Assembly: GCF_003991155.1 (NCBI RefSeq) | Contig: NZ_CP031295.1 | Length of the DNA stretch: 64,000 bases | Strand: one strand, 5' to 3' | DNA from: Escherichia coli | Lineage (GTDB): Bacteria > Pseudomonadota > Gammaproteobacteria > Enterobacterales > Enterobacteriaceae | Notes under the pieces: model-generated | The model's input: only the letters and a program-made list of their open reading frames with translations | What the model was told of the DNA's origin: nothing | The model's database searches: none | Shown: positions 1-64,000 of the stretch, one piece after another | How positions within the stretch are numbered: the first letter of the stretch is position 1 | Layout of the letters: each line of letters opens with the position of its first letter | Made by a program: the position numbers and the translations under genes

Positions 1-1
1 G

Positions 2-1282
2 CCTGTGCCGGATATGACCGGTGTGGTGGATACGACCTTTGATGACAAGGTGCGTCAGCATGCCACCACCGAGATGCAGGTGACGGCAGCGCAGATGCAG
101 AAGCAGTATGAGGAAATCCGTCGTGAGCTGGATGTTCTGAACAAACAGCGCGGTGATGACCAGCGTCGTATTGAAAAGTTGGGACAGGACAATGCCGCCC
201 TGGCAGAGCAGGTAAAAGCCCTGGGTGCTAATCCCGTCACGGCGACCGGTGAGCCTGTACCGCAGATGCCTGCCTCACCGCCCGGCCCGGAAGGCGAACC
301 ACAGCCAGGAAACACCCCCGTATCCTTCCCGCCGCAGGGCAGCGTTGCTGTTCCACCGCCGACGGCGTTTTATCCCGGGAATGGTGTCACGCCACCACCA
401 CAGGTGACGTACCAGTCTGTGCCGGTGCCTAACCGGATACAGCGTAAGGTGTTTACCCGTAATGAGGGAAAACAGGGACCATCACTGCCGTACATTCCGT
501 CAGGAAGTTTTGCGAAAGCCATGCTGATTGAAGGGGCGGATGCCAATGCCTCTGTCACCGGTAATGAATCCACGGTGCCGATGCAGCTGCGTATCACCGG
601 CCTGGTGGAAATGCCGAACAGCAAGACGTATGACGCAACGGGATGTTTTGTTGGTCTGGAAGCCTGGGGGGATGTGTCCAGTGAGCGTGCCATTGTACGT
701 ACCCGCAATATCAGCTGCCTGAAGGACGGCAAAACTATTGATATGCCGATTAAGGGGCATGTCAGCTTCCGGGGTAAAAACGGTATCAAGGGCGAAGTGG
801 TGATGCGTAACGGCAAAATCCTCGGCTGGGCATGGGGCGCGGGATTTGTTGACGGTATCGGTCAGGGAATGGAGCGCGCCTCCCAGCCGGCTGTCGGGCT
901 GGGTGCCACTGCTGCTTACGGGGCCGGCGATGTCCTTAAAATGGGTATCGGTGGCGGCGCATCGAAAGCCGCACAGACGCTCAGTGACTACTACATCAAA
1001 CGTGCCGAACAGTATCACCCGGTGATACCGATTGGTGCGGGCAACGAAGTGACCGTGGTGTTCCAGGACGGCTTCCAGCTGAAAACCGTGGAAGAGATGG
1101 CGCTGGAACGCACGCAGAGCAGAGCGGAAGAAGACAATCCGGAAAGTCCGGTTCCTGTTCCGCCATCAGCTGAAAGTCATCTTAACGGCTTTAATACTGA
1201 CCAGATGCTGAAGCAGCTGGGCAACCTGAATCCGCAGCAGTTTATGTCCGGCAGTCAGGGAGGGGGCAATGATGGCAAATAA
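2..1282 (+). CDS. traB: TraB, F-type conjugative transfer protein (N-terminus lies upstream of window)
   Basis: 425-aa ORF running from window edge, proline-rich linker, followed by traP-trbD-trbG-traV synteny typical of F tra operon. Confidence 0.85.
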   Translation, partial: PVPDMTGVVDTTFDDKVRQHATTEMQVTAAQMQKQYEEIRRELDVLNKQRGDDQRRIEKLGQDNAALAEQVKALGANPVTATGEPVPQMPASPPGPEGEPQPGNTPVSFPPQGSVAVPPPTAFYPGNGVTPPPQVTYQSVPVPNRIQRKVFTRNEGKQGPSLPYIPSGSFAKAMLIEGADANASVTGNESTVPMQLRITGLVEMPNSKTYDATGCFVGLEAWGDVSSERAIVRTRNISCLKDGKTIDMPIKGHVSFRGKNGIKGEVVMRNGKILGWAWGAGFVDGIGQGMERASQPAVGLGATAAYGAGDVLKMGIGGGASKAAQTLSDYYIKRAEQYHPVIPIGAGNEVTVVFQDGFQLKTVEEMALERTQSRAEEDNPESPVPVPPSAESHLNGFNTDQMLKQLGNLNPQQFMSGSQGGGNDGK

Positions 1283-1862
1283 TACGTCGTCCCGTCAGGC
1301 GGGCCATGCCGCCCGGTATGTTGTCGCCCGGGTTCTGCGAGGACTGTTCTGGTGTCTGAAGTACACCGTCATTCTGCCACTGGCCACAATGGCCCTGATG
1401 GCTCTGTTTGTTTTATGGAAGGACAACACCACGCCGGGGAAATTACTGGTTAAGGAGATTAACTTCGTAAGACAAACAGCACCTGCCGGACAGTTCCCGG
1501 TCAGTGAATGCTGGTTTTCTTCCTCTGATTCTTCAGGCAGATCAGAAATACAGGATATCTGCCATTACCGCGCGGCTGATGCTGCAGATTATGTCAGGGA
1601 GACTGACCGGTCACTGATGCAACTGGTCACCGCATTATGGGCAACACTGGCACTGATGTATGTCTCGCTGGCAGCGATCACCGGGAAATATCCGGTGCGA
1701 CCCGGAAAAATGAAATGTATCCGGGTGGTAACCGCAGATGAACATCTGAAGGAAGTTTATACGGAAGACGCTTCCCTGCCGGGAAAAATCAGGAAATGCC
1801 CTGTTTATCTTCCTGATGACAGAACAAACAGAAACAACGGAGATAAAAATGAACATGCGTAA
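1269..1862 (+). CDS. traP: TraP conjugal transfer protein
   Basis: 197-aa membrane protein ORF overlapping traB stop; position in F-like gene order. Confidence 0.7.
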   Translation: MMANNTSSRQAGHAARYVVARVLRGLFWCLKYTVILPLATMALMALFVLWKDNTTPGKLLVKEINFVRQTAPAGQFPVSECWFSSSDSSGRSEIQDICHYRAADAADYVRETDRSLMQLVTALWATLALMYVSLAAITGKYPVRPGKMKCIRVVTADEHLKEVYTEDASLPGKIRKCPVYLPDDRTNRNNGDKNEHA

Positions 1863-2046
1863 TATTAATGTTATTACAGCCCTCTCTGTGCCGGGTAAAA
1901 CCGTGTCAGATGATTTTATGCATGCTGTTCTCAGTAACTGCGCCACAAGAATCGTACTTCCTGCACCGGAGAAATTCGGTTCTGAGTCATTGCCGGACAA
2001 TTTTAATATGACTGCTGTCGGTGTGATGAAGAATTCAGAAATATAA
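1849..2046 (+). CDS. trbD: TrbD small tra protein (internal ATG chosen, 65 aa)
   Basis: Small ORF between traP and trbG; synteny only. Confidence 0.5.
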   Translation: MNMRNINVITALSVPGKTVSDDFMHAVLSNCATRIVLPAPEKFGSESLPDNFNMTAVGVMKNSEI

Positions 2047-2057
2047 GGAACCCTTCG

Positions 2058-2309
2058 ATGAATAAGCTGGTTTCTGATGGCAGCGTCAAAAAAATAAATT
2101 ATCCGGTGCTGTATGAGTCCGGAATAACACCTCCGTTATGTGAAGTCAGTGCACCAGAACCTGATGCGGGTGGGAAACGCATTGTGGCATATGTTTATAA
2201 ATCATCACGGAGTACGGTTTTTGAAAATCCTGACATTGTAAAAACCTGTACGGTCAGGGATTTGAAGAAGGATTTTGTGAACTGCGATGAGAAAGGTGAG
2301 GGACAATGA
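2058..2309 (+). CDS. trbG: TrbG
   Basis: 83-aa ORF in expected position upstream of traV. Confidence 0.55.
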   Translation: MNKLVSDGSVKKINYPVLYESGITPPLCEVSAPEPDAGGKRIVAYVYKSSRSTVFENPDIVKTCTVRDLKKDFVNCDEKGEGQ

Positions 2310-2821
2310 AACAGATTTCTTTCTTTATTCCTCTGCTGGGGACCTTATTACTTTCCGGCTGTGCCGGAACCAGTACGGAATTTGAGTGTAACGCCACCAC
2401 ATCCGATACCTGTATGACGATGGAGCAGGCCAATGAGAAGGCCAAAAAACTGGAGCAGTCCTCAGAAGCAAAGCCGGTTGCGGCATCACTGCCGCGCCTG
2501 GCTGAAGGGAACTTCCGGACAATGCCGGTGCAGACCGTCACCGCGACCACTCCGTCCGGCAGCAGACCTGCGGTGACAGCACATCCGGAGCAGAAACTGC
2601 TGGCACCTCGCCCGCTGTTTACCGCTGCCCGGGAAGTGAAAACGGTTGTTCCGGTCAGTTCAGTTACGCCGGTAACACCTCCTCGTCCGCTAAGAACGGG
2701 TGAGCAGACGGCAGCATTATGGATAGCGCCTTATATTGATAACCAGGATGTTTATCATCAGCCATCCAGCGTGTTTTTTGTTATTAAACCGTCTGCGTGG
2801 GGAAAACCACGTATTAATTAA
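2306..2821 (+). CDS. traV: TraV outer-membrane lipoprotein of F-type T4SS
   Basis: 171 aa, lipobox LLLSGCAG after signal peptide, start overlaps trbG stop. Confidence 0.8.
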   Translation: MKQISFFIPLLGTLLLSGCAGTSTEFECNATTSDTCMTMEQANEKAKKLEQSSEAKPVAASLPRLAEGNFRTMPVQTVTATTPSGSRPAVTAHPEQKLLAPRPLFTAAREVKTVVPVSSVTPVTPPRPLRTGEQTAALWIAPYIDNQDVYHQPSSVFFVIKPSAWGKPRIN

Positions 2822-2955
2822 CTGGCCCTGAAGTTGTATATCAGCCGGCAATGCCGGCGGGCTTTCTGTATTCAAAATCTGCCTGTAAAACGAGTGCCCT
2901 GTGCGTGAAAAGGGATGGGCGGTAGCGTGTCAGAACATGTCGGGAGGAATATTCC

Positions 2956-3177
2956 GTGAGTGATGAAGCCGATGAAGCATATTCAGTGACAGAACAACTG
3001 ACCATGACAGGAATAAACCGGATACGCCAGAAAATAAATGCTCATGGTATTCCTGTTTATCTCTGTGAAGCATGCGGAAATCCTATTCCGGAAGCCCGGC
3101 GGAAAATATTTCCCGGTGTGACGTTGTGCGTTGAATGTCAGGCGTATCAGGAAAGACAGAGAAAACATTATGCATAA
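2956..3177 (+). CDS. traR: TraR, DksA-like zinc-finger protein
   Basis: 73 aa with CxxC...CxxC (CEACGNP...CVECQ) C4 zinc finger. Confidence 0.8.
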   Translation: MSDEADEAYSVTEQLTMTGINRIRQKINAHGIPVYLCEACGNPIPEARRKIFPGVTLCVECQAYQERQRKHYA

Positions 3178-3336
3178 GTCAGTCGCAGAACATAGTGATT
3201 TAATTCCGGATGAACATGAGTGGATATTCAGAAAACAGAAATCTTTGTATATGCGCCGGGAAATGGCGCGTTAATTACAGGTATTCCCTTCATGGCTACC
3301 GCATTTCTCGCTTTATTTTTCAACTAAGGAATTCAT

Positions 3337-5964
3337 GTGAATAACCCACTTGAGGCCGTCACTCAGGCGGTTAACTCCCTCGTCACAGCACTGAAACTGC
3401 CTGACGAATCCGCAAAGGCCAATGAAGTTCTGGGCGAAATGAGCTTCCCGCAGTTCAGCCGTCTGCTGCCGTACCGTGATTACAACCAGGAATCCGGTCT
3501 GTTCATGAATGACACCACGATGGGCTTTATGCTGGAAGCCATCCCCATCAATGGGGCGAATGAGTCCATTGTGGAGGCCCTCGATCACATGCTGCGCACC
3601 AAACTGCCGCGCGGTATTCCGTTGTGTATCCATCTGATGTCCAGTCAGCTGGTTGGTGACAGGATTGAATACGGGCTGCGTGAGTTCTCCTGGTCAGGTG
3701 AACAGGCTGAACGGTTTAACGCCATTACCCGGGCCTATTATATGAAAGCGGCAGCGACACAGTTTCCGCTGCCGGAGGGGATGAATCTGCCCCTGACCCT
3801 GCGCCATTACCGGGTGTTTATCTCGTACTGTTCTCCTTCGAAGAAAAAAAGCCGGGCCGACATTCTGGAAATGGAAAACCTGGTGAAAATCATCCGGGCG
3901 TCGTTACAGGGGGCCAGTATCACCACACAGACGGTGGATGCACAGGCCTTTATCGATATTGTCGGGGAGATGATTAACCATAACCCGGACTCCCTGTATC
4001 CGAAAAGACGTCAGCTGGACCCGTATTCTGATCTGAATTATCAGTGTGTGGAGGACAGTTTTGATCTGAAAGTCCGGGCTGATTACCTGACGCTGGGCCT
4101 GCGTGAGAACGGCAGGAACAGCACGGCCCGCATCCTGAATTTCCATCTGGCCCGTAACCCGGAAATCGCCTTCCTGTGGAACATGGCCGACAACTACAGC
4201 AACCTGCTGAACCCGGAACTGTCCATCTCCTGTCCGTTCATCCTGACGCTGACTCTGGTGGTGGAAGACCAGGTGAAAACCCACAGCGAAGCCAACCTGA
4301 AGTACATGGACCTGGAGAAAAAGTCGAAGACCTCCTATGCCAAATGGTTTCCGTCCGTGGAGAAAGAGGCGAAGGAGTGGGGGGAACTGCGTCAGCGGCT
4401 GGGCTCCGGTCAGTCCTCTGTCGTGTCCTACTTCCTCAACATCACAGCATTCTGCAAGGACAATAATGAAACGGCGCTGGAAGTGGAGCAGGACATCCTG
4501 AACAGCTTCCGTAAAAACGGTTTTGAGCTGATTTCACCGCGCTTTAACCACATGCGCAATTTCCTGACCTGCCTGCCCTTTATGGCCGGGAAAGGGCTGT
4601 TTAAACAGTTGAAAGAGGCCGGAGTGGTTCAGCGCGCAGAGAGCTTTAATGTTGCCAACCTGATGCCGTTAGTGGCGGATAACCCCCTGACACCGGCAGG
4701 TCTGCTGGCACCCACCTACCGTAACCAGCTGGCGTTTATCGATATTTTCTTCCGGGGGATGAATAACACCAACTACAACATGGCGGTCTGTGGCACCTCC
4801 GGGGCCGGTAAAACCGGGCTGATACAGCCACTTATCCGCAGCGTGCTGGACTCCGGAGGCTTTGCCGTGGTGTTTGACATGGGGGATGGATACAAGTCCC
4901 TGTGTGAGAACATGGGCGGGGTGTATCTGGACGGTGAAACCCTGCGTTTTAACCCGTTTGCGAACATCACCGATATTGACCAGTCAGCGGAGCGTGTCCG
5001 TGACCAGTTGTCGGTGATGGCCAGCCCCAACGGTAACCTGGATGAAGTGCATGAAGGTCTGCTGCTGCAGGCGGTCAGGGCCTCCTGGCTGGCTAAAAAG
5101 AACAGGGCGCGCATCGATGATGTGGTGGATTTCCTGAAAAACGCCCGTGATAACGACCAGTATGTCGAGTCACCGACCATCCGCAGCCGTCTGGATGAAA
5201 TGATTGTCCTGCTGGATCAATATACCGCCGGCGGCACTTACGGCCGGTATTTTAACTCTGATGAGCCGTCCCTGCGGGATGATGCGAAAATGGTGGTGCT
5301 GGAGCTGGGCGGACTGGAAGACCGTCCGTCACTGCTGGTTGCGGTGATGTTCAGCCTCATTATTTACATCGAGAACAGGATGTACCGCACGCCGCGTAAC
5401 CTCAAAAAACTGAACGTCATTGATGAGGGATGGCGTCTGCTGGACTTCAAAAATCACAAGGTCGGTGAGTTTATTGAGAAAGGTTACCGTACCGCCCGCC
5501 GTCATACCGGTGCCTATATCACCATCACACAGAACATCGTCGACTTTGACTCTGACAAGGCCTCCAGTGCTGCCCGCGCGGCATGGGGTAACTCCTCCTA
5601 CAAAATTATCCTCAAACAGAGTGCGAAGGAGTTCGCGAAATACAACCAGCTGTATCCGGACCAGTTCCTGCCACTGCAGCGTGACATGATTGGTAAGTTC
5701 GGTGCGGCCAAAGATCAGTGGTTCAGTTCCTTCCTGCTGCAGGTGGAAAACCATTCCTCCTGGCACCGTCTGTTTGTGGACCCGTTAAGCCGCGCCATGT
5801 ACAGCTCTGACGGCCCGGATTTTGAGTTTGTGCAGCAGAAGCGTAAAGAGGGGCTGAGTATTCATGAGGCGGTATGGCAGCTGGCGTGGAAGAAGTCAGG
5901 GCCGGAGATGGCTTCGCTGGAAGCCTGGCTGGAAGAACATGAGAAATACAGGAGTGTGGCATGA
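3337..5964 (+). CDS. traC: TraC, VirB4-like T4SS ATPase (GTG start)
   Basis: 875-aa ORF, Walker A-like GTSGAGKT, size and position as in F. Confidence 0.9.
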   Translation: MNNPLEAVTQAVNSLVTALKLPDESAKANEVLGEMSFPQFSRLLPYRDYNQESGLFMNDTTMGFMLEAIPINGANESIVEALDHMLRTKLPRGIPLCIHLMSSQLVGDRIEYGLREFSWSGEQAERFNAITRAYYMKAAATQFPLPEGMNLPLTLRHYRVFISYCSPSKKKSRADILEMENLVKIIRASLQGASITTQTVDAQAFIDIVGEMINHNPDSLYPKRRQLDPYSDLNYQCVEDSFDLKVRADYLTLGLRENGRNSTARILNFHLARNPEIAFLWNMADNYSNLLNPELSISCPFILTLTLVVEDQVKTHSEANLKYMDLEKKSKTSYAKWFPSVEKEAKEWGELRQRLGSGQSSVVSYFLNITAFCKDNNETALEVEQDILNSFRKNGFELISPRFNHMRNFLTCLPFMAGKGLFKQLKEAGVVQRAESFNVANLMPLVADNPLTPAGLLAPTYRNQLAFIDIFFRGMNNTNYNMAVCGTSGAGKTGLIQPLIRSVLDSGGFAVVFDMGDGYKSLCENMGGVYLDGETLRFNPFANITDIDQSAERVRDQLSVMASPNGNLDEVHEGLLLQAVRASWLAKKNRARIDDVVDFLKNARDNDQYVESPTIRSRLDEMIVLLDQYTAGGTYGRYFNSDEPSLRDDAKMVVLELGGLEDRPSLLVAVMFSLIIYIENRMYRTPRNLKKLNVIDEGWRLLDFKNHKVGEFIEKGYRTARRHTGAYITITQNIVDFDSDKASSAARAAWGNSSYKIILKQSAKEFAKYNQLYPDQFLPLQRDMIGKFGAAKDQWFSSFLLQVENHSSWHRLFVDPLSRAMYSSDGPDFEFVQQKRKEGLSIHEAVWQLAWKKSGPEMASLEAWLEEHEKYRSVA

Positions 5965-6347
5965 GTTCAACGCAGAAACCCGCCGACGTCACGGCAGAAC
6001 AACGCATCCACTGGTGGTGGATGGTGCCGGGATGCCTGGCAATGGTGTTACTGAACGCAGCCGTCAGTTACGGCATTGTCAGACTGAACGCACCGGTGAC
6101 TGTCGCCTTCAACATGAAACAGACCGTGGATGCGTTTTTTGACAGCGCCAGTCAGAAACAACTGTCAGAAGCACAGTCAAAAGCCCTTTCAGCGCGTTTT
6201 AACACGGCACTGGAAGCCAGCCTGCAGGCGTGGCAGCAGAAACACCACGCGGTCATTCTGGTGTCGCCTGCTGTGGTACAGGGGGCACCGGATATCACCC
6301 GGGAAATCCAGCAGGATATTGCCCGGCGAATGAGGGCGGAACCATGA
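5961..6347 (+). CDS. trbI: TrbI
   Basis: 128-aa ORF with N-terminal TM helix, overlaps traC stop and traW start. Confidence 0.7.
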   Translation: MSSTQKPADVTAEQRIHWWWMVPGCLAMVLLNAAVSYGIVRLNAPVTVAFNMKQTVDAFFDSASQKQLSEAQSKALSARFNTALEASLQAWQQKHHAVILVSPAVVQGAPDITREIQQDIARRMRAEP

Positions 6348-6976
6348 GATGCCGGGGGCTGATTGCCCTGCTGATATGGGGGCAGAGTGTGGCCGCCGCC
6401 GATCTTGGTACCTGGGGCGATCTGTGGCCGGTAAAGGAGCCGGACATGCTGACGGTGATCATGCAGCGCCTGACGGCACTGGAGCAGTCCGGTGAGATGG
6501 GCCGGAAAATGGATGCCTTTAAGGAGCGGGTGATCCGCAACAGTCTGCGGCCCCCTGCCGTGCCCGGTATCGGACGCACGGAGAAATACGGCAGCCGGTT
6601 GTTTGACCCGTCCGTCAGACTGGCTGCGGATATCCGGGATAACGAAGGGCGGGTGTTTGCCCGTCAGGGTGAAGTGATGAATCCGCTGCAGTATGTTCCT
6701 TTTAACCAGACGCTGTATTTCATCAATGGCGATGATCCGGCGCAGGTGGCCTGGATGAAACGCCAGACGCCGCCCACACTGGAGAGCAAAATTATCCTCG
6801 TGCAGGGCAGTATCCCGGAGATGCAGAAAGCGCTGGACAGCCGTATTTACTTTGACCAGAACGGTGTGCTCTGCCAGCGCCTCGGCATTGATCAGGTCCC
6901 GGCACGGGTGAGCGCCGTTCCCGGCGATCGCTTCCTGAAGGTGGAATTTATTCCGGCAGAGGAGGGCAGAAAATGA
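6344..6976 (+). CDS. traW: TraW pilus assembly protein (internal ATG at 6344 used instead of the longer ORF start at 6230)
   Basis: MRCRGLIALLIWGQSVAA signal peptide; ATGA overlap with trbI stop. Confidence 0.8.
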   Translation: MRCRGLIALLIWGQSVAAADLGTWGDLWPVKEPDMLTVIMQRLTALEQSGEMGRKMDAFKERVIRNSLRPPAVPGIGRTEKYGSRLFDPSVRLAADIRDNEGRVFARQGEVMNPLQYVPFNQTLYFINGDDPAQVAWMKRQTPPTLESKIILVQGSIPEMQKALDSRIYFDQNGVLCQRLGIDQVPARVSAVPGDRFLKVEFIPAEEGRK

Positions 6977-7965
6977 AGCGAGGCCTGTGGCTGCTGATGT
7001 TCTTCCTTCTCGCCGGTCATGTCCCTGCGGCGTCTGCGGATTCTGCCTGTGAGGGGCGTTTTGTAAACCCGATCACGGATATCTGCTGGAGCTGTATTTT
7101 CCCGCTCTCGCTGGGCAGTATCAAAGTCAGTCAGGGTAAGGTCCCCGACACGGCGAACCCGTCGATGCCCATTCAGATTTGTCCGGCACCGCCGCCGCTG
7201 TTCAGGCGTATCGGGCTGGCCATTGGTTACTGGGAGCCGATGGCGCTGACGGACGTCACCCGGTCACCGGGATGCATGGTTAACCTGGGCTTCAGCCTGC
7301 CGGCTTTTGGTAAAACGGCACAGGGAACGGCGAAAAAGGATGAGAAGCAGGTGAACGGGGCGTTCTATCACGTTCACTGGTACAAATACCCGCTGACGTA
7401 CTGGCTGAACATCATCACATCGCTGGGCTGTCTGGAAGGTGGTGACCTGGATATCGCTTATCTTTCTGAAATTGACCCCACCTGGACGGACAGCAGCCTG
7501 ACCACCATTCTCAATCCGGAAGCTGTCATCTTTGCCAATCCGATAGCACAGGGGGCCTGTGCAGCAGATGCCATTGCCAGCGCCTTTAATATGCCTCTCG
7601 ATGTTCTGTTCTGGTGTGCCGGTTCGCAGGGCAGTATGTACCCGTTCAATGGCTGGGTGAGTAATGAGTCCAGTCCGTTGCAGTCCTCCCTGCTGGTCAG
7701 TGAACGCATGGCGTTCAAGCTGCACCGTCAGGGCATGATTATGGAAACCATCGGGAAAAATAACGCCGTCTGTAATGAATATCCGTCCCCAATCCTGCCC
7801 AAAGAACGCTGGCGTTACCAGATGGTGAATATGTATCCGGACAGCGGGCAGTGCCACCCGTTCGGGCGCAGCGTGACCCGCTGGGAAACCGGGAAAAATC
7901 CGCCCAACACAAAGAAAAACTTCGGCTACCTGATGTGGCGTAAACGTAACTGTGTCTTCCTGTGA
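6973..7965 (+). CDS. traU: TraU pilus assembly/DNA transfer protein
   Basis: 330-aa ORF with signal peptide, overlaps traW stop. Confidence 0.85.
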   Translation: MKRGLWLLMFFLLAGHVPAASADSACEGRFVNPITDICWSCIFPLSLGSIKVSQGKVPDTANPSMPIQICPAPPPLFRRIGLAIGYWEPMALTDVTRSPGCMVNLGFSLPAFGKTAQGTAKKDEKQVNGAFYHVHWYKYPLTYWLNIITSLGCLEGGDLDIAYLSEIDPTWTDSSLTTILNPEAVIFANPIAQGACAADAIASAFNMPLDVLFWCAGSQGSMYPFNGWVSNESSPLQSSLLVSERMAFKLHRQGMIMETIGKNNAVCNEYPSPILPKERWRYQMVNMYPDSGQCHPFGRSVTRWETGKNPPNTKKNFGYLMWRKRNCVFL

Positions 7966-7972
7966 GGTGAAT

Positions 7973-8606
7973 GATGAAGCTGAGTATGAAATCTCTGGCA
8001 GCACTGCTGATGATGCTGAACGGGGCGGTTATGGCGTCAGAAAACGTGAACACTCCTGAAAACCGCCAGTTCCTGAAGCAGCAGGAAAATTTAAGCAGAC
8101 AACTGCGTGAAAACCTGACCATCAGCTGAAAGCCGGGCGGAGAAGCAGGTGCTGGAAACCCCTTCAGCGTTCAGATAACCATTTCTGGATGAGCTGGTTC
8201 GTAAACAGCAGGCTTCGCAGGACGGGAAACCCGGCAGGGTGCTCTGTATTTTGTGTCGTTTTCCATTCCCGAAGAGGGGCTGAAACGAATGCTGGGCGAA
8301 ACCCGGCACTACGGTATACCCGCCACACTGCGGGGCATGGTGAACAATGACCTGAAGACCACCGCTGAAGCCGTGCTGTCCCTGGTGAAAGACGGCGCGA
8401 CTGATGGTGTTCAGATCGACCCGACGCTGTTTTCACAGTACGGCATTCGCAGTGTACCGGCACTGGTGGTGTTCTGCAGTCATGGATACGACATCATCCG
8501 GGGAAACCTGCGGGTCGGCCAGGCGCTGGAGAAAGTGGCCGCCACGGGTGACTGCCGGCAGGTGGCTCATGATTTACTGGCAGGGAAAGGAGATTCCGGG
8601 AAATGA
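7973..8606 (+). pseudogene. trbC: trbC, disrupted by several frameshifts (signal-peptide N-terminus 7973-8129 stops early; TrbC-like C-terminus in another frame 8253-8606)
   Basis: N-terminal MMKLSMKSLAALLMMLNGAVMA ORF ends after 52 codons; recognisable TrbC C-terminal sequence resumes in a different frame; indels sit at homopolymer runs. Confidence 0.6.
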
Positions 8607-10411
8607 AACGTATTTTACCTCTGATACTGGCTCTGGTTGCCGGCATGGCACAGGCTGACAGCAACAGTGATTACCGGGCCGGTTCTGATTTTGCTCACCA
8701 GATCAAAGGGCAGGGAAGCAGCAGTATTCAGGGCTTTAAGCCACAGGAGAGTATCCCCGGCTATAACGCGAATCCGGACGAGACAAAATATTACGGTGGC
8801 GTGACTGCCGGCGGGGATGGCGGCCTGAAAAATGACGGCACCACGGAATGGGCGACCGGTGAAACCGGAAAAACCATTACAGAGTCATTCATGAACAAGC
8901 CGAAAGACATTCTTTCACCGGATGCACCGTTTATCCAGACCGGCAGGGATGTGGTGAACCGGGCTGACAGCATTGTGGGAAACACCGGGCAGCAGTGCAG
9001 TGCGCAGGAGATTAGCAGGAGTGAATACACGAATTACACCTGTGAGCGGGATTTACAGGTGGAGCAGTACTGCACACGAACTGCCCGTATGGAGCTGCAG
9101 GGGAGTACCACATGGGAAACCCGGACGCTGGAGTATGAAATGAGTCAGCTACCTGCACGTGAAGTGAATGGTCAGTATGTTGTCTCCATTACCTCTCCCG
9201 TTACCGGTGAAATTGTCGATGCGCATTACAGCTGGAGTCGTACTTACTTGCAGAAGAGTGTACCTATGACAATTACAGTACTGGGAACCCCACTGAGCTG
9301 GAATGCCAAATACTCAGCAGATGCCTCATTTACACCAGTACAGAAAACACTGACTGCCGGTGTGGCTTTTACGTCATCTCACCCCGTCCGGGTCGGGAAT
9401 ACAAAATTCAAACGTCATACGGCAATGAAGCTGCGTCTGGTTGTCAGGGTAAAAAAAGCCTCGTACACCCCGTATGTTGTCTGGTCTGAAAGCTGCCCGT
9501 TCAGCAAGGAGCAGGGGAAACTGACAAAAACAGAATGTACGGAGGCTGGCGGGAACAGGACGCTGGTGAAAGACGGTCAGTCATACAGCATGTACCAGAG
9601 CTGCTGGGCATACCGGGACACGTATGTCACGCAGTCAGCAGACAAGGGAACCTGTCAGACCTACACCGACAATCCTGCCTGTACCCTGGTGTCACACCAG
9701 TGTGCCTTTTACTCCGAAGAAGGTGCCTGTCTGCATGAATATGCCACGTACTCCTGTGAGTCAAAAACATCCGGGAAAGTGATGGTCTGTGGGGGAGACG
9801 TATTCTGTCTCGATGGCGAATGCGATAAGGCTCAGAGCGGGCAGAGTAATGATTTTGCCGAAGCCGTTTCTCAGCTGGCGGCACTGGCCGCAGCAGGTAA
9901 GGATGTTGCGGCGCTGAACGGGGGGGATGTCCGTGCTTTCACCGGTCAGGCGAAATTTTGTAAGAAGGCTGCAGCCGGATACAGCAACTGCTGTAAGGAC
10001 AGCGGCTGGGGACAGGATATCGGGCTGGCCAAATGCAGCAGTGATGAAAAGGCCCTGGCTAAAGCAAAATCAAACAAACTGACCGTCAGCGTCGGGGAGT
10101 TCTGTTCGAAGAAAGTGCTGGGTGTCTGTCTGGAGAAAAAACGCAGCTACTGTCAGTTTGATTCGAAGCTGGCGCAGATAGTCCAGCAGCAGGGGCGCAA
10201 CGGTCAGTTGCGTATCAGTTTTGGTAGTGCGAAGCATCCTGACTGTCGGGGGATTACGGTTGATGAGCTGCAGAAAATTCAGTTCAACAGACTGGATTTC
10301 ACTAACTTCTACGAAGACCTGATGAATAACCAGAAAATCCCGGACAGTGGCGTTCTGACGCAGAAAGTGAAAGAGCAGATTGCTGACCAGCTGAAACAGG
10401 CAGGACAGTAA
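8603..10411 (+). CDS. traN: TraN mating-pair stabilisation outer-membrane protein
   Basis: 602-aa cysteine-rich secreted protein in F gene order. Confidence 0.85.
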   Translation: MKRILPLILALVAGMAQADSNSDYRAGSDFAHQIKGQGSSSIQGFKPQESIPGYNANPDETKYYGGVTAGGDGGLKNDGTTEWATGETGKTITESFMNKPKDILSPDAPFIQTGRDVVNRADSIVGNTGQQCSAQEISRSEYTNYTCERDLQVEQYCTRTARMELQGSTTWETRTLEYEMSQLPAREVNGQYVVSITSPVTGEIVDAHYSWSRTYLQKSVPMTITVLGTPLSWNAKYSADASFTPVQKTLTAGVAFTSSHPVRVGNTKFKRHTAMKLRLVVRVKKASYTPYVVWSESCPFSKEQGKLTKTECTEAGGNRTLVKDGQSYSMYQSCWAYRDTYVTQSADKGTCQTYTDNPACTLVSHQCAFYSEEGACLHEYATYSCESKTSGKVMVCGGDVFCLDGECDKAQSGQSNDFAEAVSQLAALAAAGKDVAALNGGDVRAFTGQAKFCKKAAAGYSNCCKDSGWGQDIGLAKCSSDEKALAKAKSNKLTVSVGEFCSKKVLGVCLEKKRSYCQFDSKLAQIVQQQGRNGQLRISFGSAKHPDCRGITVDELQKIQFNRLDFTNFYEDLMNNQKIPDSGVLTQKVKEQIADQLKQAGQ

Positions 10412-10434
10412 GGTATGGGAAATAACCGGGGGAA

Positions 10435-10695
10435 ATGATGAAAGTCATATTCACGTCGAACCGTTTTATTGATTTTCTTATCCGGCTTTTGATTACAGCG
10501 ATTGTCATTTCTCCGGTAATTATCTGGTCGTGGGATACGGTAAAAGAAACCACGGCAGACGGGATGCTTGCCGCTGCTTTCGTTATCCTTTACTCCGGTG
10601 TGCTCCTGTTTATTCTGTATTTTTGTTTTTCTGCCCTGACTGACCTGCAGAAACCTGATGAAAGAAAAAGTGATGAAAGGAATGAAGATGAATAA
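10435..10695 (+). CDS. trbE: TrbE
   Basis: 86-aa membrane ORF between traN and traF. Confidence 0.55.
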   Translation: MMKVIFTSNRFIDFLIRLLITAIVISPVIIWSWDTVKETTADGMLAAAFVILYSGVLLFILYFCFSALTDLQKPDERKSDERNEDE

Positions 10696-11431
10696 AGCAT
10701 TACTGCCACTGTTACTCTGCTGCTTTATTTTTCCGGCGTCAGGAAAAGATGCAGGCTGGCAGTGGTATAACGAGAAAATAAATCCGAAGGAAAAAGAAAA
10801 TAAACCTGTATCTGCAGCCCCCCGTCAGGAACCGGATATTATGCAGAAACTGGCCGCACTGCAGACGGCAACAAAGCGGGCGCTGTACGAAGCCATTCTG
10901 TATCCCGGCGTGGATAATTTTGTGAAATATTTCCGGCTGCAAAATTACTGGACTCAGCAGGCCGGGCTTTTCACCATGAGCGCCAGAAAGGCCATGCTGG
11001 CACATCCTGAACTGGACTATAACCTGCAGTACAGCCATTACAACGGCACGGTACGGAACCAGCTGGCAGCAGACCAGGCGCAGCAGCGACAGGCCATTGC
11101 GAAACTGGCTGAACACTACGGCATCATGTTTTTTTACCGGGGGCAGGACCCCATCGACGGGCAACTGGCGCAGGTCATTAATGGCTTCCGGGATACGTAT
11201 GGTCTGAGTGTTATTCCCGTTTCCGTGGATGGCGTGATTAATCCGCTGTTGCCGGATTCCCGGACTGACCAGGGGCAGGCGCAGCGCCTCGGCGTGAAAT
11301 ATTTCCCGGCCATGATGCTGGTTGACCCGAAACAGGGCAGTATTCGCCCGTTATCATACGGCTTTATTTCGCAGGACGACCTGGCAAAACAGTTCCTGAA
11401 CGTTTCTGAAGATTTTAAACCCAATTTTTAA
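10688..11431 (+). CDS. traF: TraF pilus assembly protein (thioredoxin-like fold, no CxxC)
   Basis: 247 aa from MNKALLPLLLCCFIFPASG signal peptide; overlaps trbE stop. Confidence 0.8.
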   Translation: MNKALLPLLLCCFIFPASGKDAGWQWYNEKINPKEKENKPVSAAPRQEPDIMQKLAALQTATKRALYEAILYPGVDNFVKYFRLQNYWTQQAGLFTMSARKAMLAHPELDYNLQYSHYNGTVRNQLAADQAQQRQAIAKLAEHYGIMFFYRGQDPIDGQLAQVINGFRDTYGLSVIPVSVDGVINPLLPDSRTDQGQAQRLGVKYFPAMMLVDPKQGSIRPLSYGFISQDDLAKQFLNVSEDFKPNF

Positions 11432-11446
11432 TCGCGGATTTGATTT

Positions 11447-11815
11447 ATGAGTGAAGATTATTTGAAAATGTTTACAGGTGTTGTTCTGTTAATATTTGTC
11501 ATTATTGCCGGTTATTTCTTTTCTGAGCGTAATGACAGGAAAATGTTTCTCCTGAGCTCACTGGTTTTCCTTGTTATTAATATCGCGTGTTTATATGTGC
11601 TTACCGCCAGTCTCTGGTTTCTGTGTGGTGCAATTATGAGTCAGGGCGCAGCACTGGTTGTTTCAATAGTTGCGGCCGCATTACCGGACGTTACGAGCTT
11701 CGACAGGTTCAGAAGAATATTTATCTGTATTGTGTTGTCATCGGTATGGTCCGGAGTGATGTGGTTTTTTATAAGGGGGGCTTATGACAGGCTAAGTCAT
11801 ATAAAACGGTCATAA
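11447..11815 (+). CDS. trbA: TrbA membrane protein
   Basis: 122-aa hydrophobic ORF in F position. Confidence 0.55.
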   Translation: MSEDYLKMFTGVVLLIFVIIAGYFFSERNDRKMFLLSSLVFLVINIACLYVLTASLWFLCGAIMSQGAALVVSIVAAALPDVTSFDRFRRIFICIVLSSVWSGVMWFFIRGAYDRLSHIKRS

Positions 11816-12111
11816 AAACCATACAAAATAATGAGGTTGATTACTGAAGACCATATGATAAACCATACCGCAATCCAGTGGCTTCTGAATAGCTCACAAA
11901 AATAAATATAGATAATTGAAAATAACCATAATACAACGATGCCTGCTGCGATACTTAATAAACTTATTACAAGATAGTCAGGGAAGGCATTGACCGGTAA
12001 TGAATGTGATGCTGCATATATCAGCGCAATAATTGCCGCATTTCCCGGTAACGACTCTCTTATTATGTTTCTGATTATTTCCAGTTTTTCTTTAAAAGAT
12101 CGCTTTTCCAT
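11797..12111 (-). CDS. artA: ArtA, antisense-strand ORF in tra operon
   Basis: 104-aa hydrophobic ORF on minus strand between trbA and traQ, as in F. Confidence 0.45.
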   Translation of the reverse strand: MEKRSFKEKLEIIRNIIRESLPGNAAIIALIYAASHSLPVNAFPDYLVISLLSIAAGIVVLWLFSIIYIYFCELFRSHWIAVWFIIWSSVINLIILYGFYDRFI

Positions 12112-12191
12112 TTGTACCTCTGATTAATATCACACAAACGCGAATATTACAGACATGAATACTCTCATGTAAATAATAACCGGAGTTTAAC

Positions 12192-12476
12192 ATGATAAGT
12201 AAACGCAGATTCTCTTTACCCCGGCTTGATATTACGGGAATGTGGGTATTTTCCCTGGGTGTCTGGTTTCATATCGTCGCCCGTCTTGTTTACAGCAAAC
12301 CCTGGATGGCTTTTTTTCTGGCGGAGCTGATTGCGGCCATTCTCGTACTGTTCGGCGCATACCAGGTGCTGGATGCATGGATTGCCCGTGTCAGCCGGGA
12401 AGAGCGTGAGGCACTGGAAGCCAGGCAACAGGCCATGATGGAAGGGCAGCAGGAGGGCGGACATGTCTCTCACTAA
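12192..12476 (+). CDS. traQ: TraQ pilin chaperone
   Basis: 94-aa ORF with TM helix, position. Confidence 0.7.
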   Translation: MISKRRFSLPRLDITGMWVFSLGVWFHIVARLVYSKPWMAFFLAELIAAILVLFGAYQVLDAWIARVSREEREALEARQQAMMEGQQEGGHVSH

Positions 12477-13008
12477 ATCACTGCTGTTCACCCTGTTGCT
12501 GAGCGCCGCTGCTGTGCAGGCCTCCACCCGGGATGAAATAGAGCGACTCTGGAATCCGCAGGGTATGGCTACGCAGCCTGCACAACCGGCAGCAGGCACG
12601 TCAGCCAGGACAGCAAAGCCGGCTCCCCGCTGGTTCCGCCTCAGTAATGGCAGGCAGGTTAACCTGGCCGACTGGAAGGTGGTGCTGTTTATGCAGGGGC
12701 ATTGCCCTTACTGTCACCAGTTTGACCCGGTACTGAAACAGCTGGCACAGCAGTACGGCTTTTCCGTTTTTTCCTACACCCTGGATGGTCAGGGGGATAC
12801 GGCCTTTCCTGAAGCATTACCGGTGCCACCGGAGGTGATGCAGACCTTCTTCCCGAATATCCCGGTGGCCACACCGACCACCTTCCTGGTCAACGTCAAC
12901 ACGCTTGAGGCATTACCGCTTTTACAGGGGGCAACGGATGCCGCCGGTTTTATGGCGCGGGTGGATACCGTTTTGCAGATGTACGGAGGAAAAAAAGGTG
13001 CGAAATAA
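12463..13008 (+). CDS. trbB: TrbB periplasmic thioredoxin-like disulfide isomerase
   Basis: 181 aa, signal peptide, CPYC active-site motif. Confidence 0.8.
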   Translation: MSLTKSLLFTLLLSAAAVQASTRDEIERLWNPQGMATQPAQPAAGTSARTAKPAPRWFRLSNGRQVNLADWKVVLFMQGHCPYCHQFDPVLKQLAQQYGFSVFSYTLDGQGDTAFPEALPVPPEVMQTFFPNIPVATPTTFLVNVNTLEALPLLQGATDAAGFMARVDTVLQMYGGKKGAK

Positions 13009-13279
13009 GCAGGTGGTGTTACTCATTGCCGGAATATCCGGCATCGTGACGGGAATAATCGTCAGCCTGAATATCCCCTTTATCCGTCAGGGGCTTTTTT
13101 ATCCCGCCAGCCCTGTAGAAATTGTCGTTTCGCTGAGTCTTACCTTTTCTGTTTCTGTTGTGTTTTTTGTGGGGGCAATTGTGGGATGGATTTCGGTGTC
13201 TGAAATATATTACAGCCGCATGACCGGTCTGAATGAATCATCGGAAATATCAGAGGGAACTTATAATGAGAGAAAATAA
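12998..13279 (+). CDS. trbJ: TrbJ (GTG start overlapping trbB stop)
   Basis: 93 codons from GTG at 12998 in frame with ORF 12905-13279; membrane protein; synteny. Confidence 0.45.
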   Translation: MRNKQVVLLIAGISGIVTGIIVSLNIPFIRQGLFYPASPVEIVVSLSLTFSVSVVFFVGAIVGWISVSEIYYSRMTGLNESSEISEGTYNERK

Positions 13280-13646
13280 AAGTAATCCTGAGCTCAAAAT
13301 CAGAAGTACAGAACGAGATTATAAATACATTTCCAGAATTACTGGCAGGTATGCTGGGTTGTCTCTGGTATTCCTGACTGCCGGAATTGTTTTATGGACA
13401 GTTATGGATATTATTTTTGATGCCTGTATTGATTCGTGGAAAGCGGACCCGGAATTAAATAATTCGAGTTATATGTGGAATATCCTGATATATGCCATTC
13501 CGTATGCGTTATATGCGCTTGCAGCCGGGTTTCTTGTTACATTTTTTTCTGTCCCCAATGTACGAATTAATATACGGAAATATCGAGATATTCCTGCTGA
13601 AATGTCGTATGCACCGGGAGAACACATTAAGGGAGGGCAAGAATGA
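13266..13646 (+). CDS. trbF: TrbF
   Basis: 126 codons from MRENK start, two TM helices, overlaps traH start. Confidence 0.5.
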   Translation: MRENKSNPELKIRSTERDYKYISRITGRYAGLSLVFLTAGIVLWTVMDIIFDACIDSWKADPELNNSSYMWNILIYAIPYALYALAAGFLVTFFSVPNVRINIRKYRDIPAEMSYAPGEHIKGGQE

Positions 13647-15019
13647 TGCCACGCATTAAACCTCTTCTGGTTCTTTGTGCCGCCTTACTGACGGTGACGC
13701 CTGCAGCGTCAGCGGATGTGAACAGCGACATGAATCAGTTCTTTAATAAGCTGGGATTTGCTTCCAATACCACACAGCCGGGCGTCTGGCAGGGGCAGGC
13801 CGCCGGCTATGCTTACGGTGGCTCCCTGTATGCCCGTACTCAGGTCAAAAATGTTCAGCTAATTTCCATGACGCTGCCGGATATCAATGCTGGATGTGGC
13901 GGCATCGACGCCTATCTCGGCTCGTTCAGTTTTATTAATGGTGAGCAGTTGCAGCGTTTTGTTAAGCAGATTATGAGCAATGCTGCCGGTTACTTTTTTG
14001 ACCTTGCCCTGCAGACAACGGTGCCGGAAATAAAAACCGCAAAAGACTTCGTGCAGAAAATGGCAAGCGACATTAACAGTATGAACCTCAGTTCCTGCCA
14101 GGCTGCACAGGGGATTATCGGCGGGCTTTTCCCCCGGACGCAGGTGTCCCAGCAAAAAGTCTGTCAGGACATTGCCGGTGAGAGCAATATTTTTGCTGAC
14201 TGGGCGGCTTCCCGGCAGGGATGTACCGTTGGCGGGAAATCTGACAGTGTCAGGGATAAAGCCAGCGACAAGGATAAGGAGCGGGTGACCAAAAACATCA
14301 ACATCATGTGGAATGCGCTTTCCAAAAACAGAATGTTTGACGGCAACAAAGAGCTGAAAGAATTTGTGATGACGCTGACCGGCTCACTGGTGTTTGGTCC
14401 CAACGGCGAAATCACACCGCTGTCAGCCAGAACCACTGACCGCTCAATTATCCGGGCCATGATGGAAGGCGGCACAGCAAAAATTTATCACTGCAACGAT
14501 TCTGATAAATGCCTGAAAGTGGTGGCAGACACACCGGTGACTATCAGCCGGGATAATGCACTGAAGTCTCAGATTACTAAACTTCTGGCCAGCATTCAGA
14601 ACAAGGCGGTCAGTGACACGCCTCTGGATGACAAGGAAAAAGGCTTTATTTCCAGTACCACCATCCCCGTCTTCAAATACCTGGTTGACCCGCAGATGCT
14701 CGGAGTTTCCAACAGCATGATTTACCAGCTGACGGACTATATCGGTTACGACATCCTGCTGCAGTACATTCAGGAGCTGATACAGCAGGCCCGGGCGATG
14801 GTGGCCACGGGAAATTATGACGAAGCGGTTATCGGACATATTAACGACAACATGAATGATGCCACCCGGCAGATTGCGGCGTTTCAGTCACAGGTGCAGG
14901 TACAGCAGGATGCGCTGCTGGTTGTCGATCGTCAGATGAGCTACATGCGTCAGCAGCTTTCCGCCCGCATGCTCAGTCGTTACCAAAACAACTATCACTT
15001 CGGAGGGAGCACGCGGTGA
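13643..15019 (+). CDS. traH: TraH pilus assembly protein
   Basis: 458-aa secreted protein, synteny. Confidence 0.85.
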   Translation: MMPRIKPLLVLCAALLTVTPAASADVNSDMNQFFNKLGFASNTTQPGVWQGQAAGYAYGGSLYARTQVKNVQLISMTLPDINAGCGGIDAYLGSFSFINGEQLQRFVKQIMSNAAGYFFDLALQTTVPEIKTAKDFVQKMASDINSMNLSSCQAAQGIIGGLFPRTQVSQQKVCQDIAGESNIFADWAASRQGCTVGGKSDSVRDKASDKDKERVTKNINIMWNALSKNRMFDGNKELKEFVMTLTGSLVFGPNGEITPLSARTTDRSIIRAMMEGGTAKIYHCNDSDKCLKVVADTPVTISRDNALKSQITKLLASIQNKAVSDTPLDDKEKGFISSTTIPVFKYLVDPQMLGVSNSMIYQLTDYIGYDILLQYIQELIQQARAMVATGNYDEAVIGHINDNMNDATRQIAAFQSQVQVQQDALLVVDRQMSYMRQQLSARMLSRYQNNYHFGGSTR

Positions 15020-17838
15020 ATGAAGTTTATGTGATTGCCGGTGGTGAGTGGTTGCGGAATAACCTGAACGCCATTGCCGCCTTTATGGGAACCAGGACGT
15101 GGGATTCCATTGAAAAAATTGCGCTCACATTGTCTGTTCTCGCGGTGGCCGTAATGTGGGTACAGCGGCACAACGTGATGGATTTGCTGGGCTGGGTGGC
15201 CGTATTTGTGCTTATCAGCCTGCTGGTTAATGTCCGCACATCGGTGCAGATTATTGATAACAGTGACCTGGTCAAAGTTCACCGGGTGGATAATGTGCCG
15301 GTCGGACTGGCGATGCCACTTTCACTGACGACCCGTATCGGGCATGCAATGGTGGCCAGTTACGAGATGATCTTCACGCAACCGGACAGTGTCACCTACA
15401 GCAAAACGGGGATGCTGTTTGGCGCAGAACTGGTATCAAAAAGCACCGACTTTTTGTCCCGCAATCCGGAAATCGCCAATCTTTTCCAGGATTATGTGCA
15501 GAACTGTGTTATGGGGGATATTTACCTGAACCACAAATACACGCTGGAGGAGCTGATGGCCTCCGCTGATCCCTACACGCTGATTTTTTCCCGCCCCAGC
15601 CCGCTGCGGGGCGTTTATGACAGCAATAATAATTTCGTAACCTGTAAGGACGCGTCGGTTTCGCTGAAAGACAAGCTGAATCTGGACACACAGAGTGGCG
15701 GAAAAACCTGGCATTATTATGCCCAGCAGCTATTTGGTGGACGCCCTGATCCTAACCTGCTGTTCAGTACGCTGATTGGCGACAGTTACAGTTACTTCTA
15801 TGGCTCAAGTAAATCAGCCAGCCAGATCATCCGCCAGAATGTCACCATCAATGCGCTGAAGGAGGGGATCACCAGTTATGCCGCACGTAATGGTGATTCG
15901 GCCAGCCTGGTGAATCTGGCCACCACGTCATCGATGGAGAAACAACGTCTGGCACATGTCTCCATCGGTCATGTGGCGATGCGGACACTGCCCATGACGC
16001 AGACCATCCTGACGGGGATCGCCATCGGTATTTTCCCGCTCCTGGTACTGGCGGCTGTATTCAACAAACTGACGCTGTCTGTCCTGAAAGGTTATGTGTT
16101 TGCCCTGATGTGGCTGCAGTCATGGCCACTCTTGTACGCCATTCTGAACAGTGCCATGACATTTTATGCGAAACAGAATGGTGCGCCGGTGGTGCTCTCT
16201 GAAATTTCACAGATACAACTGAAATACTCCGATCTGGCTTCCACTGCCGGGTATCTTTCCATGATGATCCCGCCATTATCCTGGATGATGGTCAGGGGGC
16301 TTGGGGCCGGATTTTCCAGTGTGTACAGCCATTTCGCTTCCTCTGCTATCAGCCCGACTGCCAGTGCGGCAGGTAGTGTGGTTGACGGTAATTACTCCTA
16401 CGGCAACATGCAGACGGAAAACGTGAACGGCTTCAGCTGGAGCACCAACAGCACCACGTCGTTTGGTCAGATGATGTACCAGACCGGCAGTGGCGCAACC
16501 GCCACACAGACCCGTGACGGTAATATGGTGATGGATGCAAGCGGAGCGATGTCCCGTTTACCGGTCGGTATCAATGCAACGCGTCAGATTGCAGTGGCAC
16601 AACAGGAAATGGCCCGGGAGGCGTCGAACAGAGCAGAAAGTGCCCTGCATGGTTTCAGCAGCAGTATTGCCAGTGCCTGGAACACGCTCAGTCAGTTTGG
16701 TTCTAACCGGGGGAGCAGTGACTCTGTCACCAGTGGTGCTGACAGTACGATGAGTGCACAGGACTCCATGATGGCCAGCCGTATGCGCAGTGCAGTGGAA
16801 AGCTATGCGAAGGCGCATAATATCAGTAATGAGCAGGCGACTCAGGAACTGGCATCCAGAAGTACGAGAGCTTCTGCCGGGATGTATGGAGATGCTCATG
16901 CTGAATGGGGGGTTAAACCTAAAATTCTTGGTGTTGGTGGAGGATTAGGCGTTAGAGGTGGTGGTCGGGCTGGCATTGACTGGAGTGATGATGATGCGCA
17001 TCAGGCCAGCAGTGGTTCACGGGCCAGCTATGATGCTCGTCATGATATTGACGCTAAAGCCAGTAAGGACTTTAAAGAGGCCAGCGATTACTTTACCAGT
17101 CGCAAAGTCAGTGAATCCGGCAGCCATACTGACAATAATGCTGATTCCCGGGTGGATCAACTGTCTGCAGCCCTGAATTCAGCGAAACAGAGTTACGACC
17201 AGTACACGACGAATATGACCCGCAGCCATGAATATGCTGAAATGGCATCCCGTACTGAAAGCATGAGTGGGCAGATGAGCGAAGATTTGTCGCAACAGTT
17301 TGCACAGTATGTGATGAAACACGCACCGCAGGATGCCGAAGCTATTCTGACAAATACCAGTTCGCCGGAGATTGCAGAACGCCGTCGGGCAATGGCCTGG
17401 TCTTTTGTGCAGGAACAGATACAGCCTGGTGTTGATAATGCCTGGCGGGAATCCCGTGGCGATATTGGTAAAGGAATGGAGAGCGTACCTTCGGGTGGAG
17501 GCAGTCAGGATATTATTGCTGACCATCAGGGACATCAGGCCATTATTGAGCAAAGAACGCAGGACAGTAATATCCGTAATGATGTAAAACATCAGGTTGA
17601 TAATATGGTCACAGAATATAAAGGGAATATAGGTGATACTCAGAACAGCATACGTGGCGAGGAAAATATTGTAAGAGGACAGTATTCTGAACTGCAGAAT
17701 CACCATAAAACAGAGGCATTATCTCAGAATAATAAATATAATGAAGAAAAGTCGGCTCAGGAAAGAATGCCCGGGGCTGACAGTCCACAGGAACTGATGA
17801 AAAGGGCAAAGGAGTATCAGGATAAGTATAAGCAATAA
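15016..17838 (+). CDS. traG: TraG mating-pair stabilisation/entry exclusion inner-membrane protein
   Basis: 940-aa ORF with polytopic N-terminus, overlaps traH stop. Confidence 0.85.
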   Translation: MNEVYVIAGGEWLRNNLNAIAAFMGTRTWDSIEKIALTLSVLAVAVMWVQRHNVMDLLGWVAVFVLISLLVNVRTSVQIIDNSDLVKVHRVDNVPVGLAMPLSLTTRIGHAMVASYEMIFTQPDSVTYSKTGMLFGAELVSKSTDFLSRNPEIANLFQDYVQNCVMGDIYLNHKYTLEELMASADPYTLIFSRPSPLRGVYDSNNNFVTCKDASVSLKDKLNLDTQSGGKTWHYYAQQLFGGRPDPNLLFSTLIGDSYSYFYGSSKSASQIIRQNVTINALKEGITSYAARNGDSASLVNLATTSSMEKQRLAHVSIGHVAMRTLPMTQTILTGIAIGIFPLLVLAAVFNKLTLSVLKGYVFALMWLQSWPLLYAILNSAMTFYAKQNGAPVVLSEISQIQLKYSDLASTAGYLSMMIPPLSWMMVRGLGAGFSSVYSHFASSAISPTASAAGSVVDGNYSYGNMQTENVNGFSWSTNSTTSFGQMMYQTGSGATATQTRDGNMVMDASGAMSRLPVGINATRQIAVAQQEMAREASNRAESALHGFSSSIASAWNTLSQFGSNRGSSDSVTSGADSTMSAQDSMMASRMRSAVESYAKAHNISNEQATQELASRSTRASAGMYGDAHAEWGVKPKILGVGGGLGVRGGGRAGIDWSDDDAHQASSGSRASYDARHDIDAKASKDFKEASDYFTSRKVSESGSHTDNNADSRVDQLSAALNSAKQSYDQYTTNMTRSHEYAEMASRTESMSGQMSEDLSQQFAQYVMKHAPQDAEAILTNTSSPEIAERRRAMAWSFVQEQIQPGVDNAWRESRGDIGKGMESVPSGGGSQDIIADHQGHQAIIEQRTQDSNIRNDVKHQVDNMVTEYKGNIGDTQNSIRGEENIVRGQYSELQNHHKTEALSQNNKYNEEKSAQERMPGADSPQELMKRAKEYQDKYKQ

Positions 17839-17853
17839 TACTGTGTTTGGGAG

Positions 17854-18351
17854 ATGATAATGAGATGTTTAGCCCATATTGCTCTGGTAACAGTGATACA
17901 GTTTATCGCCTGTTATCTGGCTGATTGGGGGAATGCCGAAACAGTTTTTATGCTGTTCTTCATAGTGCTATGGCAGGGACTGTTTATCTGGTTGTTCTCT
18001 CAAATACGAAAAAAACGGGATGTGTCGGATGAGTTTAAGTTTAGTAAAGGCGTTTGGTATATAACGATGCCAGTATCTTCCTTACTCTCTCCGTTATTAA
18101 GCCTGATGGTTTTTATCATTGGTACACTATACGAATTAAGGCAAGTTAGTGGTTGCATAAGCATAAAAAAATGGGGGCAAAATCAACTCAAAGACCAATA
18201 TGATGGGAGTGAAAAGTTAGACTTCGGGGGCATTGAACAGACCCCAACGATCTACTATAACCCTTCAACCGGATATCCTATGCATGGAGGCTTTGATTCA
18301 GCGGGAAATACTTTTGGGACTCGTTGGCAGGACTATTATGACAGGCAATAA
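17854..18351 (+). CDS. traS: TraS entry-exclusion inner-membrane protein
   Basis: 165-aa hydrophobic ORF between traG and traT. Confidence 0.55.
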
Positions 18352-18382
18352 GAAAACTGTAGTTTGTAAAAAAGGTAATTTG

Positions 18383-19114
18383 ATGAAAACAAAAAAATTG
18401 ATGATGGTTACACTGGTCAGTTCCACTCTGGCCCTTTCAGGGTGTGGTGCGATGAGCACAGCAATCAAGAAGCGTAACCTTGAGGTGAAGACTCAGATGA
18501 GTGAGACCATCTGGCTTGAACCCGCCAGCGAACGCACGGTATTTCTGCAGATCAAAAACACGTCTGATAAAGACATGAGTGGGCTGCAGGGCAAAATTGC
18601 TGATGCTGTGAAAGCAAAAGGGTATCAGGTGGTGACTTCTCCGGATAAAGCCTACTACTGGATTCAGGCGAATGTGCTGAAGGCCGATAAGATGGATCTG
18701 CGGGAGTCTCAGGGATGGCTGAACCGTGGTTATGAAGGCGCAGCAGTTGGTGCAGCGTTAGGTGCCGGTATCACCGGATATAATTCCAATTCTGCCGGTG
18801 CCACACTCGGTGTGGGCCTTGCTGCCGGTCTGGTGGGTATGGCTGCAGATGCGATGGTGGAAGATGTGAACTATACCATGATCACGGATGTGCAGATTGC
18901 AGAGCGTACTAAGGCAACGGTGACAACGGATAATGTTGCCGCCCTGCGTCAGGGCACATCAGGTGCGAAAATTCAGACCAGTACTGAAACAGGTAACCAG
19001 CATAAATACCAGACCCGTGTGGTCTCAAATGCGAACAAGGTTAACCTGAAATTTGAAGAGGCGAAGCCTGTTCTCGAAGACCAGCTGGCCAAATCAATCG
19101 CAAATATTCTCTGA
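18383..19114 (+). CDS. traT: TraT surface-exclusion/serum-resistance lipoprotein
   Basis: Internal ATG giving [21 protein letters not shown] lipoprotein signal; 243 aa. Confidence 0.8.
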
Positions 19115-19177
19115 TTATCTTCCGGAGGCTGGTCTGACCGGCCTCCTGACTGACGCCTCGCTTTGCTCGTTGTCCAA

Positions 19178-19215
19178 CCCCGGGGAGAAATAAAATAAAT
19201 TTTATTTCTCCCCGG
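19178..19215 (+). terminator. Hairpin downstream of traT (ccggggagaaataaaat/attttatttctccccgg)
   Basis: Near-perfect inverted repeat seen directly; a second GC hairpin lies at 19122-19146. Confidence 0.4.
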
Positions 19216-19366
19216 CGTTTCCGAAATAAATATGAAAACACTGAGCGGTTGTGCAAATTCTTTGTGCGACCGTGAAGTGTTGCCGGCGAAGCCGGAATTT
19301 AACGGTTATTAATCTTTTCATCATTAATAATCAGTCCGACTGACTTTCTTTCTTCAGAATATCATC

Positions 19367-21507
19367 ATGAGTTTTAACGCAAAGGATATGACCCAGGGCG
19401 GTCAGATTGCGTCCATGCGTATCCGCATGTTCAGTCAGATCGCCAATATCATACTTTACTGCCTGTTTATTTTTTTCTGGATCCTAGTTGGTCTGGTTTT
19501 ATGGGTAAAAATAAGCTGGCAGACGTTTGTGAATGGCTGCATTTACTGGTGGTGCACCACGCTGGAAGGCATGCGGGATTTAATCAGGTCCCAGCCGGTC
19601 TATGAGATCCAGTATTACGGCAAAACCTTCCGGATGAACGCGGCTCAGGTACTGCATGATAAATATATGATCTGGTGCGGAGAGCAGCTATGGTCCGCAT
19701 TCGTTCTGGCCACAGTTGTGGCACTGGTTATTGCCTGATTACCTTCTTTGTTGTCTCACGGATTCTGGGGCGTCAGGGTAAACAACAGAGCGAAAATGAA
19801 GTCACAGGTGGTCGTCAGCTGACAGACAATCCGAAAGACGTTGCCCGGATGCTGAAAAAGACGGCAAGGACTCCGATATACGGATTGGCGACCTGCCGAT
19901 TATCCGGGATTCCGAAATCAGAACTTCTGTCTGCACGGCACGGTCGGGGCCGGTAAGTCGGAAGTTATCCGTCGTCTGGCCAACTACGCCCGTCAGCGTG
20001 GAGATATGGTGGTGATTTATGACCGTTCAGGGAATTTGTTAAAAGTTACTATGATCCCTCCATCGATAAAATCCTGAATCCGCTGGATGCCCGCTGTGCC
20101 GCACGGGATTTGTGGAAGAGTGCCTGACACAGCCAGATTTTGATAATACCGCAAATACTCTGATCCCGATGGGGACAAAAGAGGACCCGTTCTGGCAGGG
20201 TTCAGGACGTACCATTTTTGCGGAAGCGGCATACCTGATGCGTAATGACCCCAACCGCAGCTACAGCAAACTGGTGGACACACTGCTTTCCATCAAAATT
20301 GAAAAGCTGCGTACCTTCCTGCGTAATTCACCGGCGGCCAACCTGGTGGAAGAGAAAATCGAGAAAACGGCCATATCCATCCGTGCTGTGCTGACCAACT
20401 ACGTGAAAGCCATCCGTTACCTGCAGGGGATTGAGCATAACGGTGAGTCTTTACCATCCGTGACTGGATGCGTGGTGTCCGGAAGATCAGAAAAACGGCT
20501 GGCTGTTTATCTCGTCGAATGCCGACACCCATGCCTCCCTGAAGCCGGTGATCTCCATGTGGCTGTCCATTGCCATTCGTGGTCTGCTGGCAATGGGAGA
20601 AAACCGTAACCGTCGTGTGTGGTTTTCTGTGATGAGCTACCCACGTTACACAAACTGCCGGACTGGTGGAGATCCTGCCGGAAGCCCGTAAGTTCGGTGG
20701 CTGTTATGTGTTTGGTATCCAGTCTATGCCCAGCTGGAAGATATCTACGGTGAAAGCGGCTGCCACGCTGTTTGACGTCATGAACACCCGTGCCTTTTTC
20801 GTTCTCCCAGCCATAAGATTGCAGAGTTCGCTGCCGGTGAGATTGGTGAGAAAGAGCACCTGAAAGCCAGCGAGCAGTATTCCTACGGTGCTGATCCGGT
20901 ACGTGACGGGGTATCGACCGGTAAGGATATGGAGCGTCAGACGCTGGTCAGTTATTCCGACATTCAGTCTCTGCCGGATCTGACCTGTTATGTCACCCTG
21001 CCCGGACCGTATCCGGCAGTAAAACTCTCCCTGAAATATCAGACACGACCGAAGGTCGCTCCGGAGTTTATTCCGCGTGACATCAACCCGGAAATGGAGA
21101 ACCGTCTGAGTGCCGTACTTGCCGCAAGGGAAGCAGAAGGTCGTCAGATGGCCAGCCTCTTCGAACCGGATGTCCCGGAGGTTGTTTCCGGAGAAGACGT
21201 GACTCAGGCTGAACAGCCGCAACAGCCGGTGTCTCCTGCCATCAACGATAAGAAGTCAGATGCAGGTGTGAATGTTCCGGCAGGGGGGATCGAGCAGGAG
21301 CTGAAAATGAAACCGGAAGAAGAGATGGAACAGCAACTGCCACCCGGGATCAGTGAATCCGGTGAAGTGGTGGATATGGCCGTTTATGAGGCATGGCAAC
21401 GGGAGCAGAATCCGGATATCCAGCAGAAGATGCAGCGTCGTGAAGAGGTGAACATCAATGTGCACCGGGAGCGCGGGGAGGATGTTGAGCCGGGAGATGA
21501 TTTCTGA
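19367..21507 (+). pseudogene. traD: traD coupling protein, fragmented into at least 5 frames by small indels
   Basis: TraD N-terminus ([12 protein letters not shown]...), middle and QQP-rich C-terminus (...EPGDDF) are all present but in different frames (ORFs 19367-19738, 19675-19956, 20112-20609, 20666-20863, 20929-21507). Confidence 0.7.
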
Positions 21508-21515
21508 TGAACAGG

Positions 21516-21914
21516 TCAGCTCCAGTCTTCAATTCTCAGACCGTCCACACGTTCAAATTCCCGGGTGTTATTAGTCACAATAATCAGTCCCCGACTGCGG
21601 GCATGACCTGCGATCATTTGATCAAATGGCCCGACAGGGCGTCCCTGACGGGCAAGTTCTGCTCTTATCTGGCCGCTGTGTGTGGCTGCGGCAGCGTCGT
21701 AATCCAGAACATCAATGCGGGAAACAAATCCCTCGATCACAGCGAGATTACGTTCAGGCATCTGGCTTTTTTCTGCACCATATATCAGCTCCATCAGGGT
21801 GACCGAACTGATACACATTCTCCCCTGGTTCAGGTTAAAACGCTCCCTGACGCTGGCGGGTTTGTTCTTTATCGTGAAAATGCAGATGTTGGTATCGAGC
21901 ATAAACTTCAGCAT
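21516..21914 (-). CDS. vapC: VapC PIN-domain toxin
   Basis: 132 aa, N-terminal MLKFMLDTNICIF typical of PIN domains; overlaps upstream antitoxin gene. Confidence 0.8.
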   Translation of the reverse strand: MLKFMLDTNICIFTIKNKPASVRERFNLNQGRMCISSVTLMELIYGAEKSQMPERNLAVIEGFVSRIDVLDYDAAAATHSGQIRAELARQGRPVGPFDQMIAGHARSRGLIIVTNNTREFERVDGLRIEDWS

Positions 21915-22141
21915 CAGAATGACTCCCTTTCCTGCATGCCGGGCTGTTCCCTGTTATCCATAAAATCGGCGCTGACGTTGTGTCCGTCGAACCATTCGTC
22001 CCATGTCTCTCCGGCTGGCGTAATGATTCTGGTTCGTCCGACAGCAATCACTTCAACGCGTTTTACGTTTTCCGGCAATGCAACCGCTTTTGGCAGTCTG
22101 ACCGCCTGGCTGCGGTTGCTGAAAAATACGGTGGTTTCCAT
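21914..22141 (-). CDS. vapB: VapB antitoxin (AbrB/SpoVT-like)
   Basis: 75-aa ORF immediately upstream of and overlapping vapC. Confidence 0.75.
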   Translation of the reverse strand: METTVFFSNRSQAVRLPKAVALPENVKRVEVIAVGRTRIITPAGETWDEWFDGHNVSADFMDNREQPGMQERESF

Positions 22142-22222
22142 TATTTGCCTCCTTATGTGGATATGTCTTGTGTATATCCATTGTGGGATTGATACCGGGA
22201 TATGTCAAAGGGATATACGTTT

Positions 22223-25200
22223 ATGATGAGTATCGCGCAGGTCAGATCGGCCGGAAGTGCCGGTAACTATTATACCGACAAGGATAATTACTATGTGCTG
22301 GGCAGCATGGGAGAACGCTGGGCCGGCAGGGGGGCTGAACAGCTGGGGCTGCAGGGCAGCGTCGATAAGGATGTTTTTACCCGTCTTCTGGAGGGGAAGC
22401 TGCCGGACGGAGCGGATTTAAGCCGCATGCAGGATGGCAGTAATAAGCATCGTCCCGGCTACGACCTGACCTTCTCCGCCCCCAAAAGTGTCTCCGTGAT
22501 GGCCATGTTAGGCGGTGATAAACGTCTTATTGATGCACATAACCAGGCCGTGGATTTTGCTGTCCGTCAGGTGGAGGCGCTGGCTTCCACACGGGTTATG
22601 ACGGACGGACAGTCAGAAACGGTGCTGACCGGTAATCTGGTGATGGCACTGTTTAACCACGACACCAGTCGCGATCAGGAACCACAGTTACACACACATG
22701 CGGTAGTGGCCAATGTCACGCAGCATAACGGCGAGTGGAAGACATTGAGCAGTGACAAAGTGGGGAAAACGGGGTTCATTGAGAATGTGTACGCTAATCA
22801 GATTGCCTTCGGCAGGCTCTACCGGGAAAAACTGAAAGAGCAGGTTGAGGCGCTAGGCTATGAAACGGAAGTGGTTGGTAAGCACGGTATGTGGGAGATG
22901 CCGGGCGTACCGGTGGAGGCCTTCTCCGGACGCTCACAGGCTATCCGGGAGGCCGTCGGGGAAGACGCCTCGCTGAAATCCCGGGATGTGGCGGCACTGG
23001 ATACGCGAAAATCCAAACAGCACGTCGATCCTGAAGTCAGAATGGCTGAATGGATGCAGACGCTGAAGGAAACCGGGTTCGACATCCGGGCGTATCGTGA
23101 CGCGGCGGACCAACGGGCGGAGACCCGCACGCAGACGCCCGGACCCGCTTCACAGGACGGGCCGGATGTGCAGCAGGCGGTGACACAGGCCATTGCCGGA
23201 TTAAGTGAACGCAAAGTGCAGTTTACGTACACGGACGTGCTGGCCAGAACGGTCGGCATACTGCCGCCGGAAAATGGTGTGATTGAACGGGCACGCGCCG
23301 GTATCGATGAGGCCATCAGCCGTGAGCAGCTTATCCCCCTCGATCGTGAGAAGGGGCTGTTCACGTCCGGGATTCATGTGCTCGATGAGCTGTCAGTCCG
23401 GGCACTCAGTCGTGACATCATGAAACAGAACCGGGTGACCGTACATCCGGAGAAAAGTGTCCCCCGGACGGCCGGTTACAGCGATGCGGTCAGTGTTCTG
23501 GCACAGGATCGCCCGTCGCTGGCTATTGTGTCCGGGCAGGGCGGTGCAGCCGGGCAGCGTGAGCGGGTGGCGGAGCTGGTCATGATGGCCCGGGAGCAGG
23601 GGCGGGAGGTGCAGATTATCGCCGCTGACCGTCGCTCGCAGATGAACCTGAAGCAGGATGAACGGCTGTCCGGTGAGCTGATAACCGGACGTCGTCAGCT
23701 GCAGGAGGGCATGGCCTTCACGCCGGGCAATACTGTTATCGTTGACCAGGGCGAAAAACTCTCCCTGAAAGAGACGTTAACCCTGCTGGACGGTGCCGCA
23801 CGTCATAACGTACAGGTCCTGATAACCGACAGCGGGCAGCGAACCGGTACAGGCAGTGCACTGATGGCCATGAAAGATGCCGGGGTGAACACATATCGCT
23901 GGCAGGGGGGAGAACAGCGGCCGGCCACCATCATCAGTGAACCGGACCGTAATGTCCGCTATGCCCGGCTGGCAGGAGATTTTGCTGCCAGCGTGAAAGC
24001 CGGAGAAGAGAGCGTGGCACAGGTCAGCGGGGTACGGGAACAGGCCATACTGACACAGGCCATTCGCAGTGAGCTGAAAACACAGGGCGTGCTCGGACGC
24101 CCGGAGGTAACCATGACCGCCCTGTCGCCGGTCTGGCTGGACAGCCGGAGCCGTTATCTGCGGGATATGTACCGTCCGGGGATGGTGATGGAGCAGTGGA
24201 ACCCGGAGACACGCAGTCATGACCGCTATGTTATCGACCGGGTGACGGCGCAGAGTAACAGCCTGACCCTGCGGGATGCGCAGGATGAAACGCAGGTGGT
24301 GCGTATTTCCTCCCTGGACAGCAGCTGGTCGCTGTTCCGGCCGGAAAAAATGCCGGTGGCAGACGGCGAGCGACTGAGGGTGACAGGGAAAATTCCCGGA
24401 CTCCGCGTCTCCGGCGGTGACCGCCTGCAGGTGGCATCCGTCAGTGAAGATGCGATGACGGTTGTTGTGCCGGGGCGGGCTGAACCGGCCTCCCTGCCTG
24501 TGAGCGATTCACCATTCATGGCACTGAAGCTGGAGAACGGCTGGGTGGAAACGCCCGGGCATTCCGTCAGCGACAGTGCGAAGGTTTTTGCCTCCGTCAC
24601 ACAGATGGCAATGGACAACGCCACCCTGAACGGTCTGGCCCGCAGCGGTCGTGATGTCCGGCTGTATTCCTCACTGGATGAAACCCGTACTGCGGAAAAA
24701 CTTGCCCGCCATCCCTCCTTTACGGTGGTTTCTGAGCAGATAAAGGCGCGTGCCGGTGAGACATTGCTGGAAACCGCTATCAGTCTGCAGAAAACCGGGC
24801 TTCACACGCCGGCACAGCAGGCTATTCATCTGGCGCTTCCTGTGGTGGAAAGTAAAAACCTGGCCTTCAGCATGGTGGACCTGCTGACAGAGGCGAAGTC
24901 GTTTGCTGCAGAAGGAACCAGTTTTACTGAACTGGGAGGGGAAATCAATGCGCAGATAAAACGCGGTGATTTACTGTATGTGGATGTGGCAAAAGGCTAT
25001 GGCACAGGCCTGCTGGTTTCCCGTGCGTCGTATGAGGCAGAAAAGAGCATTCTTCGCCATATTCTCGAAGGTAAGGAGGCGGTCACGCCACTGATGGAGA
25101 GAGTACCTGGCGAACTCATGGAGAAACTGACATCAGGACAGCGTGCCGCTACCCGCATGATACTGGAAACGTCCGACCGTTTCACGGTGGTGCAGGGCTA

Positions 25201-27493
25201 TGCCGGTGTGGGTAAGACCACACAGTTCCGGGCGGTGATGTCAGCCGTGAACATGCTGCCGGAGAGTGAACGTCCCCGTGTCGTGGGGCTGGGGCCCACG
25301 CACCGTGCGGTCGGTGAGATGCGCAGCGCCGGCGTGGATGCACAGACGCTGGCGTCCTTTCTGCATGACACGCAGCTGCTGCAGCGCAGCGGAGAAACGC
25401 CGAATTTCAGCAACACGCTGTTCCTGCTCGATGAGAGCTCTATGGTGGGCAATACCGACATGGCACGGGCATACGCCCTGATTGCGGCCGGTGGCGGTCG
25501 TGCCGTGGCCAGTGGTGACACGGACCAGTTGCAGGCCATCGCGCCCGGTCAGCCTTTCCGTCTCCAGCAGACGCGCAGTGCTGCCGATGTGGTCATCATG
25601 AAGGAGATTGTGCGTCAGACGCCGGAACTGCGGGAGGCGGTATACAGCCTGATTAACCGGGATGTGGAAAGGGCACTGTCCGGGCTTGAGAGTGTGAAAC
25701 CGTCTCAGGTTCCCCGTCAGGAGGGCGCATGGGCACCGGAGCACTCCGTGACGGAGTTCAGTCACAGCCAGGAAGCGAAACTGGCAGAAGCGCAGCAGAA
25801 GGCGATGCTGAAAGGCGAGGCTTTCCCGGATATCCCCATGACACTGTATGAAGCCATTGTCCGCGACTATACCGGCAGGACACCGGAAGCACGGGAGCAG
25901 ACGCTGATTGTCACACACCTGAATGAGGACCGGCGCGTACTGAACAGCATGATTCATGATGCACGGGAAAAGGCCGGTGAGCTGGGCAAAGAGCAGGTCA
26001 TGGTGCCTGTCCTGAACACAGCGAATATACGTGACGGAGAACTGCGTCGTCTCTCCACCTGGGAGAATAACCCGGATGCCCTTGCCCTGGTGGATAGTGT
26101 GTATCACCGGATTGCCGGTATCAGCAAGGATGACGGGCTGATAACCCTGGAGGATGCGGAAGGTAACACGCGGCTGATTTCGCCCCGGGAGGCGGTGGCT
26201 GAAGGCGTCACACTGTACACCCCGGACACCATCCGGGTGGGAACCGGTGACCGGATGCGCTTCACGAAGAGTGACCGGGAGCGAGGTTATGTGGCCAACA
26301 GCGTCTGGACGGTGACAGCGGTTTCCGGTGACAGTGTCACGCTGTCGGACGGACAGCAGATCCGGGTGATTCGCCCAGGTCAGGAGCGGGCAGAGCAACA
26401 TATTGACCTGGCTTATGCCATCACCGCCCACGGTGCGCAGGGGGCAAGTGAAACCTTTGCCATCGCGCTTGAAGGCACGGAAGGTAACCGGAAACTGATG
26501 GCCGGCTTTGAGTCAGCCTACGTGGCCCTGTCGCGTATGAAGCAGCATGTGCAGGTGTACACCGATAACCGTCAGGGCTGGACGGATGCCATCAACAATG
26601 CCGTACAGAAAGGAACTGCCCACGATGTGCTAGAGCCGAAATCGGACCGGGAGGTCATGAATGCAGAGCGGCTGTTCAGTACGGCGCGGGAGCTGCGGGA
26701 CGTGGTGGCCGGCCGTGCCGTTCTCCGTCAGGCAGGGCTGGCCGGGGGAGACAGTCCTGCACGGTTTATTGCACCCGGGCGCAAATATCCGCAGCCGTAT
26801 GTGGCACTGCCGGCTTTTGACCGTAACGGCAAGTCAGCTGGTATCTGGCTGAACCCGCTGACCACGGATGACGGAAACGGGCTGCGGGGCTTCAGTGGTG
26901 AAGGCCGGGTGAAAGGCAGCGGGGATGCGCAGTTCGTGGCCCTGCAGGGCAGCCGTAACGGAGAGAGCCTGCTGGCTGATAATATGCAGGATGGTGTCCG
27001 GATTGCCCGTGATAATCCTGACAGCGGTGTGGTGGTAAGAATCGCCGGTGAAGGTCGTCCGTGGAATCCCAGAACCATCACCGGTGGTCGCGTGTGGGGG
27101 GATATCCCGGACAACAGCGTTCAGCCGGGAGCCGGAAATGGCGAACCGGTCACGGCAGAGGTACTGGCACAGCGGCAGGCTGAAGAGGCCATCCGCCGTG
27201 AAACGGAACGCCGTGCGGATGAAATTGTCCGTAAAATGGCAGAGAACAAACCTGACCTGCCGGACGGCAAAACAGAGCAGGCTGTCAGGGATATTGCCGG
27301 GCTGGAGCGTGACCGGTCTGCCATATCTGAACGGGAAGCCGCGCTGCCGGAGAGTGTACTGCGTGAACCACAACGGGTGCGGGAAGCGGTCCGGGAGGTT
27401 GCCCGGGAAAATCTGCTGCAGGAGCGACTGCAGCAGATGGAGCGGGATATGGTTCGTGACCTGCAGAAAGAGAAAACCCTGGGCGGAGACTGA
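22223..27493 (+). CDS. traI: TraI relaxase/helicase (start set at MMSIAQVRSAGS)
   Basis: 1756 codons; N-terminal relaxase motif region, helicase Walker A GYAGVGKT. Confidence 0.9.
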   Translation: MMSIAQVRSAGSAGNYYTDKDNYYVLGSMGERWAGRGAEQLGLQGSVDKDVFTRLLEGKLPDGADLSRMQDGSNKHRPGYDLTFSAPKSVSVMAMLGGDKRLIDAHNQAVDFAVRQVEALASTRVMTDGQSETVLTGNLVMALFNHDTSRDQEPQLHTHAVVANVTQHNGEWKTLSSDKVGKTGFIENVYANQIAFGRLYREKLKEQVEALGYETEVVGKHGMWEMPGVPVEAFSGRSQAIREAVGEDASLKSRDVAALDTRKSKQHVDPEVRMAEWMQTLKETGFDIRAYRDAADQRAETRTQTPGPASQDGPDVQQAVTQAIAGLSERKVQFTYTDVLARTVGILPPENGVIERARAGIDEAISREQLIPLDREKGLFTSGIHVLDELSVRALSRDIMKQNRVTVHPEKSVPRTAGYSDAVSVLAQDRPSLAIVSGQGGAAGQRERVAELVMMAREQGREVQIIAADRRSQMNLKQDERLSGELITGRRQLQEGMAFTPGNTVIVDQGEKLSLKETLTLLDGAARHNVQVLITDSGQRTGTGSALMAMKDAGVNTYRWQGGEQRPATIISEPDRNVRYARLAGDFAASVKAGEESVAQVSGVREQAILTQAIRSELKTQGVLGRPEVTMTALSPVWLDSRSRYLRDMYRPGMVMEQWNPETRSHDRYVIDRVTAQSNSLTLRDAQDETQVVRISSLDSSWSLFRPEKMPVADGERLRVTGKIPGLRVSGGDRLQVASVSEDAMTVVVPGRAEPASLPVSDSPFMALKLENGWVETPGHSVSDSAKVFASVTQMAMDNATLNGLARSGRDVRLYSSLDETRTAEKLARHPSFTVVSEQIKARAGETLLETAISLQKTGLHTPAQQAIHLALPVVESKNLAFSMVDLLTEAKSFAAEGTSFTELGGEINAQIKRGDLLYVDVAKGYGTGLLVSRASYEAEKSILRHILEGKEAVTPLMERVPGELMEKLTSGQRAATRMILETSDRFTVVQGYAGVGKTTQFRAVMSAVNMLPESERPRVVGLGPTHRAVGEMRSAGVDAQTLASFLHDTQLLQRSGETPNFSNTLFLLDESSMVGNTDMARAYALIAAGGGRAVASGDTDQLQAIAPGQPFRLQQTRSAADVVIMKEIVRQTPELREAVYSLINRDVERALSGLESVKPSQVPRQEGAWAPEHSVTEFSHSQEAKLAEAQQKAMLKGEAFPDIPMTLYEAIVRDYTGRTPEAREQTLIVTHLNEDRRVLNSMIHDAREKAGELGKEQVMVPVLNTANIRDGELRRLSTWENNPDALALVDSVYHRIAGISKDDGLITLEDAEGNTRLISPREAVAEGVTLYTPDTIRVGTGDRMRFTKSDRERGYVANSVWTVTAVSGDSVTLSDGQQIRVIRPGQERAEQHIDLAYAITAHGAQGASETFAIALEGTEGNRKLMAGFESAYVALSRMKQHVQVYTDNRQGWTDAINNAVQKGTAHDVLEPKSDREVMNAERLFSTARELRDVVAGRAVLRQAGLAGGDSPARFIAPGRKYPQPYVALPAFDRNGKSAGIWLNPLTTDDGNGLRGFSGEGRVKGSGDAQFVALQGSRNGESLLADNMQDGVRIARDNPDSGVVVRIAGEGRPWNPRTITGGRVWGDIPDNSVQPGAGNGEPVTAEVLAQRQAEEAIRRETERRADEIVRKMAENKPDLPDGKTEQAVRDIAGLERDRSAISEREAALPESVLREPQRVREAVREVARENLLQERLQQMERDMVRDLQKEKTLGGD

Positions 27494-27512
27494 CACAGGA
27501 AGATAAACGCTG

Positions 27513-28259
27513 ATGACAACGGATAACACGAACACAACACGTAATGATTCACTGGCTGCCCGGACCGATACCTGGTTGCAGTCGTTGCTGGTCTGGTCAC
27601 CCGGACAGCGGGATATCATCAAAACGGTGGCACTGGTGCTGATGGTTCTGGACCATGCAAACCGCATTCTGCATCTGGACCAGTCGTGGATGTTTCTGGT
27701 CGGGCGTGGGGCCTTTCCGCTGTTTGCCCTGGTGTGGGGGCTGAATCTGTCCCGTCATACGCATATCCGGCAGGAGGCCATTAACCGGCTGTGGGGATGG
27801 GCGGTGATTGCCCAGTTCGCATATTATCTGGCCGGCTTTCCTTGGTATGAGGGGAATATCCTGTTTGCCTTTGCAGTTGCGGCACAGGTGCTGACATGGT
27901 GTGAAACGCGCACCTGGTGGCGTTCCGCAGAGACCATGTTGCTTCTGGCAATGTGGTTGCCTTTCTCCGGCACCAGTTACGGCATTGCCGGGCTGCTGAT
28001 GCTGGCAGTCAGCCACAGGCTGTACCGGGCGGAAGACAGAATGGAACGTCTGGCGCTGGTCGCCTGCCTGCTGGCTGTTATTCCGGCGCTTAACCTTGCC
28101 ACCAGTGATGCAGCGGCGGTGGCCGGCCTTGTGATGACGGTGCTGACTGTTGGTCTGGTGTCCTGTACAGGGAAATCACTACCCCGTTTCTGGTACGGGG
28201 ATTTTTTCCCGACGTTCTATGCCTGTCATCTTACTGTGCTGGGCGTTCTGGCTGTGTGA
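27513..28259 (+). CDS. traX: TraX pilin acetylase
   Basis: 248-aa polytopic membrane ORF after traI. Confidence 0.8.
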   Translation: MTTDNTNTTRNDSLAARTDTWLQSLLVWSPGQRDIIKTVALVLMVLDHANRILHLDQSWMFLVGRGAFPLFALVWGLNLSRHTHIRQEAINRLWGWAVIAQFAYYLAGFPWYEGNILFAFAVAAQVLTWCETRTWWRSAETMLLLAMWLPFSGTSYGIAGLLMLAVSHRLYRAEDRMERLALVACLLAVIPALNLATSDAAAVAGLVMTVLTVGLVSCTGKSLPRFWYGDFFPTFYACHLTVLGVLAV

Positions 28260-28317
28260 CTGGTATGATGCTGGCGCTGATTCTGCTTATTAATAAACAA
28301 CATAACACAGGATATTT

Positions 28318-29178
28318 ATGAAAATTACGGATCACAAACTCCCTGAAGGTATTGCCCTGACATTTCGTGTCCCGGAAGGAAATATAAAACATCCTTTGAT
28401 TCTCTTATGCCATGGATTTTGCGGTATCCGGAATGTTCTGCTGCCTTCCTTTGCGAATGCGTTTACAGAAGCCGGGTTTGCAACGATTACTTTTGATTAT
28501 CGTGGATTCGGTGAGAGTGAAGGGGAACGAGGTCGTCTGGTTCCGGCAATGCAGACCGAAGATATTATTTCAGTTATCAATTGGGCAGAAAAGCAGGTAT
28601 GTATTGATAATCAGCGTATAGGATTATGGGGAACATCGCTGGGTGGGTGTCATGTATTCAATGCAGCTGCGCAGGATAAAAGAGTGAAAAGTATTGTCAG
28701 CCAGCTGGCTTTTGCTGACGGTGAGGTTCTGGTTACCGGAGAAATGAATGAACTGGAGAAAGCTTCTTTTCTGTCCACGCTGAATAAAATGGCAGAAAAG
28801 AAGAAAAATACCGGGAAAGAGATGTTTGTGGGGGTTACCCGGGTACTGAGTGATAATGAATCAAAGGTATTCTTCGAGAAGGTAAAAGGTCAGTATCCTG
28901 AAATGGATATAAAAATACCTTTCCTTACGGTTATGGAGACGTTGCAATATAAACCGGCAGAGAGCGCAGCCAAAGTACAGTGCCCAGTTTTGGTTGTTAT
29001 TGCCGGCCAGGATAGTGTTAATCCACCAGAACAGGGAAGAGCCTTATATGATGCTGTTGCTTCTGGTACTAAGGAATTATACGAGGAAGCTGACGCATGC
29101 CATTATGATATTTATAAAGGCGCGTTTTTTGAACGTGTGGCGGCAGTACAGACGCAATGGTTTAAAAAACATCTTTAA
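28318..29178 (+). CDS. alpha/beta-fold hydrolase
   Basis: 286 aa with GTSLGG nucleophile elbow (GxSxG); sits between traX and finO. Confidence 0.6.
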   Translation: MKITDHKLPEGIALTFRVPEGNIKHPLILLCHGFCGIRNVLLPSFANAFTEAGFATITFDYRGFGESEGERGRLVPAMQTEDIISVINWAEKQVCIDNQRIGLWGTSLGGCHVFNAAAQDKRVKSIVSQLAFADGEVLVTGEMNELEKASFLSTLNKMAEKKKNTGKEMFVGVTRVLSDNESKVFFEKVKGQYPEMDIKIPFLTVMETLQYKPAESAAKVQCPVLVVIAGQDSVNPPEQGRALYDAVASGTKELYEEADACHYDIYKGAFFERVAAVQTQWFKKHL

Positions 29179-29280
29179 TTGTCGGTATTAATATGTCAGA
29201 GGTCGTTGAGGTCAGCTTAATATCATAGTGAGTAGTTTCAACGACCTGGAGGACATATTTTCACAAAGGTCAGGGCAATC

Positions 29281-29841
29281 ATGACAGAGCAGAAACGACC
29301 GGTACTGACACTGAAACGGAAAACGGAAGGGGAAACACCGACCCGGAGCCGGAAAACCATCATCAATGTCACCACGCCACCAAAATGGAAGGTGAAAAAG
29401 CAGAAACTGGCGGAGAAGGCTGCCCGGGAAGCAGAGCTGGCGGCGAAGAAAGCACAGGCCAGACAGGCGCTGTCCATTTATCTGACGCTGCCCTCGCTGG
29501 ATGAGGCGGTGAACACTCTGAAACCTTGGTGGCCGGGATTGTTTGACGGTAACACGCCCCGGCTTCTGGCCTGCGGTATCCGGGACGTGTTACTGGAAGA
29601 CGTGGCGCAGCGGAATATCCCGCTCTCGCATAAAAAACTGCGCCGGGCGCTGAAGGCCATCACCCGTTCAGAAAGCTATCTGTGTGCCATGAAAGCCGGT
29701 GCCTGCCGGTATGACACGGAAGGGTATGTGACGGAGCATATTTCTCAGGAGGAGGAAGCGTATGCGGCAGGGCGTTTGGAGAAAATTCGCCGCCAGAACC
29801 GGACAAAGGCAGAACTTCAGGCCGTGCTTGATGGGAAATAA
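29281..29841 (+). CDS. finO: FinO fertility-inhibition RNA chaperone
   Basis: 186 aa, basic N-terminus and FinO/ProQ-type C-terminal domain; terminal gene of tra region. Confidence 0.85.
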
Positions 29842-29845
29842 AAAA

Positions 29846-29870
29846 AGCCTCCCCGGAAACCGGGGAGGCT
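29846..29870 (+). terminator. Hairpin after finO (agcctccccgg aaa ccggggaggct)
   Basis: Perfect inverted repeat immediately after the finO stop. Confidence 0.45.
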
Positions 29871-30812
29871 GAAACAATAAGGCTTAAAAGGAAATAACTT
29901 CCGTACCCGAAAGGAAGCCAGTCCACTGAATTATTTACCACAATAATACTGACGACTAAAAGGGAGGAGCAGAAAAATGAATGGATTCAGAAACAGTTCA
30001 CGGAACGGTCAGGTCTGGCGTTACCAGCGTGCCGGCGGGCGGGCCGTTATTCTGGAGGTCAGTGGACGCTGGATGGAAGCGGCAGAAGCATGGCGACGGG
30101 CTGCCTGCATAGCTCCCCGGACAGACTGGCAACAGTTTGCCCGGAAAAGGGCTGAACACTGCCACCGGCGCTGCCGGGGAAGGGTGTAACGAAAAAAGCA
30201 GCCTTCATTACTCCAGGAGTCAGAAGGCTGAAAGGAGTTTATGAGATTTGCTTTTTTTAATATCCGGTCGGGCAGTATGACCGGCCAGTTCTGAGTAGCA
30301 CAGAGTTTTTTCCGTATTAAGTCGCGATTTTATATTTTGTGATTAATTTCACAAAATAAGGTCTTATTCAATGTGTGCTGCGATATTCAGGGGGGCTGAA
30401 ATACAGGTGCCATTTATCTGATATGGAGAATAACATGAGGAAATATATTCCACTGGTATTATTTATCTTTTCATGGCCGGTATTGTCTGCAGATGTTCAC
30501 GGGCAGATTTATGCACCAGACAGAATGAATGTTAATTAGTTTATGAATACAACAGGGGCTGATCAGCAATCACCGGAACATCGTAGCTGACGCGTTCGCA
30601 ATGCTCAGTTGTCCCCCCCGGAAACGGGAAAAAGTAAGTTTTCCCCCGCTCCCGGCGTTTTTGTAACAAAAACAGGCAAATGGGGGTAATAGTCAGCAAC
30701 AGGGAATGTGGTATTATCGCGGCGGGTGTTTGAGCCTTTCTGGTTCAGGCAAGACGCAGGTACCAGAAATGCGAAGACCCCACTCGTTAATCCATTAACT
30801 CGTGAGGTCTGC

Positions 30813-31019
30813 ATGAAGTACCTTAACACTACTGATTGTAGCCTCTTCTTTGCTGAGAGGTCAAAGTTTATGACGAAATATGCCCTTATCGGGTTGCTCG
30901 CCGTGTGCGCCACGGTGTTGTGTTTTTCACTGATATTCAGGGAACGGTTATGTGAGCTGAATATTCACAGAGGAAATACAGTGGTGCAGGTAACTCTGGC
31001 CTACGAAGCACGGAAGTAA
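30813..31019 (+). CDS. srnB: Hok/Gef-family type I toxin reading frame (SrnB-like); toxin core 30870-31019 with overlapping leader ORF
   Basis: C-terminal ...LIGLLAVCATVLCFSLIFRERLCELNIHRGNTVVQVTLAYEARK matches Hok-family pattern (TM helix, LCEL, AYE). Confidence 0.7.
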   Translation: MKYLNTTDCSLFFAERSKFMTKYALIGLLAVCATVLCFSLIFRERLCELNIHRGNTVVQVTLAYEARK

Positions 31020-31302
31020 GCTGCCGGGCGGGGACGGAAGTCCCCGCTTTCCGGAAGTGTGAGGTATTTCAGGGGCAGACACCCTATATACCAGAAACAG
31101 CCGGTCCCGCCCGGGGCCGGCACCCTGGCTAAGGCATTTCCAGCTTTTCAGTCATTTCATTATCAAAATCACATTAAACGGTCGTAATCAGACATGATTT
31201 GTGCGCCAACACAGATCATCGTCACAACTTTCAAGTCGCTGATTTCAAAAAACTGTAGTATTCTCTGCGAAACGATCCCTGTTTGAGAATTGAGGAGGCG
31301 AG

Positions 31303-31560
31303 ATGTCGCAGACAGAAAATGCAGTGACTTCCTCATCAGGCACCAAGCGTACATACCGGAAAGGTAACCCTGTTCCGGCCAGAGAGAGGCAAAGAGCTTC
31401 TCTGGCTCGCAGAAGCAACACTCATAAGGCTTTTCATGCGGTTATTCAGGCCCGGTTAAAAGACAGGCTGAGTGAACTGGCGGATGAGGAAGGTATTACT
31501 CAGGCGCAGATGCTTGAAAAACTGATTGAATCAGAGCTGAAACGCAGAGCGACTTCGTAA
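31303..31560 (+). CDS. copB: CopB/RepA2 copy-number repressor of RepFIIA replicon
   Basis: 85 aa beginning [11 protein letters not shown] and ending ...[18 protein letters not shown], upstream of tap/repA1. Confidence 0.8.
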
Positions 31561-31694
31561 ATATTCACATTCTTGCTTATCTCAGGAGTGAGTGGTAGAT
31601 TGCTGATCGTTTAAGGAATTTTGTGGCTGGCCACGCCGTAAGGTGGCAGGGAACTGGTTCTGATGTGGATTTACAGGAGCCAGAAAAGCGAAAA

Positions 31695-31778
31695 CCCCGA
31701 TAATCTTCTTCAAGTTTGGCGACTAGAAAGATTACCGGGGCCCCATAAAACCGCATAGCCAACAATTCAGCTATGCGG
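31695..31778 (-). ncRNA. copA: Putative CopA antisense RNA / CopT target region (two stem-loops)
   Basis: Long imperfect inverted repeat 31695-31740 plus hairpin 31751-31778 just upstream of tap; strand and ends inferred from RepFIIA organisation. Confidence 0.35.
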
Positions 31779-31791
31779 GGAGTATAGTTAT

Positions 31792-31866
31792 ATGCCCGGA
31801 AAAGTTCAAGACTTCTTTCTGTGCTCACTCCTTCTGTGCATTGTAAGTGCAGGATGGTGTGGCTAA
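31792..31866 (+). CDS. tap: Tap (RepA6) leader peptide, 24 aa
   Basis: [24 protein letters not shown] read directly from sequence. Confidence 0.75.
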
Positions 31867-32333
31867 TCATGAAACACATTCAGTAATAGCGGGTGGGATT
31901 GAATCAGATCTTCACATTGATTCCAGCAAGTATCCTCACCCGTTTTGCAGCCTTCTCCAGAAAAGGGCTCATTTTGACTCCTTCAAGCATCTGATCTTCA
32001 TCAGAGGTTTGCTTGCAATAGCGCATGGCAAACGTAAAAATAAAATCAGCGCGTCGATGGTTAGTTTTTATGTTTCCCTCGTACAAGTAATGTGCGCACA
32101 CTACATCCCTGATACGAACAAAGTTAACTTATCTGTTAAAGAGCTTTCAGTTTGTAGTGGAGGTTCATACACTCGTGTTTGGAGAGCCCTCAAAACTCTT
32201 GATAATGATCTTCATCTCATCGCTTTTGATGGAGGAACCATCTGGTTCAGACCAGATATGTTCGAAACTTTACGTGTCGGCCCAGACGAGCTAGTTACCG
32301 CCCGTAGGAGGGGGAATAGTGTTGGAGGGGGAC

Positions 32334-33191
32334 ATGGCTGATCTCCTTCAAAAATACTATTCACAGGTTAAAAATCCGAATCCGGTGTTCACACCCCGTG
32401 AAGGTGCCGGAACGCTGAAGTTCTGCGAAAAACTGATGGAAAAGGCGGTGGGCTTCACCTCCCGTTTTGATTTCGCCATTCATGTGGCACATGCCCGTTC
32501 GAAGGGACTGCGTCGGCGCATGCCACCGGTACTGCGTCGCCGGGCTATTGATGCGCTGCTGCAGGGGCTGTGTTTTCACTATGACCCGCTGGCCAACCGC
32601 GTCCAGTGCTCCATCACTACGCTGGCCATTGAGTGCGGACTGGCGACGGAGTCTGCTGCCGGAAAACTCTCCATCACCCGGGCCTCCCGAGCCTTGACGT
32701 TCCTTGCAGAGCTGGGACTGATTACCTACCAGACGGAATATGATCCGCTTATCGGGTGCTACATTCCGACCGATATCACGTTCACACCGGCGTTATTTGC
32801 CGCCCTTGATGTGTCTGAGGATGCAGTGGTTGCTGCGCGCCGCAGTCGTGTTGAATGGGAAAACAGACAGCGCAAAAAGCAGGGGCTGGATACCCTGGGT
32901 ATGGATGAACTGATAGCGAAAGCCTGGCGTTTTGTGCGTGAGCGTTTCCGCAGTTACCAGACAGAGCTTAAGTCCCGTGGAATAAAGCGTGCCCGTGCGC
33001 GTCGTGATGCGAACAGGGAACGTCAGGATATCGTCACCCTGGTGAAACGGCAGCTGACGCGTGAAATCTCGGAAGGGCGCTTCACTGCCAATCGTGAGGC
33101 GGTAAAACGCGAAGTGGAGCGTCGTGTGAAAGAGCGCATGATTCTGTCACGTAACCGTAATTACAGCCGGCTGGCCACAGCTTCCCCCTGA
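32334..33191 (+). CDS. repA1: RepA1 replication initiator of RepFIIA-type replicon
   Basis: 285 codons from [27 protein letters not shown]...; C-terminus ...[12 protein letters not shown]. Confidence 0.85.
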
Positions 33192-33199
33192 AAGTGACC

Positions 33200-33500
33200 T
33201 CTTCTGAATAATCCGGCCCGCACCGGAGGCATTCGCACGCCTGAAGCCTGCCAGCGAACAAAAAAGCAGCACCTCATACAAAAAACAACCTCATCATCCA
33301 CCTTCTGGTGCATCTGGCCCCCCCTGTTTTTGATACAAAACACGCCTCACAGACGGGGAATTTTGCTTATCCACATTTAACTGCAATGGACTTCCCCATA
33401 AGGTTACAACCGTTCATGTCATAAAGCGCCAGGCGCCAGCCTTACAGGGTGCAATGTATCTTTTAAACACCTGTTTATATCTCCTTTAAACTACTTAATT
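33200..33500 (+). other. Putative oriR region with DnaA box TTATCCACA at 33367-33375
   Basis: Consensus DnaA box downstream of repA1 in AT-rich sequence. Confidence 0.4.
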
Positions 33501-34129
33501 ACATTCATTTAAAAAGAAAACCTATTCACTGCCTGTCCTGTGGACAGACAGATATGCACCTCCCACCGTAAACGGCGGGCCCCAACCGGAGCCACTTTAG
33601 TTACAACACACAAAACCAACCTCCAGAAAAACCCCGAACCAGCGCAGAACTGAAACCACAAAGCCCCTCCCTCATAACTGAAAAGCGGCCCCGCCCCGGC
33701 CCTTCGGGCCGGAACAGAGTCGCTTTTAATTATGAATGTTGTAACTACATCTTCATCGCTGTCAGTCTTCTCGCTGGAAGTTCTCAGTACACGCTCGTAA
33801 GCGGCCCTCACGGCCCGCTAACGCGGAGATACGCCCCGACTTCGGGTAAACCCTCGTCGGGACCACTCCGACCGCGCACAGAAGCTCTCTCATGGCTGAA
33901 AGCGGGTATGGTCTGGCAGGGCTGGGGATGGGTAAGGTGAAATCTATCAATCAGTACCGGCTTACGCCGGGCTTCGGCGGTTTTACTCCTGTATCATATG
34001 AAACAACAGAGTGCCGCCTTCCATGCCGCTGATGCGGCATATCCTGGTAACGATATCTGAATTGTTATACATGTGTATATACGTGGTAATGACAAAAATA
34101 GGACAAGTTAAAAATTTACAGGCGATGCA

Positions 34130-34780
34130 ATGATTCAAACACGTAATCAATATCTGCAGTTTATGCTGGTTATGCTGGCTGCATGGGGCATTAGTTGGGG
34201 AGCCAGATTTGTCATGGAGCAGGCCGTTCTGCTTTATGGATCAGGAAAAAACTATTTGTTCTTCAGTCATGGTACTGTTCTGATGTACCTGCTGTGTGTT
34301 TTCCTGGTATACCGCCGTTGGATAGCTCCGCTACCGGTCGTTGGTCAGCTGCGCAACGTTGGCGTACCGTGGCTGGTCGGTGCGATGGCCGTGGTGTATG
34401 TCGGTGTATTTCTGCTCGGTAAGGCGCTGGCTCTGCCTGCTGAGCCATTTATGACGAAACTTTTTGCCGATAAGTCCATACCTGACGTGATCCTGACGTT
34501 GCTGACCATCTTTATCCTTGCCCCGTTGAATGAGGAAACGCTGTTCCGGGGGATTATGCTGAACGTCTTCCGTTCACGGTACTGCTGGACGATGTGGCTG
34601 GGGGCGCTGATAACGTCGTTGTTGTTCGTCGCCGCGCACAGCCAGTATCAGAACCTGCTGACACTGGCAGAACTGTTCGGTGGGTTGATTACATCAGTGG
34701 CCAGGATCAGAAGTGGTGGCCTGCTGCTGCCGGTATTGCTGCATATGGAAGCAACCACGCTGGGTTTACTGTTTGGTTGA
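34130..34780 (+). CDS. CPBP-family intramembrane protease (tir-like)
   Basis: 216-aa polytopic protein with EExxxR-like (NEETLFRG) and HxxxH-like motifs. Confidence 0.65.
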   Translation: MIQTRNQYLQFMLVMLAAWGISWGARFVMEQAVLLYGSGKNYLFFSHGTVLMYLLCVFLVYRRWIAPLPVVGQLRNVGVPWLVGAMAVVYVGVFLLGKALALPAEPFMTKLFADKSIPDVILTLLTIFILAPLNEETLFRGIMLNVFRSRYCWTMWLGALITSLLFVAAHSQYQNLLTLAELFGGLITSVARIRSGGLLLPVLLHMEATTLGLLFG

Positions 34781-34872
34781 AAGTTATATTTTTATTAAAC
34801 ATTGTGCGTTAAAGCCTGGTGTGTTTTTTTAGTGGATGTTATATTTAAATATAACTTTTATGGAGGTGAAGA

Positions 34873-35130
34873 ATGCATACCACCCGACTGAAGAGGGTTG
34901 GCGGCTCAGTTATGCTGACCGTCCCACCGGCACTGCTGAATGCGCTGTCTCTGGGCACAGATAATGAAGTTGGCATGGTCATTGATAATGGCCGGCTGAT
35001 TGTTGAGCCGTACAGACGCCCGCAATATTCACTGGCTGAGCTACTGGCACAGTGTGATCCGAATGCTGAAATATCAGCTGAAGAACGAGAATGGCTGGAT
35101 GCACCGGCGACTGGTCAGGAGGAAATCTGA
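34873..35130 (+). CDS. pemI: PemI antitoxin (MazE-like)
   Basis: 85-aa ORF directly upstream of pemK. Confidence 0.8.
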   Translation: MHTTRLKRVGGSVMLTVPPALLNALSLGTDNEVGMVIDNGRLIVEPYRRPQYSLAELLAQCDPNAEISAEEREWLDAPATGQEEI

Positions 35131-35131
35131 C

Positions 35132-35464
35132 ATGGAAAGAGGGGAAATCTGGCTTGTCTCGCTTGATCCTACCGCAGGTCATGAGCAGCAGGGAACGCGG
35201 CCGGTGCTGATTGTCACACCGGCGGCCTTTAATCGCGTGACCCGCCTGCCTGTTGTTGTGCCCGTAACCAGCGGAGGCAATTTTGCCCGCACTGCCGGCT
35301 TTGCGGTGTCGTTGGATGGTGTTGGCATACGTACCACAGGTGTTGTACGTTGCGATCAACCCCGGACAATTGATATGAAAGCACGGGGCGGAAAACGACT
35401 CGAACGGGTTCCGGAGACTATCATGAACGAAGTTCTTGGCCGCCTGTCCACTATTCTGACTTGA
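35132..35464 (+). CDS. pemK: PemK toxin (MazF/Kid endoribonuclease)
   Basis: 110 aa from MERGEIWLVSLDPTAGHEQQGTRPVLIV. Confidence 0.85.
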   Translation: MERGEIWLVSLDPTAGHEQQGTRPVLIVTPAAFNRVTRLPVVVPVTSGGNFARTAGFAVSLDGVGIRTTGVVRCDQPRTIDMKARGGKRLERVPETIMNEVLGRLSTILT

Positions 35465-35657
35465 ACATGGGGTTTGAGGGGCAACTGGATGAAAACGTAC
35501 GATTTAGGGCACTAAAACCGCTGTTGTCCCACCATTCTGGTGATTCCCAAACGTTATTTGGCTAAAAAGTAGTTTTGATGTGGTTTATTTTCCGAATTCC
35601 AAGCGCAGCCCTACTTTCTTGTGCGTATTTGCGTGTTTTGCGCAGTTTTGAAGTTCC

Positions 35658-36127
35658 GGTGATGCTGCCAACTTACTGATTTAGTGTATGATGGTGTTTT
35701 TGAGGTGCTCCAGTGGCTTCTGTTTCTATCAGCTGTCCCTCCTGTTCAGCTACTGACGGGGTGGTGCGTAACGGCAAAAGCACCGCCGGACATCAGCGCT
35801 ATCTCTGCTCTCACTGCCGTAAAACATGGCAACTGCAGTTCACTTACACCGCTTCTCAACCCGGTACGCACCAGAAAATCATTGATATGGCCATGAATGG
35901 CGTTGGATGCCGGGCAACCGCCCGCATTATGGGCGTTGGCCTCAACACGATTTTCCGCCATTTAAAAAACTCAGGCCGCAGTCGGTAACCTCGCGCATAC
36001 AGCCGGGCAGTGACGTCATCGTCTGCGCGGAAATGGACGAACAGTGGGGATACGTCGGGGCTAAATCGCGCCAGCGCTGGCTGTTTTACGCGTATGACAG
36101 GCTCCGGAAGACGGTTGTTGCGCACGT
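35658..36127 (+). mobile_element. insA: Truncated IS1 (left IR, insA intact at 35713-35988, insB truncated)
   Basis: IS1 terminal sequence GGTGATGCTGCCAACTTACTGAT; InsA zinc-finger protein; insB breaks off at ~36127. Confidence 0.8.
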
Positions 36128-36722
36128 ATTGGGGTCTGACGCTCAGTGGAACGAAAACTCACGTTAAGCAACGTTTTCTGCCTCTGACGCCTCTTTTAAT
36201 GGTCTCAGATGTCCTTTGGTCACCAGTTCTGCCAGCGTGAAGGAATAATGGCCGAGCATATTGATATGTCCGTGGCAAAGCGGGGAGAGGCGTGCGATAT
36301 CTTCATCATTCAGTGTTTCACCCTGCGCCCGGAGATGATCCAGGGCTGCCTGCATATAAATAGTGTTCCATAACACGACGGCGTTAGTGACCAGCCCCAG
36401 TGCGCCCAGTTGATCTTCCTGACCGTCGGTATATCGTTTTCTTATCTCACCTTTTTGACCGTGACAGATGGCTCTGGCAACGGCATGGCGACTTTCTCCC
36501 CGATTAAGCTGGGTCAGAATGCGCCGGCGGTAATCTTCATCATCAATATAATTAAGCAGATACAGCGTTTTGTTGATGCGCCCCACTTCAATGATTGCCT
36601 GAGTCAGTCCGGAAGGACGTTCACTTTTCAGCAATGAACGGACCAGCACTGAAGCCTGTACTTTGCCCAGCTTCAGGGAGCCAGCGGTCCGGATCATTTC
36701 GTCCCACTGAAGGACTATTTTT
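36128..36722 (-). mobile_element. Tn3-family (Tn3/Tn2-like) 38-bp IR plus tnpA 3' fragment, truncated by IS26
   Basis: GGGGTCTGACGCTCAGTGGAACGAAAACTCACGTTAAG at 36128-36165; minus-strand ORF encodes a Tn3-type transposase C-terminus. Confidence 0.7.
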
Positions 36723-37542
36723 GGCACTGTTGCAAAGTTAGCGATGAGGCAGCCTTTTGTCTTATTCAAAGGCCTTACATTTCAAAAACTCTGCTTACCA
36801 GGCGCATTTCGCCCAGGGGATCACCATAATAAAATGCTGAGGCCTGGCCTTTGCGTAGTGCACGCATCACCTCAATACCTTTGATGGTGGCGTAAGCCGT
36901 CTTCATGGATTTAAATCCCAGCGTGGCGCCGATTATCCGTTTCAGTTTGCCATGATCGCATTCAATCACGTTGTTCCGGTACTTAATCTGTCGGTGTTCA
37001 ACGTCAGACGGGCACCGGCCTTCGCGTTTGAGCAGAGCAAGCGCGCGACCATAGGCGGGCGCTTTATCCGTGTTGATGAATCGCGGGATCTGCCACTTCT
37101 TCACGTTGTTGAGGATTTTACCCAGAAACCGGTATGCAGCTTTGCTGTTACGACGGGAGGAGAGATAAAAATCGACAGTGCGGCCCCGGCTGTCGACGGC
37201 CCGGTACAGATACGCCCAGCGGCCATTGACCTTCACGTAGGTTTCATCCATGTGCCACGGGCAAAGATCGGAAGGGTTACGCCAGTACCAGCGCAGCCGT
37301 TTTTCCATTTCAGGCGCATAACGCTGAACCCAGCGGTAAATCGTGGAGTGATCGACATTCACTCCGCGTTCAGCCAGCATCTCCTGCAGCTCACGGTAAC
37401 TGATGCCGTATTTGCAGTACCAGCGTACGGCCCACAGAATGATGTCACGCTGAAAATGCCGGCCTTTGAATGGGTTCATGTGCAGCTCCATCAGCAAAAG
37501 GGGATGATAAGTTTATCACCACCGACTATTTGCAACAGTGCC
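36723..37542 (-). mobile_element. tnp26: IS26 copy 1 (820 bp; tnp26 36775-37479, minus strand)
   Basis: 14-bp terminal inverted repeats GGCACTGTTGCAAA at both ends; intact 234-aa transposase from MNPFKGRHF. Confidence 0.9.
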
Positions 37543-39043
37543 ACTTCGACGACTACCTGCTGCCGGCCGAGAAGTTCGCCGCACTCAAGCGCGAGCAGGC
37601 CCTGCCCCTGGCGATCAACCCGAACAGCGACCAGTACCTGGAAGAGCGTTTGCAGCTGCTGGACGAGCAGTTGGCCACCGTCACCCGCCTGGCCAAGGAC
37701 AACGAGCTGCCCGATGCCATCCTCACCGAGTCAGGGCTGAAAATCACCCCGCTGGATGCGGCGGTGCCGGATCGGGCGCAGGCGCTGATCGACCAAACCA
37801 GCCAGTTACTGCCGCGCATCAAGATCACCGAACTGCTGATGGACGTGGACGACTGGACGGGCTTCAGCCGCCACTTCACCCACTTGAAGGACGGGGCCGA
37901 GGCCAAAGACAGGACGTTGCTGCTGTCCGCAATCCTCGGTGATGCGATCAACCTCGGGCTGACCAAGATGGCCGAGTCGAGCCCCGGCCTGACCTACGCC
38001 AAGCTGTCCTGGCTGCAAGCCTGGCACATCCGCGACGAAACCTATTCGGCGGCCTTGGCCGAGCTGGTCAACCACCAGTATCGCCACGCCTTTGCCGCCC
38101 ACTGGGGCGACGGCACGACCTCATCCTCCGATGGCCAGCGCTTCCGCGCGGGTGGCCGGGGCGAGAGCACCGGGCACGTCAACCAAGTACGGTAGCGAGC
38201 GGGACGGCTGTTCTATACCCATATCTCCGACCAGTACGCGCCGTTCAGCACCCGCGTGGTGAATGTCGGCGTCCGCGATTCCACCTATGTGCTCGACGGC
38301 CTGCTGTACCACGAGTCCGACCTGCGGATCGAGGCACTACACCGACACGGCCGGCTTCACCGATCACGTCTTTGCCCTGATGCACCTGCTAGGCTTCCGC
38401 TTCGCGCCGCGCATCCGCGACCTCGGCGAAACCAAGCTGTACGTGCCGCAGGGCGTGCAAGCTACCCGACGTTGCGCCCGCTGATCGGCGGCACCCTGAA
38501 CATCAAGCACGTGCGTGCCCACTGGGACGACATCCTGCGCGGCCAGCTCGATCAAGCAGGGCACCGTCACCGCCTCGCTGATGCTGCGCAAGCTCGGCAG
38601 CTACCCGCGCCAGAACGGACTGGCCGTGGCCCTGCGCGAGCTGGGCCGGATCGAGCGCACGCTGTTCATCCTGGACTGGCTGCAAAGTGTTGAACTGCGC
38701 CGCCGCGTGCATGCCGGCCTGAACAAAGGTGAGGCGCGCAACTCGCTGGCGAGGCGGTGTTCTTCAACCGCCTTGGGGAAATCAGGATCGGAGCTTCGAG
38801 CAGCAGCGCTACGGCCAGCGGCCTCAACACGGTGACGGCGGCTATCGTGCTGTGGAACACGGGTACACGGAACGCCACCCGGGGTTGGTCGAGGCCGGCA
38901 AGCCGGTGGACGGCGAGCTGCTGCAATTCCTGTCGCCGCTGGGCTGGGAGCACATCAACCTAACCGGCGATTACGTCTGGCGGCAGAGCCGCAGACTGGA
39001 AGACGGGAAGTTTCGGCCCTTACGGATGCCCGGAAAACCTTAG
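37543..39043 (+). pseudogene. tnpA: Tn1721/Tn21-subgroup tnpA 3' fragment (copy A), 5'-truncated by IS26, with several frameshifts
   Basis: Tn3-family transposase sequence spread over at least 4 frames; ends at the Tn1721 IR. Confidence 0.75.
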
Positions 39044-39076
39044 CGTACGATTTTTTCCGAATTCTGCGGGCTCCCC
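39039..39076 (+). repeat. Tn1721 38-bp terminal inverted repeat
   Basis: Reverse complement of GGGGAGCCCGCAGAATTCGGAAAAAATCGTACGCTAAG. Confidence 0.7.
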
Positions 39077-39374
39077 TATCTCATCTGCGCAAGGCAGAAC
39101 GTGAAGACGGCCGCCCTGGACCTCGCCCGCGAGCGCCAGGCGCACGAGGCCGGCGCGCGGACCCGCGCCACGGCCCACGAGCGGACGCCGCAGCAGGAGC
39201 GCCAGAAGGCCGCCAGAGAGGCCGAGCGCGGCCGTGAGGCTTGGACGCTAGGGCAGGGCATGAAAAAGCCCGTAGCGGGCTGCTACGGGCGTCTGACGCG
39301 GTGGAAAGGGGGAGGGGATGTTGTCTACATGGCTCTGCTGTAGTGAGTGGGTTGCGCTCCGGCAGCGGTCCTGA

Positions 39375-40025
39375 TCAATCGTCACCCTTTCTCGGTCCTT
39401 CAACGTTCCTGACAACGAGCCTCCTTTTCGCCAATCCATCGACAATCACCGCGAGTCCCTGCTCGAACGCTGCGTCCGGATCGGCTTCGTCGAAGGCGTC
39501 TATCGCGGCCCGCAACAGCGGCGAGAGCGGAGCCTGTTCAACGGTGCCGCCGCGCTCGCCGGCATCGCTGTCGCCGGCCTGCTCCTCAAGCACGGCCCCA
39601 ACAGTGAAGTAGCTGATTGTCATCAGCGCATTGACGGCGTCCCCGGCCGAAAAACCCGCCTCGCAGAGGAAGCGAAGCTGCGCGTCGGCCGTTTCCATCT
39701 GCGGTGCGCCCGGTCGCGTGCCGGCATGGATGCGCGCGCCATCGCGGTAGGCGAGCAGCGCCTGCCTGAAGCTGCGGGCATTCCCGATCAGAAATGAGCG
39801 CCAGTCGTCGTCGGCTCTCGGCACCGAATGCGTATGATTCTCCGCCAGCATGGCTTCGGCCAGTGCGTCGAGCAGCGCCCGCTTGTTCCTGAAGTGCCAG
39901 TAAAGCGCCGGCTGCTGAACCCCCAACCGTTCCGCCAGTTTGCGTGTCGTCAGACCGTCTACGCCGACCTCGTTCAACAGGTCCAGGGCGGCACGGATCA
40001 CTGTATTCGGCTGCAACTTTGTCAT
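39375..40025 (-). CDS. tetR: TetR(A) tetracycline repressor
   Basis: 216 aa from MTKLQPNTVIRAALDLLNEVG; divergent from tetA. Confidence 0.9.
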   Translation of the reverse strand: MTKLQPNTVIRAALDLLNEVGVDGLTTRKLAERLGVQQPALYWHFRNKRALLDALAEAMLAENHTHSVPRADDDWRSFLIGNARSFRQALLAYRDGARIHAGTRPGAPQMETADAQLRFLCEAGFSAGDAVNALMTISYFTVGAVLEEQAGDSDAGERGGTVEQAPLSPLLRAAIDAFDEADPDAAFEQGLAVIVDGLAKRRLVVRNVEGPRKGDD

Positions 40026-40029
40026 GCTT

Positions 40030-40085
40030 GACACTTTATCACTGATAAACATAATATGTCCACCAACTTATCAGTGATAAAGAAT
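40030..40085 (+). promoter_or_regulatory. tet operator palindromes in tetR-tetA intergenic region
   Basis: ttatcactgataa and cttatcagtgataaaga palindromic half-sites between divergent tetR and tetA. Confidence 0.55.
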
Positions 40086-40130
40086 CCGCGCGTTCAATCG
40101 GACCAGCGGAGGCTGGTCCGGAGGCCAGAC

Positions 40131-41330
40131 GTGAAACCCAACAGACCCCTGATCGTAATTCTGAGCACTGTCGCGCTCGACGCTGTCGGCATCGGCCTGA
40201 TTATGCCGGTGCTGCCGGGCCTCCTGCGCGATCTGGTTCACTCGAACGACGTCACCGCCCACTATGGCATTCTGCTGGCGCTGTATGCGTTGATGCAATT
40301 TGCCTGCGCACCTGTGCTGGGCGCGCTGTCGGATCGTTTCGGGCGGCGGCCGGTCTTGCTCGTCTCGCTGGCCGGCGCTGCTGTCGACTACGCCATCATG
40401 GCGACGACGCCTTTCCTTTGGGTTCTCTATATCGGGCGGATCGTGGCCGGCATCACCGGGGCGACTGGGGCGGTAGCCGGCGCTTATATTGCCGATATCA
40501 CTGATGGCGATGAGCGCGCGCGGCACTTCGGCTTCATGAGCGCCTGTTTCGGGTTCGGGATGGTCGCGGGACCTGTGCTCGGTGGGCTGATGGGCGGTTT
40601 CTCCCCCCACGCTCCGTTCTTCGCCGCGGCAGCCTTGAACGGCCTCAATTTCCTGACGGGCTGTTTCCTTTTGCCGGAGTCGCACAAAGGCGAACGCCGG
40701 CCGTTACGCCGGGAGGCTCTCAACCCGCTCGCTTCGTTCCGGTGGGCCCGGGGCATGACCGTCGTCGCCGCCCTGATGGCGGTCTTCTTCATCATGCAAC
40801 TTGTCGGACAGGTGCCGGCCGCGCTTTGGGTCATTTTCGGCGAGGATCGCTTTCACTGGGACGCGACCACGATCGGCATTTCGCTTGCCGCATTTGGCAT
40901 TCTGCATTCACTCGCCCAGGCAATGATCACCGGCCCTGTAGCCGCCCGGCTCGGCGAAAGGCGGGCACTCATGCTCGGAATGATTGCCGACGGCACAGGC
41001 TACATCCTGCTTGCCTTCGCGACACGGGGATGGATGGCGTTCCCGATCATGGTCCTGCTTGCTTCGGGTGGCATCGGAATGCCGGCGCTGCAAGCAATGT
41101 TGTCCAGGCAGGTGGATGAGGAACGTCAGGGGCAGCTGCAAGGCTCACTGGCGGCGCTCACCAGCCTGACCTCGATCGTCGGACCCCTCCTCTTCACGGC
41201 GATCTATGCGGCTTCTATAACAACGTGGAACGGGTGGGCATGGATTGCAGGCGCTGCCCTCTACTTGCTCTGCCTGCCGGCGCTGCGTCGCGGGCTTTGG
41301 AGCGGCGCAGGGCAACGAGCCGATCGCTGA
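40131..41330 (+). CDS. tetA: TetA(A) tetracycline efflux MFS transporter (GTG start)
   Basis: 399 aa from (M)KPNRPLIVILSTVALDAVGIG; 12-TM MFS. Confidence 0.9.
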   Translation: MKPNRPLIVILSTVALDAVGIGLIMPVLPGLLRDLVHSNDVTAHYGILLALYALMQFACAPVLGALSDRFGRRPVLLVSLAGAAVDYAIMATTPFLWVLYIGRIVAGITGATGAVAGAYIADITDGDERARHFGFMSACFGFGMVAGPVLGGLMGGFSPHAPFFAAAALNGLNFLTGCFLLPESHKGERRPLRREALNPLASFRWARGMTVVAALMAVFFIMQLVGQVPAALWVIFGEDRFHWDATTIGISLAAFGILHSLAQAMITGPVAARLGERRALMLGMIADGTGYILLAFATRGWMAFPIMVLLASGGIGMPALQAMLSRQVDEERQGQLQGSLAALTSLTSIVGPLLFTAIYAASITTWNGWAWIAGAALYLLCLPALRRGLWSGAGQRADR

Positions 41331-41468
41331 TCGTGGAAACGATAGGCCTATGCCATGCGGGTCAAGGCGACTTCCGGCAAGCTATACGCGCCCTAGGAGT
41401 GCGGTTGGAACGTTGGCCCAGCCAGATACTCCCGATCACGAGCAGGACGCCGATGATTTGAAGCGCAC

Positions 41469-42245
41469 TCAGCGTCTGATCAAGAACAACCATCCTAGCA
41501 ACACGGCGGTCCCCGGGCTGAGAAAGCCCAGTAAGGAAACAACTGTAGGTTCGAGTCGCGAGATCCCCCGGAACCAAAGGAAGTAGGTTAAACCCGCTCC
41601 GATCAGGCCGAGCCACGCCAGGCCGAGAACATTGGTTCCTGTAGGCATCGGGATTGGCGGATCAAACACTAAAGCTACTGGAACGAGCAGAAGTCCTCCG
41701 GCCGCCAGTTGCCAGGCGGTAAAGGTGAGCAGAGGCACGGGAGGTTGCCACTTGCGGGTCAGCACGGTTCCGAACGCCATGGAAACCGCCCCCGCCAGGC
41801 CCGCTGCGACGCCGACAGGATCTAGCGCTGCGTTTGGTGTCAACACCAACAGCGCCACGCCCGCAGTTCCGCAAATAGCCCCCAGGACCGCCATCAATCG
41901 TATCGGGCTACCTAGCAGAGCGGCAGAGATGAACACGACCATCAGCGGCTGCACAGCGCCTACCGTCGCCGCGACCCCGCCCGGCAGGCGGTAGACCGAA
42001 ATAAACAACAAGCTCCAGAATAGCGAAATATTAAGTGCGCCGAGGATGAAGATGCGCATCCACCAGATTCCCGTTGGAATCTGTCGGACGATCATCACGA
42101 GCAATAAACCCGCCGGCAACGCCCGCAGCATCGCGACCGTCATCGGTGAGAAGTTCGGCAGGTATTGGGTGGTGACAATGTAGGTGCTGCCCCAAATGGC
42201 AGGTGCTATCGCTGTGAACAATAAATCGGGCGTGCGTAATGACAT
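41469..42245 (-). CDS. pecM: PecM-like EamA/DMT-family transporter
   Basis: 258-aa polytopic protein convergent with tetA, as in Tn1721. Confidence 0.7.
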   Translation of the reverse strand: MSLRTPDLLFTAIAPAIWGSTYIVTTQYLPNFSPMTVAMLRALPAGLLLVMIVRQIPTGIWWMRIFILGALNISLFWSLLFISVYRLPGGVAATVGAVQPLMVVFISAALLGSPIRLMAVLGAICGTAGVALLVLTPNAALDPVGVAAGLAGAVSMAFGTVLTRKWQPPVPLLTFTAWQLAAGGLLLVPVALVFDPPIPMPTGTNVLGLAWLGLIGAGLTYFLWFRGISRLEPTVVSLLGFLSPGTAVLLGWLFLIRR

Positions 42246-42382
42246 GCGATTACAAGACCTCCGCTACGGCGATGGGTTTTTGAGAGTTGCAGGCGCCGCG
42301 ATGACCGCACCCTGACTTGGACTGGCCCTGCCTCGCACCAATCCACCTGCGGCTATGGCCGCGATCATGCGAGGCCCGAAAA

Positions 42383-42720
42383 TTACACGACCTGTACACG
42401 TCCGCCGAACCCGGAACGCAACAGAGCTTCGTGGGCATCCCGATCCGGGTCGTAGCAGCAGTCCTGGACCAAACGCACGTCGTAGTCCGCATCACTAGCC
42501 CAGGCGACGCTTGAAAGAACAACGCCGGTGGTGCTTATCCCGGCCATGACAAGCGTGCTTACGCCGCGCGTCCGAAGGTCGGCGTCGAGCGCCGTGCCAT
42601 AAAAGACGCTGGCTCGCGGACATGCATAGAAAAGGTCGCCCCGTTCGATCGCAAGCCCTTCGACGGGCAGACCGGTGCGAAATCGTCCGCTCGGGAGATA
42701 CGGTGAGATTTGGCGATTCG
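42383..42720 (-). pseudogene. Isochorismatase-family (cysteine hydrolase) C-terminal fragment
   Basis: C-terminus ...STLVMAGISTTGVVLSSVAWASDADYDV... resembles isochorismatase family; no N-terminus; upper boundary approximate. Confidence 0.35.
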
Positions 42721-42739
42721 TCGCCGGCGGCGCATGTTC

Positions 42740-44320
42740 ATACTCTTCGCCGAGCGAAAAGTTGGGGAACAGCACGGGCCGGCCGCGCAAGGCGTGCTGG
42801 CAGCCGTGCAGACCCTGCGTGAGATGAACGCCGACAACCTGCGCAAGGTGCCGGCCGATGCACCCACGGCCTTCATCAAGCCGCGCTGGAAGCCGCTGGT
42901 GATCACCCCGGAAGGCCTCGACCGGAAATTCTACGAAATCTGCGCCCTGTCCGAGCTGAAGAACGCCCTGCGCTCCGGCGACATCTGGGTCAAGGCTCGC
43001 GGCAGTTCCGCGACTTCGACGACTACCTGCTGCCGGCCGAGAAGTTCGCCGCACTCAAGCGCGAGCAGGCCTGCGGCGATCAACCCGAACAGCGACCAGT
43101 ACACGGAAGAGCGTTTGCAGCTGCTGGACGAGCAGTTGGCCACCGTCACCCGCGGCCAGGACGGCAAGCTGCCCGATGCCATCCTCACCGAGTCAGGGCT
43201 GAAAATCACCCCGCTGGATGCGTGCCGGATCGGCGCAGGCGCTGATCGACCAAACCAGCCAGGTTACTGCCGCGCATCAAGATCACCGAACTGCTGATGG
43301 ACGTGGACGACTGGACGGGCTTCAGCCGCCACTTCACCCACTTGAAGGACGGGCCGAGGCCAAAGACAGGACGTTGCTGCTGTCCGCAATCCTCGGTGAT
43401 GCGATCAGCCCGGGCTGACCAAGATGGCCGAGCCGAGCCCGGCCTGACTGCCAAGCTGTCGTCGCGGCAAGCACGGCACATCCGCGACGAAACCTATTCG
43501 GCGGCCTTGGCCGAGCTGGTCAACCACCAGTATCGCCACGCCTTTGCCGCCCACTGGGGCGACGGCGACCTCATCCTCCGATGGCCAGCGCTTCCGCGCG
43601 GGTGGCCGGGCGAGAGCACCGGCACGTCAACCCGAATACGGTAGCGAGCCGGGACGGCTGTTCTACCCATATCTCCGACCAGTACGCGCCGTTCAGCACC
43701 CGCGTGGTGAATGTCGGCGTCCGCGATTCCACCTATGTGCTCGACGGCCTGCTGTACCACGGTCCGACCTGCGGATCGAGGAGCACTACACCGACACGGC
43801 CGGCCCGCGATCACGTCTTTTGCCCTGATGCACCTGCTGGGCTTCCGCTTCGCGCCGCGCATCCGCGACCTCGGCGAAACCAAGCTGTACGTGCCGCAGG
43901 GCGTGCAAGCCTACCCGACGTTGCGCCCGCTGATCGGCGGCACCCTGAACATCAAGCACGTGCGTGCCCACTGGGACGACATCCTGCGCCTGGCCAGCTC
44001 GATCAAGCAGGGCACCGTCACCGCCTCGCTGATGCTGCGCAAGCTCGGCAGCTACCCGCCAGAACGGACTGGCCGTGGCCCTGCGCGAGCTGGGCGGATC
44101 GAGCACGCTGTTCATCTGGACTGGCTGCAAAGTGTTGAACTGCGCCGCCGCGTGCATGCCGGCCTGAACAAAGGTGAGGCGCGCAACTCGCTGGCGGGGG
44201 TGTTCTTCAACCGCCTTGGGGAAATCAGGGATCGGAGCTTCGAGCAGCAGCGCTACCGGGCCAGCGGCCTCAACCTGGTGACGGCGGCTATCGTGCTGTG
44301 GAACACGGTGTACCTGGAAC
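42740..44320 (+). pseudogene. tnpA: Second copy (copy B) of Tn1721-type tnpA 3' segment, heavily affected by indels/substitutions, 3'-truncated by IS26
   Basis: Same transposase sequence as 37543-39043 but extends further 5' and is broken into many frames; 5' boundary approximate. Confidence 0.65.
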
Positions 44321-45140
44321 GGCACTGTTGCAAAGTTAGCGATGAGGCAGCCTTTTGTCTTATTCAAAGGCCTTACATTTCAAAAACTCTGCTTACCAGG
44401 CGCATTTCGCCCAGGGGATCACCATAATAAAATGCTGAGGCCTGGCCTTTTGCGTAGTGCACGCATCACCTCAATACCTTTGATGGTGGCGTAAGCCGTC
44501 TTCATGGATTTAAATCCCAGCGTGGCGCCGATTATCCGTTTCAGTTTGCCATGATCGCATTCAATCACGTTGTTCCGGTACTTAATCTGTCGGTGTTCAA
44601 CGTCAGACGGCACACGGCCTTCGCGTTTGAGCAGAGCAAGCGCGCGACCATAGGCGGGCGCTTTATCCGTGTTGATGAATCGCGGGATCTGCCACTTCTT
44701 CACGTTGTTGAGGATTTTACCCAGAAACCGGTATGCAGCTTTGCTGTTACGACGGGAGGAGAGATAAAATCGACAGTGCGGCCCCGGCTGTCGACGGCCC
44801 GGTACAGATACGCCCAGCGGCCATTGACCTTCACGTAGGTTTCATCCATGTGCCACGGGCAAAGATCGGAAGGGTTACGCCAGTACCAGCGCAGCCGTTT
44901 TTCCATTTCAGGCGCATAACGCTGAACCCAGCGGTAAATCGTGGAGTGATCGACATTCACTCCGCGTTCAGCCAGCATCTCCTGCAGCTCACGGTAACTG
45001 ATGCCGTATTTGCAGTACCAGCGTACGGCCCACAGAATGATGTCACGCTGAAAATGCCGGCCTTTGAATGGGTTCATGTGCAGCTCCATCAGCAAAAGGG
45101 GATGATAAGTTTATCACCACCGACTATTTGCAACAGTGCC
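44321..45140 (-). mobile_element. tnp26: IS26 copy 2 with frameshifted transposase
   Basis: Terminal IRs present; tnp26 split into ORFs 44419-44703 and 44700-45095 by single-base indels relative to copies 1 and 3. Confidence 0.8.
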
Positions 45141-45479
45141 CGCCCGCCTATGGTCGCGCGCTTGCTCTGCTCAAACGCGAAGGCCGGTGCCCGTCTGACG
45201 TTGAACACCGACAGATTAAGTACCGGAACAACGTGATTGAATGCGATCATGGCAAACTGAAACGGATAATCGGCGCCACGCTGGGATTTAAATCCATGAA
45301 GACGGCTTACGCCACCATCAAAGGTATTGAGGTGATGCGTGCACTACGCAAAGGCCAGGCCTCAGCATTTTATTATGGTGATCCCCTGGGCGAAATGCGC
45401 CTGGTAAGCAGAGTTTTTGAAATGTAAGGCCTTTGAATAAGACAAAAGGCTGCCTCATCGCTAACTTTGCAACAGTGCC
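45141..45479 (+). mobile_element. Partial IS26 (3' 339 bp with IRR), inverted relative to copy 2
   Basis: tnp26 C-terminal coding sequence plus terminal IR TTTGCAACAGTGCC at 45466-45479. Confidence 0.75.
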
Positions 45480-45616
45480 AATTTATGAGTAAAGGATTAT
45501 GTCCACGATAAGCACCTGGGTCGATTCCTGGGAGGCGGCCATGAGGGTAGGGAAGCGCCGTCCCGTCAAGTCAGCGTAATGCTCTGCCAGTGTTACAACC
45601 AATTAACCAATTCTGA

Positions 45617-46432
45617 TTAGAAAAACTCATCGAGCATCAAATGAAACTGCAATTTATTCATATCAGGATTATCAATACCATATTTTTGAAAAAGCCGTTT
45701 CTGTAATGAAGGAGAAAACTCACCGAGGCAGTTCCATAGGATGGCAAGATCCTGGTATCGGTCTGCGATTCCGACTCGTCCAACATCAATACAACCTATT
45801 AATTTCCCCTCGTCAAAAATAAGGTTATCAAGTGAGAAATCACCATGAGTGACGACTGAATCCGGTGAGAATGGCAAAAGCTTATGCATTTCTTTCCAGA
45901 CTTGTTCAACAGGCCAGCCATTACGCTCGTCATCAAAATCACTCGCATCAACCAAACCGTTATTCATTCGTGATTGCGCCTGAGCGAGACGAAATACGCG
46001 ATCGCTGTTAAAAGGACAATTACAAACAGGAATCGAATGCAACCGGCGCAGGAACACTGCCAGCGCATCAACAATATTTTCACCTGAATCAGGATATTCT
46101 TCTAATACCTGGAATGCTGTTTTCCCGGGGATCGCAGTGGTGAGTAACCATGCATCATCAGGAGTACGGATAAAATGCTTGATGGTCGGAAGAGGCATAA
46201 ATTCCGTCAGCCAGTTTAGTCTGACCATCTCATCTGTAACATCATTGGCAACGCTACCTTTGCCATGTTTCAGAAACAACTCTGGCGCATCGGGCTTCCC
46301 ATACAATCGATAGATTGTCGCACCTGATTGCCCGACATTATCGCGAGCCCATTTATACCCATATAAATCAGCATCCATGTTGGAATTTAATCGCGGCCTC
46401 GAGCAAGACGTTTCCCGTTGAATATGGCTCAT
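45617..46432 (-). CDS. aph(3')-Ia: APH(3')-Ia aminoglycoside phosphotransferase (kanamycin/neomycin resistance)
   Basis: 271 aa MSHIQRETSCSRPRLNSNMDADLYGYKWARDNVGQSG...; flanked by IS26 as in Tn4352-like structures. Confidence 0.9.
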   Translation of the reverse strand: MSHIQRETSCSRPRLNSNMDADLYGYKWARDNVGQSGATIYRLYGKPDAPELFLKHGKGSVANDVTDEMVRLNWLTEFMPLPTIKHFIRTPDDAWLLTTAIPGKTAFQVLEEYPDSGENIVDALAVFLRRLHSIPVCNCPFNSDRVFRLAQAQSRMNNGLVDASDFDDERNGWPVEQVWKEMHKLLPFSPDSVVTHGDFSLDNLIFDEGKLIGCIDVGRVGIADRYQDLAILWNCLGEFSPSLQKRLFQKYGIDNPDMNKLQFHLMLDEFF

Positions 46433-46519
46433 AACACCCCTTGTATTACTGTTTATGTAAGCAGACAGTTTTATTGTTCATGATGATATATTTTTATCTT
46501 GTGCAATGTAACATCAGAG

Positions 46520-47339
46520 GGCACTGTTGCAAATAGTCGGTGGTGATAAACTTATCATCCCCTTTTGCTGATGGAGCTGCACATGAACCCATTCAAAGGC
46601 CGGCATTTTCAGCGTGACATCATTCTGTGGGCCGTACGCTGGTACTGCAAATACGGCATCAGTTACCGTGAGCTGCAGGAGATGCTGGCTGAACGCGGAG
46701 TGAATGTCGATCACTCCACGATTTACCGCTGGGTTCAGCGTTATGCGCCTGAAATGGAAAAACGGCTGCGCTGGTACTGGCGTAACCCTTCCGATCTTTG
46801 CCCGTGGCACATGGATGAAACCTACGTGAAGGTCAATGGCCGCTGGGCGTATCTGTACCGGGCCGTCGACAGCCGGGGCCGCACTGTCGATTTTTATATC
46901 TCCTCCCGTCGTAACAGCAAAGCTGCATACCGGTTTCTGGGTAAAATCCTCAACAACGTGAAGAAGTGGCAGATCCCGCGATTCATCAACACGGATAAAG
47001 CGCCCGCCTATGGTCGCGCGCTTGCTCTGCTCAAACGCGAAGGCCGGTGCCCGTCTGACGTTGAACACCGACAGATTAAGTACCGGAACAACGTGATTGA
47101 ATGCGATCATGGCAAACTGAAACGGATAATCGGCGCCACGCTGGGATTTAAATCCATGAAGACGGCTTACGCCACCATCAAAGGTATTGAGGTGATGCGT
47201 GCACTACGCAAAGGCCAGGCCTCAGCATTTTATTATGGTGATCCCCTGGGCGAAATGCGCCTGGTAAGCAGAGTTTTTGAAATGTAAGGCCTTTGAATAA
47301 GACAAAAGGCTGCCTCATCGCTAACTTTGCAACAGTGCC
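46520..47339 (+). mobile_element. tnp26: IS26 copy 3 (tnp26 46583-47287)
   Basis: 14-bp IRs at both ends, intact transposase. Confidence 0.9.
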
Positions 47340-47660
47340 ACGAACAGCACCTTCAGATAATGGTATCCAGTCAATTTGTGCCTTCATAATACCAGTCATC
47401 GCTCCATGTCGTTCCGGAGAGCACCACACCATTCCTTCAGACCAGCGAACCAGTTCACGCAACTCCATAACTTTTGGATGTGATTCCGGTGCATCATCAG
47501 GAAGTGGAAGGCCAGATGGATTAAAAATGCGGACGTCTGCGCCCATTGCAGTTAACAAACGGCCTGCTTCCTCTGTCGCCAGTCGACTGTATGAGCGCTC
47601 ACGAACTGAGCCATAAAGCATTAGAATACGAGGTGGGTGAGATATTGCCGGTATCCCCAT
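47340..47660 (-). pseudogene. arsH: arsH (NADPH-dependent FMN reductase) 5' fragment truncated by IS26
   Basis: N-terminal ~107 codons with ...[13 protein letters not shown]...[24 protein letters not shown] then IS26 boundary. Confidence 0.6.
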
Positions 47661-47820
47661 TTTTTGCTCAGTTATTGCAGTATCAGATAAATCAGGAACT
47701 ATATTATTTAACCTATTAATTTTTATGATTTTCTCTATATATTCTTGGCTTAATTAGGTGTGCTTCGCACGGGTAGATACAGCATTCGTCAATCATGACA
47801 GTTATGAGTTTTCCGGTTAC

Positions 47821-48144
47821 TTACCCATTTTTGCCAGCGGGTTCCGCAACATCTGTTTTACTGTTTACACAGCACTCTTCACGTAAGAATTCGATGATAG
47901 CTTCCAGTATTTCATATTGAGAGACGCACATGAGCGTTCGACTCTCCCGGTTTTGTGTGACGAGTCCTACTGATACCAGGGCTGAAATATGATGACTTAA
48001 CGTTGATGAAGGAATGCCAAGCTGCTTTTGCAATTCACCTACAGGTAAACCTTGTTCTCCAGCTTTTACAAGATGTTTGAATATGAACAAACGGGTCGGG
48101 TGACCCAGTTCTTTTAGAGCTTTAGCTACTTCTTCCAGTTGCAT
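47821..48144 (-). CDS. arsR: ArsR/SmtB-family metalloregulator
   Basis: 107 aa with HTH (PTRLFIFKHL...LPVGELQKQLGIPSSTLSHHISAL) and C-terminal cysteine pair. Confidence 0.65.
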   Translation of the reverse strand: MQLEEVAKALKELGHPTRLFIFKHLVKAGEQGLPVGELQKQLGIPSSTLSHHISALVSVGLVTQNRESRTLMCVSQYEILEAIIEFLREECCVNSKTDVAEPAGKNG

Positions 48145-48248
48145 GTGACAACCCTCTGCCTGATGATATTTCGATAATACCAGAAATATCTTGACTATAA
48201 TTATATTTCGATTATTCTAGAATAATAGATTCTGTCAAGAGGTTTAGT

Positions 48249-49328
48249 ATGAATAGTTGGATTCCTATGTTGCAAGATGCCGCAGAGATGTTTGTTTTTC
48301 TGGCTGTTGAGCTTTCATTGCTGTTTATTGTCATTAGTGCCGGTGTGAGCCTGATAAGGCAAAAAGTCCCGGATCATAAAATTCAGCAGATGATGGGGGC
48401 GAGAAAAGGTAAGGGGTATCTGTTGGCCTCGTTGCTGGGAGCCGTTACCCCTTTCTGTAGTTGCTCAACAATTCCAATGTTGCGAGGATTGTTGTCTGCG
48501 AAAGCGGGGTTTGGTCCGACACTCACTTTTTTGTTTGTTTCACCGTTGCTTAATCCCATTATCGTGGGACTAATGTGGGTTACCTTTGGCTGGAAAGTAA
48601 CTTTGCTGTATGCGATCATCGCTGCCGGTGTTTCAGTTCTTTCCAGTATTATACTGGATTATTTAGGGTTTGAACGTCATATTGTTGAATACAAAAATTC
48701 AGTATCAGGTAGTTGCGCCACCAAGTGCGGTGATTCTGAAGCTTCGGTAAAAACGAATTGCTGTACTTCATCAGCAAAAACCATAATTAACTTAAAGACA
48801 GTAAAGAAAGAGCAAAATATATCGGCGTGTTGTCCCTCAATTCTATCAGAAAAATCTTCTGAAAGTTGTTGCAGCAGCGAGAGTCAGGGCAACAGAAATC
48901 TCACAATGAATGCCACCTCTGGTCTAATAAAATTAGCAATGAAAGATGCCTTACAACAGTTTAAGGATGTTCTGCCTTATCTTTTGTTAGCTATATTAAT
49001 AGGTTCATTTATTTATGGTTTTATCCCTTCAGAGTGGATTGCAGCTCATGCCGGTGCAGATAATCCATTAGCCATACCGCTCAGTGCTGTTGTTGGTATT
49101 CCGCTGTATATTCGTGCTGAGGCCGTAATACCACTTGCATCAGTTCTGATGACTAAAGGTATGGGCCTCGGAGCTTTAATGGCCTTGATAATCGGTAGTG
49201 CTGGAGCGAGTCTGACAGAAGTAATATTGCTTAAATCAATGTTCAGAATGCCCATGATAATCGCATTTCTGACGGTTATCTTAGGTATGGCAATCCTTAT
49301 GGGATATTTAACGCAATTTTTGTTTTAA
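48249..49328 (+). CDS. arsP: ArsP-like permease (putative organoarsenical efflux)
   Basis: 359-aa polytopic protein with TPFCSCS motif; divergent from arsR. Confidence 0.6.
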   Translation: MNSWIPMLQDAAEMFVFLAVELSLLFIVISAGVSLIRQKVPDHKIQQMMGARKGKGYLLASLLGAVTPFCSCSTIPMLRGLLSAKAGFGPTLTFLFVSPLLNPIIVGLMWVTFGWKVTLLYAIIAAGVSVLSSIILDYLGFERHIVEYKNSVSGSCATKCGDSEASVKTNCCTSSAKTIINLKTVKKEQNISACCPSILSEKSSESCCSSESQGNRNLTMNATSGLIKLAMKDALQQFKDVLPYLLLAILIGSFIYGFIPSEWIAAHAGADNPLAIPLSAVVGIPLYIRAEAVIPLASVLMTKGMGLGALMALIIGSAGASLTEVILLKSMFRMPMIIAFLTVILGMAILMGYLTQFLF

Positions 49329-49620
49329 TCCTTATGAGAAGGGATTTTTGCGTCAATATGAAAATCCCTTCAGTCTTACGGCGCGGTTCTAACGGTGTAG
49401 CCCTTTTATTGTTATCCCTAAACCACCTCCTAGGGAGGTGGTGATTGATCCTGTAAGGCTATAGCCTGAAGAATGCCCATGTCGGAATATCTCTGCTTAC
49501 TGACCACAAGTAAAAGCAACTGTTCTACCAGCAGCCTGCAAAAAACATATAAGCTGATCTGAAAGGAATACTTCACAATGAATATTATTGTGTTTGTAAC
49601 CTGCTGTTATCGCGATGAAA

Positions 49621-50238
49621 TTACCGTTCAGTTTTTTCGGTTGACGCGGACTGTTCCTGCATGGTTTTCATCTTTAGCTTCTGTTGTTCCCTTACTGCCA
49701 GCCAGCGTCTGGCATTCAGCGCATCGCATTCTGATACCTGACCTGCTGGTAGTCCATCCAGTCCATAACGAGGGATACCTGCGACAGCAGTACGCTGCAG
49801 ATATACCTGTCGGGTGGTGATGCAGGATATTGCACAGGACCATTCATCCAGTGTCAGTTCTGTCTCAGGGTGTTCTGTCAGGAATGCGGCAAAATCATTG
49901 GTTATGCCAATTTTCAGTGGAAGAAATCCTCCGCCTTCTGCGCGAAGATGGGGAAACAGAGACTTCACTTTTTCCACGCAATCGTGAGTAAATTCATGAG
50001 TCCAATGAGGCTGGCGTGGAAAACGGCGTCTTTTCTTTTTTTTCTTACAGGCAGGAGCATCAGGGGTATGAGTATCGACGGCAGGCGAACTGATCCCCTC
50101 AGAGACTGATTCTTCCATCTTTTCTGTCTCTGAACGTGCGATAACACCTGTTTTTTCAGATAAGGAAGGGGGTAAAAGAGTGCGACGTTTTTTCACCATA
50201 ATGATGGGTGTTTTCTTTTCTTCCTGATATTTCCCCAT
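49621..50238 (-). CDS. FinO/ProQ-domain RNA-binding protein (second FinO-family gene in window)
   Basis: Lys/Arg-rich N-terminus followed by FP..PLKIGI...YL...A.RYGLDG pattern shared with FinO/ProQ domain. Confidence 0.55.
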   Translation of the reverse strand: MGKYQEEKKTPIIMVKKRRTLLPPSLSEKTGVIARSETEKMEESVSEGISSPAVDTHTPDAPACKKKKKRRRFPRQPHWTHEFTHDCVEKVKSLFPHLRAEGGGFLPLKIGITNDFAAFLTEHPETELTLDEWSCAISCITTRQVYLQRTAVAGIPRYGLDGLPAGQVSECDALNARRWLAVREQQKLKMKTMQEQSASTEKTER

Positions 50239-50525
50239 AAAAACCTCTACGATGTGTTCTTATATAATAATATATATCATATTTTCACGATTAACATAAT
50301 ATCTTCGTTAAGAAAACAACAGAGCAAAATTTGTTTTTTTTTGACAGGCATGAAATGAGCCAGCATAATTATATTAATTATTATCCCAAATGAGTTTTTG
50401 TATTTGCTCATTCGGGATGGTTGGATATTTTAAGTTATATCTACTGTATCATTCTCAGGTAATCGTTCCATTAAATCAGAAACTACGGGCTGTAACCAGT
50501 CAGTGACTTCACTCACATACTGATG

Positions 50526-51992
50526 TCATTCGGGATGCCTGGAGGCCAGATCCATCACTCGTGTTAACCCGGACGGACGATCAATGCCCAATTTAGTTAA
50601 AATATTCGAGATATAATTATGAGCATCAAGTTCAACTCTGATATCCCTTGCTGCTTCGATTATTTCTAAATATTCGCCACCCAATCCGTCCAGTGGGACA
50701 TTTGTAATAAGATAATGAATGTATTGTTCAGGCTTAACCCCATTTGGGAGATTAAATTGTTTTACTTTTCCTTCCGCTGCCGCTTTTAACTCATAAGTTC
50801 GTGATTCTGTGCCGGTGAAAACTTTATCACGAGCAGTTTTCTTTTCATTTTCTGTGGAATATTTATCGCCATCAAGAATATAAAGTTTACCAGATAGATT
50901 GTCACCACGAATAAGGGTACTGGCAAGTAGAGTGAATGCGTTTGAAGCTGCGCCAAATTTAAATATTTTTACATATTTGCTGGCCTTAAGTGAAGAACAT
51001 ATTTTATTTATTATGGCAACAGCTAAGTCATCTTCTACATATATTTCAATAGGCGTCGTTGATTCACCTGTTAATCTGTTTATAGCATCAGGTTTTGTTT
51101 CTTCAAATGAATAACTACGGCCTTGAATGTTTACGACGTGTCTTATATTTATCTTGTCTGATAAAGTGGTTATCATTTCTCTATGGGTAGTAAAGATGAT
51201 TTGTTTGTTTTTATCTTTGGCATGAGATGATATGACTTCTATTAACTTTTTCAATGCTTCGTCATGCAACAATAAATCTAATTCATCAATTAATATTAAG
51301 GCGTTCTTGTCCGCTTTCAATATTGTTTCCAGAATTAAAAATATCTTTTGCTCTCCTGCGCTCATACTCAATGATGAGTAGGCCAGTCCCCCTGACTCAA
51401 CTCCAATCAATATTTTTCCATTGGGTTGTTGATGCTGATTGAAACTTGTGTATGGTTTATTAAGTATATAGGAGGCGTAATGAAGAATGTTTGTTATTAA
51501 ATCATTACTGACACTGCTGGTTTCATACTGAATATTATTCTTTTTTTCTGATTCTATTATAGGAACACATTTATCAATGCCAAGATAGTAAACTTCTCTT
51601 AAAGGACGACGAGCATAAATCTGAATCCATCGTGAGCCTCGAATATCTGCTTTTCCATAATTTTTCAATTCATTTTCAATCATTACCCCATCTTTACGAT
51701 AAGTTAAATTTACAATGAAGTCACTGCCGTTCCATTCAGCATGTGGGCTGCGTGGAAAAAAATGCATTAACCGATGGTCTTCACCGGGGAAACCTTCTTC
51801 AGGCATGTATATGCTTGCTATAGCATGGAGTATTGTTGATTTTCCGCTTCCATTTGGACCTAAAATTGCGGTTAACGCATGAGGTTTAAAAATAATCTCG
51901 TTTAATCCATTTATACATTTTAGTTTGTTAATTTTAATGGAGTTCAAGACTTGACCAGTAATGGTTTTTTTATTTTTTTCTGCCATTTTCAA
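50526..51992 (-). CDS. ABC-type ATPase fused to TOPRIM/DUF4435-like domain (OLD-family or fused PARIS-like candidate)
   Basis: Walker A GPNGSGKST, signature-like LSMSAGEQK, Walker B LILIDELDLLLHDE, H-loop TTH; C-terminal VEDD ... LYILDGDK consistent with TOPRIM E and DxD. Confidence 0.6.
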   Translation of the reverse strand: MKMAEKNKKTITGQVLNSIKINKLKCINGLNEIIFKPHALTAILGPNGSGKSTILHAIASIYMPEEGFPGEDHRLMHFFPRSPHAEWNGSDFIVNLTYRKDGVMIENELKNYGKADIRGSRWIQIYARRPLREVYYLGIDKCVPIIESEKKNNIQYETSSVSNDLITNILHYASYILNKPYTSFNQHQQPNGKILIGVESGGLAYSSLSMSAGEQKIFLILETILKADKNALILIDELDLLLHDEALKKLIEVISSHAKDKNKQIIFTTHREMITTLSDKINIRHVVNIQGRSYSFEETKPDAINRLTGESTTPIEIYVEDDLAVAIINKICSSLKASKYVKIFKFGAASNAFTLLASTLIRGDNLSGKLYILDGDKYSTENEKKTARDKVFTGTESRTYELKAAAEGKVKQFNLPNGVKPEQYIHYLITNVPLDGLGGEYLEIIEAARDIRVELDAHNYISNILTKLGIDRPSGLTRVMDLASRHPE

Positions 51993-52248
51993 ATCCTAGC
52001 ATTATGTTGGGGGGATTCACCATGTAATTCAGAAACATATAACTGTGAACAGGGGATATATCAAATCCTTTTAATATTCTATTTGGCACAGTATTCTACA
52101 TCAGGCCTCTTTTATGCTACAGACTTTTTGAGATGTCTGTAATTTTAGACTTAATGTTATGACTGATCATATCTCCTATCCACTGGTGGCGCAGGAAAGT
52201 TAACCAGCTGCCACCATGGGATGATGTGTAAACCGTGCTGGTATGTTT

Positions 52249-52839
52249 TTACGGGGTGACGCTTTCATTAACCTGTACACGAACCTCCATTCCGGCATCG
52301 TGACAGGCCTGCAGCCACTGCGCCACTTCCAGCGGATCGCCCTCCAGGCGTACCACCCTGCCTTCTTTATTCCATAACTGCAGACAGGTGCTGCCGTCGA
52401 GACGTACCACAAAATCCCCACGGCAGGCCTGATACGTTATGCCGTTCAGCTGCACCGCCAGATCAGTGGCAGAAGTGCCGTCTGCGGGCAGACCTGCTGC
52501 CGGGACCAGCGGCAGTACGACGACTTCTGCCGCACGCTGTTCTGCCCGGAGGCGGTCCTGTTCTGCCAGCAGCAGAGGCTGTGCCACGGCCCGGCCGGCG
52601 TCCGTCAGCTCGACAGCCAGCTGCAGATTCGGGGCGCGCAGGGTACGCAGCCAGCCGGCATCCTCCAGACGACGGCAGGAGGCGCGCAGGTTTGGCCCGT
52701 AGACCGGGGCTTCCCCGCTTCGCTCCAGCACCCGTTCCAGGTCCCGCGTCAGCACGGGGCCCGGCCGTTTTTCATCAAGCGCAGCCAGCACAATCAGCAC
52801 TCTCCGCTGCAGTGGCGACGGTCGGCGGCTCTGGGTCAT
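52249..52839 (-). CDS. Hypothetical protein with possible N-terminal winged-helix domain (GC-rich)
   Basis: 196-aa ORF; start overlaps upstream gene stop (TAATG); family not recognised. Confidence 0.35.
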   Translation of the reverse strand: MTQSRRPSPLQRRVLIVLAALDEKRPGPVLTRDLERVLERSGEAPVYGPNLRASCRRLEDAGWLRTLRAPNLQLAVELTDAGRAVAQPLLLAEQDRLRAEQRAAEVVVLPLVPAAGLPADGTSATDLAVQLNGITYQACRGDFVVRLDGSTCLQLWNKEGRVVRLEGDPLEVAQWLQACHDAGMEVRVQVNESVTP

Positions 52840-53096
52840 TACCTGTCATCCTCCGGCCAGATGAGGTTTCTGAGGCGCTGAAAGTCGGCGTCAATGAGCT
52901 CCTGTCTCTTTATGGCATTCATTGAGGCATAGCCATTTATGGCCAGTTCATGCCAGAAGATCAGCACGGCTCCGGCTTTGGCTGACTCGCAGAGATAAAT
53001 CGCGCCCTGGCTGTCCAGATTGCATTCCCGGATGCGTTTTTCCGCAAACCGGGTCAGTTGTTCATAGCTGAGTGAAAACACCCTTTCTTCATCCAT
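52839..53096 (-). CDS. Hypothetical small protein, first gene of two-gene cassette
   Basis: 85-aa ORF translationally coupled to 52249-52839. Confidence 0.3.
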   Translation of the reverse strand: MDEERVFSLSYEQLTRFAEKRIRECNLDSQGAIYLCESAKAGAVLIFWHELAINGYASMNAIKRQELIDADFQRLRNLIWPEDDR

Positions 53097-53449
53097 CCTG
53101 CACGCTCCATCTGATAATGTACTGACAGGTAAAAATAATATCCTGCATGATTTGTGTGCTCATGATTTCTGATAATATCAGATATTGTTTTATCATCAAT
53201 GATGAAAACCATATCTGATATGATTTTATATATATTTCTTAATTATCATATCATTTGCGTCTTTTCTGCCGCGCAGATCCAGTTTCCGGCTAAGTCGGAT
53301 CGACCTAATCTTTGTTTCTGATATGAACACCTCGGAGAGGTGTAAGCAATGGTATAAACGAAATGTATTATGTATCTGCATCACAGCATGCGGGCACATT
53401 TTGCGGAAGGATATGAATCCCCCCGGAATAACTGGCAAAGGACAGATAA

Positions 53450-55588
53450 ATGGACATTGAAATACGCCACTGCAATAACATCGTACGAGCACATATCACC
53501 CTCACTGCCGATAAACTGAACATTAAGTTTGCGCCAAATGGTACTGGAAAAAGTACGCTGTCACGGGCCATAAGCTGTGCGGCGCGGGACGACATTCAGG
53601 GACTACAGGCACTGATGCCCTTCCGGCTGCGCGGAGAAAACCCCGATAGCACCGGGCCCATTGTCATCGGTGCTGACGGGATTGGGGACGTGATGTGCTT
53701 CAACGAGGAGTACGTCAGTCAGTTTACGTTCCAACCGGACGAGCTCATCAGTGATAGCTTTAATATTCTTATCCGCAATCAAGCCCATGCGGAAAGAGAG
53801 CGTGAAATAGAAGAAATGACGCAAAAGATCCGGGCTGTTTTCACGGATCACACTGAGCTGAACTCTCTGATAGACCATCTACAGGAACTCAGTAATGCTT
53901 TCAGATCAACCAGTTCCGGGATTTCACGTTCTTCAACCGGCATGAGAGGTCTGTCAGGCGGAAATAAAATACACCACATTCCGGCTGGTCTTGAGAACTA
54001 TCAACCCTACATCCGCAGTGAACGCCGCGTGGAATGGATTGACTGGCAGACAAAGGGACTCGAGTTTTCGCCCCTTTCGGATGGCTGCTGTCCGTTCTGT
54101 ACCGGTGATATCACGGGAAAGGAAGCACAAATTCGCCAAGTCAGAGAGGAATACGATAAATCCACCATTAAAAACCTGACCGCTATCATCAGACTGGTGG
54201 AAAACCTCGGTAATTACCTGACGGAGAGCGCCAGAGAACGCCTTCTGGCCATTACTATGCTTCAGAACGGTCCGGAAGCCGAACATATCGAGTACCTAGT
54301 GGCGTTGAAACGCCAGACCGATACGCTGACAGAGAAACTCACTGCGCTGAGAGGCCTGAATGTTTTCAGCCTGCAGGAACAGCAGAACGTTCGGGAGGTG
54401 CTCACTGCCAGGTTGATTGACCTGCAGTTCTTCCCTGATCTGCAATCCGAACTCATGCAGGGGATCACCGACAGACTGAACGCGGCCCTTATGGACCTGA
54501 TAAACCTTGCCGGACCGCTGCAGGGAAAAATTAACCGGCACCGGGACAGCATGATCCGGCTGATCGCACAGCACAAAACAAACATCAATAATTTCCTCAC
54601 TTATGCAGGCTATAAATACAGGGTGGATATAGCCGGCGAGGGAGAGCAGAGAAAACTCAGGCTACGACACATAGATTTTGACGGGTACGTCAGCGGCGGT
54701 AGCCAGCATCTCAGCTATGGAGAACGGAACGCCTTTGCGATTGTGTTATTCATGTATGAATGCCTGTCAAAAAACCCGGGACTGATTATCCTTGATGATC
54801 CCATATCTTCTTTTGATAAAAACAAGAAGTTTGCCATTCTTGAAATGCTGTTCAGACGTGCAAGTGGTGAATGCCTGAAGAACCGGACTGTACTTATGCT
54901 GACGCATGACGTGGAGCCTGTGATTGACACGCTGAAGTCAGTCAGAAGGTTGTTCAGTAATCAGGTGACCGCCTCCTGCCTGCGCCTGTCTGCTGGAGTC
55001 ATAGAAGAATTACCTGTTAACGACGGCGATATCATGACATTCATGCAGATCTGCAAATCCATCACCGCGTCAGCAGACTGTGAGGAGATCATTAAGCTCA
55101 TCTATCTTCGTCGCTACTTTGAAATCGTTGACGAACGTGGTGATGCTTATCAGCTTCTATCCAATCTATTCCATCGACGCGTCGTCCCGCTGGATTATCG
55201 CGAGCCTGCCGCTGCGGGCTCGGGCTATCCCAAAATGGCTCCTGAGAAAATTCAGCAGGCCTTGCGGGATATCCGGGAGTATGTGGACAGTTTTGATTAC
55301 CCGCGACTTCAGGCTCTCGTCAGCAGCCCAGATGAAATAAAAAACCTGTACCGTCGCTGTCGTAACGGCTATGAAAAACTGCAGGTATTCCGTTTACTGG
55401 AACTGGATCAGGACCATCCGGTAATACGAAAATTCGTTAACGAAACGTACCACATTGAAAATGAGTTCATCTGTCAACTAGATCCGTCCAGATTCGATCT
55501 CATCCCGGAGTACGTGATTATGGAATGTGACAAGCTCATCGCCCTGCCACCGGCAGCAAACCAGAGCTCGGTTGCCCGTATCGCTTGA
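53450..55588 (+). CDS. Rad50/SMC-like ABC ATPase with CxxC hook and C-terminal extension (RloC/PrrC-like anticodon-nuclease candidate)
   Basis: Walker A APNGTGKST at N-terminus, CCPFC ~200 aa in, signature LSYGERNAF, Walker B LIILDDP, H-loop LMLTHD ~430-480, then ~230 aa C-terminal region. Confidence 0.5.
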   Translation: MDIEIRHCNNIVRAHITLTADKLNIKFAPNGTGKSTLSRAISCAARDDIQGLQALMPFRLRGENPDSTGPIVIGADGIGDVMCFNEEYVSQFTFQPDELISDSFNILIRNQAHAEREREIEEMTQKIRAVFTDHTELNSLIDHLQELSNAFRSTSSGISRSSTGMRGLSGGNKIHHIPAGLENYQPYIRSERRVEWIDWQTKGLEFSPLSDGCCPFCTGDITGKEAQIRQVREEYDKSTIKNLTAIIRLVENLGNYLTESARERLLAITMLQNGPEAEHIEYLVALKRQTDTLTEKLTALRGLNVFSLQEQQNVREVLTARLIDLQFFPDLQSELMQGITDRLNAALMDLINLAGPLQGKINRHRDSMIRLIAQHKTNINNFLTYAGYKYRVDIAGEGEQRKLRLRHIDFDGYVSGGSQHLSYGERNAFAIVLFMYECLSKNPGLIILDDPISSFDKNKKFAILEMLFRRASGECLKNRTVLMLTHDVEPVIDTLKSVRRLFSNQVTASCLRLSAGVIEELPVNDGDIMTFMQICKSITASADCEEIIKLIYLRRYFEIVDERGDAYQLLSNLFHRRVVPLDYREPAAAGSGYPKMAPEKIQQALRDIREYVDSFDYPRLQALVSSPDEIKNLYRRCRNGYEKLQVFRLLELDQDHPVIRKFVNETYHIENEFICQLDPSRFDLIPEYVIMECDKLIALPPAANQSSVARIA

Positions 55589-55749
55589 GCCACTGTTTTT
55601 GCCGCCGGAAGATAGGCTTTAGCTCCCTGATAGTCTGATCTTCGAAGATACCCTACAGTTTAGGACCGCTTACTGTAGATATCTGTTAAAACAGCCCGTA
55701 TACGGGCTGTTTCTTGGTGCCCTTATCTCCTGACTTTGAAAAGAGTGTC

Positions 55750-56166
55750 TTACTTCACCCAGTCTTCCAGCACCAGGTCAGGCACTCGCTCAAATTCTCT
55801 TGTATTATTCGTTACCAGTATCGCCCCGGCGGCGATGGCGTGCCCGGCAATCGCCGTGTCGTTCGGGCCGATCGGCGTCCCGGCCAGCCGCAGTGCCACT
55901 TTAATCTTCGTGGTGGCGTCTACTGCGGCGCGATCCCAGGGCAGGATGGCATCGAGGCGGGCGCAGAATTCATCGACCAGTTGGACGTGACGTGGTGAGG
56001 CCTTTGGGCCGGTAGCCCCGAAGCGCATTTCAGAGTAGGTGATGGCCGAGACCACTATACGGTGGCCGCGTAGCACCGCCTGCTCCAGACGCTTCAGGAC
56101 GGCTTCTGGCTGTTCACGCATGATGAACGAGCAGATACAGGTATCAAGCATATAAGTCTTGTTCAC
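55750..56166 (-). CDS. vapC: VapC/VagD PIN-domain toxin
   Basis: 138 aa MNKTYMLDTCICSFIMREQ...; overlaps antitoxin gene. Confidence 0.85.
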   Translation of the reverse strand: MNKTYMLDTCICSFIMREQPEAVLKRLEQAVLRGHRIVVSAITYSEMRFGATGPKASPRHVQLVDEFCARLDAILPWDRAAVDATTKIKVALRLAGTPIGPNDTAIAGHAIAAGAILVTNNTREFERVPDLVLEDWVK

Positions 56167-56393
56167 AGGTTAAATCGCCCTTCGTCGCTGACAACATCCT
56201 CGCGCTCCGCCATAAAATCTGGATCGGCTTTTTCGTACTCTAGGAATGATCCCCAGGTTGGCCGGACGGGGCGCAGGATGATGCTGTCCCCTTCCCGGAC
56301 GATCTCGAGCTCGCTCACCCCCTCAAAATCCAGATCACGAGGCAGACGGATGGCGCGGTTGTTGCCATTTTTGAATATCGATACGGTTCTCAT
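56163..56393 (-). CDS. vapB: VapB/VagC antitoxin
   Basis: 76-aa ORF upstream of PIN toxin with 4-nt overlap. Confidence 0.8.
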   Translation of the reverse strand: MRTVSIFKNGNNRAIRLPRDLDFEGVSELEIVREGDSIILRPVRPTWGSFLEYEKADPDFMAEREDVVSDEGRFNL

Positions 56394-56409
56394 GTTTTTT
56401 CTCTCCCGA

Positions 56410-56545
56410 GCATATGGATATGTGAAACATATCCGGAATATTCAAAGCACCGGGTGTGTGCATATGTTTAGTATAGGCAGATGTGTGGCATATGTATAGC
56501 GGTAGCATATGTAGATGCCAGGCATATGTTTAGCATATCTCTATT
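56410..56545 (+). repeat. Array of 5-6 direct repeats with CATATG core in the divergent vapB / 56689-gene promoter region
   Basis: gcatatgg, catatcc, gcatatgtttag, gcatatgtatag, gcatatgtagat, gcatatgtttag seen at ~17-28 bp spacing. Confidence 0.45.
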
Positions 56546-56688
56546 TCTTTCTTTTTTATCGGAGATCCGAAAAAAGGTTAAGTCTGATCTTAATGAAATT
56601 ACATGGAATTTGAGTGATATCCCTTACCCCACATCTCCAACGTGCTATCTATAAAGGTTGATACATCTCACTTAGTCCGGAGGTTGTT

Positions 56689-56979
56689 ATGAGCGTCAAA
56701 ATCACAGGTTTAGACAAAATGCAGAAACAGCTAAAAGAGGTTGAGAGAGCAACAGAGGCATTAAACGGAAGTTATGATGTCCACTTCGATGCTAACGATC
56801 CTGTCAGCATTGAGAACGCGATTCAGGAAGCCTATTCCATGGTGTACGAACGCGCTTCTGGTTATGCCACTAATCCGATGGTCAGCCCATTAATCGAACA
56901 CATGAAAGAAAATCTGCGCCAACAGATTCTGGACAGAGCAGAACAACAAAGACAGGAGAGCGGGCAGGATGGCAATTGA
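56689..56979 (+). CDS. Hypothetical small protein (96 aa), first gene of operon with TIR-like protein
   Basis: ORF with 11-nt overlap onto downstream gene start; no recognised motif. Confidence 0.35.
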   Translation: MSVKITGLDKMQKQLKEVERATEALNGSYDVHFDANDPVSIENAIQEAYSMVYERASGYATNPMVSPLIEHMKENLRQQILDRAEQQRQESGQDGN

Positions 56980-57868
56980 TATCTTTCAGTCACTTAAAAA
57001 TTGCGTATTCGACCTTCAGCGCGCTGACGTTCAGAACTATCAGCAACCTCTTAAGCAATTGGCCCGGCTCTTGAACTCAGAGAATCTGCAGTCAGTTAAT
57101 GCACATCTGACCCGCAATGTTGAACTTGATACCTTTCTGGCCAGGAGTGAAGATACTGAATCCAGCATGGCTGGTTCCGCTGTTCTACAGTGGCCTGATG
57201 AGCCCGCTGATATTTTGGGCCTGAAGTTGCTGCTGATCGAGAAAATGGCAGACGATAACAATTTTTCCTTTAATTTCTGTCATACATTTTTCTATGATCG
57301 AAACATTATTGAATCCATTCGAAAATTCACGTCGTCATTAGTTGCCCCGTTCGTGCGCGATTACCAGTTGTATGTGGAAAACCAACACGATCCTGAGCCT
57401 GCAGTGTTTCGGCCGGTTTCCCGAAAAATTTTTATTGTTCATGGCCATGATAATGATGCCCTTCAGTCTGTTGCCCGTTTTATATCCCGGATAGGTCTTG
57501 AGGAAATCATTCTTTCAGAACGTCCTGACGGCTCCAGGACGATTATCGAGAAATTTGAAGCAGAGTCAGGGGATGTCAGTTTTGCCATCGTGCTGATGAC
57601 GCCCGACGATAGCGGCAGTGCTCTGGCATCTGAAAGCACACGTCTCCGCGCACGCCAGAATGTCCTGTATGAGCTCGGATATTTCGCCGGGAAGCTTGGA
57701 CGCGGGAAAGTACTTGTACTCAGGAAGGGAGATATCGAAATCCCTTCAGATCTTGCCGGGGTTCTCTATACCGAGCTTGATGAGCATGGTGGATGGAAAC
57801 GCAAACTGCTGAGTGAGCTTGCGTATGCCGGTGTTCCTTTTGACAAGGATAAAGCATTAAGCGCCTGA
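56969..57868 (+). CDS. Protein with C-terminal TIR-like nucleotide-binding domain
   Basis: C-terminal ~140 aa with KIFIVHGHD ... FAIVLMTPDD ... NVLYELGYFAGKLGRGKV pattern resembling bacterial TIR-like domains; N-terminal ~150 aa unrecognised; RBS aggagag upstream. Confidence 0.5.
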   Translation: MAIDIFQSLKNCVFDLQRADVQNYQQPLKQLARLLNSENLQSVNAHLTRNVELDTFLARSEDTESSMAGSAVLQWPDEPADILGLKLLLIEKMADDNNFSFNFCHTFFYDRNIIESIRKFTSSLVAPFVRDYQLYVENQHDPEPAVFRPVSRKIFIVHGHDNDALQSVARFISRIGLEEIILSERPDGSRTIIEKFEAESGDVSFAIVLMTPDDSGSALASESTRLRARQNVLYELGYFAGKLGRGKVLVLRKGDIEIPSDLAGVLYTELDEHGGWKRKLLSELAYAGVPFDKDKALSA

Positions 57869-57885
57869 TCTCCTTCATTTAGTAA

Positions 57886-57915
57886 GAAAAAGGCCGCTAA
57901 GCGGCCTTAATTTTT
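57886..57915. terminator. Bidirectional rho-independent terminator between convergent genes
   Basis: aaaaaggccgc taa gcggccttaattttt: GC stem flanked by A-run and T-run. Confidence 0.6.
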
Positions 57916-57917
57916 GG

Positions 57918-60143
57918 TCAGTCGTCATTTTCCAGCGCTGTTTTGAGCGCTTCCTGCTCCGGAGTCAGCTCGTTGCCGGACAGCATAACCTTCAACTTCT
58001 CTTCGACTGCTGGCCAGTCATCAAAGAACGGACTGACCTGGTCACGCGCAATCCGGCGATATGCCCCTCGGTGGGAGCTGAAGACACTGGTCTGTAATCG
58101 TATCAACAGGTTAACAAGGCCTTCATCAGTGGTAGTAACTTCTCTGACCCATTGCTTCACGGTTTCACCTGAACTCATGTCTCTCCAGGCGTAGAGATAC
58201 CCGAGAAGAGACTTGCGCAGGAGAAGCTGTTGCTGAAGTTCTGGTTGATTCATACGTTCCGCAAACCTGTCACGCAACCGTTCCGTAATATCGCGACTGA
58301 AAAGAGCGTCTGAAGGCGAAGGTACTGCATTCTGAGCAAGTCCATGTTCCCAGATAAGATCCCGCATAAAATCGGCTATCCAGAACGGCGAAGCACCCGT
58401 AACGATCAGTTTTTCCATAAGCGTGATCGTTCTGGTCTCATCAATATCCTGCATATGCTTCAGCAGATGCCGTACAACCTCATTAATGGCCATTTCACGC
58501 AGGGAAAACCATGGGTTACGGATACTGAAGCGAGTGCTCACCTCATCGGTGTGATCGAAGAAAAAATGAACCAGTCCTGCGCACTCTTCGAAATTACGTT
58601 CTCTTATCAGGCCTGGAGTCAGTCTGCTCAGTATATGTTCAAACCAGGTTCCGGACAGACTGCCCACACTGTTGATTTTTGAGAGCAGCAATTCAGAAAG
58701 CTGCTGCTGTTTTTCCGATACGCCAGCCTGTTCAAAAAGCTGTCTGAAGAATTCAGGTGGCAGAACATTCTGTGGTGAGGAGAAGGCAAAATAATATCGC
58801 CAGTGCGTCAGGCTGCTGAGTCGTTTACCGGTCGTCTGGATATGACGAAAATCCTCACTGACGGGCTCAAAAAGATTCAGATATTCATCATTATGTCCAC
58901 TGATACCTGGGATCCAGTCTGCAAGTGTCAGAAACGAGTCTGCATTTGATGCCCTGAACGTCTTCATACATCTGATAAGCCCCTCCCGGAAGTCTGCTTT
59001 CTCTCCGTCAGAAAGCATACCCTGACCGGTTTCAATCACGGACCGTTCTGTCAGGTAATGCTCTGTCCAGTCATACAGAGCCGGGTTTGTCACCCGTATA
59101 AGCTGAAGCAGGCACAAATCAGGGAAATAAACAAAATCCCGCATCCCCGGATAAAGAAAAATCAGGGAATTAATGGCCTGATGGATTTCCCGTGGCGTCG
59201 AAAGTGCGGCACCATAGGTATCAGTCACCGCGATGAGATCCCTTACCATTCCAGAGTCTGGCGGTTGATTATTAATTTGCTGATATAGAGCCTCAGCCCG
59301 CTGGCGAAATTCATTACGTAAATCAAAGGCTTCAGGTCGGGGTAATTTAAAACTAAGCTGAATGATTTTCTGGAGATAACGGCTGCCATCTTCGATATTC
59401 AGCGCATGTTCAACGGCATGAGTGATAATCTGCCTGTCATAACAGAGAATATGGGTAAAGCGGGGCAGATCGGCTACTGCACGCACAAGCCTGAACACTT
59501 CCGCCACCTGGGATGGCTCCAGTCGGTCCAGATCATCCATGACAACAATGAACTTCAGATCCAGACTCACCAGTTGTCCTGCAATTTCAGCCCGAAGCTT
59601 TGTCGTGGTTTTCTGATCAACAGCCAGACGGCTGTCTGAAAATACCTTTATTCCGCCTGCTATCCAGTTAATAATGCTGGAAAACTGTCCGATATATTGA
59701 ACCAGTGGAAGGACGCGCGATGAAGTATCCTGAGCATACTCAATCACTTTTTGAGCTTCCGGTGACAACAGATATTTACGCCAGAGCTTTTTGAAGCCCT
59801 TCGGGGGATAGCGTATTTCCATTTCCTGCTGGATAACCGTGGCAACCGGAAGAAAGAGCGCTTCAACCGGACTGCCGCCACTCAGCCAGGGAGAAATATG
59901 CAGCACATGCGTGTGAGCATCTTTTTTCAGGGCAAGGTTTCTCAGGATCAGATTAAGGAGGCTTGTTTTACCCGATCCCCATGCACCTTCTATTCCGACA
60001 ACATTTGAAGCCTCCAGAGGAAGAGTAAGGATGGAACGGGATATATTTTCTGCGATATTACCGAAACCGTATCGATCCTCAGGTACATCTTCAACTGCCG
60101 CATCAAGCCCTTTCTGGTTCCACAGCTGCCTCAGTATCTTCAT
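57918..60143 (-). CDS. KAP-family P-loop NTPase
   Basis: 741 aa; Walker A GIEGAWGSGKTSLLNLI, Walker B FIVVMDDLDRLEP, large helical C-terminal region. Confidence 0.7.
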   Translation of the reverse strand: MKILRQLWNQKGLDAAVEDVPEDRYGFGNIAENISRSILTLPLEASNVVGIEGAWGSGKTSLLNLILRNLALKKDAHTHVLHISPWLSGGSPVEALFLPVATVIQQEMEIRYPPKGFKKLWRKYLLSPEAQKVIEYAQDTSSRVLPLVQYIGQFSSIINWIAGGIKVFSDSRLAVDQKTTTKLRAEIAGQLVSLDLKFIVVMDDLDRLEPSQVAEVFRLVRAVADLPRFTHILCYDRQIITHAVEHALNIEDGSRYLQKIIQLSFKLPRPEAFDLRNEFRQRAEALYQQINNQPPDSGMVRDLIAVTDTYGAALSTPREIHQAINSLIFLYPGMRDFVYFPDLCLLQLIRVTNPALYDWTEHYLTERSVIETGQGMLSDGEKADFREGLIRCMKTFRASNADSFLTLADWIPGISGHNDEYLNLFEPVSEDFRHIQTTGKRLSSLTHWRYYFAFSSPQNVLPPEFFRQLFEQAGVSEKQQQLSELLLSKINSVGSLSGTWFEHILSRLTPGLIRERNFEECAGLVHFFFDHTDEVSTRFSIRNPWFSLREMAINEVVRHLLKHMQDIDETRTITLMEKLIVTGASPFWIADFMRDLIWEHGLAQNAVPSPSDALFSRDITERLRDRFAERMNQPELQQQLLLRKSLLGYLYAWRDMSSGETVKQWVREVTTTDEGLVNLLIRLQTSVFSSHRGAYRRIARDQVSPFFDDWPAVEEKLKVMLSGNELTPEQEALKTALENDD

Positions 60144-60144
60144 A

Positions 60145-61236
60145 TTACAGATCTCCGTACAGGCAGCGCAGCCCGGTCAGGGCCTCCGCCAGCGGGCCTT
60201 CTTGACACCGCGTGGCGAGCTCCCGGACCAGCGTCTCAAAGGCCTCCGCCGGCATAAAAATCCGCAGGCCGTCTATCCCGAAGAAGCCCTCCGGCGTGAC
60301 GTTTCCGGGCGGGGAGAACATCACTCGCTCCCCCTGGTGACCGTGCGTCAGGGCTTCCGGATGCCGGGCATACAGCGTGAACAGGCCCAGCAGTTCGGAT
60401 AACGCTTCCCAGCCGTACGGCACCACGAAGTCCTGGCCGGTGATCAGCAGGTGCAGACGGGGTGTGGTGTACCAGGCCCCCGGGCGTTCTCCGGGGTGCT
60501 GGCCGTCAACGCGGATCTCCAGGCGCAGCGTGCCGGCCTCAATGGTTTCCGTGACGGCAGAAATAACCGGGCGCAGCTCCTGTGCCAGCGTTCTTGCCTG
60601 TTCTGTGTTCCAGTCCAGGCCGCGCAGCATCAACGGGAAAACAGCTTTCAGCCGCGGCAGGGTGAAGATTTCTGCCAGCACCGCGTCCGGCACCTCCGCC
60701 AGGCCAAAACAGTCGCTCTCGAGCGGACGCAGGAGGTGTTCGGCATACATCTGATCCACCACGGGGCGCAGCGCTGCCCGGAAGGCTTCAAACTCTTCCG
60801 TCCAGTTTTTCCCGGCCAGGCGGAAAATCCCCTTCAGGTAGTGACCGTCCACAGGGCGATCGTGCTCCACCTGCCAGGCCAGCAGGTTGCCAGTGATGTC
60901 CAGCAGCGTGTCCAGGGCCGGGAGTGTGGCCAGCCTATTATGCCCGCGCAGGAAGGCCTCCCTGACGTGAACCAGGACAAAGCGCAGTTCGTCGCGGGAG
61001 AGCGCTGACGTGCCGAAGGTCTGGCCCAGAATGATATGCCGGTACAGCTGCCGGACCGTGGCCTCCGGATCGGCAATGAGCTGAAAATACCCGTCACCGG
61101 GCGCGACCGTTTTCAGGCCGTCATCGAGGAAGCGTTCGGCTAGGGCGTTGACCGAAGTATTTTCCCGACCGGCACGCGTTTTCAGCGCCTCGATAAGTTT
61201 TTTGTGAAAACGCAGGTTAAGCTGGCTTAGCATCAT
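60145..61236 (-). CDS. Protein with N-terminal ribbon-helix-helix (RHH) motif and large unknown C-terminal domain
   Basis: 363 aa; N-terminal LNLRFHKKLIEALKTRAGRENTSVNALAERFL resembles Arc/MetJ/CopG RHH; stop is 1 nt from KAP NTPase start. Confidence 0.5.
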   Translation of the reverse strand: MMLSQLNLRFHKKLIEALKTRAGRENTSVNALAERFLDDGLKTVAPGDGYFQLIADPEATVRQLYRHIILGQTFGTSALSRDELRFVLVHVREAFLRGHNRLATLPALDTLLDITGNLLAWQVEHDRPVDGHYLKGIFRLAGKNWTEEFEAFRAALRPVVDQMYAEHLLRPLESDCFGLAEVPDAVLAEIFTLPRLKAVFPLMLRGLDWNTEQARTLAQELRPVISAVTETIEAGTLRLEIRVDGQHPGERPGAWYTTPRLHLLITGQDFVVPYGWEALSELLGLFTLYARHPEALTHGHQGERVMFSPPGNVTPEGFFGIDGLRIFMPAEAFETLVRELATRCQEGPLAEALTGLRCLYGDL

Positions 61237-61777
61237 CGATCCTTTAATGTTTGTTTTGTTCTTAATGCTAACCTAGCATTTTATTATTAGCTATTAATCA
61301 GTTTTTTAGTTTTTGAAAATTGTGATGCTTCTAAAATTGAGGATTTTAATGCTACAACAATGCCTGCCTCTTCTTATTTCTCCGGAGATCCGAAAACCCC
61401 AGGTTACGGATCTTCCTCTCCCCCCACACAACGCCACCTCCTGTCAGCACAACATGTGGTATCTCATTCAGCTGCTCATGACACTATATGTTGTGTCATC
61501 TCCCTGACCTGTGATGCGCCGCGCAGGGGCGGAAAACAGCGATATGATTATTTTCTCAGCGTGGTACACTTCCGGAAAGTTGTGATATTCCGGAAAGTCG
61601 GATCTGACGGAAACGGCTCTCCGGTAATTTAACTGCGTTTCTATATGGCTACTTATTATTTCAGTATGTGAAATTCATTTTTTGTGAAAGTCACTGTTCT
61701 CAACAGAGTGGCACTCATCTGGCGATGATTGAGGTGTGGTAAAATTGCACGGCTAACTATTCAACTGAGGAAAGGAC

Positions 61778-62128
61778 ATGTTTACTGCATTCAATGAGAG
61801 AAATGATTTCAGTTATGCTTTTGAAAAAATCCGTAATGCGATTTCCGCGCCAGGAGAAAATAATCTTTATGCTGCAACAGAATTAGGTCTTGGCATTCTG
61901 CTCCGTAAATACGAGCAGTTTCGCCAGGAACTGGATGCGGCCGGTGAGCTGGGAAACTGGGAATATGATCTCGATACCTACAATCACTGTATTGCGGTGC
62001 TGCAACGTTACTTCACCGGCAATCCATCCGGGCTCACAGAACGTGATGCCCGGATTTACAGCCATTACCTGCAGACTGAGCACAAAGGCTTTGTGAAGCT
62101 GGCTGAAGAACTGGCTGCCGACCGCTGA
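61778..62128 (+). CDS. Hypothetical protein (116 aa)
   Basis: ORF with upstream promoter-like AT-rich region; no recognised motif. Confidence 0.3.
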   Translation: MFTAFNERNDFSYAFEKIRNAISAPGENNLYAATELGLGILLRKYEQFRQELDAAGELGNWEYDLDTYNHCIAVLQRYFTGNPSGLTERDARIYSHYLQTEHKGFVKLAEELAADR

Positions 62129-62171
62129 ATACATACAGAAGGCGGGATTTCTCAACAATAAAGGAATAAAC

Positions 62172-62861
62172 ATGGCTGACTGGTTTATTGCGACCGAAGG
62201 CGTGAAGGTGGTGAAGGACAGCGCCAGTCTGGGGCCGCAGATAATTACAGCTGTATCGACCATCGCATCTGCTGTCGGAGCGGTGTTCCTTACTCACCAC
62301 TTCACACTCAGACGTGAGGAGAGAACTGCAGCAGCGAAGCTGGCCAGCGAGCGTCTTTACATTAGTACAGAGCTGGTTTTTTTACTTGAGCGATTTGCGC
62401 AGCGTTGCGCTCCAGCAGCAACAGCAACTGTGGAGCACGATCAGGATGGCAGAGGAGAAGCTGAGTTCTTATTACCGGAAATCGATTATTCCCCGGTATC
62501 TGGTAACTGGCGCTCCCTTCCTTCTGGCCTGATGTATAGGCTCAGCGAACTCTCTGTTCTCAGCTACGAAGCTGTCGTGTGTGTAGATAATGTGTTTGTT
62601 GAAGATACTCCTTATGGTGGAGCGGGTGAATATAGTTTGCATAAAAACGCAGCTATGTTGGGAGTAAAAGCACTGCGGTTATCACGAGAACTGAGAATGT
62701 TATGTGGCCTCCCTCTGCACGGCCTTTCCGATACACTATCGCCAACGAGGTTGGTATTGTTGAAAGCCAGAGGTAAAACACTCCAAAAGGAGTACGAAAT
62801 GGTAAAGAAGTCTAAAAAGACCGAGCAAGAGATTGAGGATTTCATAAAGGGGACATCATGA
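62172..62861 (+). CDS. Hypothetical protein with N-terminal TM helix (229 aa)
   Basis: Hydrophobic segment QIITAVSTIASAVGAVFL; stop overlaps resD start. Confidence 0.3.
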   Translation: MADWFIATEGVKVVKDSASLGPQIITAVSTIASAVGAVFLTHHFTLRREERTAAAKLASERLYISTELVFLLERFAQRCAPAATATVEHDQDGRGEAEFLLPEIDYSPVSGNWRSLPSGLMYRLSELSVLSYEAVVCVDNVFVEDTPYGGAGEYSLHKNAAMLGVKALRLSRELRMLCGLPLHGLSDTLSPTRLVLLKARGKTLQKEYEMVKKSKKTEQEIEDFIKGTS

Positions 62862-63649
62862 GTGGCCCACAATTGCTTTCCCTGCCAGGTTCTTTTTTAA
62901 CGCCTCCGGCAACATTACCTGTTGCCATTGATTACCCGGCTGCGCTGGCACTACGTCAGATGGCACTTGTGCAGGACGAATTACCAAAATATCTGTTGGC
63001 GCCGGAGATCAGCGCCCTGCTCCACTATGTACCGGATCTGCACCGCAAAATGTTGCTGGCCACCCTGTGGAACACGGGCGCACGTATAAACGAAGCGCTG
63101 GCGCTGACGCGGGGAGATTTTTCTCTGGCGCCGCCATATCCGTTCGTACAGCTGGCCACGCTCAAACAACGGACTGAAAAAGCGACCAGAACGGCAGGCC
63201 GTGTCCCTGCTGGCAGTCAGGTGCATCGCCTGGTTCCCCTGTCCGATACACAATACGTCAGCCAACTGCAGATGATGGTGGCCACGCTGAAAATCCCACT
63301 GGAGCGCAGAAACAAACGAACCGGAAGAATGGAGAAGGCGCGCATCTGGGGAATCACCGACCGCACAGTTCGCACCTGGCTGAATGAAGCTGTAGAGGCC
63401 GCTGCGGCCGACGGCGTGACGTTCTCTGTTCCGGTTACCCCACATACTTTCCGCCATTCCTACGCGATGCATATGCTGTATGCTGGTATTCCGCTGAAGG
63501 TGCTGCAGAGCCTGATGGGGCACAAGTCGATTAGTTCGACAGAGGTGTACACGAAGGTGTTTGCGCTGGATGTGGCTGCACGGCACCGGGTGCAGTTTTC
63601 GATGCCTGAGTCCGATGCTGTCACAATGCTGAAAAACAGACACGCATAA
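62858..63649 (+). CDS. resD: ResD-like tyrosine site-specific recombinase (plasmid multimer resolvase)
   Basis: 263 aa with catalytic-domain HTFRHSYAMHMLYAGIPLKVLQSLMGHKSISSTEVYTKV (R..H..Y). Confidence 0.8.
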   Translation: MSGPQLLSLPGSFLTPPATLPVAIDYPAALALRQMALVQDELPKYLLAPEISALLHYVPDLHRKMLLATLWNTGARINEALALTRGDFSLAPPYPFVQLATLKQRTEKATRTAGRVPAGSQVHRLVPLSDTQYVSQLQMMVATLKIPLERRNKRTGRMEKARIWGITDRTVRTWLNEAVEAAAADGVTFSVPVTPHTFRHSYAMHMLYAGIPLKVLQSLMGHKSISSTEVYTKVFALDVAARHRVQFSMPESDAVTMLKNRHA

Positions 63650-63826
63650 GTCACAAATCATAATTATGAATTGTGATTTATTCTATAAAAGAAGAGACCA
63701 CTGCAATATGTGATCTCTTGTATTATTTCATAATTGTTAAAGCCACTTCACAGTATGCTCACATTGTACGGATATATTCGTAATGTTTTTTTATATCGAA
63801 TGAACGACAGAAGTTGTGGAGATTTT

Positions 63827-64000
63827 ATGAAAGTAATTAGCATGAAATTTATTTTTATTTTAACGATTATTGCTCTTGCTGCTGTTTTTTTCTGGTCTGA
63901 AGATAAAGGTCCGGCATGCTATCAGGTCAGCGATGAACAGGCCAGAACGTTTGTAAAAAATGATTACCTGCAAAGAATGAAACGCTGGGACAACGATGTA
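63827..64000 (+). CDS. Hypothetical membrane protein (partial, continues beyond window)
   Basis: ATG at 63827 with N-terminal TM helix MKVISMKFIFILTIIALAAVFF; no stop before window end. Confidence 0.3.
   Translation, partial: MKVISMKFIFILTIIALAAVFFWSEDKGPACYQVSDEQARTFVKNDYLQRMKRWDNDV

What the first reader, a model, noticed from the sequence alone, without database searches (positions are those of the whole stretch)
49621..50238. Second FinO/ProQ-domain protein encoded far from the tra-associated finO
Besides canonical finO (29281-29841), a 205-aa protein with a basic N-terminus and FinO/ProQ-like C-terminal domain lies at the edge of the accessory island. A paralogous RNA chaperone could target a different antisense-RNA pair (for example the replicon or a type I toxin) or cross-regulate conjugation.
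Basis: inference. Interest (0 to 1): 0.45.

Follow-up and report, generated by a model that had tools for sequence, protein, structure and literature searches.

The report
Orphan FopA-type RNA chaperone gene
The gene is real and encodes a second FinO-domain RNA-binding protein, a close relative of the known plasmid copy-number regulator FopA, but the plasmid replicon whose antisense RNA FopA normally serves is missing here.

Summary
Window 49621-50238 (-) is a 205-aa ORF. It has a basic, disordered N-terminus and a C-terminal ProQ/FinO domain (Pfam 47 bits against a cut-off of 27). In the AlphaFold model that domain has pLDDT 95-98, and its top 26 PDB matches are all FinO-domain structures.

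It is not a close paralogue of the plasmid's own FinO. It is an orthologue of FopA/YafB, 69% identical over 196 residues without gaps to the characterised Salmonella pCol1B9 protein. FopA chaperones the antisense RNA Inc onto the repZ mRNA of I-complex plasmids.

The gene lies in a 3.6-kb block of I-complex backbone, next to an IS26-bounded resistance island. RefSeq already names it "ProQ/FINO family protein" (WP_000521603.1). Genes at least 90% identical to it occur in about 7% of complete E. coli genomes.

Neither the window nor a matching complete IncFIB/IncFIC plasmid contains Inc/repZ. Ten of 13 typed plasmids with this exact allele lack an I-complex replicon.

The only Inc homologue present is CopA of the RepFIC replicon. 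However, published data say FopA does not bind transcripts of an IncF plasmid. The gene is most likely an orphaned passenger able to act only in trans. It is a new member of a known kind, of modest interest.

The parts
49621..50238 (-). fopA-like CDS, 205 aa (RefSeq WP_000521603.1, 'ProQ/FINO family protein')
   Evidence: ORF found. It is 69% identical over 196 aa, without gaps, to FopA of pCol1B9.
49675..49986 (-). ProQ/FinO domain (aa 85-188). The 3'-nucleotide pocket residues G111, Y146 and R157 and the N-cap residue T129 are present.
   Evidence: Pfam match. AlphaFold pLDDT is 95-98. Foldseek matches to RocC and FinO. The roles of these residues are taken from PMC9674577.
50002..50238 (-). 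Basic, predicted-disordered N-terminal region (aa 1-79) with two K/R runs, as described for FopA
   Evidence: pLDDT is 52-73. pI is 10.1. The description of the FopA N-terminus is in PMC7491321.
50244..50248 (-). Shine-Dalgarno-like AGAGG, 5 nt upstream of the ATG
   Evidence: Read directly from the sequence.
49525..53093 (.). Block of I-complex plasmid backbone holding fopA, an HEC-04-like ABC-type ATPase and two hypothetical genes. It is 96.6% identical to an IncI1/B/O-typed plasmid. The homology stops 96 nt 3' of the fopA stop codon.
   Evidence: blastn against L002. Annotation. PADLOC and Pfam matches for the ATPase.
47821..49328 (.). arsR-like regulator (47821-48144, -) and ArsP_1 permease (48249-49328, +). 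They replace the DUF6685-repA side of the I-complex context.
   Evidence: Pfam matches. Context comparison.
46583..47287 (+). IS26 transposase gene that bounds the resistance island next to the module
   Evidence: ORF. Matches the IS26 annotation of the identical plasmid region. The 100% IS26 match runs to about 47340.
31686..31774 (-). CopA antisense RNA of the RepFIC/FII-type replicon. It is the only Inc homologue in the window and therefore the candidate, unproven, cis ligand.
   Evidence: Rfam CopA at 93.6 bits. Inc hits the CopA model at E=3e-5. nhmmer with the Inc/repZ leader hits only 31667-31793. Alignment and folds.
29281..29841 (+). Canonical, tra-associated finO (186 aa), the first FinO-domain gene of the window

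Best explanation
The ORF encodes a FopA/YafB-type FinO-domain RNA chaperone. By analogy with characterised FopA and with the RocC-RNA structure (inferred, not shown here), the FinO domain would clamp the 3'-terminal nucleotide and lower stem of a terminator-like hairpin of a small antisense RNA. The basic disordered N-terminus would then help that RNA anneal to the leader of a replication-initiator mRNA. This would lower initiator translation and plasmid copy number. In its native setting the gene lies 2-5 kb from the repZ/repA replicon of I-complex plasmids, and its main ligand is the antisense RNA Inc. Here the gene sits in a 3.6-kb fragment of I-complex backbone, beside an IS26-bounded resistance island, on an IncFIB/IncFIC ColBM/ColV-type plasmid that has no Inc/repZ. 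I therefore read it as an orphaned passenger: an intact and probably active chaperone with no cognate target in cis. Any effect it has would be in trans, on the Inc RNA of a co-resident I-complex plasmid or on look-alike RNAs. What is shown: the gene, the domain, the fold, orthology to FopA, absence of Inc/repZ, and a distribution across unrelated replicons. What is inferred: RNA binding, retained Inc specificity, and lack of a cis role.
For: Identity. The match to FopA is 69% over 196 aa with no gaps and E=9e-99, and the Tyr146 and Arg157 named in the FopA paper sit at the same positions. The Pfam ProQ/FinO match is above threshold. The FinO fold is predicted at pLDDT 95-98, and the top 26 PDB matches are all FinO-domain structures. 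dN/dS against FopA is 0.30 at dS 0.62, which indicates purifying selection across the clade. Origin. Window 49525-53093 is 96.6% identical to an I-complex plasmid in which the gene lies next to repA. Orphan status. Rfam finds no PK-repZ or PK-repBA in the window, and none in the complete 122.9-kb plasmid pCREC-544_1, which carries the identical module. nhmmer, blastn and tblastn with the Inc leader and RepZ find only the CopA region. Of 13 typed plasmids carrying this exact allele, 10 lack an I-complex replicon; they include IncF/IncN hybrids and an IncQ1/IncY plasmid. Retained Inc competence. The nucleotide-identical allele also occurs on IncI-gamma/K1 plasmids. FopA alleles 31% apart are paired with an identical Inc/repZ leader. 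Trans opportunity. Strain WCHEC025970 carries both an IncF plasmid with this allele and an I-complex plasmid.
Against: There are no expression or RNA-binding data for this allele. The simple promoter scan found no sigma-70 site on the gene's strand. The gene is intact and identical in hundreds of records. That could reflect selection for a function in these hosts rather than recent spread. The plasmid's own CopA is a true homologue of Inc and could be a cis ligand. The replicon typing covers only 13 plasmids and is not a random sample.
Confidence: 0.55

Rival explanations
1. The protein has been co-opted by the IncF plasmid. It binds CopA and/or the repA leader of the RepFIC replicon and tightens the plasmid's own copy-number control, in the way FopA does with Inc/repZ.
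For: CopA (31686-31774) is the homologue of Inc. Inc scores 38 bits (E=3e-5) on the Rfam CopA model. nhmmer with the Inc leader hits only the CopA region. The two RNAs share 59 of 95 positions, the same long 3' hairpin, the CGCCAA loop motif, the GGCCCC/GGGG lower stem and a UUUUC(G/C)CUU tail. RepZ also reaches the Pfam IncFII_repA threshold. The gene lies on the same side of the rep gene and in the same convergent orientation as in I-complex plasmids. It is separated from RepFIC-pemIK mainly by the IS26 resistance island.
Against: The review PMC9977716 states that FopA does not bind pSLT transcripts in SL1344. Yet pSLT CopA has the same lower stem and tail, so that similarity is not sufficient for binding. 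The exact allele also occurs on plasmids typed without any IncFII or IncFIC replicon, for example IncFIA/IncFIB/IncN, the pESI-like plasmid and IncQ1/IncY. It is nucleotide-identical on I-complex plasmids, so there is no sign of adaptation to IncF.
Confidence: 0.2
2. The gene is a functionless remnant, either not expressed or without any ligand, carried along by IS26-driven rearrangements and on its way to decay.
For: The module has been cut from its replicon 96 nt after the stop codon. The adjacent ATPase carries a nonsense SNP in this lineage. One related plasmid has an IS2 insertion at the locus and no annotated ProQ/FinO gene under the match (H13). No sigma-70 site on the gene's strand met the scan's criteria. 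The allele is spread across unrelated replicons.
Against: The ORF is intact, with a good Shine-Dalgarno sequence and all pocket residues. It is 100% conserved in most records. The AT-rich upstream region is retained from the I-complex context, where the gene is presumably expressed.
Confidence: 0.15
3. It cross-regulates conjugation (FinP/traJ) or a type I toxin-antitoxin pair (hok/sok) on this plasmid.
For: The plasmid family carries FinP/traJ and two hok/sok loci. In IncI2 plasmids the related pcnR-like gene lies immediately downstream of a hok/gef gene.
Against: An intact canonical FinO is present for FinP. FinO could not complement a pcnR deletion, which indicates separate targets (PMC8053102). 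FopA is reported not to bind pSLT transcripts, and pSLT encodes the FinO/FinP system. No Rfam RNA family matches near the gene.
Confidence: 0.05

Closest known systems
FopA (YafB) of Salmonella Typhimurium plasmid pCol1B9 (IncI-alpha); Gerovac et al. 2020, PMC7491321
   Same: The two proteins align over their full length: 69% identity over 196 aa with no gaps. Both have a disordered N-terminus with two basic runs. Both have a FinO domain with Tyr146 and Arg157 at identical positions. Neither has FinO_N or the ProQ C-terminal domain.
   Different: 31% of residues differ, and the last roughly 10 residues are unrelated. The gene neighbours differ: an HEC-04-like ATPase and arsP/arsR here, against yagA and yafA there. 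Most importantly, no Inc/repZ replicon is present on this plasmid, whereas the FopA paper reports equal phylogenetic distribution of FopA and Inc/repZ.
FopA-type protein of IncB/O/K/Z and IncI-gamma/K1 plasmids (WP_000521604.1; putative ProQ/FinO proteins noted in PMC8053102)
   Same: 92% amino-acid identity, within the same block of two hypothetical genes, the ATPase and fopA at 96.6% DNA identity.
   Different: In those plasmids the gene is followed by DUF6685 and repA, with a PK-repZ/Inc leader identical to that of pCol1B9. Here arsP/arsR and IS26 follow instead.
PcnR of IncI2 mcr-1 plasmids (Yang et al. 2021, PMC8053102)
   Same: Both are plasmid-borne FinO-domain proteins of the same broad branch. 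The IncI2 ProQ/FinO gene I take to be pcnR is about 35% identical to this protein. PcnR represses translation of the replication initiator.
   Different: The sequences are far more distant. PcnR binds a stem-loop in the repR leader directly, independently of the antisense RNA. The IncI2 gene lies next to hok/gef.
FinO of F-like plasmids (the window's own 29281-29841)
   Same: The same Pfam domain and fold. Both have a basic N-terminal extension.
   Different: There is no significant pairwise similarity (E=0.18). The FinO_N domain is absent. The gene is not tra-linked. On the alpha-5 N-cap helix, FinO's basic residues K, K, R, R, K are replaced by D131, E132, S134, C135 and S138.

Membership tests
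ProQ/FinO domain family (PF04352) | Profile match above the curated threshold | tested here: met
   47.1 bits against a cut-off of 27, E=2.6e-12, aa 85-188.
ProQ/FinO domain family (PF04352) | FinO-domain fold | tested here: met
   The AlphaFold domain has pLDDT 95-98. The top 26 Foldseek PDB hits are RocC, FinO, Lpp1663 and NMB1681, with target-normalised TM up to 0.84 and rmsd 2.4-2.5 A. The next hit has E above 1.
ProQ/FinO domain family (PF04352) | Conserved 3'-nucleotide pocket: Tyr, Arg and the beta-turn Gly (RocC Tyr87, Arg97, Gly52) | tested here: met
   Y146, R157 and G111 are invariant or nearly invariant in the 54-sequence alignment. Their roles are taken from PMC9674577.
ProQ/FinO domain family (PF04352) | Alpha-5 N-cap Ser/Thr plus the basic residue five positions on (RocC Ser70 and Arg75, the latter about 80% conserved) | tested here: inconclusive
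   The N-cap residue T129 is present. The Arg75-equivalent position is S134, and it is L in FopA itself. The whole FopA clade lacks basic residues on this helix, yet FopA binds RNA. This rests on a MAFFT alignment, not a structural superposition.
ProQ/FinO domain family (PF04352) | Binding of structured RNA with a 3' tail | not testable with these tools
   Needs EMSA or RIP-seq.
FopA/YafB clade | Full-length collinear similarity to characterised FopA, including its distinctive N-terminus with two basic stretches | tested here: met
   69% identity over 196 aa with no gaps, E=9e-99. The N-terminus is described in PMC7491321. The N-terminal 79 aa have pI 10.1.
FopA/YafB clade | Genetic linkage to an I-complex replicon with Inc antisense RNA and repZ (reported as equal phylogenetic distribution) | tested here: not met
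   There is no PK-repZ or PK-repBA, no Inc and no RepZ in the window, nor in the complete matching plasmid. Of 13 typed carriers of the exact allele, 10 lack an I-complex replicon. This is a feature of context, not of the protein, so orthology stands.
FopA/YafB clade | Binds Inc RNA and accelerates Inc-repZ duplex formation | not testable with these tools
   The support is indirect. The identical allele occurs on IncI-gamma/K1 plasmids, and divergent alleles pair with an identical Inc.
Canonical FinO (fertility inhibition) | FinO_N domain, NCBIfam FinO subfamily match, and a position at the distal end of the tra operon | tested here: not met
   There is no PF12602 or NF010317 hit for this ORF, whereas the window's finO has both. 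The gene lies about 20 kb from finO.
PcnR (IncI2) | Close sequence similarity to the IncI2 protein and an IncI2 replicon context | tested here: not met
   Only about 35% identity to the IncI2 plasmid protein, in a different context.

The most novel reading that the evidence does not exclude
The orphan FopA carried by IncF and other plasmids is an inter-plasmid regulator. By chaperoning the Inc RNA of co-resident I-complex plasmids, or, after rewiring, the homologous CopA of its own RepFIC replicon, it would let one plasmid set the copy number of another. This would extend the FinO-RepX precedent to a chaperone that has been physically separated from its cognate replicon and spread by IS26-associated mosaic regions.
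Probability: 0.25. Interest if true: 0.6.

Novelty: new member of a known kind. Interest (0 to 1): 0.3.

Why it matters
FopA, PcnR and FinO are the model cases in which a plasmid-encoded FinO-domain chaperone represses its own plasmid. The FopA paper reported that FopA and its target Inc/repZ share the same distribution. Here the same kind of chaperone sits on IncF, IncN-hybrid, pESI-like and even IncY/IncQ1 plasmids that lack that target, and genes at least 90% identical occur in about 7% of complete E. coli genomes. If the protein is active, it gives a ready natural test of two things: cross-plasmid copy-number control, and what determines RNA choice among FinO-domain proteins (Inc against the very similar CopA). 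If it is inert, it is simply a hitchhiking remnant and the finding is ordinary.

Tried and rejected
1. The full FopA RIP-seq target list could not be checked for CopA, because no supplementary files are held for PMC7491321. I relied instead on the review's statement that FopA does not bind pSLT transcripts.

2. The first blastn script returned nothing because loci are stored together in one file. It was rerun correctly.

3. A permissive Rfam scan of 47500-53500 found no RNA family near the gene. There is therefore no evidence for a local cis-antisense partner.

4. The promoter and terminator scan found no sigma-70 site on the gene's strand. It found only two terminator-like sites, both inside the CDS and at about chance level. 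A 9-bp GC-rich hairpin at about 49422-49442, between the convergent arsP and fopA genes, has no U-run and was not counted as a terminator.

5. tblastn with RepZ and blastn with the Inc leader found nothing in the window.

6. PADLOC gave no hit for the FinO-domain protein itself.

7. Two literature searches found no paper on an IncF-borne FopA.

8. dN/dS between the window allele and the I-complex allele is 0.65, but it rests on only 22 substitutions and is uninformative.

9. I considered and rejected the idea that this is a paralogue that arose by duplication of the resident finO.

10. One Pfam call failed on wrong repA1 coordinates and was repeated.

Full report
**Observation**

The ORF is present exactly where stated: 49621..50238 on the minus strand, 205 aa, with an ATG start. 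An AGAGG Shine-Dalgarno sequence lies 5 nt upstream.

- Pfam places a ProQ/FinO domain (PF04352) at residues 85-188, with E=2.6e-12 and 47.1 bits against a cut-off of 27.
- The N-terminal 79 residues are basic. Their pI is 10.1, and they hold two K/R runs at 16-19 and 65-72.
- The canonical finO at 29281-29841 is confirmed by FinO_N plus ProQ domains and a 357-bit NCBIfam FinO match.
- An HMM built from the family alignment finds only these two FinO-domain ORFs among 589 open segments of the window.

**Fold**

I built a 54-sequence alignment from two homology searches. The AlphaFold2 model from it has mean pLDDT 82.6. Residues 1-78 look disordered (pLDDT 52-73) and residues 80-200 score 95-98.

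Foldseek against the PDB returns only FinO-domain structures in the first 26 places. These are RocC 7rgt/7rgu (target-normalised TM 0.71-0.84, rmsd 2.4-2.6 A), FinO 1dvo, Lpp1663 6s10 and NMB1681 3mw6. The next hit has E above 1.

The residues that form the 3'-nucleotide pocket in the RocC-RNA structure are Tyr87, Arg97 and Gly52 (PMC9674577). They correspond to Y146, R157 and G111, which are invariant or nearly invariant in the alignment.

**What it is**

The protein is not a close relative of the resident FinO; BLASTP between the two gives E=0.18. It is 69% identical over 196 residues, without a single gap, to the ProQ/FINO protein at 5713-6315 of pCol1B9_SL1344. That protein is FopA, formerly YafB.

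Gerovac et al. 2020 showed that FopA binds the ~70-nt antisense RNA Inc and accelerates its pairing with the repZ leader (PMC7491321). The Tyr146 and Arg157 they name sit at the same positions here. Their description of the N-terminus, two positively charged stretches with no FinO_N and no ProQ C-terminal domain, also fits this protein.

- dN/dS against FopA is 0.30 at dS 0.62.
- A tblastn scan of PLSDB gives 3,218 plasmids in four identity bands. 373 are at 99% or more. 320 are at 90-95%, mostly I-complex versions. 1,465 are at 60-80%, the IncI1 yafB/fopA genes. 1,023 are below 60%; the examples I inspected are IncI2 (about 35% identical) and Klebsiella (about 28%) genes.
- RefSeq already names the exact protein WP_000521603.1 "ProQ/FINO family protein".
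- 383 of 5,426 complete E. coli genomes carry the gene at 90% nucleotide identity or more.

**Context**

Window 49525-53093 is 96.6% identical to an IncI1/B/O-typed plasmid. That block holds fopA, an ABC-type ATPase and two small hypothetical genes. In that plasmid, and in an IncI-gamma/K1 plasmid, the gene is followed by DUF6685 and then repA.

In the window the homology stops 96 nt after the fopA stop codon. An ArsP_1 permease, an ArsR-type regulator and IS26 follow instead. The gene therefore sits in a fragment of I-complex backbone at the edge of the IS26 resistance island. The host plasmid is otherwise IncFIB/IncFIC of ColBM/ColV type, with a tra operon, finO, a RepFIC replicon, and colicin and aerobactin genes in the matching complete plasmid.

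**The cognate target is missing**

- Rfam finds PK-repZ in pCol1B9 and in the IncI-gamma/K1 plasmid, but not in the window.
- It also finds none in the complete 122.9-kb plasmid pCREC-544_1, which carries the identical module. That plasmid's antisense RNAs are FinP, CopA, two Sok and the AS-tra/pc02 families.
- blastn with the Inc/repZ leader and tblastn with RepZ find nothing. nhmmer hits only the CopA/CopT region at 31667-31793, with E=4.5e-4.
- Of 13 plasmids carrying the exact allele for which I read the replicon typing, 10 have no I-complex replicon. They are IncFIB/FIC (three plasmids), IncFIA/FIB/FIC, IncFIA/FII/N, IncFIA/FIB/N (two plasmids), IncFIA/N, a pESI-like IncFIB megaplasmid and IncQ1/IncY. 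The other three carry IncI-gamma/K1.

This departs from the "equal phylogenetic distribution" of FopA and Inc/repZ reported in 2020. My sample is small and not random.

**Could CopA be the ligand?**

CopA of the window's RepFIC replicon (31686-31774, Rfam 93.6 bits) is a genuine homologue of Inc.

- Inc scores 38 bits (E=3e-5) on the CopA covariance model.
- The two RNAs share 59 of 95 aligned positions, the long 3' hairpin, the CGCCAA loop motif, the GGCCCC/GGGG lower stem and a UUUUC(G/C)CUU tail. The lower stem and tail are the elements a FinO domain reads, according to PMC9674577.
- RepZ also just reaches the Pfam IncFII_repA threshold, at 23.0 bits against 22.9.

The evidence against is also substantial.

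- pSLT CopA has the same lower stem and tail, so that similarity is not sufficient for binding in vivo, at least when Inc competes.
- The allele is nucleotide-identical on I-complex plasmids, so it shows no adaptation to IncF.
- It also occurs on plasmids typed without any FII or FIC replicon.

**Mechanism and verdict**

I commit to the following reading. This is an intact FopA-type chaperone that would work as FopA does. Its FinO domain would hold the 3' end and lower stem of an Inc-type antisense RNA. Its basic N-terminal tail would promote annealing to the rep leader. The outcome would be repression of Rep translation.

On this plasmid it is an orphaned passenger with no cognate target in cis. 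Retained Inc competence is likely for two reasons. The identical allele serves IncI-gamma/K1 plasmids. FopA alleles 31% apart are paired with an identical Inc leader.

A trans effect on co-resident I-complex plasmids is therefore possible. Strain WCHEC025970 carries both plasmid types.

Rival readings are co-option for CopA/RepFIC control (about 0.2), a decaying remnant (about 0.15), and regulation of FinP or Sok (about 0.05).

**Difference from FinO, ProQ and RocC**

In the MAFFT alignment, the alpha-5 N-cap helix keeps its cap residue (T129). It lacks the basic side chains seen in FinO: K, K, R, R, K are replaced by D131, E132, S134, C135 and S138. The position equivalent to RocC Arg75, reported as about 80% conserved, is Ser here and Leu in FopA. 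This holds across the FopA clade. It may relate to the clade's distinct RNA choice, but that is inference only.

**Novelty**

The domain, the fold and the family are known, and the gene is already annotated. No paper in the searchable library discusses a FopA on IncF plasmids or one separated from Inc/repZ. I rate it a new member of a known kind. Interest is modest (0.3), driven by the orphan context and the directly testable question of cross-plasmid regulation.

Noticed in passing
window 31792-33191: The RepFIC/FII-type replicon carries an extra cistron between the tap leader peptide (31792-31866) and repA1 (32334-33191). This is the ORF 31847..32341 (164 aa from its first start). Its start overlaps the end of tap where repA1 starts in classical IncFII (from memory of R1, not checked here). 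Its stop overlaps the repA1 ATG (ATGGCTGA). RefSeq annotates a 483-nt 'hypothetical protein' here. Pfam and NCBIfam give no match. Only about 404 of more than 5,000 matching PLSDB records carry the whole segment; in the other listed rows the match splits in two around it. If translation of repA1 is coupled through this ORF, the CopA/tap control circuit has an added step.
   Followed up: partly
window 50526 (ATPase gene 50526-51992, -): The ABC-type ATPase upstream of fopA (PADLOC HEC-04, E=4e-42; Pfam AAA_21/AAA_15) is 488 aa here, against 518 aa in pSMS35_130 and in I-complex plasmids. The cause is a single C-to-T change on the + strand (TGG to TGA on the coding strand), which removes the last 32 codons. 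The same variant is annotated in pCREC-544_1 and pPBS4.
   Followed up: yes
window 53450-55588 (+): A 712-aa AAA_13 ATPase matches the PADLOC candidate defence family PDC-S06 almost end to end (949 bits). A vapBC pair follows in the matching plasmid's annotation (window about 55750-56400). The fopA module therefore lies in a cluster of candidate defence and addiction genes.
   Followed up: partly
window 50341-50369 (+): A near-consensus sigma-70 site (TTGACA, 17 nt, CATAAT; 11 of 12 matches) lies in the AT-rich spacer upstream of fopA. It points away from fopA, antisense into the 3' end of the ATPase gene. It could drive an antisense transcript, or it could be a chance match in AT-rich DNA; the scan expected 2.8 promoter-like sites in this region by chance.
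   Followed up: no
window 30724-30882, 30086-30271, 25072-25148, 15735-15820: Rfam gathering-level hits were found for sok (hok/sok), AS-pc02, AS-traI and AS-traG antisense RNAs. The window holds several other structured antisense RNAs that any FinO-domain protein could in principle meet.
   Followed up: no
L005 (IncI2 plasmid NZ_CP086505.1) 3826-4791: In this IncI2 plasmid the ProQ/FinO gene (about 35% identical to the query; I take it to be the pcnR-type gene) lies immediately downstream of a DUF5431/Hok-Gef type I toxin locus.
   Followed up: no
alignment A1, query residues 129-138 (window about 49825-49854): The whole FopA clade lacks the basic residues on the alpha-5 N-cap helix that contact hairpin phosphates in RocC, FinO and ProQ. 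The RocC Arg75-equivalent position is Ser here and Leu in FopA. The 3'-nucleotide pocket is fully conserved. This rests on a MAFFT alignment only.
   Followed up: partly
window 57918-60143 (-) vs L001 28919-33103: The 741-aa ORF next to pifC is uninterrupted in the window. In pCREC-544_1 the corresponding P-loop NTPase gene is split by an IS100 insertion. The window therefore does not come from that exact plasmid.
   Followed up: no

Follow-up and report, generated by a model that had tools for sequence, protein, structure and literature searches.

ibfA on an IncF-type plasmid of Escherichia coli: a known phage-interference gene of the HEC-04 type in a probably impaired allele

The gene described here is ibfA, known from R64-type ("Delta") IncI1 plasmids as their phage-interference gene and in this case part of a defence block that an IncF-type plasmid carries within the window, i.e. 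the whole stretch of 64,000 nucleotides of Escherichia coli DNA that was analysed (contig NZ_CP031295.1, assembly GCF_003991155.1). ibfA is already known, having been named since the R64 annotation, and the gene as such adds nothing new, its role in defence having been established genetically in 2025 and the HEC-04 family having been validated by active-site mutagenesis. With high confidence we hold to a single explanation that joins the identity of the gene as ibfA, the membership of its product in the HEC-04 family, a mechanism in which an ATPase would act as sensor and a TOPRIM domain as nuclease, a preference for RNA (tRNA), and the impairment of the allele present in the window. A preliminary description had read the gene product as a stand-alone ABC ATPase with a TOPRIM-like nuclease region at its C-terminus, and overall this interpretation held up, for a protein already known as IbfA/HEC-04.

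Identity and genetic context

The coding region, its immediate surroundings and the neighbouring genes are arranged as follows.

49621..50238, minus strand: ProQ/FinO-family gene (Pfam ProQ, 2.6e-12), downstream, which is reported to close the ibfA transcript
50430..50525, minus strand: former 3' end of ibfA, no longer translated, codons 488-518 and TAA (alignment with R64)
50526..51986, minus strand: ibfA coding sequence, window allele, 486 aa and a premature TGA (open reading frame; 2 of 1557 nt differ from R64)
51994..51997, minus strand: Shine-Dalgarno sequence AGGA, with a 7-nt spacer to the ATG and 1 nt to the TTG at 51992
52249-52839, minus strand: ydeA, upstream, reported as co-transcribed; no Pfam or PADLOC match; GC 65%
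52839-53096, minus strand: ydfA, upstream, reported as co-transcribed; no Pfam or PADLOC match; GC 52%

The open reading frame on the minus strand at 50526..51992, described at first as a single gene of 488 aa, proved to be real; its length had to be corrected at both ends. Translation was assigned to the ATG at 51986 and the TTG at 51992 was rejected, because the AGGA element is properly spaced for the former only and because RefSeq likewise uses the ATG, which gives a product of 486 aa. According to the alignment with R64, the ancestral frame extends as far as 50430, for a product of 518 aa, so that the stop at 50526 is not the natural end and the full-length protein is not produced from the window copy; the remnant at 50430..50525 translates to HQYVSEVTDWLQPVVSDLMERLPENDTVDIT followed by the original stop. 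The GC content is 35.5% in ibfA, 52% in the window as a whole and 65% in ydeA immediately upstream.

The gene was compared with ibfA of R64 (AP005147, nt 32,653-34,209), and 1555 of 1557 nt were found to be identical. This interval of R64 is annotated merely as an "AAA family ATPase" of 518 aa, and its coordinates are precisely those published for ibfA, "inhibition of bacteriophage BF23" (PMC8004404); the KAP NTPase nearby in R64 (40,141-42,366) was identified as pifA in the same paper (PMC8004404). A segment of 4.2 kb around the gene matched many enterobacterial plasmids at 100% in a search, the reference IncI1 plasmid R64 among them, and over the 10.6 kb of window positions 49300-59909 the alignment with R64 shows two differences only, both of which lie in ibfA (the probability that both of two random changes would do so is ≈ 0.02). 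Within the variable region of the plasmid, ibfA is placed between the ProQ/FinO-like gene and ydeA/ydfA, and the order proQ-like, ibfA, ydeA, ydfA agrees with that described for plasmid pUA1135, whose ibfA, 97% identical, was studied by Lopez-Perez and co-workers in 2025 (PMC12111858). The gene was identified as ibfA on these grounds, namely two differences in 1557 nt, the coincidence of the published coordinates and the same flanking order.

The four genes ydfA, ydeA, ibfA and the ProQ-like gene are co-transcribed according to RT-PCR (PMC12111858). Along these lines, no terminator-like site was found on the minus strand between ibfA and the ProQ/FinO gene; a promoter scan near ibfA returned weak consensus sites only, and the promoter that a published prediction places ≈ 156 bp upstream was not among them. 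As functional partners, ydeA and ydfA were rejected: they have no domain matches, differ greatly in GC content, and are absent beside homologues elsewhere. ydeA has also been reported in ColIb-P9, a plasmid which lacks this ibfA (PMC8004404). Full-length homologues of ≈ 500 aa are widespread, with 802 matches in Enterobacterales, Vibrio, Aeromonas, cyanobacteria and others. The Klebsiella homologue is flanked by a DUF7380 protein and resolvases, that of Vibrio by an HNH protein near an integrase, and those of Synechocystis and Aeromonas by housekeeping genes; across these five contexts (plasmid, Klebsiella, Vibrio, Synechocystis, Aeromonas) no conserved partner gene emerged. The earlier statement that no helicase or nuclease gene accompanies ibfA is thus supported by the lack of a shared neighbour.

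Domain architecture and family

Residues are numbered from the ATG, and conservation was scored on an alignment of 60 homologues with 46-75% identity. The domains and motifs are given below.

51102..51986, minus strand: ABC-type ATPase domain, residues 1-295 (Pfam AAA_21 at 9e-18, SMC_N, AAA_15, ABC_tran; Foldseek)
51834..51863, minus strand: Walker A or P-loop LGPNGSGKST, with K49 invariant in the 60 homologues
51348..51374, minus strand: ABC signature SLSMSAGEQ (205-213), S207 to E212 invariant
51264..51302, minus strand: Walker B and D-loop ALILIDELDLLLH (D234, E235, D237, H241), from the homologue alignment
51177..51194, minus strand: H-loop FTTHRE, with H268 invariant
50742..51056, minus strand: predicted TOPRIM-fold domain, residues 311-415, with strands 313-317, 339-343, 367-371 and 408-410 alternating with helices
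51024..51050, minus strand: TOPRIM acidic motif 1 IEIYVEDDL (E318, D319), both residues invariant in the 60 homologues
50862..50885, minus strand: TOPRIM acidic motif 2 LYILDGDK (D372-G373-D374), all three invariant in the 60 homologues
50829..50831, minus strand: L386R, codon 386 changed from CTT to CGT (base 50830); always L, I or V among the 60 homologues
50529..50741, minus strand: predicted C-terminal helical bundle, residues 416-486 kept and 487-507 lost; E420, E441 and H456 invariant
50526..50528, minus strand: W487*, codon 487 changed from TGG to TGA (base 50526); W invariant in 60 of 60 homologues

All the motifs noted at the outset (Walker A, signature, Walker B, H-loop, VEDD and DGD) are present, and all are invariant in the 60 homologues. 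In the Walker B/D-loop stretch LILIDELD (residues 229-237) and just behind it, E235, D237 and H241 do not vary, and invariance extends over K49, the signature, E235, H268, E318, D319, D372, G373, D374, E420, E441, H456 and W487. Such a set of motifs is far beyond chance.

The comparison with defence models and domain families suggested earlier has been carried out, and PADLOC ranks HEC-04 first among its models (E 4.4e-42, 142 bits, residues 3-393), an assignment that was also made for ibfA by Lopez-Perez et al. (PMC12111858). The second model, ATPase-Toprim_I-B (PDLC02914; 3.6e-21), covers residues 210-403 and is followed by AriA, mad3 and AbiLi. The GajA (1e-11) and Old (9e-11) models find their best stretches within ATPase residues 227-308, and AriA and AriAB match ATPase residues only (≈ 160-274; best stretch of AriAB 191-274). 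The Pfam scan, with AAA_21 and AAA_15 among its matches, recognizes the ATPase domain only; in 22 family members no TOPRIM, OLD-TOPRIM or DUF4435 model was matched, DUF4435 being absent even at E values up to 10, and a profile of the C-terminal domain retrieved no significant chain from the PDB by sequence. The DUF4435-like C-terminus that had been proposed could consequently not be upheld. DUF2813 (PF11398), a model of the N-terminus of the OLD-family protein YbjD, has a precomputed match in many members of the IbfA family and matches two longer variants weakly. A tblastn search with the protein gave no match in 50,697 phage genomes; at the profile level PHROG 3940 matches IbfA. The link to TOPRIM comes solely from the predicted fold and from the PADLOC profiles HEC-04 and ATPase-Toprim_I-B. 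By profile, then, IbfA is a member of the HEC-04 family.

Weak matches over the P-loop to transporter ATPases in NCBIfam and the PDB, together with a gene labelled "permease" at a distance of 1.2 kb, could be taken to mean that IbfA supplies the ATP-binding subunit for an ABC transporter. Practically no weight can be given to this assignment, which was rejected: the NCBIfam transporter matches reach 38 bits vs cut-offs of 190-870 and cover ≈ 35 residues, the permease is an ArsP_1 family protein encoded past the ProQ-like gene on the opposite strand, with an ArsR-type regulator beside it, and both the C-terminal TOPRIM domain and the experimental defence phenotype speak against it. The concern raised in the preliminary description, that the best homology might be to a transporter ABC ATPase, was checked in this way, with no such match above its cut-off and HEC-04 as the best.

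The structure that AlphaFold predicts from the 60-sequence alignment (pLDDT 85.3) consists of an ABC ATPase, a low-confidence linker (298-310), a strand-helix domain and a helical bundle reaching to residue 507. Its best match in the PDB, end-to-end, is the class 1 OLD protein of Thermus scotoductus (6p74; Foldseek E 1.3e-13), followed by matches at the level of the ATPase to PtuA, Rad50 and SMC heads. When the C-terminal 223 residues were modelled separately (pLDDT 87, pTM 0.83), the top four Foldseek matches were C-terminal regions of Xanthomonas and Burkholderia OLD proteins, with probability 1.0 and TM values of 0.43-0.51 over ≈ 210 columns; AriB and GajA ranked below them. In the stretch that separates Walker A from the signature, eight strands and only short helices can be read from the full-length model. 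The C-terminal region is accordingly predicted to comprise a TOPRIM fold and a helical bundle, and the question posed early on, whether a TOPRIM fold might be missing there, is answered by this prediction. The fusion of a stand-alone ABC ATPase to a TOPRIM-type domain is thus confirmed at the level of structure prediction (pLDDT 85-87) and of the HEC-04 profile. As judged from the models, IbfA appears to be built like a class 1 OLD nuclease and would work like one.

IbfA and HEC-04 form a sequence family of their own which resembles class 1 OLD in architecture and is not a fused PARIS. Of the two labels offered initially, "OLD-family candidate" stands with regard to architecture and fold and falls with regard to sequence membership, the Old and GajA profiles stopping at ATPase residues 227-308. 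The other, a fused PARIS (AriA-AriB), in which a DUF4435 TOPRIM effector would be released by anti-restriction proteins such as Ocr, is very improbable: the AriA/AriAB matches are confined to the ATPase, DUF4435 is absent from the 22 members, and the OLD C-terminal regions match the C-terminal model better than AriB does. HEC-04 was, moreover, reported to give no protection against T7, though older reports credit ibfA of R64 with T7 interference (PMC12111858).

Proposed mechanism and its alternatives

The function of ibfA was established by Lopez-Perez et al. by deletion and complementation: a P22-like phage is blocked by ibfA, and deletion of the gene restored plating of UAB_Phi20 (PMC12111858). 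Cloned alone under its own promoter, ibfA lowered the efficiency of plating to 0.05 (PMC12111858). The phenotype is abortive-like, with burst size and late transcripts reduced and phage DNA replication unchanged (PMC12111858); infected cells carrying ibfA lose viability without lysis while late expression collapses (PMC12111858). By RT-qPCR, early, immC and immI genes were up in the presence of ibfA, and gp14 and the late genes were down (PMC12111858). Payne and co-workers found HEC-04 to be protective against T4 and T5, toxic on induction and inactive in defence when mutated to K62A or E319A/D375A/D377A, and they aligned it to the two-metal site of BpOLD (Payne et al. 2024 preprint). The mutagenesis of Walker A and of the TOPRIM acidic residues recommended for the window gene has thus already been published for a member of its family, and the mutants lose defence.

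IbfA may be envisaged as an ATPase (1-295), a flexible linker, a metal-dependent TOPRIM nuclease (311-415) and a helical bundle (416-507). In a first step, the ATPase head would serve as infection sensor and switch. Its Walker A, signature, Walker B, D-loop and H-loop are complete, and ATP-dependent head-to-head dimers are probable, since the full motif set includes the signature that would complete the composite site in a dimer. In a second step, the nuclease would be held inactive at rest, until, in a third, a phage-derived cue might shift the ATPase or the oligomeric state and free the TOPRIM site, at which E318 and D372/D374 would bind Mg2+. Finally, cleavage of nucleic acid would halt productive infection in an abortive-like manner. 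Sensing and nuclease release are proposed here by analogy with OLD, PARIS and Gabija; for P2 OLD, activation has been reported to open an inactive oligomer.

As the target of cleavage, RNA (tRNA) is favoured over bulk DNA, because phage DNA replication is unaffected while late expression and burst size decrease, and because there are precedents among tRNases. Both precedents, AriB and P2 OLD, are TOPRIM effectors of the ATPase-TOPRIM architecture; AriB is a tRNase, and P2 OLD, which had long been regarded as a DNase, is reported to be a tRNase without DNA damage in vivo (2026 preprint). Precedents for DNA also exist, as DNA is nicked by Vc OLD, of class 1, and by GajA. It can therefore be asked whether IbfA is a DNA nickase or exonuclease acting on replicating phage or host DNA, in the manner of Vc OLD, TsOLD and GajA. 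This must be taken seriously, as DNA cleavage is documented for the OLD nucleases that IbfA most resembles in structure, and the alignment of HEC-04 to the BpOLD site points in the same direction; we nevertheless regard it as rather unlikely, given that phage DNA accumulated as in the control when ibfA was present and that P2 OLD is now reported to be a tRNase.

The authors of PMC12111858 themselves proposed that IbfA perturbs phage circuits, namely the Arc/Ant and the C2/Cro balance, which would require no nuclease, and the rise of early, immC and immI transcripts at the expense of gp14 and the late genes fits this proposal. The same transcript pattern can, however, result when translation is arrested or nucleic acids are damaged. 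Homologues from very distant hosts, in which P22-like phages do not occur, show no variation at E318 and D372/D374, HEC-04 cannot do without its acidic triad, and a P22-specific regulatory target is difficult to reconcile with the reported action of R64 ibfA and HEC-04 on the unrelated BF23/T5, T4, lambda and P22. Such a non-nucleolytic role is improbable, and a nuclease that prefers RNA stays the favoured proposal.

The truncated allele and comparison with known systems

The two positions at which the window gene departs from R64 are both highly conserved. W487*, a G to A change at 50526, removes 32 C-terminal residues, including a confidently predicted helix (487-507, pLDDT ≈ 94) with the near-invariant E507. 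L386R, a T to G change at 50830, lies in the predicted helix 379-389 of the TOPRIM domain. This damage to the allele had been missed in the preliminary description. W487* occurs in 40 of 700 PLSDB plasmids carrying the segment and in 42 complete-genome records of E. coli (372 of 5426 complete genomes carry ibfA), and the exact 486-aa protein is encoded on 461 public contigs. L386R was found in 30 PLSDB plasmids, and W487* without L386R in at least two plasmids. The plasmids carrying the allele are IncF and others, mainly from human-associated E. coli and Shigella. Probably W487* arose first and L386R later, as a second damaging change, since the stop is present in more plasmids and occurs without the missense change, as expected for a gene freed of constraint. 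Going by the residues affected, the window allele is probably impaired, either weakened or dead.

It is conceivable that the allele records selection against an active defence gene, W487* having been followed by the core-disrupting L386R and the allele having spread across plasmids; we put this forward only tentatively, leaning slightly against it. If it were true, IbfA would impose a fitness cost or cause autoimmunity with certain plasmids or hosts, and its activity would require, or be regulated by, the C-terminal helix 487-507. A variant of the same idea, in which the truncated protein retains an altered, less toxic activity, is less likely. The natural W487* and L386R alleles provide a test of the need for the C-terminal helix in the ATPase-TOPRIM family. 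In this context one should also consider the numbers: ibfA is present in ≈ 740 PLSDB plasmids and in 7% of the complete genomes of E. coli, labelled only as "AAA family ATPase", and the annotation of defence genes on plasmids thus lags behind. About one in ten carriers is visibly damaged, by the W487* allele or as a fragment (≈ 34 of 740 PLSDB matches), which matters whenever phage resistance or the outcome of phage therapy is deduced from sequence.

With regard to known systems, PARIS is a two-gene system, and the DUF4435 signature is missing from IbfA. Gabija (GajA/GajB) likewise differs in its two genes, its matches to IbfA being confined to the ATPase; no UvrD/PcrA-like helicase of the GajB type was found in the ibfA neighbourhood. 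The retron type I-B ATPase-TOPRIM protein (class 3 OLD, PDLC02914) comes closer, its model being the only one listed besides HEC-04 to reach the TOPRIM motifs (210-403); this assignment was rejected, with no annotated reverse transcriptase nearby and no retron RNA detected around ibfA.

[quoted passage not shown] It differs in that IbfA has no sequence match to any Pfam TOPRIM model, in that the PADLOC Old model stays within the ATPase, possibly in the insert of the ATPase, which is mostly β-strand in the IbfA model and a dimerisation domain in TsOLD and GajA, and in gene setting, class 1 OLD genes being described as isolated and ibfA standing in a defence block. HEC-04 (PDLC04149) is, like IbfA, a single protein in which an ABC ATPase is fused to TOPRIM, and its K62, E319, D375 and D377 correspond to K49, E318, D372 and D374 of IbfA by position, not by alignment. 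The profile alignment ends at 386 of 494 model positions (query residue 393) and leaves the C-terminal helical bundle unmatched; the HEC-04 protein tested came from inside an Hma system and not from a plasmid. IbfA of R64 and pUA1135, finally, has the same ATPase-TOPRIM architecture and the same neighbours (ProQ/FinO-like gene, ydeA, ydfA, PDC-S06, vapBC, a TIR protein and pifA) as the window copy, which is set apart by W487*, with its 32 C-terminal residues fewer, by L386R, and by its location on an IncF-type instead of an IncI1 plasmid.

Plasmid type and spread of the W487* allele

Between 15735 and 31774, Rfam matches CopA RNA (31686-31774) and sok (30724-30882), together with RNAs antisense to traI, traG and pHK01_099; by these matches, the window represents a conjugative plasmid of the IncF type, which bears an R64-type defence block. 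W487*, the premature stop that the ibfA allele of this block shows against R64, the reference IncI1 plasmid, was compared across the window and the plasmids NZ_CP029748.1 and NZ_CP041997.1. Carriers of the allele differ greatly in size (~105-140 kb for the IncF-type plasmids, ~277 kb), and since it is found on such unequal plasmids, the allele has either been transferred between backbones or hitchhiked with the entire block.

The defence block around ibfA

The genes surrounding ibfA are compiled below.

52249-53096, minus strand, ydeA (196 aa) and ydfA (85 aa), upstream of ibfA
53450-55588, plus strand, AAA_13-type ABC ATPase (712 aa), PADLOC candidate system PDC-S06
55750-56393, minus strand, vapBC toxin-antitoxin pair
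56689-57868, plus strand, 96-aa ORF and 299-aa TIR-domain protein (Pfam, PADLOC)
57918-60143, minus strand, pifA, intact KAP-family NTPase (741 aa), PifA match E 2.9e-290

Both ydeA and ydfA are reported to share a transcript with ibfA (PMC12111858), and neither had a Pfam or PADLOC match. A gap of 30 points in GC content between ydeA (65%) and ibfA (35%) within a single transcript points to separate origins. The three genes run divergently from the PDC-S06-type gene, whose product is covered nearly at full length by the PADLOC model (E 4.8e-286) and carries no label in public records beyond "AAA family ATPase". Halfway through the block, vapBC is flanked by this gene on one side and by the TIR module on the other. 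The 299-aa protein, whose start is overlapped by the 96-aa ORF, carries a CAP12/Pycsar-type TIR domain (Pfam, 3.7e-37) and matches PDC-S35 (PADLOC, 2.3e-65); the two form a candidate two-gene defence module, near which no CD-NTase or cyclase is encoded.

Variants of the HEC-04/IbfA family

Some members of the family reach 650-684 aa, as seen among the homologues P0047-P0052 and P0060. P0050 has an additional N-terminal region of ~160 aa, for which a Pfam search gave no match, and P0060 ends in a C-terminal nucleotidyltransferase domain (NTP_transf_2/Polbeta). Together, these features suggest that the family includes fusions to accessory sensors or effectors.

Insertions and comparison with related plasmids

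A 7-kb stretch (37000-44000) with 59-66% GC, against a background of ~50%, presumably represents a transposon or integron insertion. The gene below is bordered by whole and partial IS26 copies (44400-47700).

45617-46432, aph(3')-Ia

The IS26/aph(3')-Ia insertion appears to interrupt arsH, with a chimeric 160-aa ORF (47178-47660) as the remainder after the apparent cut, whereas arsH is intact at the corresponding site in R64. The gene pifA, encoding the phage T7 exclusion protein, is intact in the window and interrupted by IS100 in the closely related plasmid pCREC-544_1.

Follow-up and report, generated by a model that had tools for sequence, protein, structure and literature searches.

The window analysed here, a 64,000-nucleotide stretch of Escherichia coli DNA, harbors a cassette of two adjacent minus-strand genes preceded by a conserved control region:

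52839 to 53096, minus strand: ydfA, first gene of the pair, encoding an 85-aa acidic protein predicted to form a three-helix bundle
52249 to 52839, minus strand: ydeA, encoding a 196-aa protein with a predicted winged helix and a family-specific β-rich C-terminal domain
53097 to 53299, minus strand: conserved control region upstream of ydfA, with a promoter and repeated palindromic motifs that are putative YdeA operators

The initial annotation had described two translationally coupled genes of 85 and 196 aa at this locus, and this description is borne out: the ORFs overlap by one base (TAATG), with a GGAGG about 10 nt upstream of the ydeA ATG. Other plasmids show a 4-nt overlap (ATGA), and the coupling is therefore conserved. 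Both ORFs correspond to CDSs annotated as hypothetical proteins in the IncI1 plasmid R64 (NC_005014.1), to which the cassette region is 100% identical, and several sources name their products YdfA (85 aa) and YdeA (196 aa). The same genes are found as named hypothetical genes in the IncI1 plasmids R64, ColIb-P9 and pUA1135 and in the ColV plasmid pS88, for which transcripts of both were detected (PMC3438092). The literature that we found on ydfA/ydeA assigns them no function, fold, operator or distribution; the gene names are already known, and the regulator reading and the conserved control region appear to be new here.

The predicted structure of YdeA (mean pLDDT 87) consists of a winged helix (residues 9-78), a long helix (80-104), a poorly ordered, length-variable linker (105-125) and a compact β-rich C-terminal domain (127-190). 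The N-terminal winged helix, previously proposed as a possibility, is confident in this predicted fold, which has the winged helix-turn-helix arrangement of MarR/PadR/HxlR-like repressors; the domain is MarR/PadR-like, with TubR and viral F-93-type winged helices among its structural neighbours. Nevertheless, YdeA matches none of the Pfam models of MarR/PadR/HxlR-type repressors and, unlike them, has a β-rich C-terminal domain restricted to its own family and a coupled small partner. A profile search of PDB sequences with this C-terminal domain gave no match, nor did a Pfam scan of 18 sequences of it, and its profile recovered from the protein database only YdeA proteins and truncated remnants, in no other architecture. 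YdfA is a predicted three-helix bundle (pLDDT 86) with generic structural matches only, and a profile search against PDB sequences returned nothing.

Neither protein matched anything above cut-off in Pfam, NCBIfam, PADLOC or PHROGs, be it a toxin, antitoxin or defence family. Below threshold, the Pfam matches of YdeA are limited to AbiEi_4 (14.3 bits vs a cut-off of 25, E=0.045) and PaaX, and its best sequence match is PHROG 19460, of function unknown (E=2e-7). Membership of a known defence system was rejected, no PADLOC model being matched by YdfA or YdeA at cut-off; in PADLOC-DB v2, YdfA has no matches and YdeA has only JetA (E=0.0036), because of its wHTH. YdfA does not accompany YdeA relatives of 45% identity or less. 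At a locus with a 54% identical YdeA (L015), an 88-aa partner protein shares with YdfA just two short motifs, seen by eye, and hhalign does not support kinship of the two (probability 1%). A long YdeA form of 417 aa, with a C-terminal extension of about 220 aa that has no family match, occurs at three further loci (L008-L010); its extension was compared with the genes downstream of ydeA in Klebsiella plasmids and does not look like a counterpart of them.

Aligning the sequence upstream of ydfA from R64, IncF, Klebsiella IncFII and a fourth context, we see conservation over about 200 bases and then an abrupt end of homology; this region of about 200 bp is kept in eight loci, and the sequence beyond it differs. 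The elements found in it, together with a hairpin at the other end of the module, are as follows:

53172 to 53199, minus strand: σ70-like promoter TTGATG-16-TATTAT with TG extension, putative PydfA, the best coding-strand match of a promoter scan
53165 to 53191, no strand: overlapping palindromes covering the -10 hexamer, ATATCAGATAT at 53175-53185 and TCTGATA-A-TATCAGA
53205 to 53227, no strand: palindrome AAAACCATATC-T-GATATGATTTT, containing ATATCTGATAT at 53211-53221
53245 to 53253, minus strand: distal TGATATGAT box, overlapping a weak promoter-like site oriented towards the divergent gene
52178 to 52222, no strand: hairpin with 13-nt arms and a 19-nt loop, within about 75 nt after the ydeA stop, at the 3' edge of the conserved module

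The position of PydfA agrees with the BProm promoter and the predicted transcription start, 69 nt upstream of ydfA, given for the IncI1 plasmid pUA1135 (PMC12111858). Four TGATATGAT-type boxes are located at about -157, -117, -83 and -42 from the ydfA ATG, spaced by 34-41 bp, and the -10 hexamer (53172-53177) adjoins the palindrome at 53175-53185, with 3 bp common to both. The perfect palindrome ATATCNGATAT (ATATC-N-GATAT) has two sites, 36 bp apart, in the 64-kb window vs 0.01 expected, and these two are the only ones in the complete 120.8-kb R64. One-mismatch ATATC-N-GATAT sites elsewhere in R64 are at chance level (4 found vs about 3.2 expected), and a search of the complete plasmid for a plasmid-wide YdeA regulon returned none. 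Similarly, allowing one mismatch in the loose TGATATGAT motif gives no enrichment across the window (17 found vs 14 expected); significance is limited to the strict palindrome and the local clustering. An Rfam scan of 51800-53600 matched no family.

The palindrome site at 53165-53191 is kept in all eight close loci and also in L015, where an exact ATATCTGATAT and two GATATGAT boxes are found upstream. A small Rep3 plasmid (L016), whose YdeA is 45% identical and is not accompanied by YdfA, presents TGATATGATTT...AAATCATA at -48, and the motif is absent for YdeA relatives at 33% identity or less, in which the recognition-helix sequence is different. It is mainly because the motifs are co-conserved with ydeA that we infer, from sequence, that YdeA would bind the palindromes at its own promoter. 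The TGATATGAT boxes also resemble extended -10 elements and could be multiple promoters instead of operators.

Regarding the edges of the module, the stretch after ydeA is kept between plasmids with ibfA and plasmids with a convergent DUF6404 gene, and no T-run follows the hairpin. The distal end of the control region (53268-53290) is also GC-rich, reading GCCGGAAAC(T/C)GGATCTGCGCGGC, and plasmid homology breaks just outside these two GC-rich elements (52178-52222 and 53268-53290), which may be recombination boundaries of the module. A fifth box, AGATATGAT, is found at 52166-52174, just past the hairpin, about 170 bp upstream of ibfA and near the region of the predicted own promoter of that gene (PMC12111858); it occurs in ibfA-type plasmids only and could be a candidate second YdeA site.

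In the window, the following genes are found on the two sides of the module:

50526 to 51992, minus strand: ibfA, ABC ATPase-TOPRIM protein (PADLOC HEC-04, E=4e-42), downstream cargo
53450 to 55588, plus strand: 712-aa ABC-type ATPase, PADLOC candidate PDC-S06 (E=5e-286), divergent and variable cargo outside the conserved module
55750 to 56166: vapC, with vapB just downstream, minus strand
about 56969 to 57868: TIR-like 'nucleotide-binding protein', PDC-S35 (E=2e-65)
about 57918 to 60143: PifA homologue (E=3e-290)

The cassette is found within a dense defence island of R64 (IbfA/HEC-04, PDC-S06, VapBC, PDC-S35 and PifA), which agrees with a published account in which the repZ-rfsF stretch is hypervariable and carries ibfA and pifA (PMC8004404). 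Across about 49-60 kb the window is identical to R64 but for two substitutions. A C>T change at 50526 converts IbfA Trp487 from TGG to TGA, with loss of the last 32 residues compared to the 518-aa R64 protein; this premature stop may be an inactivating or attenuating mutation, or a sequencing error.

Among roughly a dozen annotated plasmids compared, the constant part is the pair with its control region, and both sides vary. Downstream on the same strand we find IbfA and a ProQ/FinO-like protein in R64, pS68 and H8 plasmid I; a 350-aa hypothetical protein and a ProQ-like protein in pSH271-2; a 164-aa hypothetical protein followed by Hha in Klebsiella; and, behind the 417-aa YdeA of L008-L010, a DpdC-like DUF6884 protein and a secreted SNase. 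In several plasmids same-strand cargo is absent and convergent DUF6404/colicin Ia immunity or fimbrial genes follow. On the divergent side, the PDC-S06 ATPase of R64-type plasmids is replaced elsewhere by a RES-domain protein, a HEPN nuclease, the TIR-like PDC-S35 with a DUF4238 protein, or ParDE, or else the integrase/ParA/ParM backbone follows directly. In a plasmid-wide count, the ydeA-ibfA junction is common to 687 plasmids only and the ydfA-PDC-S06 junction to only 429 of the 2,560 cassette-bearing plasmids. The L009 locus (5744-8407) is a tightly overlapping four-gene operon of ydfA, ydeA-long, the DUF6884 gene and a gene for a signal-peptide SNase-family nuclease; the DUF6884 protein of the L008-L010 operon matches PADLOC DpdC models (E=7e-41), and vapBC is found upstream as in R64.

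The cassette matches 4,115 of the 72,556 PLSDB plasmids, the 2,560 mentioned above over at least 80% of its length. Cassette-bearing plasmids belong to IncI, IncK and IncF; most of them are conjugative and come from Escherichia, Klebsiella, Salmonella and Shigella. Together with its upstream region, the cassette is present in 2,119 of 5,426 complete E. coli genomes (39%), which hold 2,852 matching places on plasmids and 46 on chromosomes; YdeA was also looked for in phages, none of which carries it. Clustered at 50%, the YdeA family comes down to a small set of 220 representatives, of which many are fragments. Comparison of alleles gives dS values up to about 1.0 and dN/dS ratios of 0.16-0.41 for ydeA and 0.32-0.48 for ydfA; both are thus genuine genes, subject to purifying selection and long resident on these plasmids.

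The initial annotation had considered both genes markedly more GC-rich than their AT-rich flanks and read this as a sign of recent acquisition from a different host background. The contrast is real for ydeA, which has a GC content of 0.651 (0.79, 0.48 and 0.69 at the three codon positions, GC3 0.685), and does not extend to ydfA, which at 0.516 has the composition of the window mean (0.521). Measured against the window in sliding windows, ydeA alone ranks within the highest 3.6% (92 of 2,537 windows) and the whole cassette, with 0.611, is matched by 158 of the 1,264 windows of 848 bp. The sharp local contrast is mostly owed to the AT-rich neighbours, namely ibfA (0.352) and the two intergenic regions (0.38-0.39). 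In the unrelated context of L015, 600-bp windows over ydeA reach 0.62-0.66 vs 0.37-0.58 around it, so GC-richness belongs to the gene family and is not due to fresh transfer. Recent horizontal acquisition was rejected given this family-wide composition, the distribution over plasmids of several Inc groups, the divergence between alleles and the purifying selection; besides, it is the flanks that vary and the cassette that is constant.

Many plasmids hold only the 3' part of ydeA (cassette query positions 1-298), and N-terminally truncated YdeA proteins of 81-138 aa are found, some in clusters of hundreds of members. In one published case, a 4,165-bp gene replaces the sequence from within ydeA to rfsF (PMC8004404). 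Breakpoints of cargo exchange appear to fall frequently in ydeA, and the gene, being often found truncated, is dispensable.

Variation within the module itself is mosaic. IncIγ/K1 and IncK2 plasmids have operators and a ydeA that are 93-100% identical to R64, and a ydfA middle (aa ~25-65) for which DNA identity drops to 58-60%. The Klebsiella loci show 77-90% identity for ydfA and the winged helix and only 37-65% for the C-terminal domain of YdeA. The winged helix, the operators and the YdfA termini are conserved, and the YdfA middle and the YdeA C-terminal domain are variable, a division compatible with a constant core for DNA binding and interaction surfaces that can change. In the small sample of eight loci, the two YdfA allele classes follow neither YdeA type nor cargo, which argues weakly against a tight specific interface at the YdfA middle.

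Experimental data for the operon are available from the sister plasmid pUA1135, where RT-PCR placed ydfA, ydeA, ibfA and the proQ-like gene on one transcript and where deletion of ibfA alone or of the whole operon restored plating of phage UAB_Phi20 (PMC12111858). Efficiency of plating (EOP) was 0.05 with ibfA alone on its own promoter and 0.01 with the whole operon, values obtained with different constructs in a comparison not designed to test the role of the pair (PMC12111858). ibfA alone defends, and ydfA-ydeA is therefore not required for IbfA defence. No difficulty was reported in deleting or recloning the entire operon (PMC12111858). HEC-04, the family of IbfA, has been described as a single-protein ABC ATPase-TOPRIM defence that is toxic on induction (bioRxiv 10.1101/2024.01.29.577857); it is because of this toxicity of its homologues that tight control of such cargo makes sense.

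We consider it somewhat better than an even bet that ydfA-ydeA and the approximately 200 bp upstream constitute a winged-helix repressor module that regulates itself and stands at the head of an operon with variable cargo in the accessory region of the plasmid. On this reading the module is self-contained and belongs to the IncI/IncK/IncF plasmid backbone. YdeA, probably dimeric and held together by the long helix 80-104, would use its winged helix to bind the ATATC-N-GATAT / TGATATGAT palindromes around and beside the ydfA -10 hexamer, and binding would repress its own transcription along with that of any genes further down the same transcript. For R64-type plasmids, the repressed cargo would be IbfA, a defence nuclease toxic when overexpressed, and the ProQ/FinO-like protein. 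YdfA, made in step with YdeA via translational coupling, might be a small partner that modulates YdeA, the weakest step of this scheme, and the family-specific C-terminal domain of YdeA may be the part that binds a partner or a signal. Of the two possibilities raised in the initial annotation, a regulator-effector or a toxin-antitoxin pair, the regulator part of the former is upheld by the predicted winged helix and the conserved promoter/palindrome region, and the latter gains no support. Against the repressor reading, ibfA has its own predicted promoter (PMC12111858) and works without the pair. Some plasmids have no same-strand cargo downstream, hence driving cargo cannot be the only role of the module.

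A winged-helix autoregulator is an ordinary kind of element, and the genes already had names. At the same time, few uncharacterised modules are as widespread on plasmids of clinical importance, and the pair stands at the head of an operon with a proven phage-defence gene. Were YdeA to control this operon, it would set the balance between the cost of IbfA and its protection, with a possible influence on phage typing and on phage-therapy outcome in Salmonella and E. coli with IncI or IncF plasmids. The module also marks a recombination boundary where defence genes are swapped.

A more ambitious version of the autoregulated-repressor model is an infection- or transfer-sensing switch of the plasmid defence hotspot, like the BrxR/CapW regulators: YdeA would keep toxic cargo off, and YdfA and/or the YdeA C-terminal domain would detect a phage- or conjugation-derived signal and release repression. 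We regard this as unlikely. It would suit the defence genes around the module, both those of R64 (IbfA/HEC-04, PDC-S06, VapBC, PDC-S35 and PifA) and the RES, HEPN and DUF4238 proteins that stand beside it elsewhere, as well as the toxicity of over-induced HEC-04 and the mosaic change confined to the YdfA middle and the C-terminal domain of YdeA, with winged helix and operators conserved. The slightly better protection by the whole operon (EOP of 0.01 vs 0.05 for ibfA alone, PMC12111858) points the same way, but these values come from different constructs and the comparison was not made for that purpose. Moreover, the cargo is not always defence (the Hha operon, the DpdC-like and SNase genes, or nothing), and the divergent cargo genes arrive with their own upstream stretch of about 150 bp. 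YdeA may resemble the BrxR/CapW (wHTH-WYL) regulators in combining a winged helix with an extra C-terminal domain, beside interchangeable defence genes and with cargo that is toxic if over-expressed. It differs from them in that neither a WYL nor another known sensor domain is detected by sequence and in that the module cargo is not always defence-related; a YdfA-like partner is not known from BrxR/CapW systems. On the outside chance that the pair is such a portable sensor switch anchoring a defence/accessory hotspot, with winged helix and operators silencing cargo such as IbfA and with the YdfA middle and the YdeA C-terminal domain recognising triggers, it would represent a new class of defence regulator, present in about 40% of complete E. 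coli genomes.

We find it highly improbable that YdeA has a DNA-organising or maintenance role, coating the four-repeat array in a TubR/ParR-like or nucleoid-associated complex that would serve plasmid segregation, resolution or silencing and not classical gene regulation. The idea is suggested by the four similarly spaced repeats (34-41 bp apart), by the TubR and viral F-93-type winged helices among the structural neighbours, by the integrase/ParA/ParM maintenance block that usually adjoins the module and by the Klebsiella operon running on into hha. However, one repeat directly adjoins the -10 hexamer, which is the usual operator layout, no dedicated motor NTPase is linked to the pair, the plasmids already have ParA and ParM systems, and ydeA is often truncated.

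The toxin-antitoxin or addiction module suggested in the initial annotation, in which one protein would be the toxin and the other its DNA-binding, autoregulating antitoxin, is the least probable reading and was rejected: two small translationally coupled genes on plasmids, near vapBC, parDE and ccdAB, a palindrome of the autoregulatory kind typical of type II TA operons and the weak sub-threshold AbiEi_4 match of the winged helix speak for it, but no toxin family is recognised in Pfam, NCBIfam, PADLOC or PHROGs, neither protein shows a known toxin fold, the soluble helical bundle of YdfA is generic, no catalytic family matches the C-terminal domain of YdeA, distant YdeA relatives occur without YdfA so that the pair is not always together, natural plasmids often keep ydfA with a truncated ydeA, and the operon was deleted and recloned without reported difficulty (PMC12111858). 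In size (about 200 aa) and in its N-terminal winged helix followed by a C-terminal domain, YdeA is comparable to AbiEi, the antitoxin of the AbiE type IV TA/abortive infection system, which autoregulates through inverted repeats as YdeA putatively would. Unlike a true AbiEi, its AbiEi_4 match stays below the Pfam cut-off, and no AbiEii-type (DUF1814) nucleotidyltransferase is found beside the pair in the annotated contexts examined.

Finally, a 2026 GWAS of IncK2 plasmids reported a chicken-associated plasmid 'ydeA', which was read as the L-arabinose MFS exporter encoded by the chromosomal E. coli ydeA (PMC12987596). The IncK2/Z plasmid pSH271-2 (L012) carries at 5421-6011 the gene for the 196-aa winged-helix YdeA, a protein unrelated to the MFS pump, and the IncK2 'ydeA' of that study may be a case of name collision.

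Follow-up and report, generated by a model that had tools for sequence, protein, structure and literature searches.

What is encoded by the long open reading frame that lies within a cluster of defence genes in this stretch of Escherichia coli DNA, and may the cleavage of tRNA reasonably be ascribed to its product? An initial annotation, made from the sequence without database searches, described a 712-aa Rad50-like ABC ATPase bearing a CxxC hook, likened it to the anticodon nucleases RloC and PrrC, and suggested that its C-terminal extension could be an effector. In what follows, the window denotes the whole stretch that was analysed (64,000 nucleotides of NZ_CP031295.1).

The frame opens with an ATG, preceded at approximately 9 nt by an AAGGA Shine-Dalgarno sequence, and continues for 712 open codons (the coordinates of this and other features are collected in Table 1). 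Its product is 100% identical to a protein of the IncI1 plasmid R64 annotated as 'AAA family ATPase', and the gene is probably ydfB in the nomenclature of that plasmid; a literature search returned no functional study of it. A word-indexed protein search recovered more than 3600 homologues, nearly all of approximately 700 aa, from Enterobacteria, Alphaproteobacteria, Desulfobulbaceae, Kiritimatiellia, Cyanobacteria and Nitrosomonas, with identity still at ~55%. Across an alignment of 72 family members (28–53% identity), no substitution is seen at K34, C214, S422, E425, D449, D450 or H486, and a single member lacks C217. An open frame with this many homologues of constant length and with invariant motif residues is not a product of chance, and the frame first annotated is a real gene under selection.

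Table 1. Coordinates of the features discussed (window numbering unless another accession is given).
Feature	Position	Strand	Basis or remark
Whole gene	53450..55588	+	712 aa + stop; = WP_000350638.1 of plasmid R64
N-terminal lobe of ABC head, residues 1–104	53450..53761	+	Walker A K34, Q-loop Q91; hhalign to RloC 96%; SMC/Rad50 fold
Helical insert, residues 105–385	53762..54604	+	AlphaFold helices, heptad periodicity, hook conservation
C-terminal lobe of ABC head, residues 386–523	54605..55018	+	Signature, Walker B, D-loop, H-loop; hhalign to RloC 98.7%
C-terminal all-alpha domain, putative effector, residues 524–712	55019..55585	+	Conserved R/K/H/E/N residues
Divergent intergenic region, focal gene / ydfA-ydeA-ibfA operon	53097..53449	.	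Promoter-like sites and TCTGATA(A/T) repeats
vapC/vapB type II toxin-antitoxin pair	55750-56393	-	Directly downstream of focal gene, opposite strand
96-aa ORF overlapping 299-aa TIR-like ORF	56689-57868	+	Between vapBC and pifA
pifA, T7 exclusion protein, KAP P-loop NTPase domain	57918-60143	-	PADLOC full-length E=2.9e-290
APEC O1 RloC orthologue	NC_008563.1 925932-928148 (L004 15932-18148)	-	PGAP 'AAA family ATPase'

The ATPase head is divided between the two ends of a long insertion, and its motifs fall where they had been placed at the outset, with Walker A (A28-PNGT-G33-K34-S35-T36) and the Q-loop (YVSQ, 88–91) at the N-terminus, and the ABC signature (LSYGE, 421–425), the Walker B/D-loop segment (LIILDDPISSFD, 445–456, in which D449-D450 belong to Walker B and D456 to the D-loop) and the H-loop (LTH, 484–486) far downstream. 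A beta hairpin (506–522) is present in the C-terminal lobe, and approximately 225 residues extend beyond the H-loop. Pfam assigns both lobes to AAA_13, the RloC/CR006 family, and no family past residue 489, and a fold search with the full-length AlphaFold model (pLDDT 77) returned the heads of SMC proteins, Rad50 and RecN. A PAS-fold match in Pfam (residues 67–123, i-E 0.002) was set aside, as it falls inside the N lobe and is reproduced by no other method.

The ~280-residue insert that separates the lobes is largely helical in the model, and the family-averaged hydrophobicity displays heptad periodicity with peaks at residues 109–173 and 332–388, the segments which exit and re-enter the head (model helices 111–150 and 334–385). 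Paired, these two segments make up the coiled-coil neck. The tip (approximately 151–333) is a conserved helical module that carries W196, W199 and the CPxC motif, with the hook loop itself modelled at low confidence. The hook reads CCPFC (213–217), of which C214-P-F-C217 is encoded at nt 54089–54100; C214 is found in 72 of 72 members, and P215 and C217 each in 71. These two cysteines are the sole conserved potential metal ligands of the insert (at H176 most members have Asn), and one pair from each chain would suit a zinc site common to two chains, such as Rad50 has and such as has been proposed for RloC. PADLOC model PDLC04886 also matches the hook stretch (197–296). The coiled coil with a CxxC hook that had been anticipated is accordingly present as regards helices, heptads and a conserved CPFC, but with a short arm and a conserved module for its tip, the whole is neither of Rad50 length nor a simple long coiled coil.

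How closely this arrangement is related to RloC, a suicide enzyme that cuts tRNA, can be judged against a recognised member of that family. An RloC orthologue from E. coli APEC O1 (YP_852004, 738 aa, with phage replication and capsid genes as its flanks) appears in Table S1 of Davidov and Kaufmann (2008). It corresponds to WP_000423308.1 and is encoded in the defence hotspot of a P2-like prophage, with the replication endonuclease gene on one side and the portal gene on the other. It displays the published features, namely the hook LDWVKKGKEHYLDGSTCPFCQ and a triad, MR646NILE650 ... x39 ... RYINRGSH690, the rule for which is Arg-X3-Glu-X36-52-His (Davidov and Kaufmann 2008). When the 72-member alignment was compared with this protein by hhalign, both lobes of the head were aligned with high probability (Table 1), as was the hook region (residues 192–251 against 233–308 of RloC; 93%, E=3.5e-7), with the W-x2-W/V-x2-G...CPFC elements in register. 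The sensor part is thus RloC-like by homology rather than by mere resemblance, and the initial description of a hooked, Rad50-like and RloC-like ABC ATPase is upheld by AAA_13, by the fold search and by hhalign over head and hook.

The common labels applied to these proteins convey the same relationship. PADLOC calls the focal protein PDC-S06 through model PDLC04889 (E=4.8e-286; residues 1–698 against profile positions 1–688 of 693), one of the 13 HMMs (PDLC04886–04898) that make up this system. APEC O1 RloC is also called PDC-S06, not RloC; seven of the PDC-S06 models fit this canonical RloC over its full length, whereas PDLC04889 alone fits the C-terminal domain of the focal protein. Since a true RloC receives the label as well, PDC-S06 is essentially the RloC superfamily. 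PADLOC's PDCs are candidates, identified by their embedding in restriction-modification (RM), BREX or DISARM loci, and a literature search found no anti-phage test of PDC-S06. The phage orthologous group phrog_2801 appears to merge the canonical RloC and focal subfamilies, matching APEC O1 RloC end to end (E=0) and the focal protein with 350 bits. Its alignment of focal residues 534–683 to columns 607–706 is not independent evidence on the C-terminus, because the profile evidently holds members of the focal subfamily. PADLOC keeps the two subfamilies as separate HMMs under one name, and annotation by either resource therefore masks the difference at the C-terminus.

That difference is where the assignment becomes complicated. 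The residues most strongly conserved in the C-terminal domain are R554 (72/72), R555, E558, S571, K643, R648, K661, E665, H668 (72/72), E670, N671, Q676, P686 and C693, a pattern that suggests an active site. A model of the domain by itself, built with 50 diverse sequences, gives with high confidence (pLDDT 93.2, pTM 0.88) an all-alpha domain of approximately nine helices. Searches with the domain only returned 432 representative clusters at E ≤0.001, the full-length matches all sharing the ~700-aa architecture, and its AFDB neighbours are all members of the same family, annotated as 'CR006 P-loop domain-containing protein'. No recognised match was obtained among PDB sequences, Pfam or NCBIfam, and among the PADLOC models, at E values up to 10, its own model was the only one to respond. 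A very weak match to the ABC-3C C-terminal domain CTD12 (E=0.02) was seen in one of 50 members. A His-Me (HNH) finger around H668 was considered and rejected, since the model has no beta hairpin there.

Compared directly with the RloC/PrrC nuclease by hhalign, the C-terminal domain gave probabilities of 0.2–5% (no detectable homology), and three variants in which a putative insertion of ~70 residues had been removed gave 1–5%. Likewise, the PADLOC PrrC model covers residues 490–730 of APEC O1 RloC but only 421–473 of the focal protein. R554-x3-E558 is conserved, but H668 follows E558 at x109, and the nearer H575 (x16 after E558) is Lys in 21 of the 72 members. Collinear motifs can nonetheless be written for the two proteins, LR554RYFE558 ... 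K661FVNETYH668IE ... QLDPSRF in the one and MR646NILE650 ... R683YINRGSH690SD ... DIDPDKY in the other. A scan with the RloC His-motif window placed focal residues 659–670 first of 178 (z=4.9), and our own gapped profile alignment of the two C-termini recovered the same register; the corresponding scan of the focal C-terminus for R-x3-E did not rank the match first, and under a column-permutation null 26 of 300 gapped alignments reached the observed score (p ~0.09). As for the catalytic R-x4-6-H motif of the HEPN superfamily, the focal family presents K661-x6-H668, where Lys takes the place of the HEPN Arg in 70 of the 72 members and Arg is seen in one, a further point against such a nuclease. 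The part of the initial annotation that named an anticodon nuclease is therefore not demonstrated, as no profile method matches this C-terminus to the PrrC/RloC nuclease domain and the spacing of the triad differs; of the comparison with RloC, PrrC and Rad50 profiles proposed there, what holds is an RloC-like head and hook, and the likeness to PrrC is confined to ABC motifs. A divergent HEPN-like RNase is the leading candidate identity for this domain, and we hold it tentatively, at somewhat under an even chance.

The gene is widespread and overwhelmingly borne by plasmids. Among 5426 complete E. coli genomes, 724 (~13%) have it, and 749 of its 762 places there are plasmids; it is likewise carried by 786 PLSDB plasmids of Escherichia, Salmonella and Klebsiella, most of them conjugative. 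A phage collection yielded no match to the gene by DNA search or by tblastn. The window matches R64 with 99.3% identity over 12.9 kb without being R64 itself, its best matches being pO83_CORR-like E. coli plasmids, and the gene belongs to the variable accessory region of the plasmid, not the backbone (PMC12111858). Patchy spread across phyla at ~55% identity suggests horizontal transfer. Shortened forms are frequent: a Klebsiella allele of 544 aa (P0008) that lacks residues 1–172, Walker A included, is very common (896 member sequences), about a quarter of the E. coli records matching the gene cover less than 80% of it, and many AFDB entries of the family are fragments. The gene is thus often truncated, as might be expected were it potentially toxic or broken by IS26 activity.

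In the window the gene stands in a defence island, with ibfA on one side and vapBC, a TIR-like gene and pifA on the other. The divergent operon ydfA-ydeA-ibfA has been described (PMC12111858), and IbfA, which PADLOC lists as HEC-04, is a plasmid-borne ABC-TOPRIM protein with a published abortive-infection phenotype. The copy of ibfA in the window (50526–51986, minus strand) has a premature stop and encodes 486 aa rather than the 518 aa of R64; its product lacks the last 32 residues, ending after '...DLASRHPE', and this allele may be impaired. Between the operon and the focal gene the sequence TCTGATA(A/T) recurs five times, the palindrome TCTGATAATATCAGA (53168–53182) and a 20-nt inverted repeat (53172–53191 and 53205–53224) being included. 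This is probably a shared regulatory region, and the repeats look like an operator array for a common regulator, for which YdeA, of winged-helix appearance by eye, is a candidate. The 299-aa TIR-like frame matches PADLOC PDC-S35 (E=2e-65) and TIR effector models (E ~1e-12), and may be regarded as another defence candidate. An RM system, for which the initial annotation had advised looking, does not adjoin the gene within the window, its neighbours being ydfA/ydeA/ibfA and vapBC/PDC-S35/pifA.

Among relatives the picture is broader. Nine informative contexts were available, comprising the window and the loci of eight relatives on contigs of at least 10 kb (two loci were uninformative), and RM embedding or adjacency was found in three of the nine. 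In a Kiritimatiellia MAG (locus L007) the relative lies inside a type I RM locus, in the order hsdM, Bro-N, hsdS, DUF2188, the focal-family gene, SLFN/AlbA_2, an uncharacterised ORF and hsdR (L008 has the same upstream order but is cut before hsdR). In locus L011 the gene overlaps the end of an operon of methylase and ResIII-helicase and is followed by an integrase, and in locus L017 it is preceded by a methylase and two genes of unknown function, PemK being close by. Other relatives adjoin nSTAND3, TIR_2, or HEPN_AbiU2 and ParE/Phd. The L007 region (2517–13724), where Bro-N, the focal-family ATPase and SLFN/AlbA_2 sit between hsdM and hsdR and an Mrr-like nuclease and a KAP NTPase follow downstream, is a dense, nested defence locus in its own right. 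Across the nine contexts no neighbour, whether antitoxin or partner, is conserved, and the system is thus one of a single gene. The same pattern, occasional RM embedding together with defence islands, has been reported for RloC.

What the analysis establishes comprises the motifs, the homology to RloC in head and hook, the fixed architecture, the defence-island and RM contexts and a C-terminus without detectable match. The gene is probably one of anti-phage defence. The reading that we favour, with a probability a little above even, is a single-protein sensor-effector of RloC type that provides the plasmid's host with anti-phage defence through abortive infection. In the scheme that follows, the pairing of subunits, the binding of zinc, the trigger, the activity as a nuclease and the defence phenotype are all inferred. 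By analogy with RloC, Rad50 and the ABC family, two subunits would pair through their ABC heads in an ATP-dependent manner, and the two-cysteine zinc hook on its short coiled-coil arm would join the arms and keep the effector silent. A trigger, which on the precedent of RloC might be DNA ends or disturbed or lost restriction, would then drive the ATPase cycle and release the C-terminal domain. That domain would be the effector, to judge from residue conservation most likely a metal-independent HEPN-like RNase and possibly a tRNase; it may have diverged from the RloC/PrrC nuclease past the reach of profile detection and gained an insertion of ~70 residues. Engagement of the heads might bring two H668 loops together into a composite site, and the expected outcome would be an arrest of translation and abortive infection.

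Several other explanations were weighed. That the C-terminal domain is no enzyme, and acts instead as sensor or adaptor, by binding a factor of phage or host or by recruiting an effector encoded elsewhere in the manner of the Lamassu LmuB or ABC-3C ATPases, is unlikely. It would account for the want of a recognisable nuclease fold or family, it has precedent in the many defence ABC ATPases that use separate effectors, and the single CTD12 match noted above points in the same direction; but no partner gene is kept across the nine informative contexts, and invariance of R, H, E, K, N and Q at 28% overall identity is a pattern seen more typically in active sites than in binding surfaces.

Unlikely, too, is a true RloC orthologue, with a C-terminal anticodon nuclease that excises the wobble nucleotide of tRNA. 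In its favour are the shared domain order, the homologous head and hook, an R-x3-E motif followed by an invariant His as in RloC, the His-motif match and the common PDC-S06 label. The nuclease half argues otherwise, since neither H668 (x109) nor H575 (x16, Lys in 21/72) falls within x36-52, and since a true RloC fits the PrrC model across its nuclease domain along with seven PDC-S06 models, and the focal C-terminus PDLC04889 only. The JGI names also diverge, a canonical RloC fragment being a 'wobble nucleotide-excising tRNase' and the focal family ABC transporter subunits.

We consider it very unlikely that the protein serves in plasmid or chromosome DNA transactions, such as SMC/Rad50/RecN-like repair, partition or the exclusion of competing DNA. 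The SMC/Rad50/RecN-like fold of the head, the zinc hook and carriage mostly on conjugative plasmids would suit such a role, yet neither an Mre11/SbcD nor a kleisin-type partner gene accompanies it, its arm falls far short of the length seen in Rad50, and the gene resides in an accessory region, is phyletically patchy, and is found beside defence genes and inside RM loci. That it is the ATP-binding subunit of an ABC/ECF transporter, as the database names 'cobalt transporter ATP-binding subunit' and 'EcfA2' and weak NCBIfam transporter matches would have it, may be dismissed as already refuted, for those matches are confined to residues 405–490 and reach 20–32 bits against curated cut-offs of 190–700 bits, the hook-bearing 280-residue insert splits the head, and a permease gene is adjacent in no context.

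Although already catalogued as a PADLOC candidate, and so not categorically new, the family joins a distinct, unrecognised C-terminal domain to very high prevalence on enterobacterial plasmids, and as such is a worthwhile and easily testable target. Its carriers are mostly conjugative resistance or virulence plasmids, and it stands beside two genes shown to block phages, ibfA and pifA. Were it an active defence, a common factor that helps to set phage host range among Enterobacteriaceae of clinical and veterinary origin would have been overlooked, with a bearing on phage therapy and typing. It may also offer a natural domain-swap test of whether the zinc-hook ATPase is a portable switch for different effectors. 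To our knowledge, protection against phage by RloC in a natural setting has never been demonstrated, and a tractable relative on an E. coli plasmid would be useful for that reason.

Set against known systems, the protein shares with Rad50, SbcC and T4 gp46 an SMC-type head and a CPxC zinc-hook motif on an arm between the head lobes, but the arm has ~280 residues rather than 500–900, the fused C-terminal domain is absent from Rad50, and no Mre11/SbcD (metallophosphoesterase) gene is adjacent, in the window or in the loci of relatives; orthology to Rad50 was rejected on the short insert and the missing partner. With IbfA/HEC-04 and other OLD-type proteins it has in common an ABC ATPase as sensor, fused with a C-terminal effector in a single polypeptide, although the effector of IbfA is a TOPRIM nuclease, and IbfA has no zinc hook and belongs to another ABC subfamily. 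PrrC resembles it in DDP-type ABC motifs, in a fused C-terminal effector and in a classic type I RM embedding which relative L007 copies. PrrC, however, is compact (~400 aa) and without a coiled-coil or hook insert, whereas the focal protein has 712 aa and a 280-residue insert, and this copy of the gene lies outside any RM locus rather than in an hsdM-hsdS-prrC-hsdR arrangement; the identification with PrrC was rejected on the hook insert and on the narrow extent of the PrrC-model match. RloC, known from Geobacillus kaustophilus and with its orthologue in APEC O1, is the closest of these systems, being likewise a single polypeptide of ~700–800 aa with an N-terminal Walker A, a distal signature, DDP-x-SS-x-D and H-loop, a helical insert whose CPFC hook follows W-x2-[WV]-x2-G, a homologous head and hook, an all-helical C-terminal domain with R-x3-E and an invariant His, occasional embedding in RM loci, and the labels PDC-S06 and phrog_2801. 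It differs in that the C-terminal 190 residues of the focal protein have no detectable homology to it and space their putative triad at x109 rather than x36-52, in the Lys that replaces the Arg of the R-x6-H motif, and in length, the focal protein being ~25–90 residues shorter with a shorter insert. Judged by these comparisons of sequence, the protein is a member of the RloC superfamily by its sensor half and departs from RloC in its nuclease half, and our verdict is that it represents an RloC-type sensor chassis with a putatively diverged or replaced effector.

Follow-up and report, generated by a model that had tools for sequence, protein, structure and literature searches.

What is a cluster of CATATG-centered repeats doing between two divergent operons, and to which of them does it belong? 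The question arises in the window, by which we mean the whole 64-kb stretch of Escherichia coli DNA analyzed here, where such repeats lie between the toxin–antitoxin genes vapBC and an operon encoding a TIR-like protein. A sequence-only reading had proposed that they are either VapB/VapC operator sites or the binding sites of another regulator that controls the TIR-like operon, and had noted a resemblance to an iteron array. From comparison of this locus with its relatives, we consider it very likely that the array is an autoregulatory multi-site operator of vapBC (vagCD-type), with the promoter built into it.

Several observations support this assignment, namely, the nonrandom lattice on which the sites are arranged, the linkage of the motif to one VapB subfamily in any context, the conserved hexamers of the promoter, and a VapB that is homologous to proteins solved in complex with DNA. 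The repeats show the features of an operator in that they overlap a predicted promoter and contain palindromic half-sites, the antitoxin has a DNA-binding domain, and wherever the antitoxin gene is found, the motif tends to accompany it. Below, we set out this evidence together with the alternatives that it bears on.

Genetic Context of the Repeats

Between 52 and 61 kb, the window aligns collinearly with plasmid R64 (IncI1) at near-identity, and a 951-bp query that comprises vapC, vapB, and the intergenic region is 100% identical in R64. In this plasmid and many others, vapC is annotated as encoding a VapC family toxin. The gap between vapB and the TIR-like operon measures 295 bp (table 1). 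Downstream of the TIR gene there is a convergent gene for a KAP-family NTPase, followed by a 363-aa gene. The R64 counterparts of the TIR-like protein and the KAP-family NTPase carry the same protein accessions as the TIR-like protein and the P-loop NTPase of F, and the 363-aa gene corresponds by position and size to the annotated PifC of F. By comparison with the F pif operon, we take the KAP-family NTPase to be PifA.

Two further identities for the repeats were considered and rejected. One is a PifC operator: the sequence upstream of pifC (61237–61385) has no CATATG, and the array is thus an element of another kind. The other is a box for a host regulator: none of the TorR, PhoB, ArcA, OmpR, Fur, and MetJ boxes is known to match GCATATGY repeated every 17 bp, and it is vapB, not the host regulons, that the motif accompanies.

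Table 1. Features of the vapBC control region and its surroundings, in window coordinates
Feature	Coordinates	Strand	Details
vapC	55750..56166	-	VagD-type PIN-domain toxin, 138 aa; ORF; Pfam PIN domain, E = 2.8e-15
vapB	56163..56393	-	VagC-type antitoxin, 76 aa; AbrB/MazE-fold DNA-binding N-terminus; Pfam PF04014, E = 3.2e-9
Leader operator (putative)	56410..56434		In the predicted 5' leader, promoter-proximal; GCATATG, then perfect inverted repeat GGATATGT-N3-ACATATCC at 56416-56434
Main array, 17-bp period	56460..56539		Hexamer starts 56461, 56472, 56478, 56489, 56495, 56506, 56512, 56523, 56534
Weaker copies	56416; 56427; 56477; 56511; 56533		GGATATG; ACATATC; GCAGATG; GTAGATG; GCATATC, in this order
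Predicted vapBC promoter	56470..56498	-	TATACA-N17-TATACT; -35 at 56498..56493, -10 at 56475..56470
Pyrimidine-rich tract	56541..56562		CTATTTCTTTCTTTTTTATCGG; between array and recombinase core
Hybrid rfsF-type core	56563..56590	+	AGATCCGAAAA-AAGGTT-AAGTCTGATCT; 11-6-11 layout; right arm degenerate; outside the repeat array
TIR-like operon	56689..57868	+	96-aa ORF, then 299-aa CAP12/Pycsar-type TIR-domain protein; Pfam PF10137, E = 3.7e-37
rfsF proper	61386..61413	+	AGATCCGAAAACCCCAGGTTACGGATCT; 2 matches, which are one palindromic site on both strands, vs. 0.03 expected
ResD/Rsd-like tyrosine recombinase	62858..63649	+	263 aa; ORF; identity presumed from gene position

Organization of the CATATG Array

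The exact heptamer GCATATG occurs five times in 119 bp, on the plus strand only (at 56410, 56460, 56488, 56505, and 56522), and a motif search thereby bears out the earlier claim that CATATG-core direct repeats are present. Over the whole window and both strands there are 11 matches against 9.97 expected, which means that GCATATG is clustered here and not in excess overall. By a Poisson estimate, four further same-strand copies would fall within 119 bp of a given one with a probability of ~3e-9.

The hexamers of the main array follow one another in steps of 11, 6, 11, 6, 11, 6, 11, and 11 bp, and with the lattice composed of 11- and 6-bp steps, the strong sites are spaced at 11 or 17 bp. The spacing of ~17–28 bp given in the sequence-only reading is correct, 28 being the sum of 17 and 11. 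Self-similarity of the segment 56455–56545 peaks at lags of 11, 17, 28, and 34, and these peaks were reached by 0 of 2000 shuffles. Spacings of 6, 11, and 17 bp also predominate across homologous loci. The hexamers of the putative leader operator (starting at 56411, 56417, and 56428) fall on the 6/11 lattice too, and this element recurs in E. coli and Salmonella variants (L001–L005) and in the Salmonella Dublin plasmid. Tandem Repeats Finder, run on the window with a minimum score of 30, does not call the array, since the units are too degenerate; the periodicity is therefore shown by autocorrelation.

A consensus of the units reads G-CATATG-Y-A-k-A-K-g-nnnn, with GCAT again at +17. In the corresponding logo, G-CATATG holds much information, positions +7 to +12 hold less, and +13 to +16 next to none. 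Copy number differs between close relatives (e.g., L004 and L005), and the sequences indicate that the array grows and shrinks by whole 17-bp units.

The repeats span 56410–56539. They had previously been described as filling the intergenic region up to 56573, and although they are indeed intergenic, they occupy only its vapB-proximal 45% and stop at 56539. What follows is the pyrimidine-rich tract and then the left arm of an rfsF-type core, a site abutting the array that the earlier note had missed. An Rfam scan of 55700–57000 gave no match at E <= 1, and thus the region is not accounted for by any described RNA family.

The Array Belongs to vapBC

The 951-bp query found matches in 4788 plasmid records and in 1587 of the 5426 E. 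coli genomes. Many plasmids are ~99.6% identical over vapBC and the array and diverge at query positions 830–838 (window 56579–56587), that is, within the rfsF-type core, beyond which other genes follow (e.g., an AAA ATPase gene in L002). Variants of vapBC that are 81–88% identical are found on plasmids of E. coli, Klebsiella, Enterobacter, and Salmonella. Their upstream regions are poorly alignable, yet they contain the same units (CATATG, TATATG, GATATG, and CAGATG) in varying copy number. The TIR-like operon, for its part, is also found without vapBC, both in F and, on Klebsiella virulence plasmids and an Enterobacter plasmid, as diverged homologs of about 81% and 96% identity. Upstream of these operons (F, L092; Klebsiella, L010 and L011; Enterobacter, L012), there is not a single CATATG in 360–420 bp, yet all retain the core together with ~100 bp of native upstream sequence. 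Given that vapBC and the array occur together beside varied genes and that the TIR homologs lack the array, the array belongs to vapBC.

These comparisons bear directly on the proposal that the repeats are bound by another regulator, one controlling the TIR-like operon, within a shared divergent control region. The position of the repeats between two divergent operons speaks for that proposal and nothing else does, whereas the TIR homologs without CATATG and the diversity of genes next to vapBC and its array both contradict it, as does the 96-aa first gene of the operon, in which a Pfam search detects no recognizable DNA-binding domain. We therefore regard it as highly unlikely. The supposed divergent promoter is two separate modules side by side that are joined at a recombination core.

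The same distribution argues against reading the repeats as the iterons of a plasmid replication origin or as an incompatibility determinant. In form, the likeness that the sequence-only reading pointed out does hold, as the repeats are ~17-bp tandem direct repeats in an AT-richer segment (40% G+C vs. 52% for the window), and plasmid iterons are tandem direct repeats of ~17–22 bp that bind many copies of one protein, as the array probably would. However, the array has neither a linked initiator gene nor an origin context, and no rep gene lies next to it in any of the contexts compared. It is found on IncI1, IncF, IncR, and IncFIB plasmids, with versions of two or three copies upstream of chromosomal vapB, and its units are palindromic hexamers that overlie a promoter. 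An identity as iterons is thus improbable in the extreme.

Distribution of the Motif among vapB Homologs

A scan of one genome per species for VapB relatives yielded 76 loci with 51–97% identity, and 63 upstream regions were analyzed after duplicates and degraded copies had been dropped. Among the matches listed (the best 120), a VapB protein search gave relatives of at least 86% identity, and the more distant diversity comes from the contig scan. The AGATCCG of the core is found within 300 bp in 26 of the 63 loci, always beyond the array, and the remaining 37 have no rfsF core within this distance. In the 150 bp upstream of vapB in these 37 core-less loci, CATATG is the most enriched hexamer (56 seen vs. 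0.95 expected), followed by its one-base extensions ATATGC, GCATAT, and ATATGT. The repeats are thus present in homologous loci, CATATG being found upstream of vapB in 35 of the 37 core-less ones, and the repeats in every plasmid variant examined. The core-less loci include large chromosomal contigs (Leclercia, Serratia, and Pectobacterium) as well as distant taxa (Shewanella, Azoarcus, Spongiibacter, and Oceanospirillaceae), in which the element consists of two CATATG sequences 11–12 bp apart. As it occurs without a core, the motif tracks this VapB subfamily rather than rfsF. Because many of the 63 loci are interrelated, counts such as 35 of 37 contain fewer independent observations than they suggest; the variety of the spacers and the presence of distant taxa lessen this concern about kinship without removing it.

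The motif is absent at truncated or frameshifted copies of vapB (L070, L081, L082, and L084), and a 51%-identical homolog with a changed loop, KNGNSQ, has a TGTACA-type palindrome in place of the motif.

VapB and Its DNA-Bound Relatives

The VapB encoded in the window shows sequence similarity to the VapB chains in PDB entries 6IFM, 5L6M, and 3ZVK. Of these, 5L6M is a DNA-bound complex of Caulobacter crescentus VapBC1 (PMC5389673), and 3ZVK is a DNA-bound complex of Rickettsia felis VapBC2 (PMC3326315). In the Caulobacter system, an AbrB dimer binds each palindromic half-site, two half-sites ~10 nt apart lie over the −10 element and the start site, and one VapB4C4 octamer holds both of them (PMC5389673). 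In the more open Rickettsia complex, the VapB2 dimer reads a ~10-bp TA-rich, nearly palindromic region, and the centers of two such regions are ~14 bp apart (PMC3326315). CATATG resembles the sites of both systems in that it is a short TA-rich palindrome. The residues of Caulobacter VapB1 that contact DNA are Ser11, Asn13, and Arg21 (PMC5389673), and N9, N11, and R19 of the window's VapB align with them, as counted by hand from the alignment. Furthermore, enterobacterial homologs that bear the motif hardly vary in the N-terminal stretch FKNGNNRAIRLPRD, and the more distant motif-bearing homologs display small changes, such as R13Q, I15V, and R19K.

In the two structurally characterized systems, which share the VapB fold by homology, a pair of half-sites 10–14 bp apart makes up one operator over the −10 element and start, and the two-CATATG operators of distant homologs (L066, L071, L076, and L079) have this same layout. 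The plasmid array differs from the single half-site pair of those operators in repeating the pair many times and adding 17-bp spacings. A second point of reference is the vapBC locus of Salmonella enterica LT2, where two operators, vapO1 and vapO2, lie over the −10 and −35 elements and expression is regulated by the toxin:antitoxin ratio through conditional cooperativity (PMC3378870). The window resembles this locus in its AbrB-type VapB and in putative operators that overlap its own predicted −10 and −35 (PMC3378870), and would also resemble it in the binding species, proposed to be a VapB4C4 octamer, and in control by the toxin:antitoxin ratio. In contrast to the two inverted-repeat operators of LT2, the window has at least nine hexamer sites on an 11/6-bp lattice and a leader inverted repeat. 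The recognition sequence of LT2 is also different, and its VapB is a distant relative of the window's (38.7 bits). With at least five units, the array is far above the two operators of characterized vapBC loci.

A Predicted Promoter within the Array

A promoter scan of 56300–56750 found TATACA-N17-TATACT to be the only promoter-like site. Transcription of vapBC is predicted to start near 56463, within the CATATG at 56461–56466. In the window, hexamers cover the −35 element, the spacer, and the predicted start, and three more units lie upstream. If the promoter is simply occluded, it is not obvious what these units upstream of −35 contribute. TATACA-N17-TATACT is also the best-scoring promoter in 39 of the 63 nonredundant homologous loci, despite their differing spacers. 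The most distant homologs (L071, L073, and L076) have a TTGACA-N17-TATGCT promoter in its place, with the −10 element within the first CATATGCT and the second CATATG over the start region, so that the pair extends across both. A pairing of TTGAAT (56446..56441) with a −10 element in the leader was considered as an alternative promoter and rejected, as the −10 candidates are poor and the sequence is unconserved in Klebsiella-type variants, in which TATACA-N17-TATACT is kept.

A predicted promoter within the array, an AbrB-type VapB, and relatives whose half-sites lie over the −10 element and start together point to a multi-site autoregulatory operator. Of the possibilities raised by the sequence-only reading, the VapB/VapC operator is thus the one that gains comparative support, for the motif tracks the VapB subfamily, overlaps a conserved promoter, and fits AbrB-type binding (PMC5389673; PMC3326315).

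The Array Adjoins an rfsF-Type Core

The last hexamer of the array is separated by 23 bp from the core at 56563, whose 11-6-11 layout resembles that of a tyrosine-recombinase-type site. The window also contains rfsF proper, and the R64 counterpart of this second site starts at nt 43620, the coordinate given for rfsF in R64 (PMC8004404). In F, the core differs in one spacer base and lies between pifC and ccdA, and pSLT has a variant of the core upstream of ccdA. The pyrimidine tract to the left of the core is likewise present in F, in pSLT, and at the second core of the window. The two cores of the window are in direct orientation and bracket a 4.8-kb module (the 96-aa gene, the TIR gene, pifA, and pifC). 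The arrangement in F is the same, with a degenerate left copy upstream of the TIR-like operon that has the left arm of the window core. The ResD/Rsd-like ORF is presumed to encode the enzyme that acts on rfsF; in R64, in F, and in the S. Dublin plasmid, the gene at the equivalent position is annotated as a site-specific integrase, and in pSLT as rsdB, a "resolvase."

It has been reported that rfsF is an exchange point for plasmid segments (PMC9412624; PMC8004404) and that vagCD adjoins rfsF-resD in IncR backbones (PMC9412624). The core beside the array is like rfsF of F and R64 in its left arm, its pyrimidine tract, and the exchange of modules at this point. Unlike the window core, however, rfsF of F, R64, and pSLT, as well as the window site at 61386, has no CATATG array next to it, and the array is thus a neighbor of the site rather than a component.

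In the sequenced virulence plasmid of S. Dublin, the interval between vapB and ccdA-rsd holds seven complete 17-bp units and an incomplete eighth, after which comes the inverted repeat AGATCCG-N14-CGGATCT; here, Tandem Repeats Finder reports a period of 17 and 4.6 copies. This eight-unit array, of which the window array is a shorter version, probably corresponds to the repeats of crs, the resolution site of pSDL2. Krause and Guiney reportedly described crs in 1991 as eight direct incomplete 17-bp repeats, then a segment rich in indirect repeats, and are said to have found bidirectional promoter activity there. The description of vagCD came a year after that of crs. If the crs repeats are these units, the 17-bp repeats had been seen before and were attributed to a recombination site, whereas the present comparisons assign them to the vapBC promoter.

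That history, along with the position of the array against an rfsF-type core, raises the possibility that the repeats serve solely as an accessory sequence of rfsF/crs, to which the recombinase or a host factor would bind and which would have no connection with VapB. This reading is strongly disfavored, and we consider it very unlikely to be correct, given that the motif lies upstream of vapB in nearly all core-less loci, that it is missing at rfsF of F, R64, and pSLT and at the cores upstream of the TIR homologs, and that the vapBC promoter hexamers are located within the units.

A different matter is whether, on plasmids, the VapBC operator might serve in addition as an accessory element for ResD/Rsd recombination at rfsF. 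We view such a dual function as unlikely, and assign a similarly low probability to its specific form, in which a run of VapB4C4 would act as an accessory nucleoprotein structure 28–30 bp from the core. The distance between array and core is fixed, the last hexamer starting 28–30 bp before AGATCCG in 20 of the 26 core-bearing loci, and arrays with an adjacent core are about twice as long as those without (a mean of 4.65 vs. 2.16 YATATG per 200 bp). Both observations are consistent with a dual function, as are the eight units that precede the core in S. Dublin, which fit the reported structure of crs. The retention of vagCD beside rfsF-resD in IncR backbones (PMC9412624) also agrees with it. 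However, the distance and the length could simply be explained by shared descent of a single plasmid-borne lineage, one locus (L035) has kept a long array without any core, and F, R64, and pSLT have an rfsF site without an array.

Proposed Mechanism of Autoregulation

Returning to the autoregulatory operator that we favor, we infer binding, its stoichiometry, repression, and the start of transcription as follows. One AbrB-fold VapB dimer would bind each (G)CATATG(Y) palindrome in a widened major groove, and VapC dimers would bridge VapB dimers to form VapB4C4 octamers, by analogy to the solved relatives. Each octamer could then clamp two neighboring sites that are 11 bp, or possibly 17 bp, apart. 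Several octamers may thus coat the array and the leader inverted repeat, covering the −35 element, the −10 element, and the predicted start. RNA polymerase would be blocked, and vapBC would remain repressed for as long as the antitoxin is plentiful. Degradation of VapB, or an excess of VapC, would lift repression through conditional cooperativity, as in Salmonella vapBC. In evolutionary terms, the ancestral minimum may have been two or three sites over the promoter, which plasmids would have expanded by 17-bp duplications up to the edge of rfsF.

The geometry of the lattice sets some constraints on occupancy. Where two sites lie 6 bp apart, only one of them can be occupied at a time by a dimer with a ~10-bp footprint, and at a spacing of 17 bp each strong site points almost to the opposite side of the helix from the one before it, which would suit an open complex like that of Rickettsia. 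The longer arrays beside the rfsF core are unexplained by autoregulation alone.

Implications

On IncF, IncR, IncI, and Klebsiella resistance and virulence plasmids, vagCD-type vapBC is one of the most frequent addiction modules. The control region of vagCD has apparently not been dissected before, and a search of the available literature found no published work on a VagC operator. The comparisons presented here yield a testable motif, G-CATATG-Y on an 11/6-bp lattice, together with a promoter and a minimal two-site operator, and these can be used in annotation and in plasmid-curing strategies that rely on antitoxin expression. They also address an old ambiguity, in that the 17-bp repeats beside a resolution site belong to a toxin–antitoxin promoter, provided that the crs repeats are these units.

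Should the dual role prove true, the toxin–antitoxin complex would be a recombination accessory factor, as ArgR and PepA are at cer, and it could steer recombination toward resolution, control which cargo is captured at rfsF, or tie toxin–antitoxin expression to recombination or to the multimer state. Most likely, judging from the sequences compared, the array is an otherwise conventional autoregulatory operator that is unusually multi-copy and lies beside a known recombination hotspot. The vapBC promoter thereby forms the constant left flank of a hotspot at which defense modules and other cargo modules are exchanged.

Variation in the CATATG array and in VapB

The loci that carry vapB homologues differ in the length of the CATATG array, the predicted VapB operator. 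Two plasmids whose vapBC loci are otherwise near-identical (L004 and L005) differ in the number of 17-bp units, and in the upstream regions of L016-L057 the rfsF core lies between 118 and 239 bp from the start codon. Such variation in unit number and distance indicates that whole 17-bp units are often gained and lost.

In a gammaproteobacterial MAG (L086), VapB is 51% identical and the DNA-contacting loop reads KNGNSQ versus KNGNNR. CATATG is absent upstream of this vapB (at position 2501), and a GTAC-centred palindrome, ATGTACttagtgtGTACAT, is found in its place. The VapB loop and the operator may co-vary, L086 being a single example. At four further loci (L070, L081, L082 and L084) vapB is truncated, frameshifted or lacks a start codon, and the upstream CATATG sites are also gone.

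Gene modules around vapBC and rfsF

About 160 bp separate the vapC stop codon from the neighbouring gene, which is transcribed toward vapC and encodes an AAA_13/ABC-like ATPase of 712 aa. This gene is retained beside vapC in plasmids that have a different flank on the opposite side of vapBC.

A co-travelling set of four genes is present on F (L013), R64-like, Klebsiella virulence (L010 and L011) and Enterobacter (L012) plasmids. It consists of the genes for the 96-aa protein and the TIR-domain protein (CAP12/Pycsar type), pifA, which encodes a KAP NTPase, and one gene further downstream, which is PifC in F. pifA is convergent with the TIR pair, and together they may constitute one phage-exclusion unit. 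In the window this 4.8-kb module is flanked by two rfsF-type cores in direct orientation, each with a GATC (Dam methylation) site in both arms, and F has an equivalent two-core layout with a degenerate left core. The bracketing of the module by direct cores, in F likewise, suggests that it was inserted through ResD recombination at rfsF, by which it might also be excised.

On the right-hand side of rfsF, the window has two ORFs (116 and 229 aa) ahead of the integrase, whereas in R64 the integrase directly follows an annotated 137-aa gene. Resemblance of the window to R64 is thus confined to the left side of rfsF, in keeping with the exchange of segments at this site that has been described for IncI1 plasmids (PMC8004404).

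Positions of the features discussed
Feature	Sequence	Position
712-aa ATPase gene	window	53450-55588
712-aa ATPase gene	L002 (plasmid with a different flank beyond the array)	201-2339
rfsF-type core, left	window	56563-56590
GATC sites, left core	window	56564-56567, 56586-56589
Co-travelling gene set	window	56689-61236
rfsF-type core, right	window	61386-61413
GATC sites, right core	window	61387-61390, 61408-61411
rfsF-type core	L092 (F)	2591-2618
rfsF-type core	L013 (F)	3923-3950
Region right of rfsF	window	61414-63649
Region right of rfsF	L001 (R64)	11676-12951
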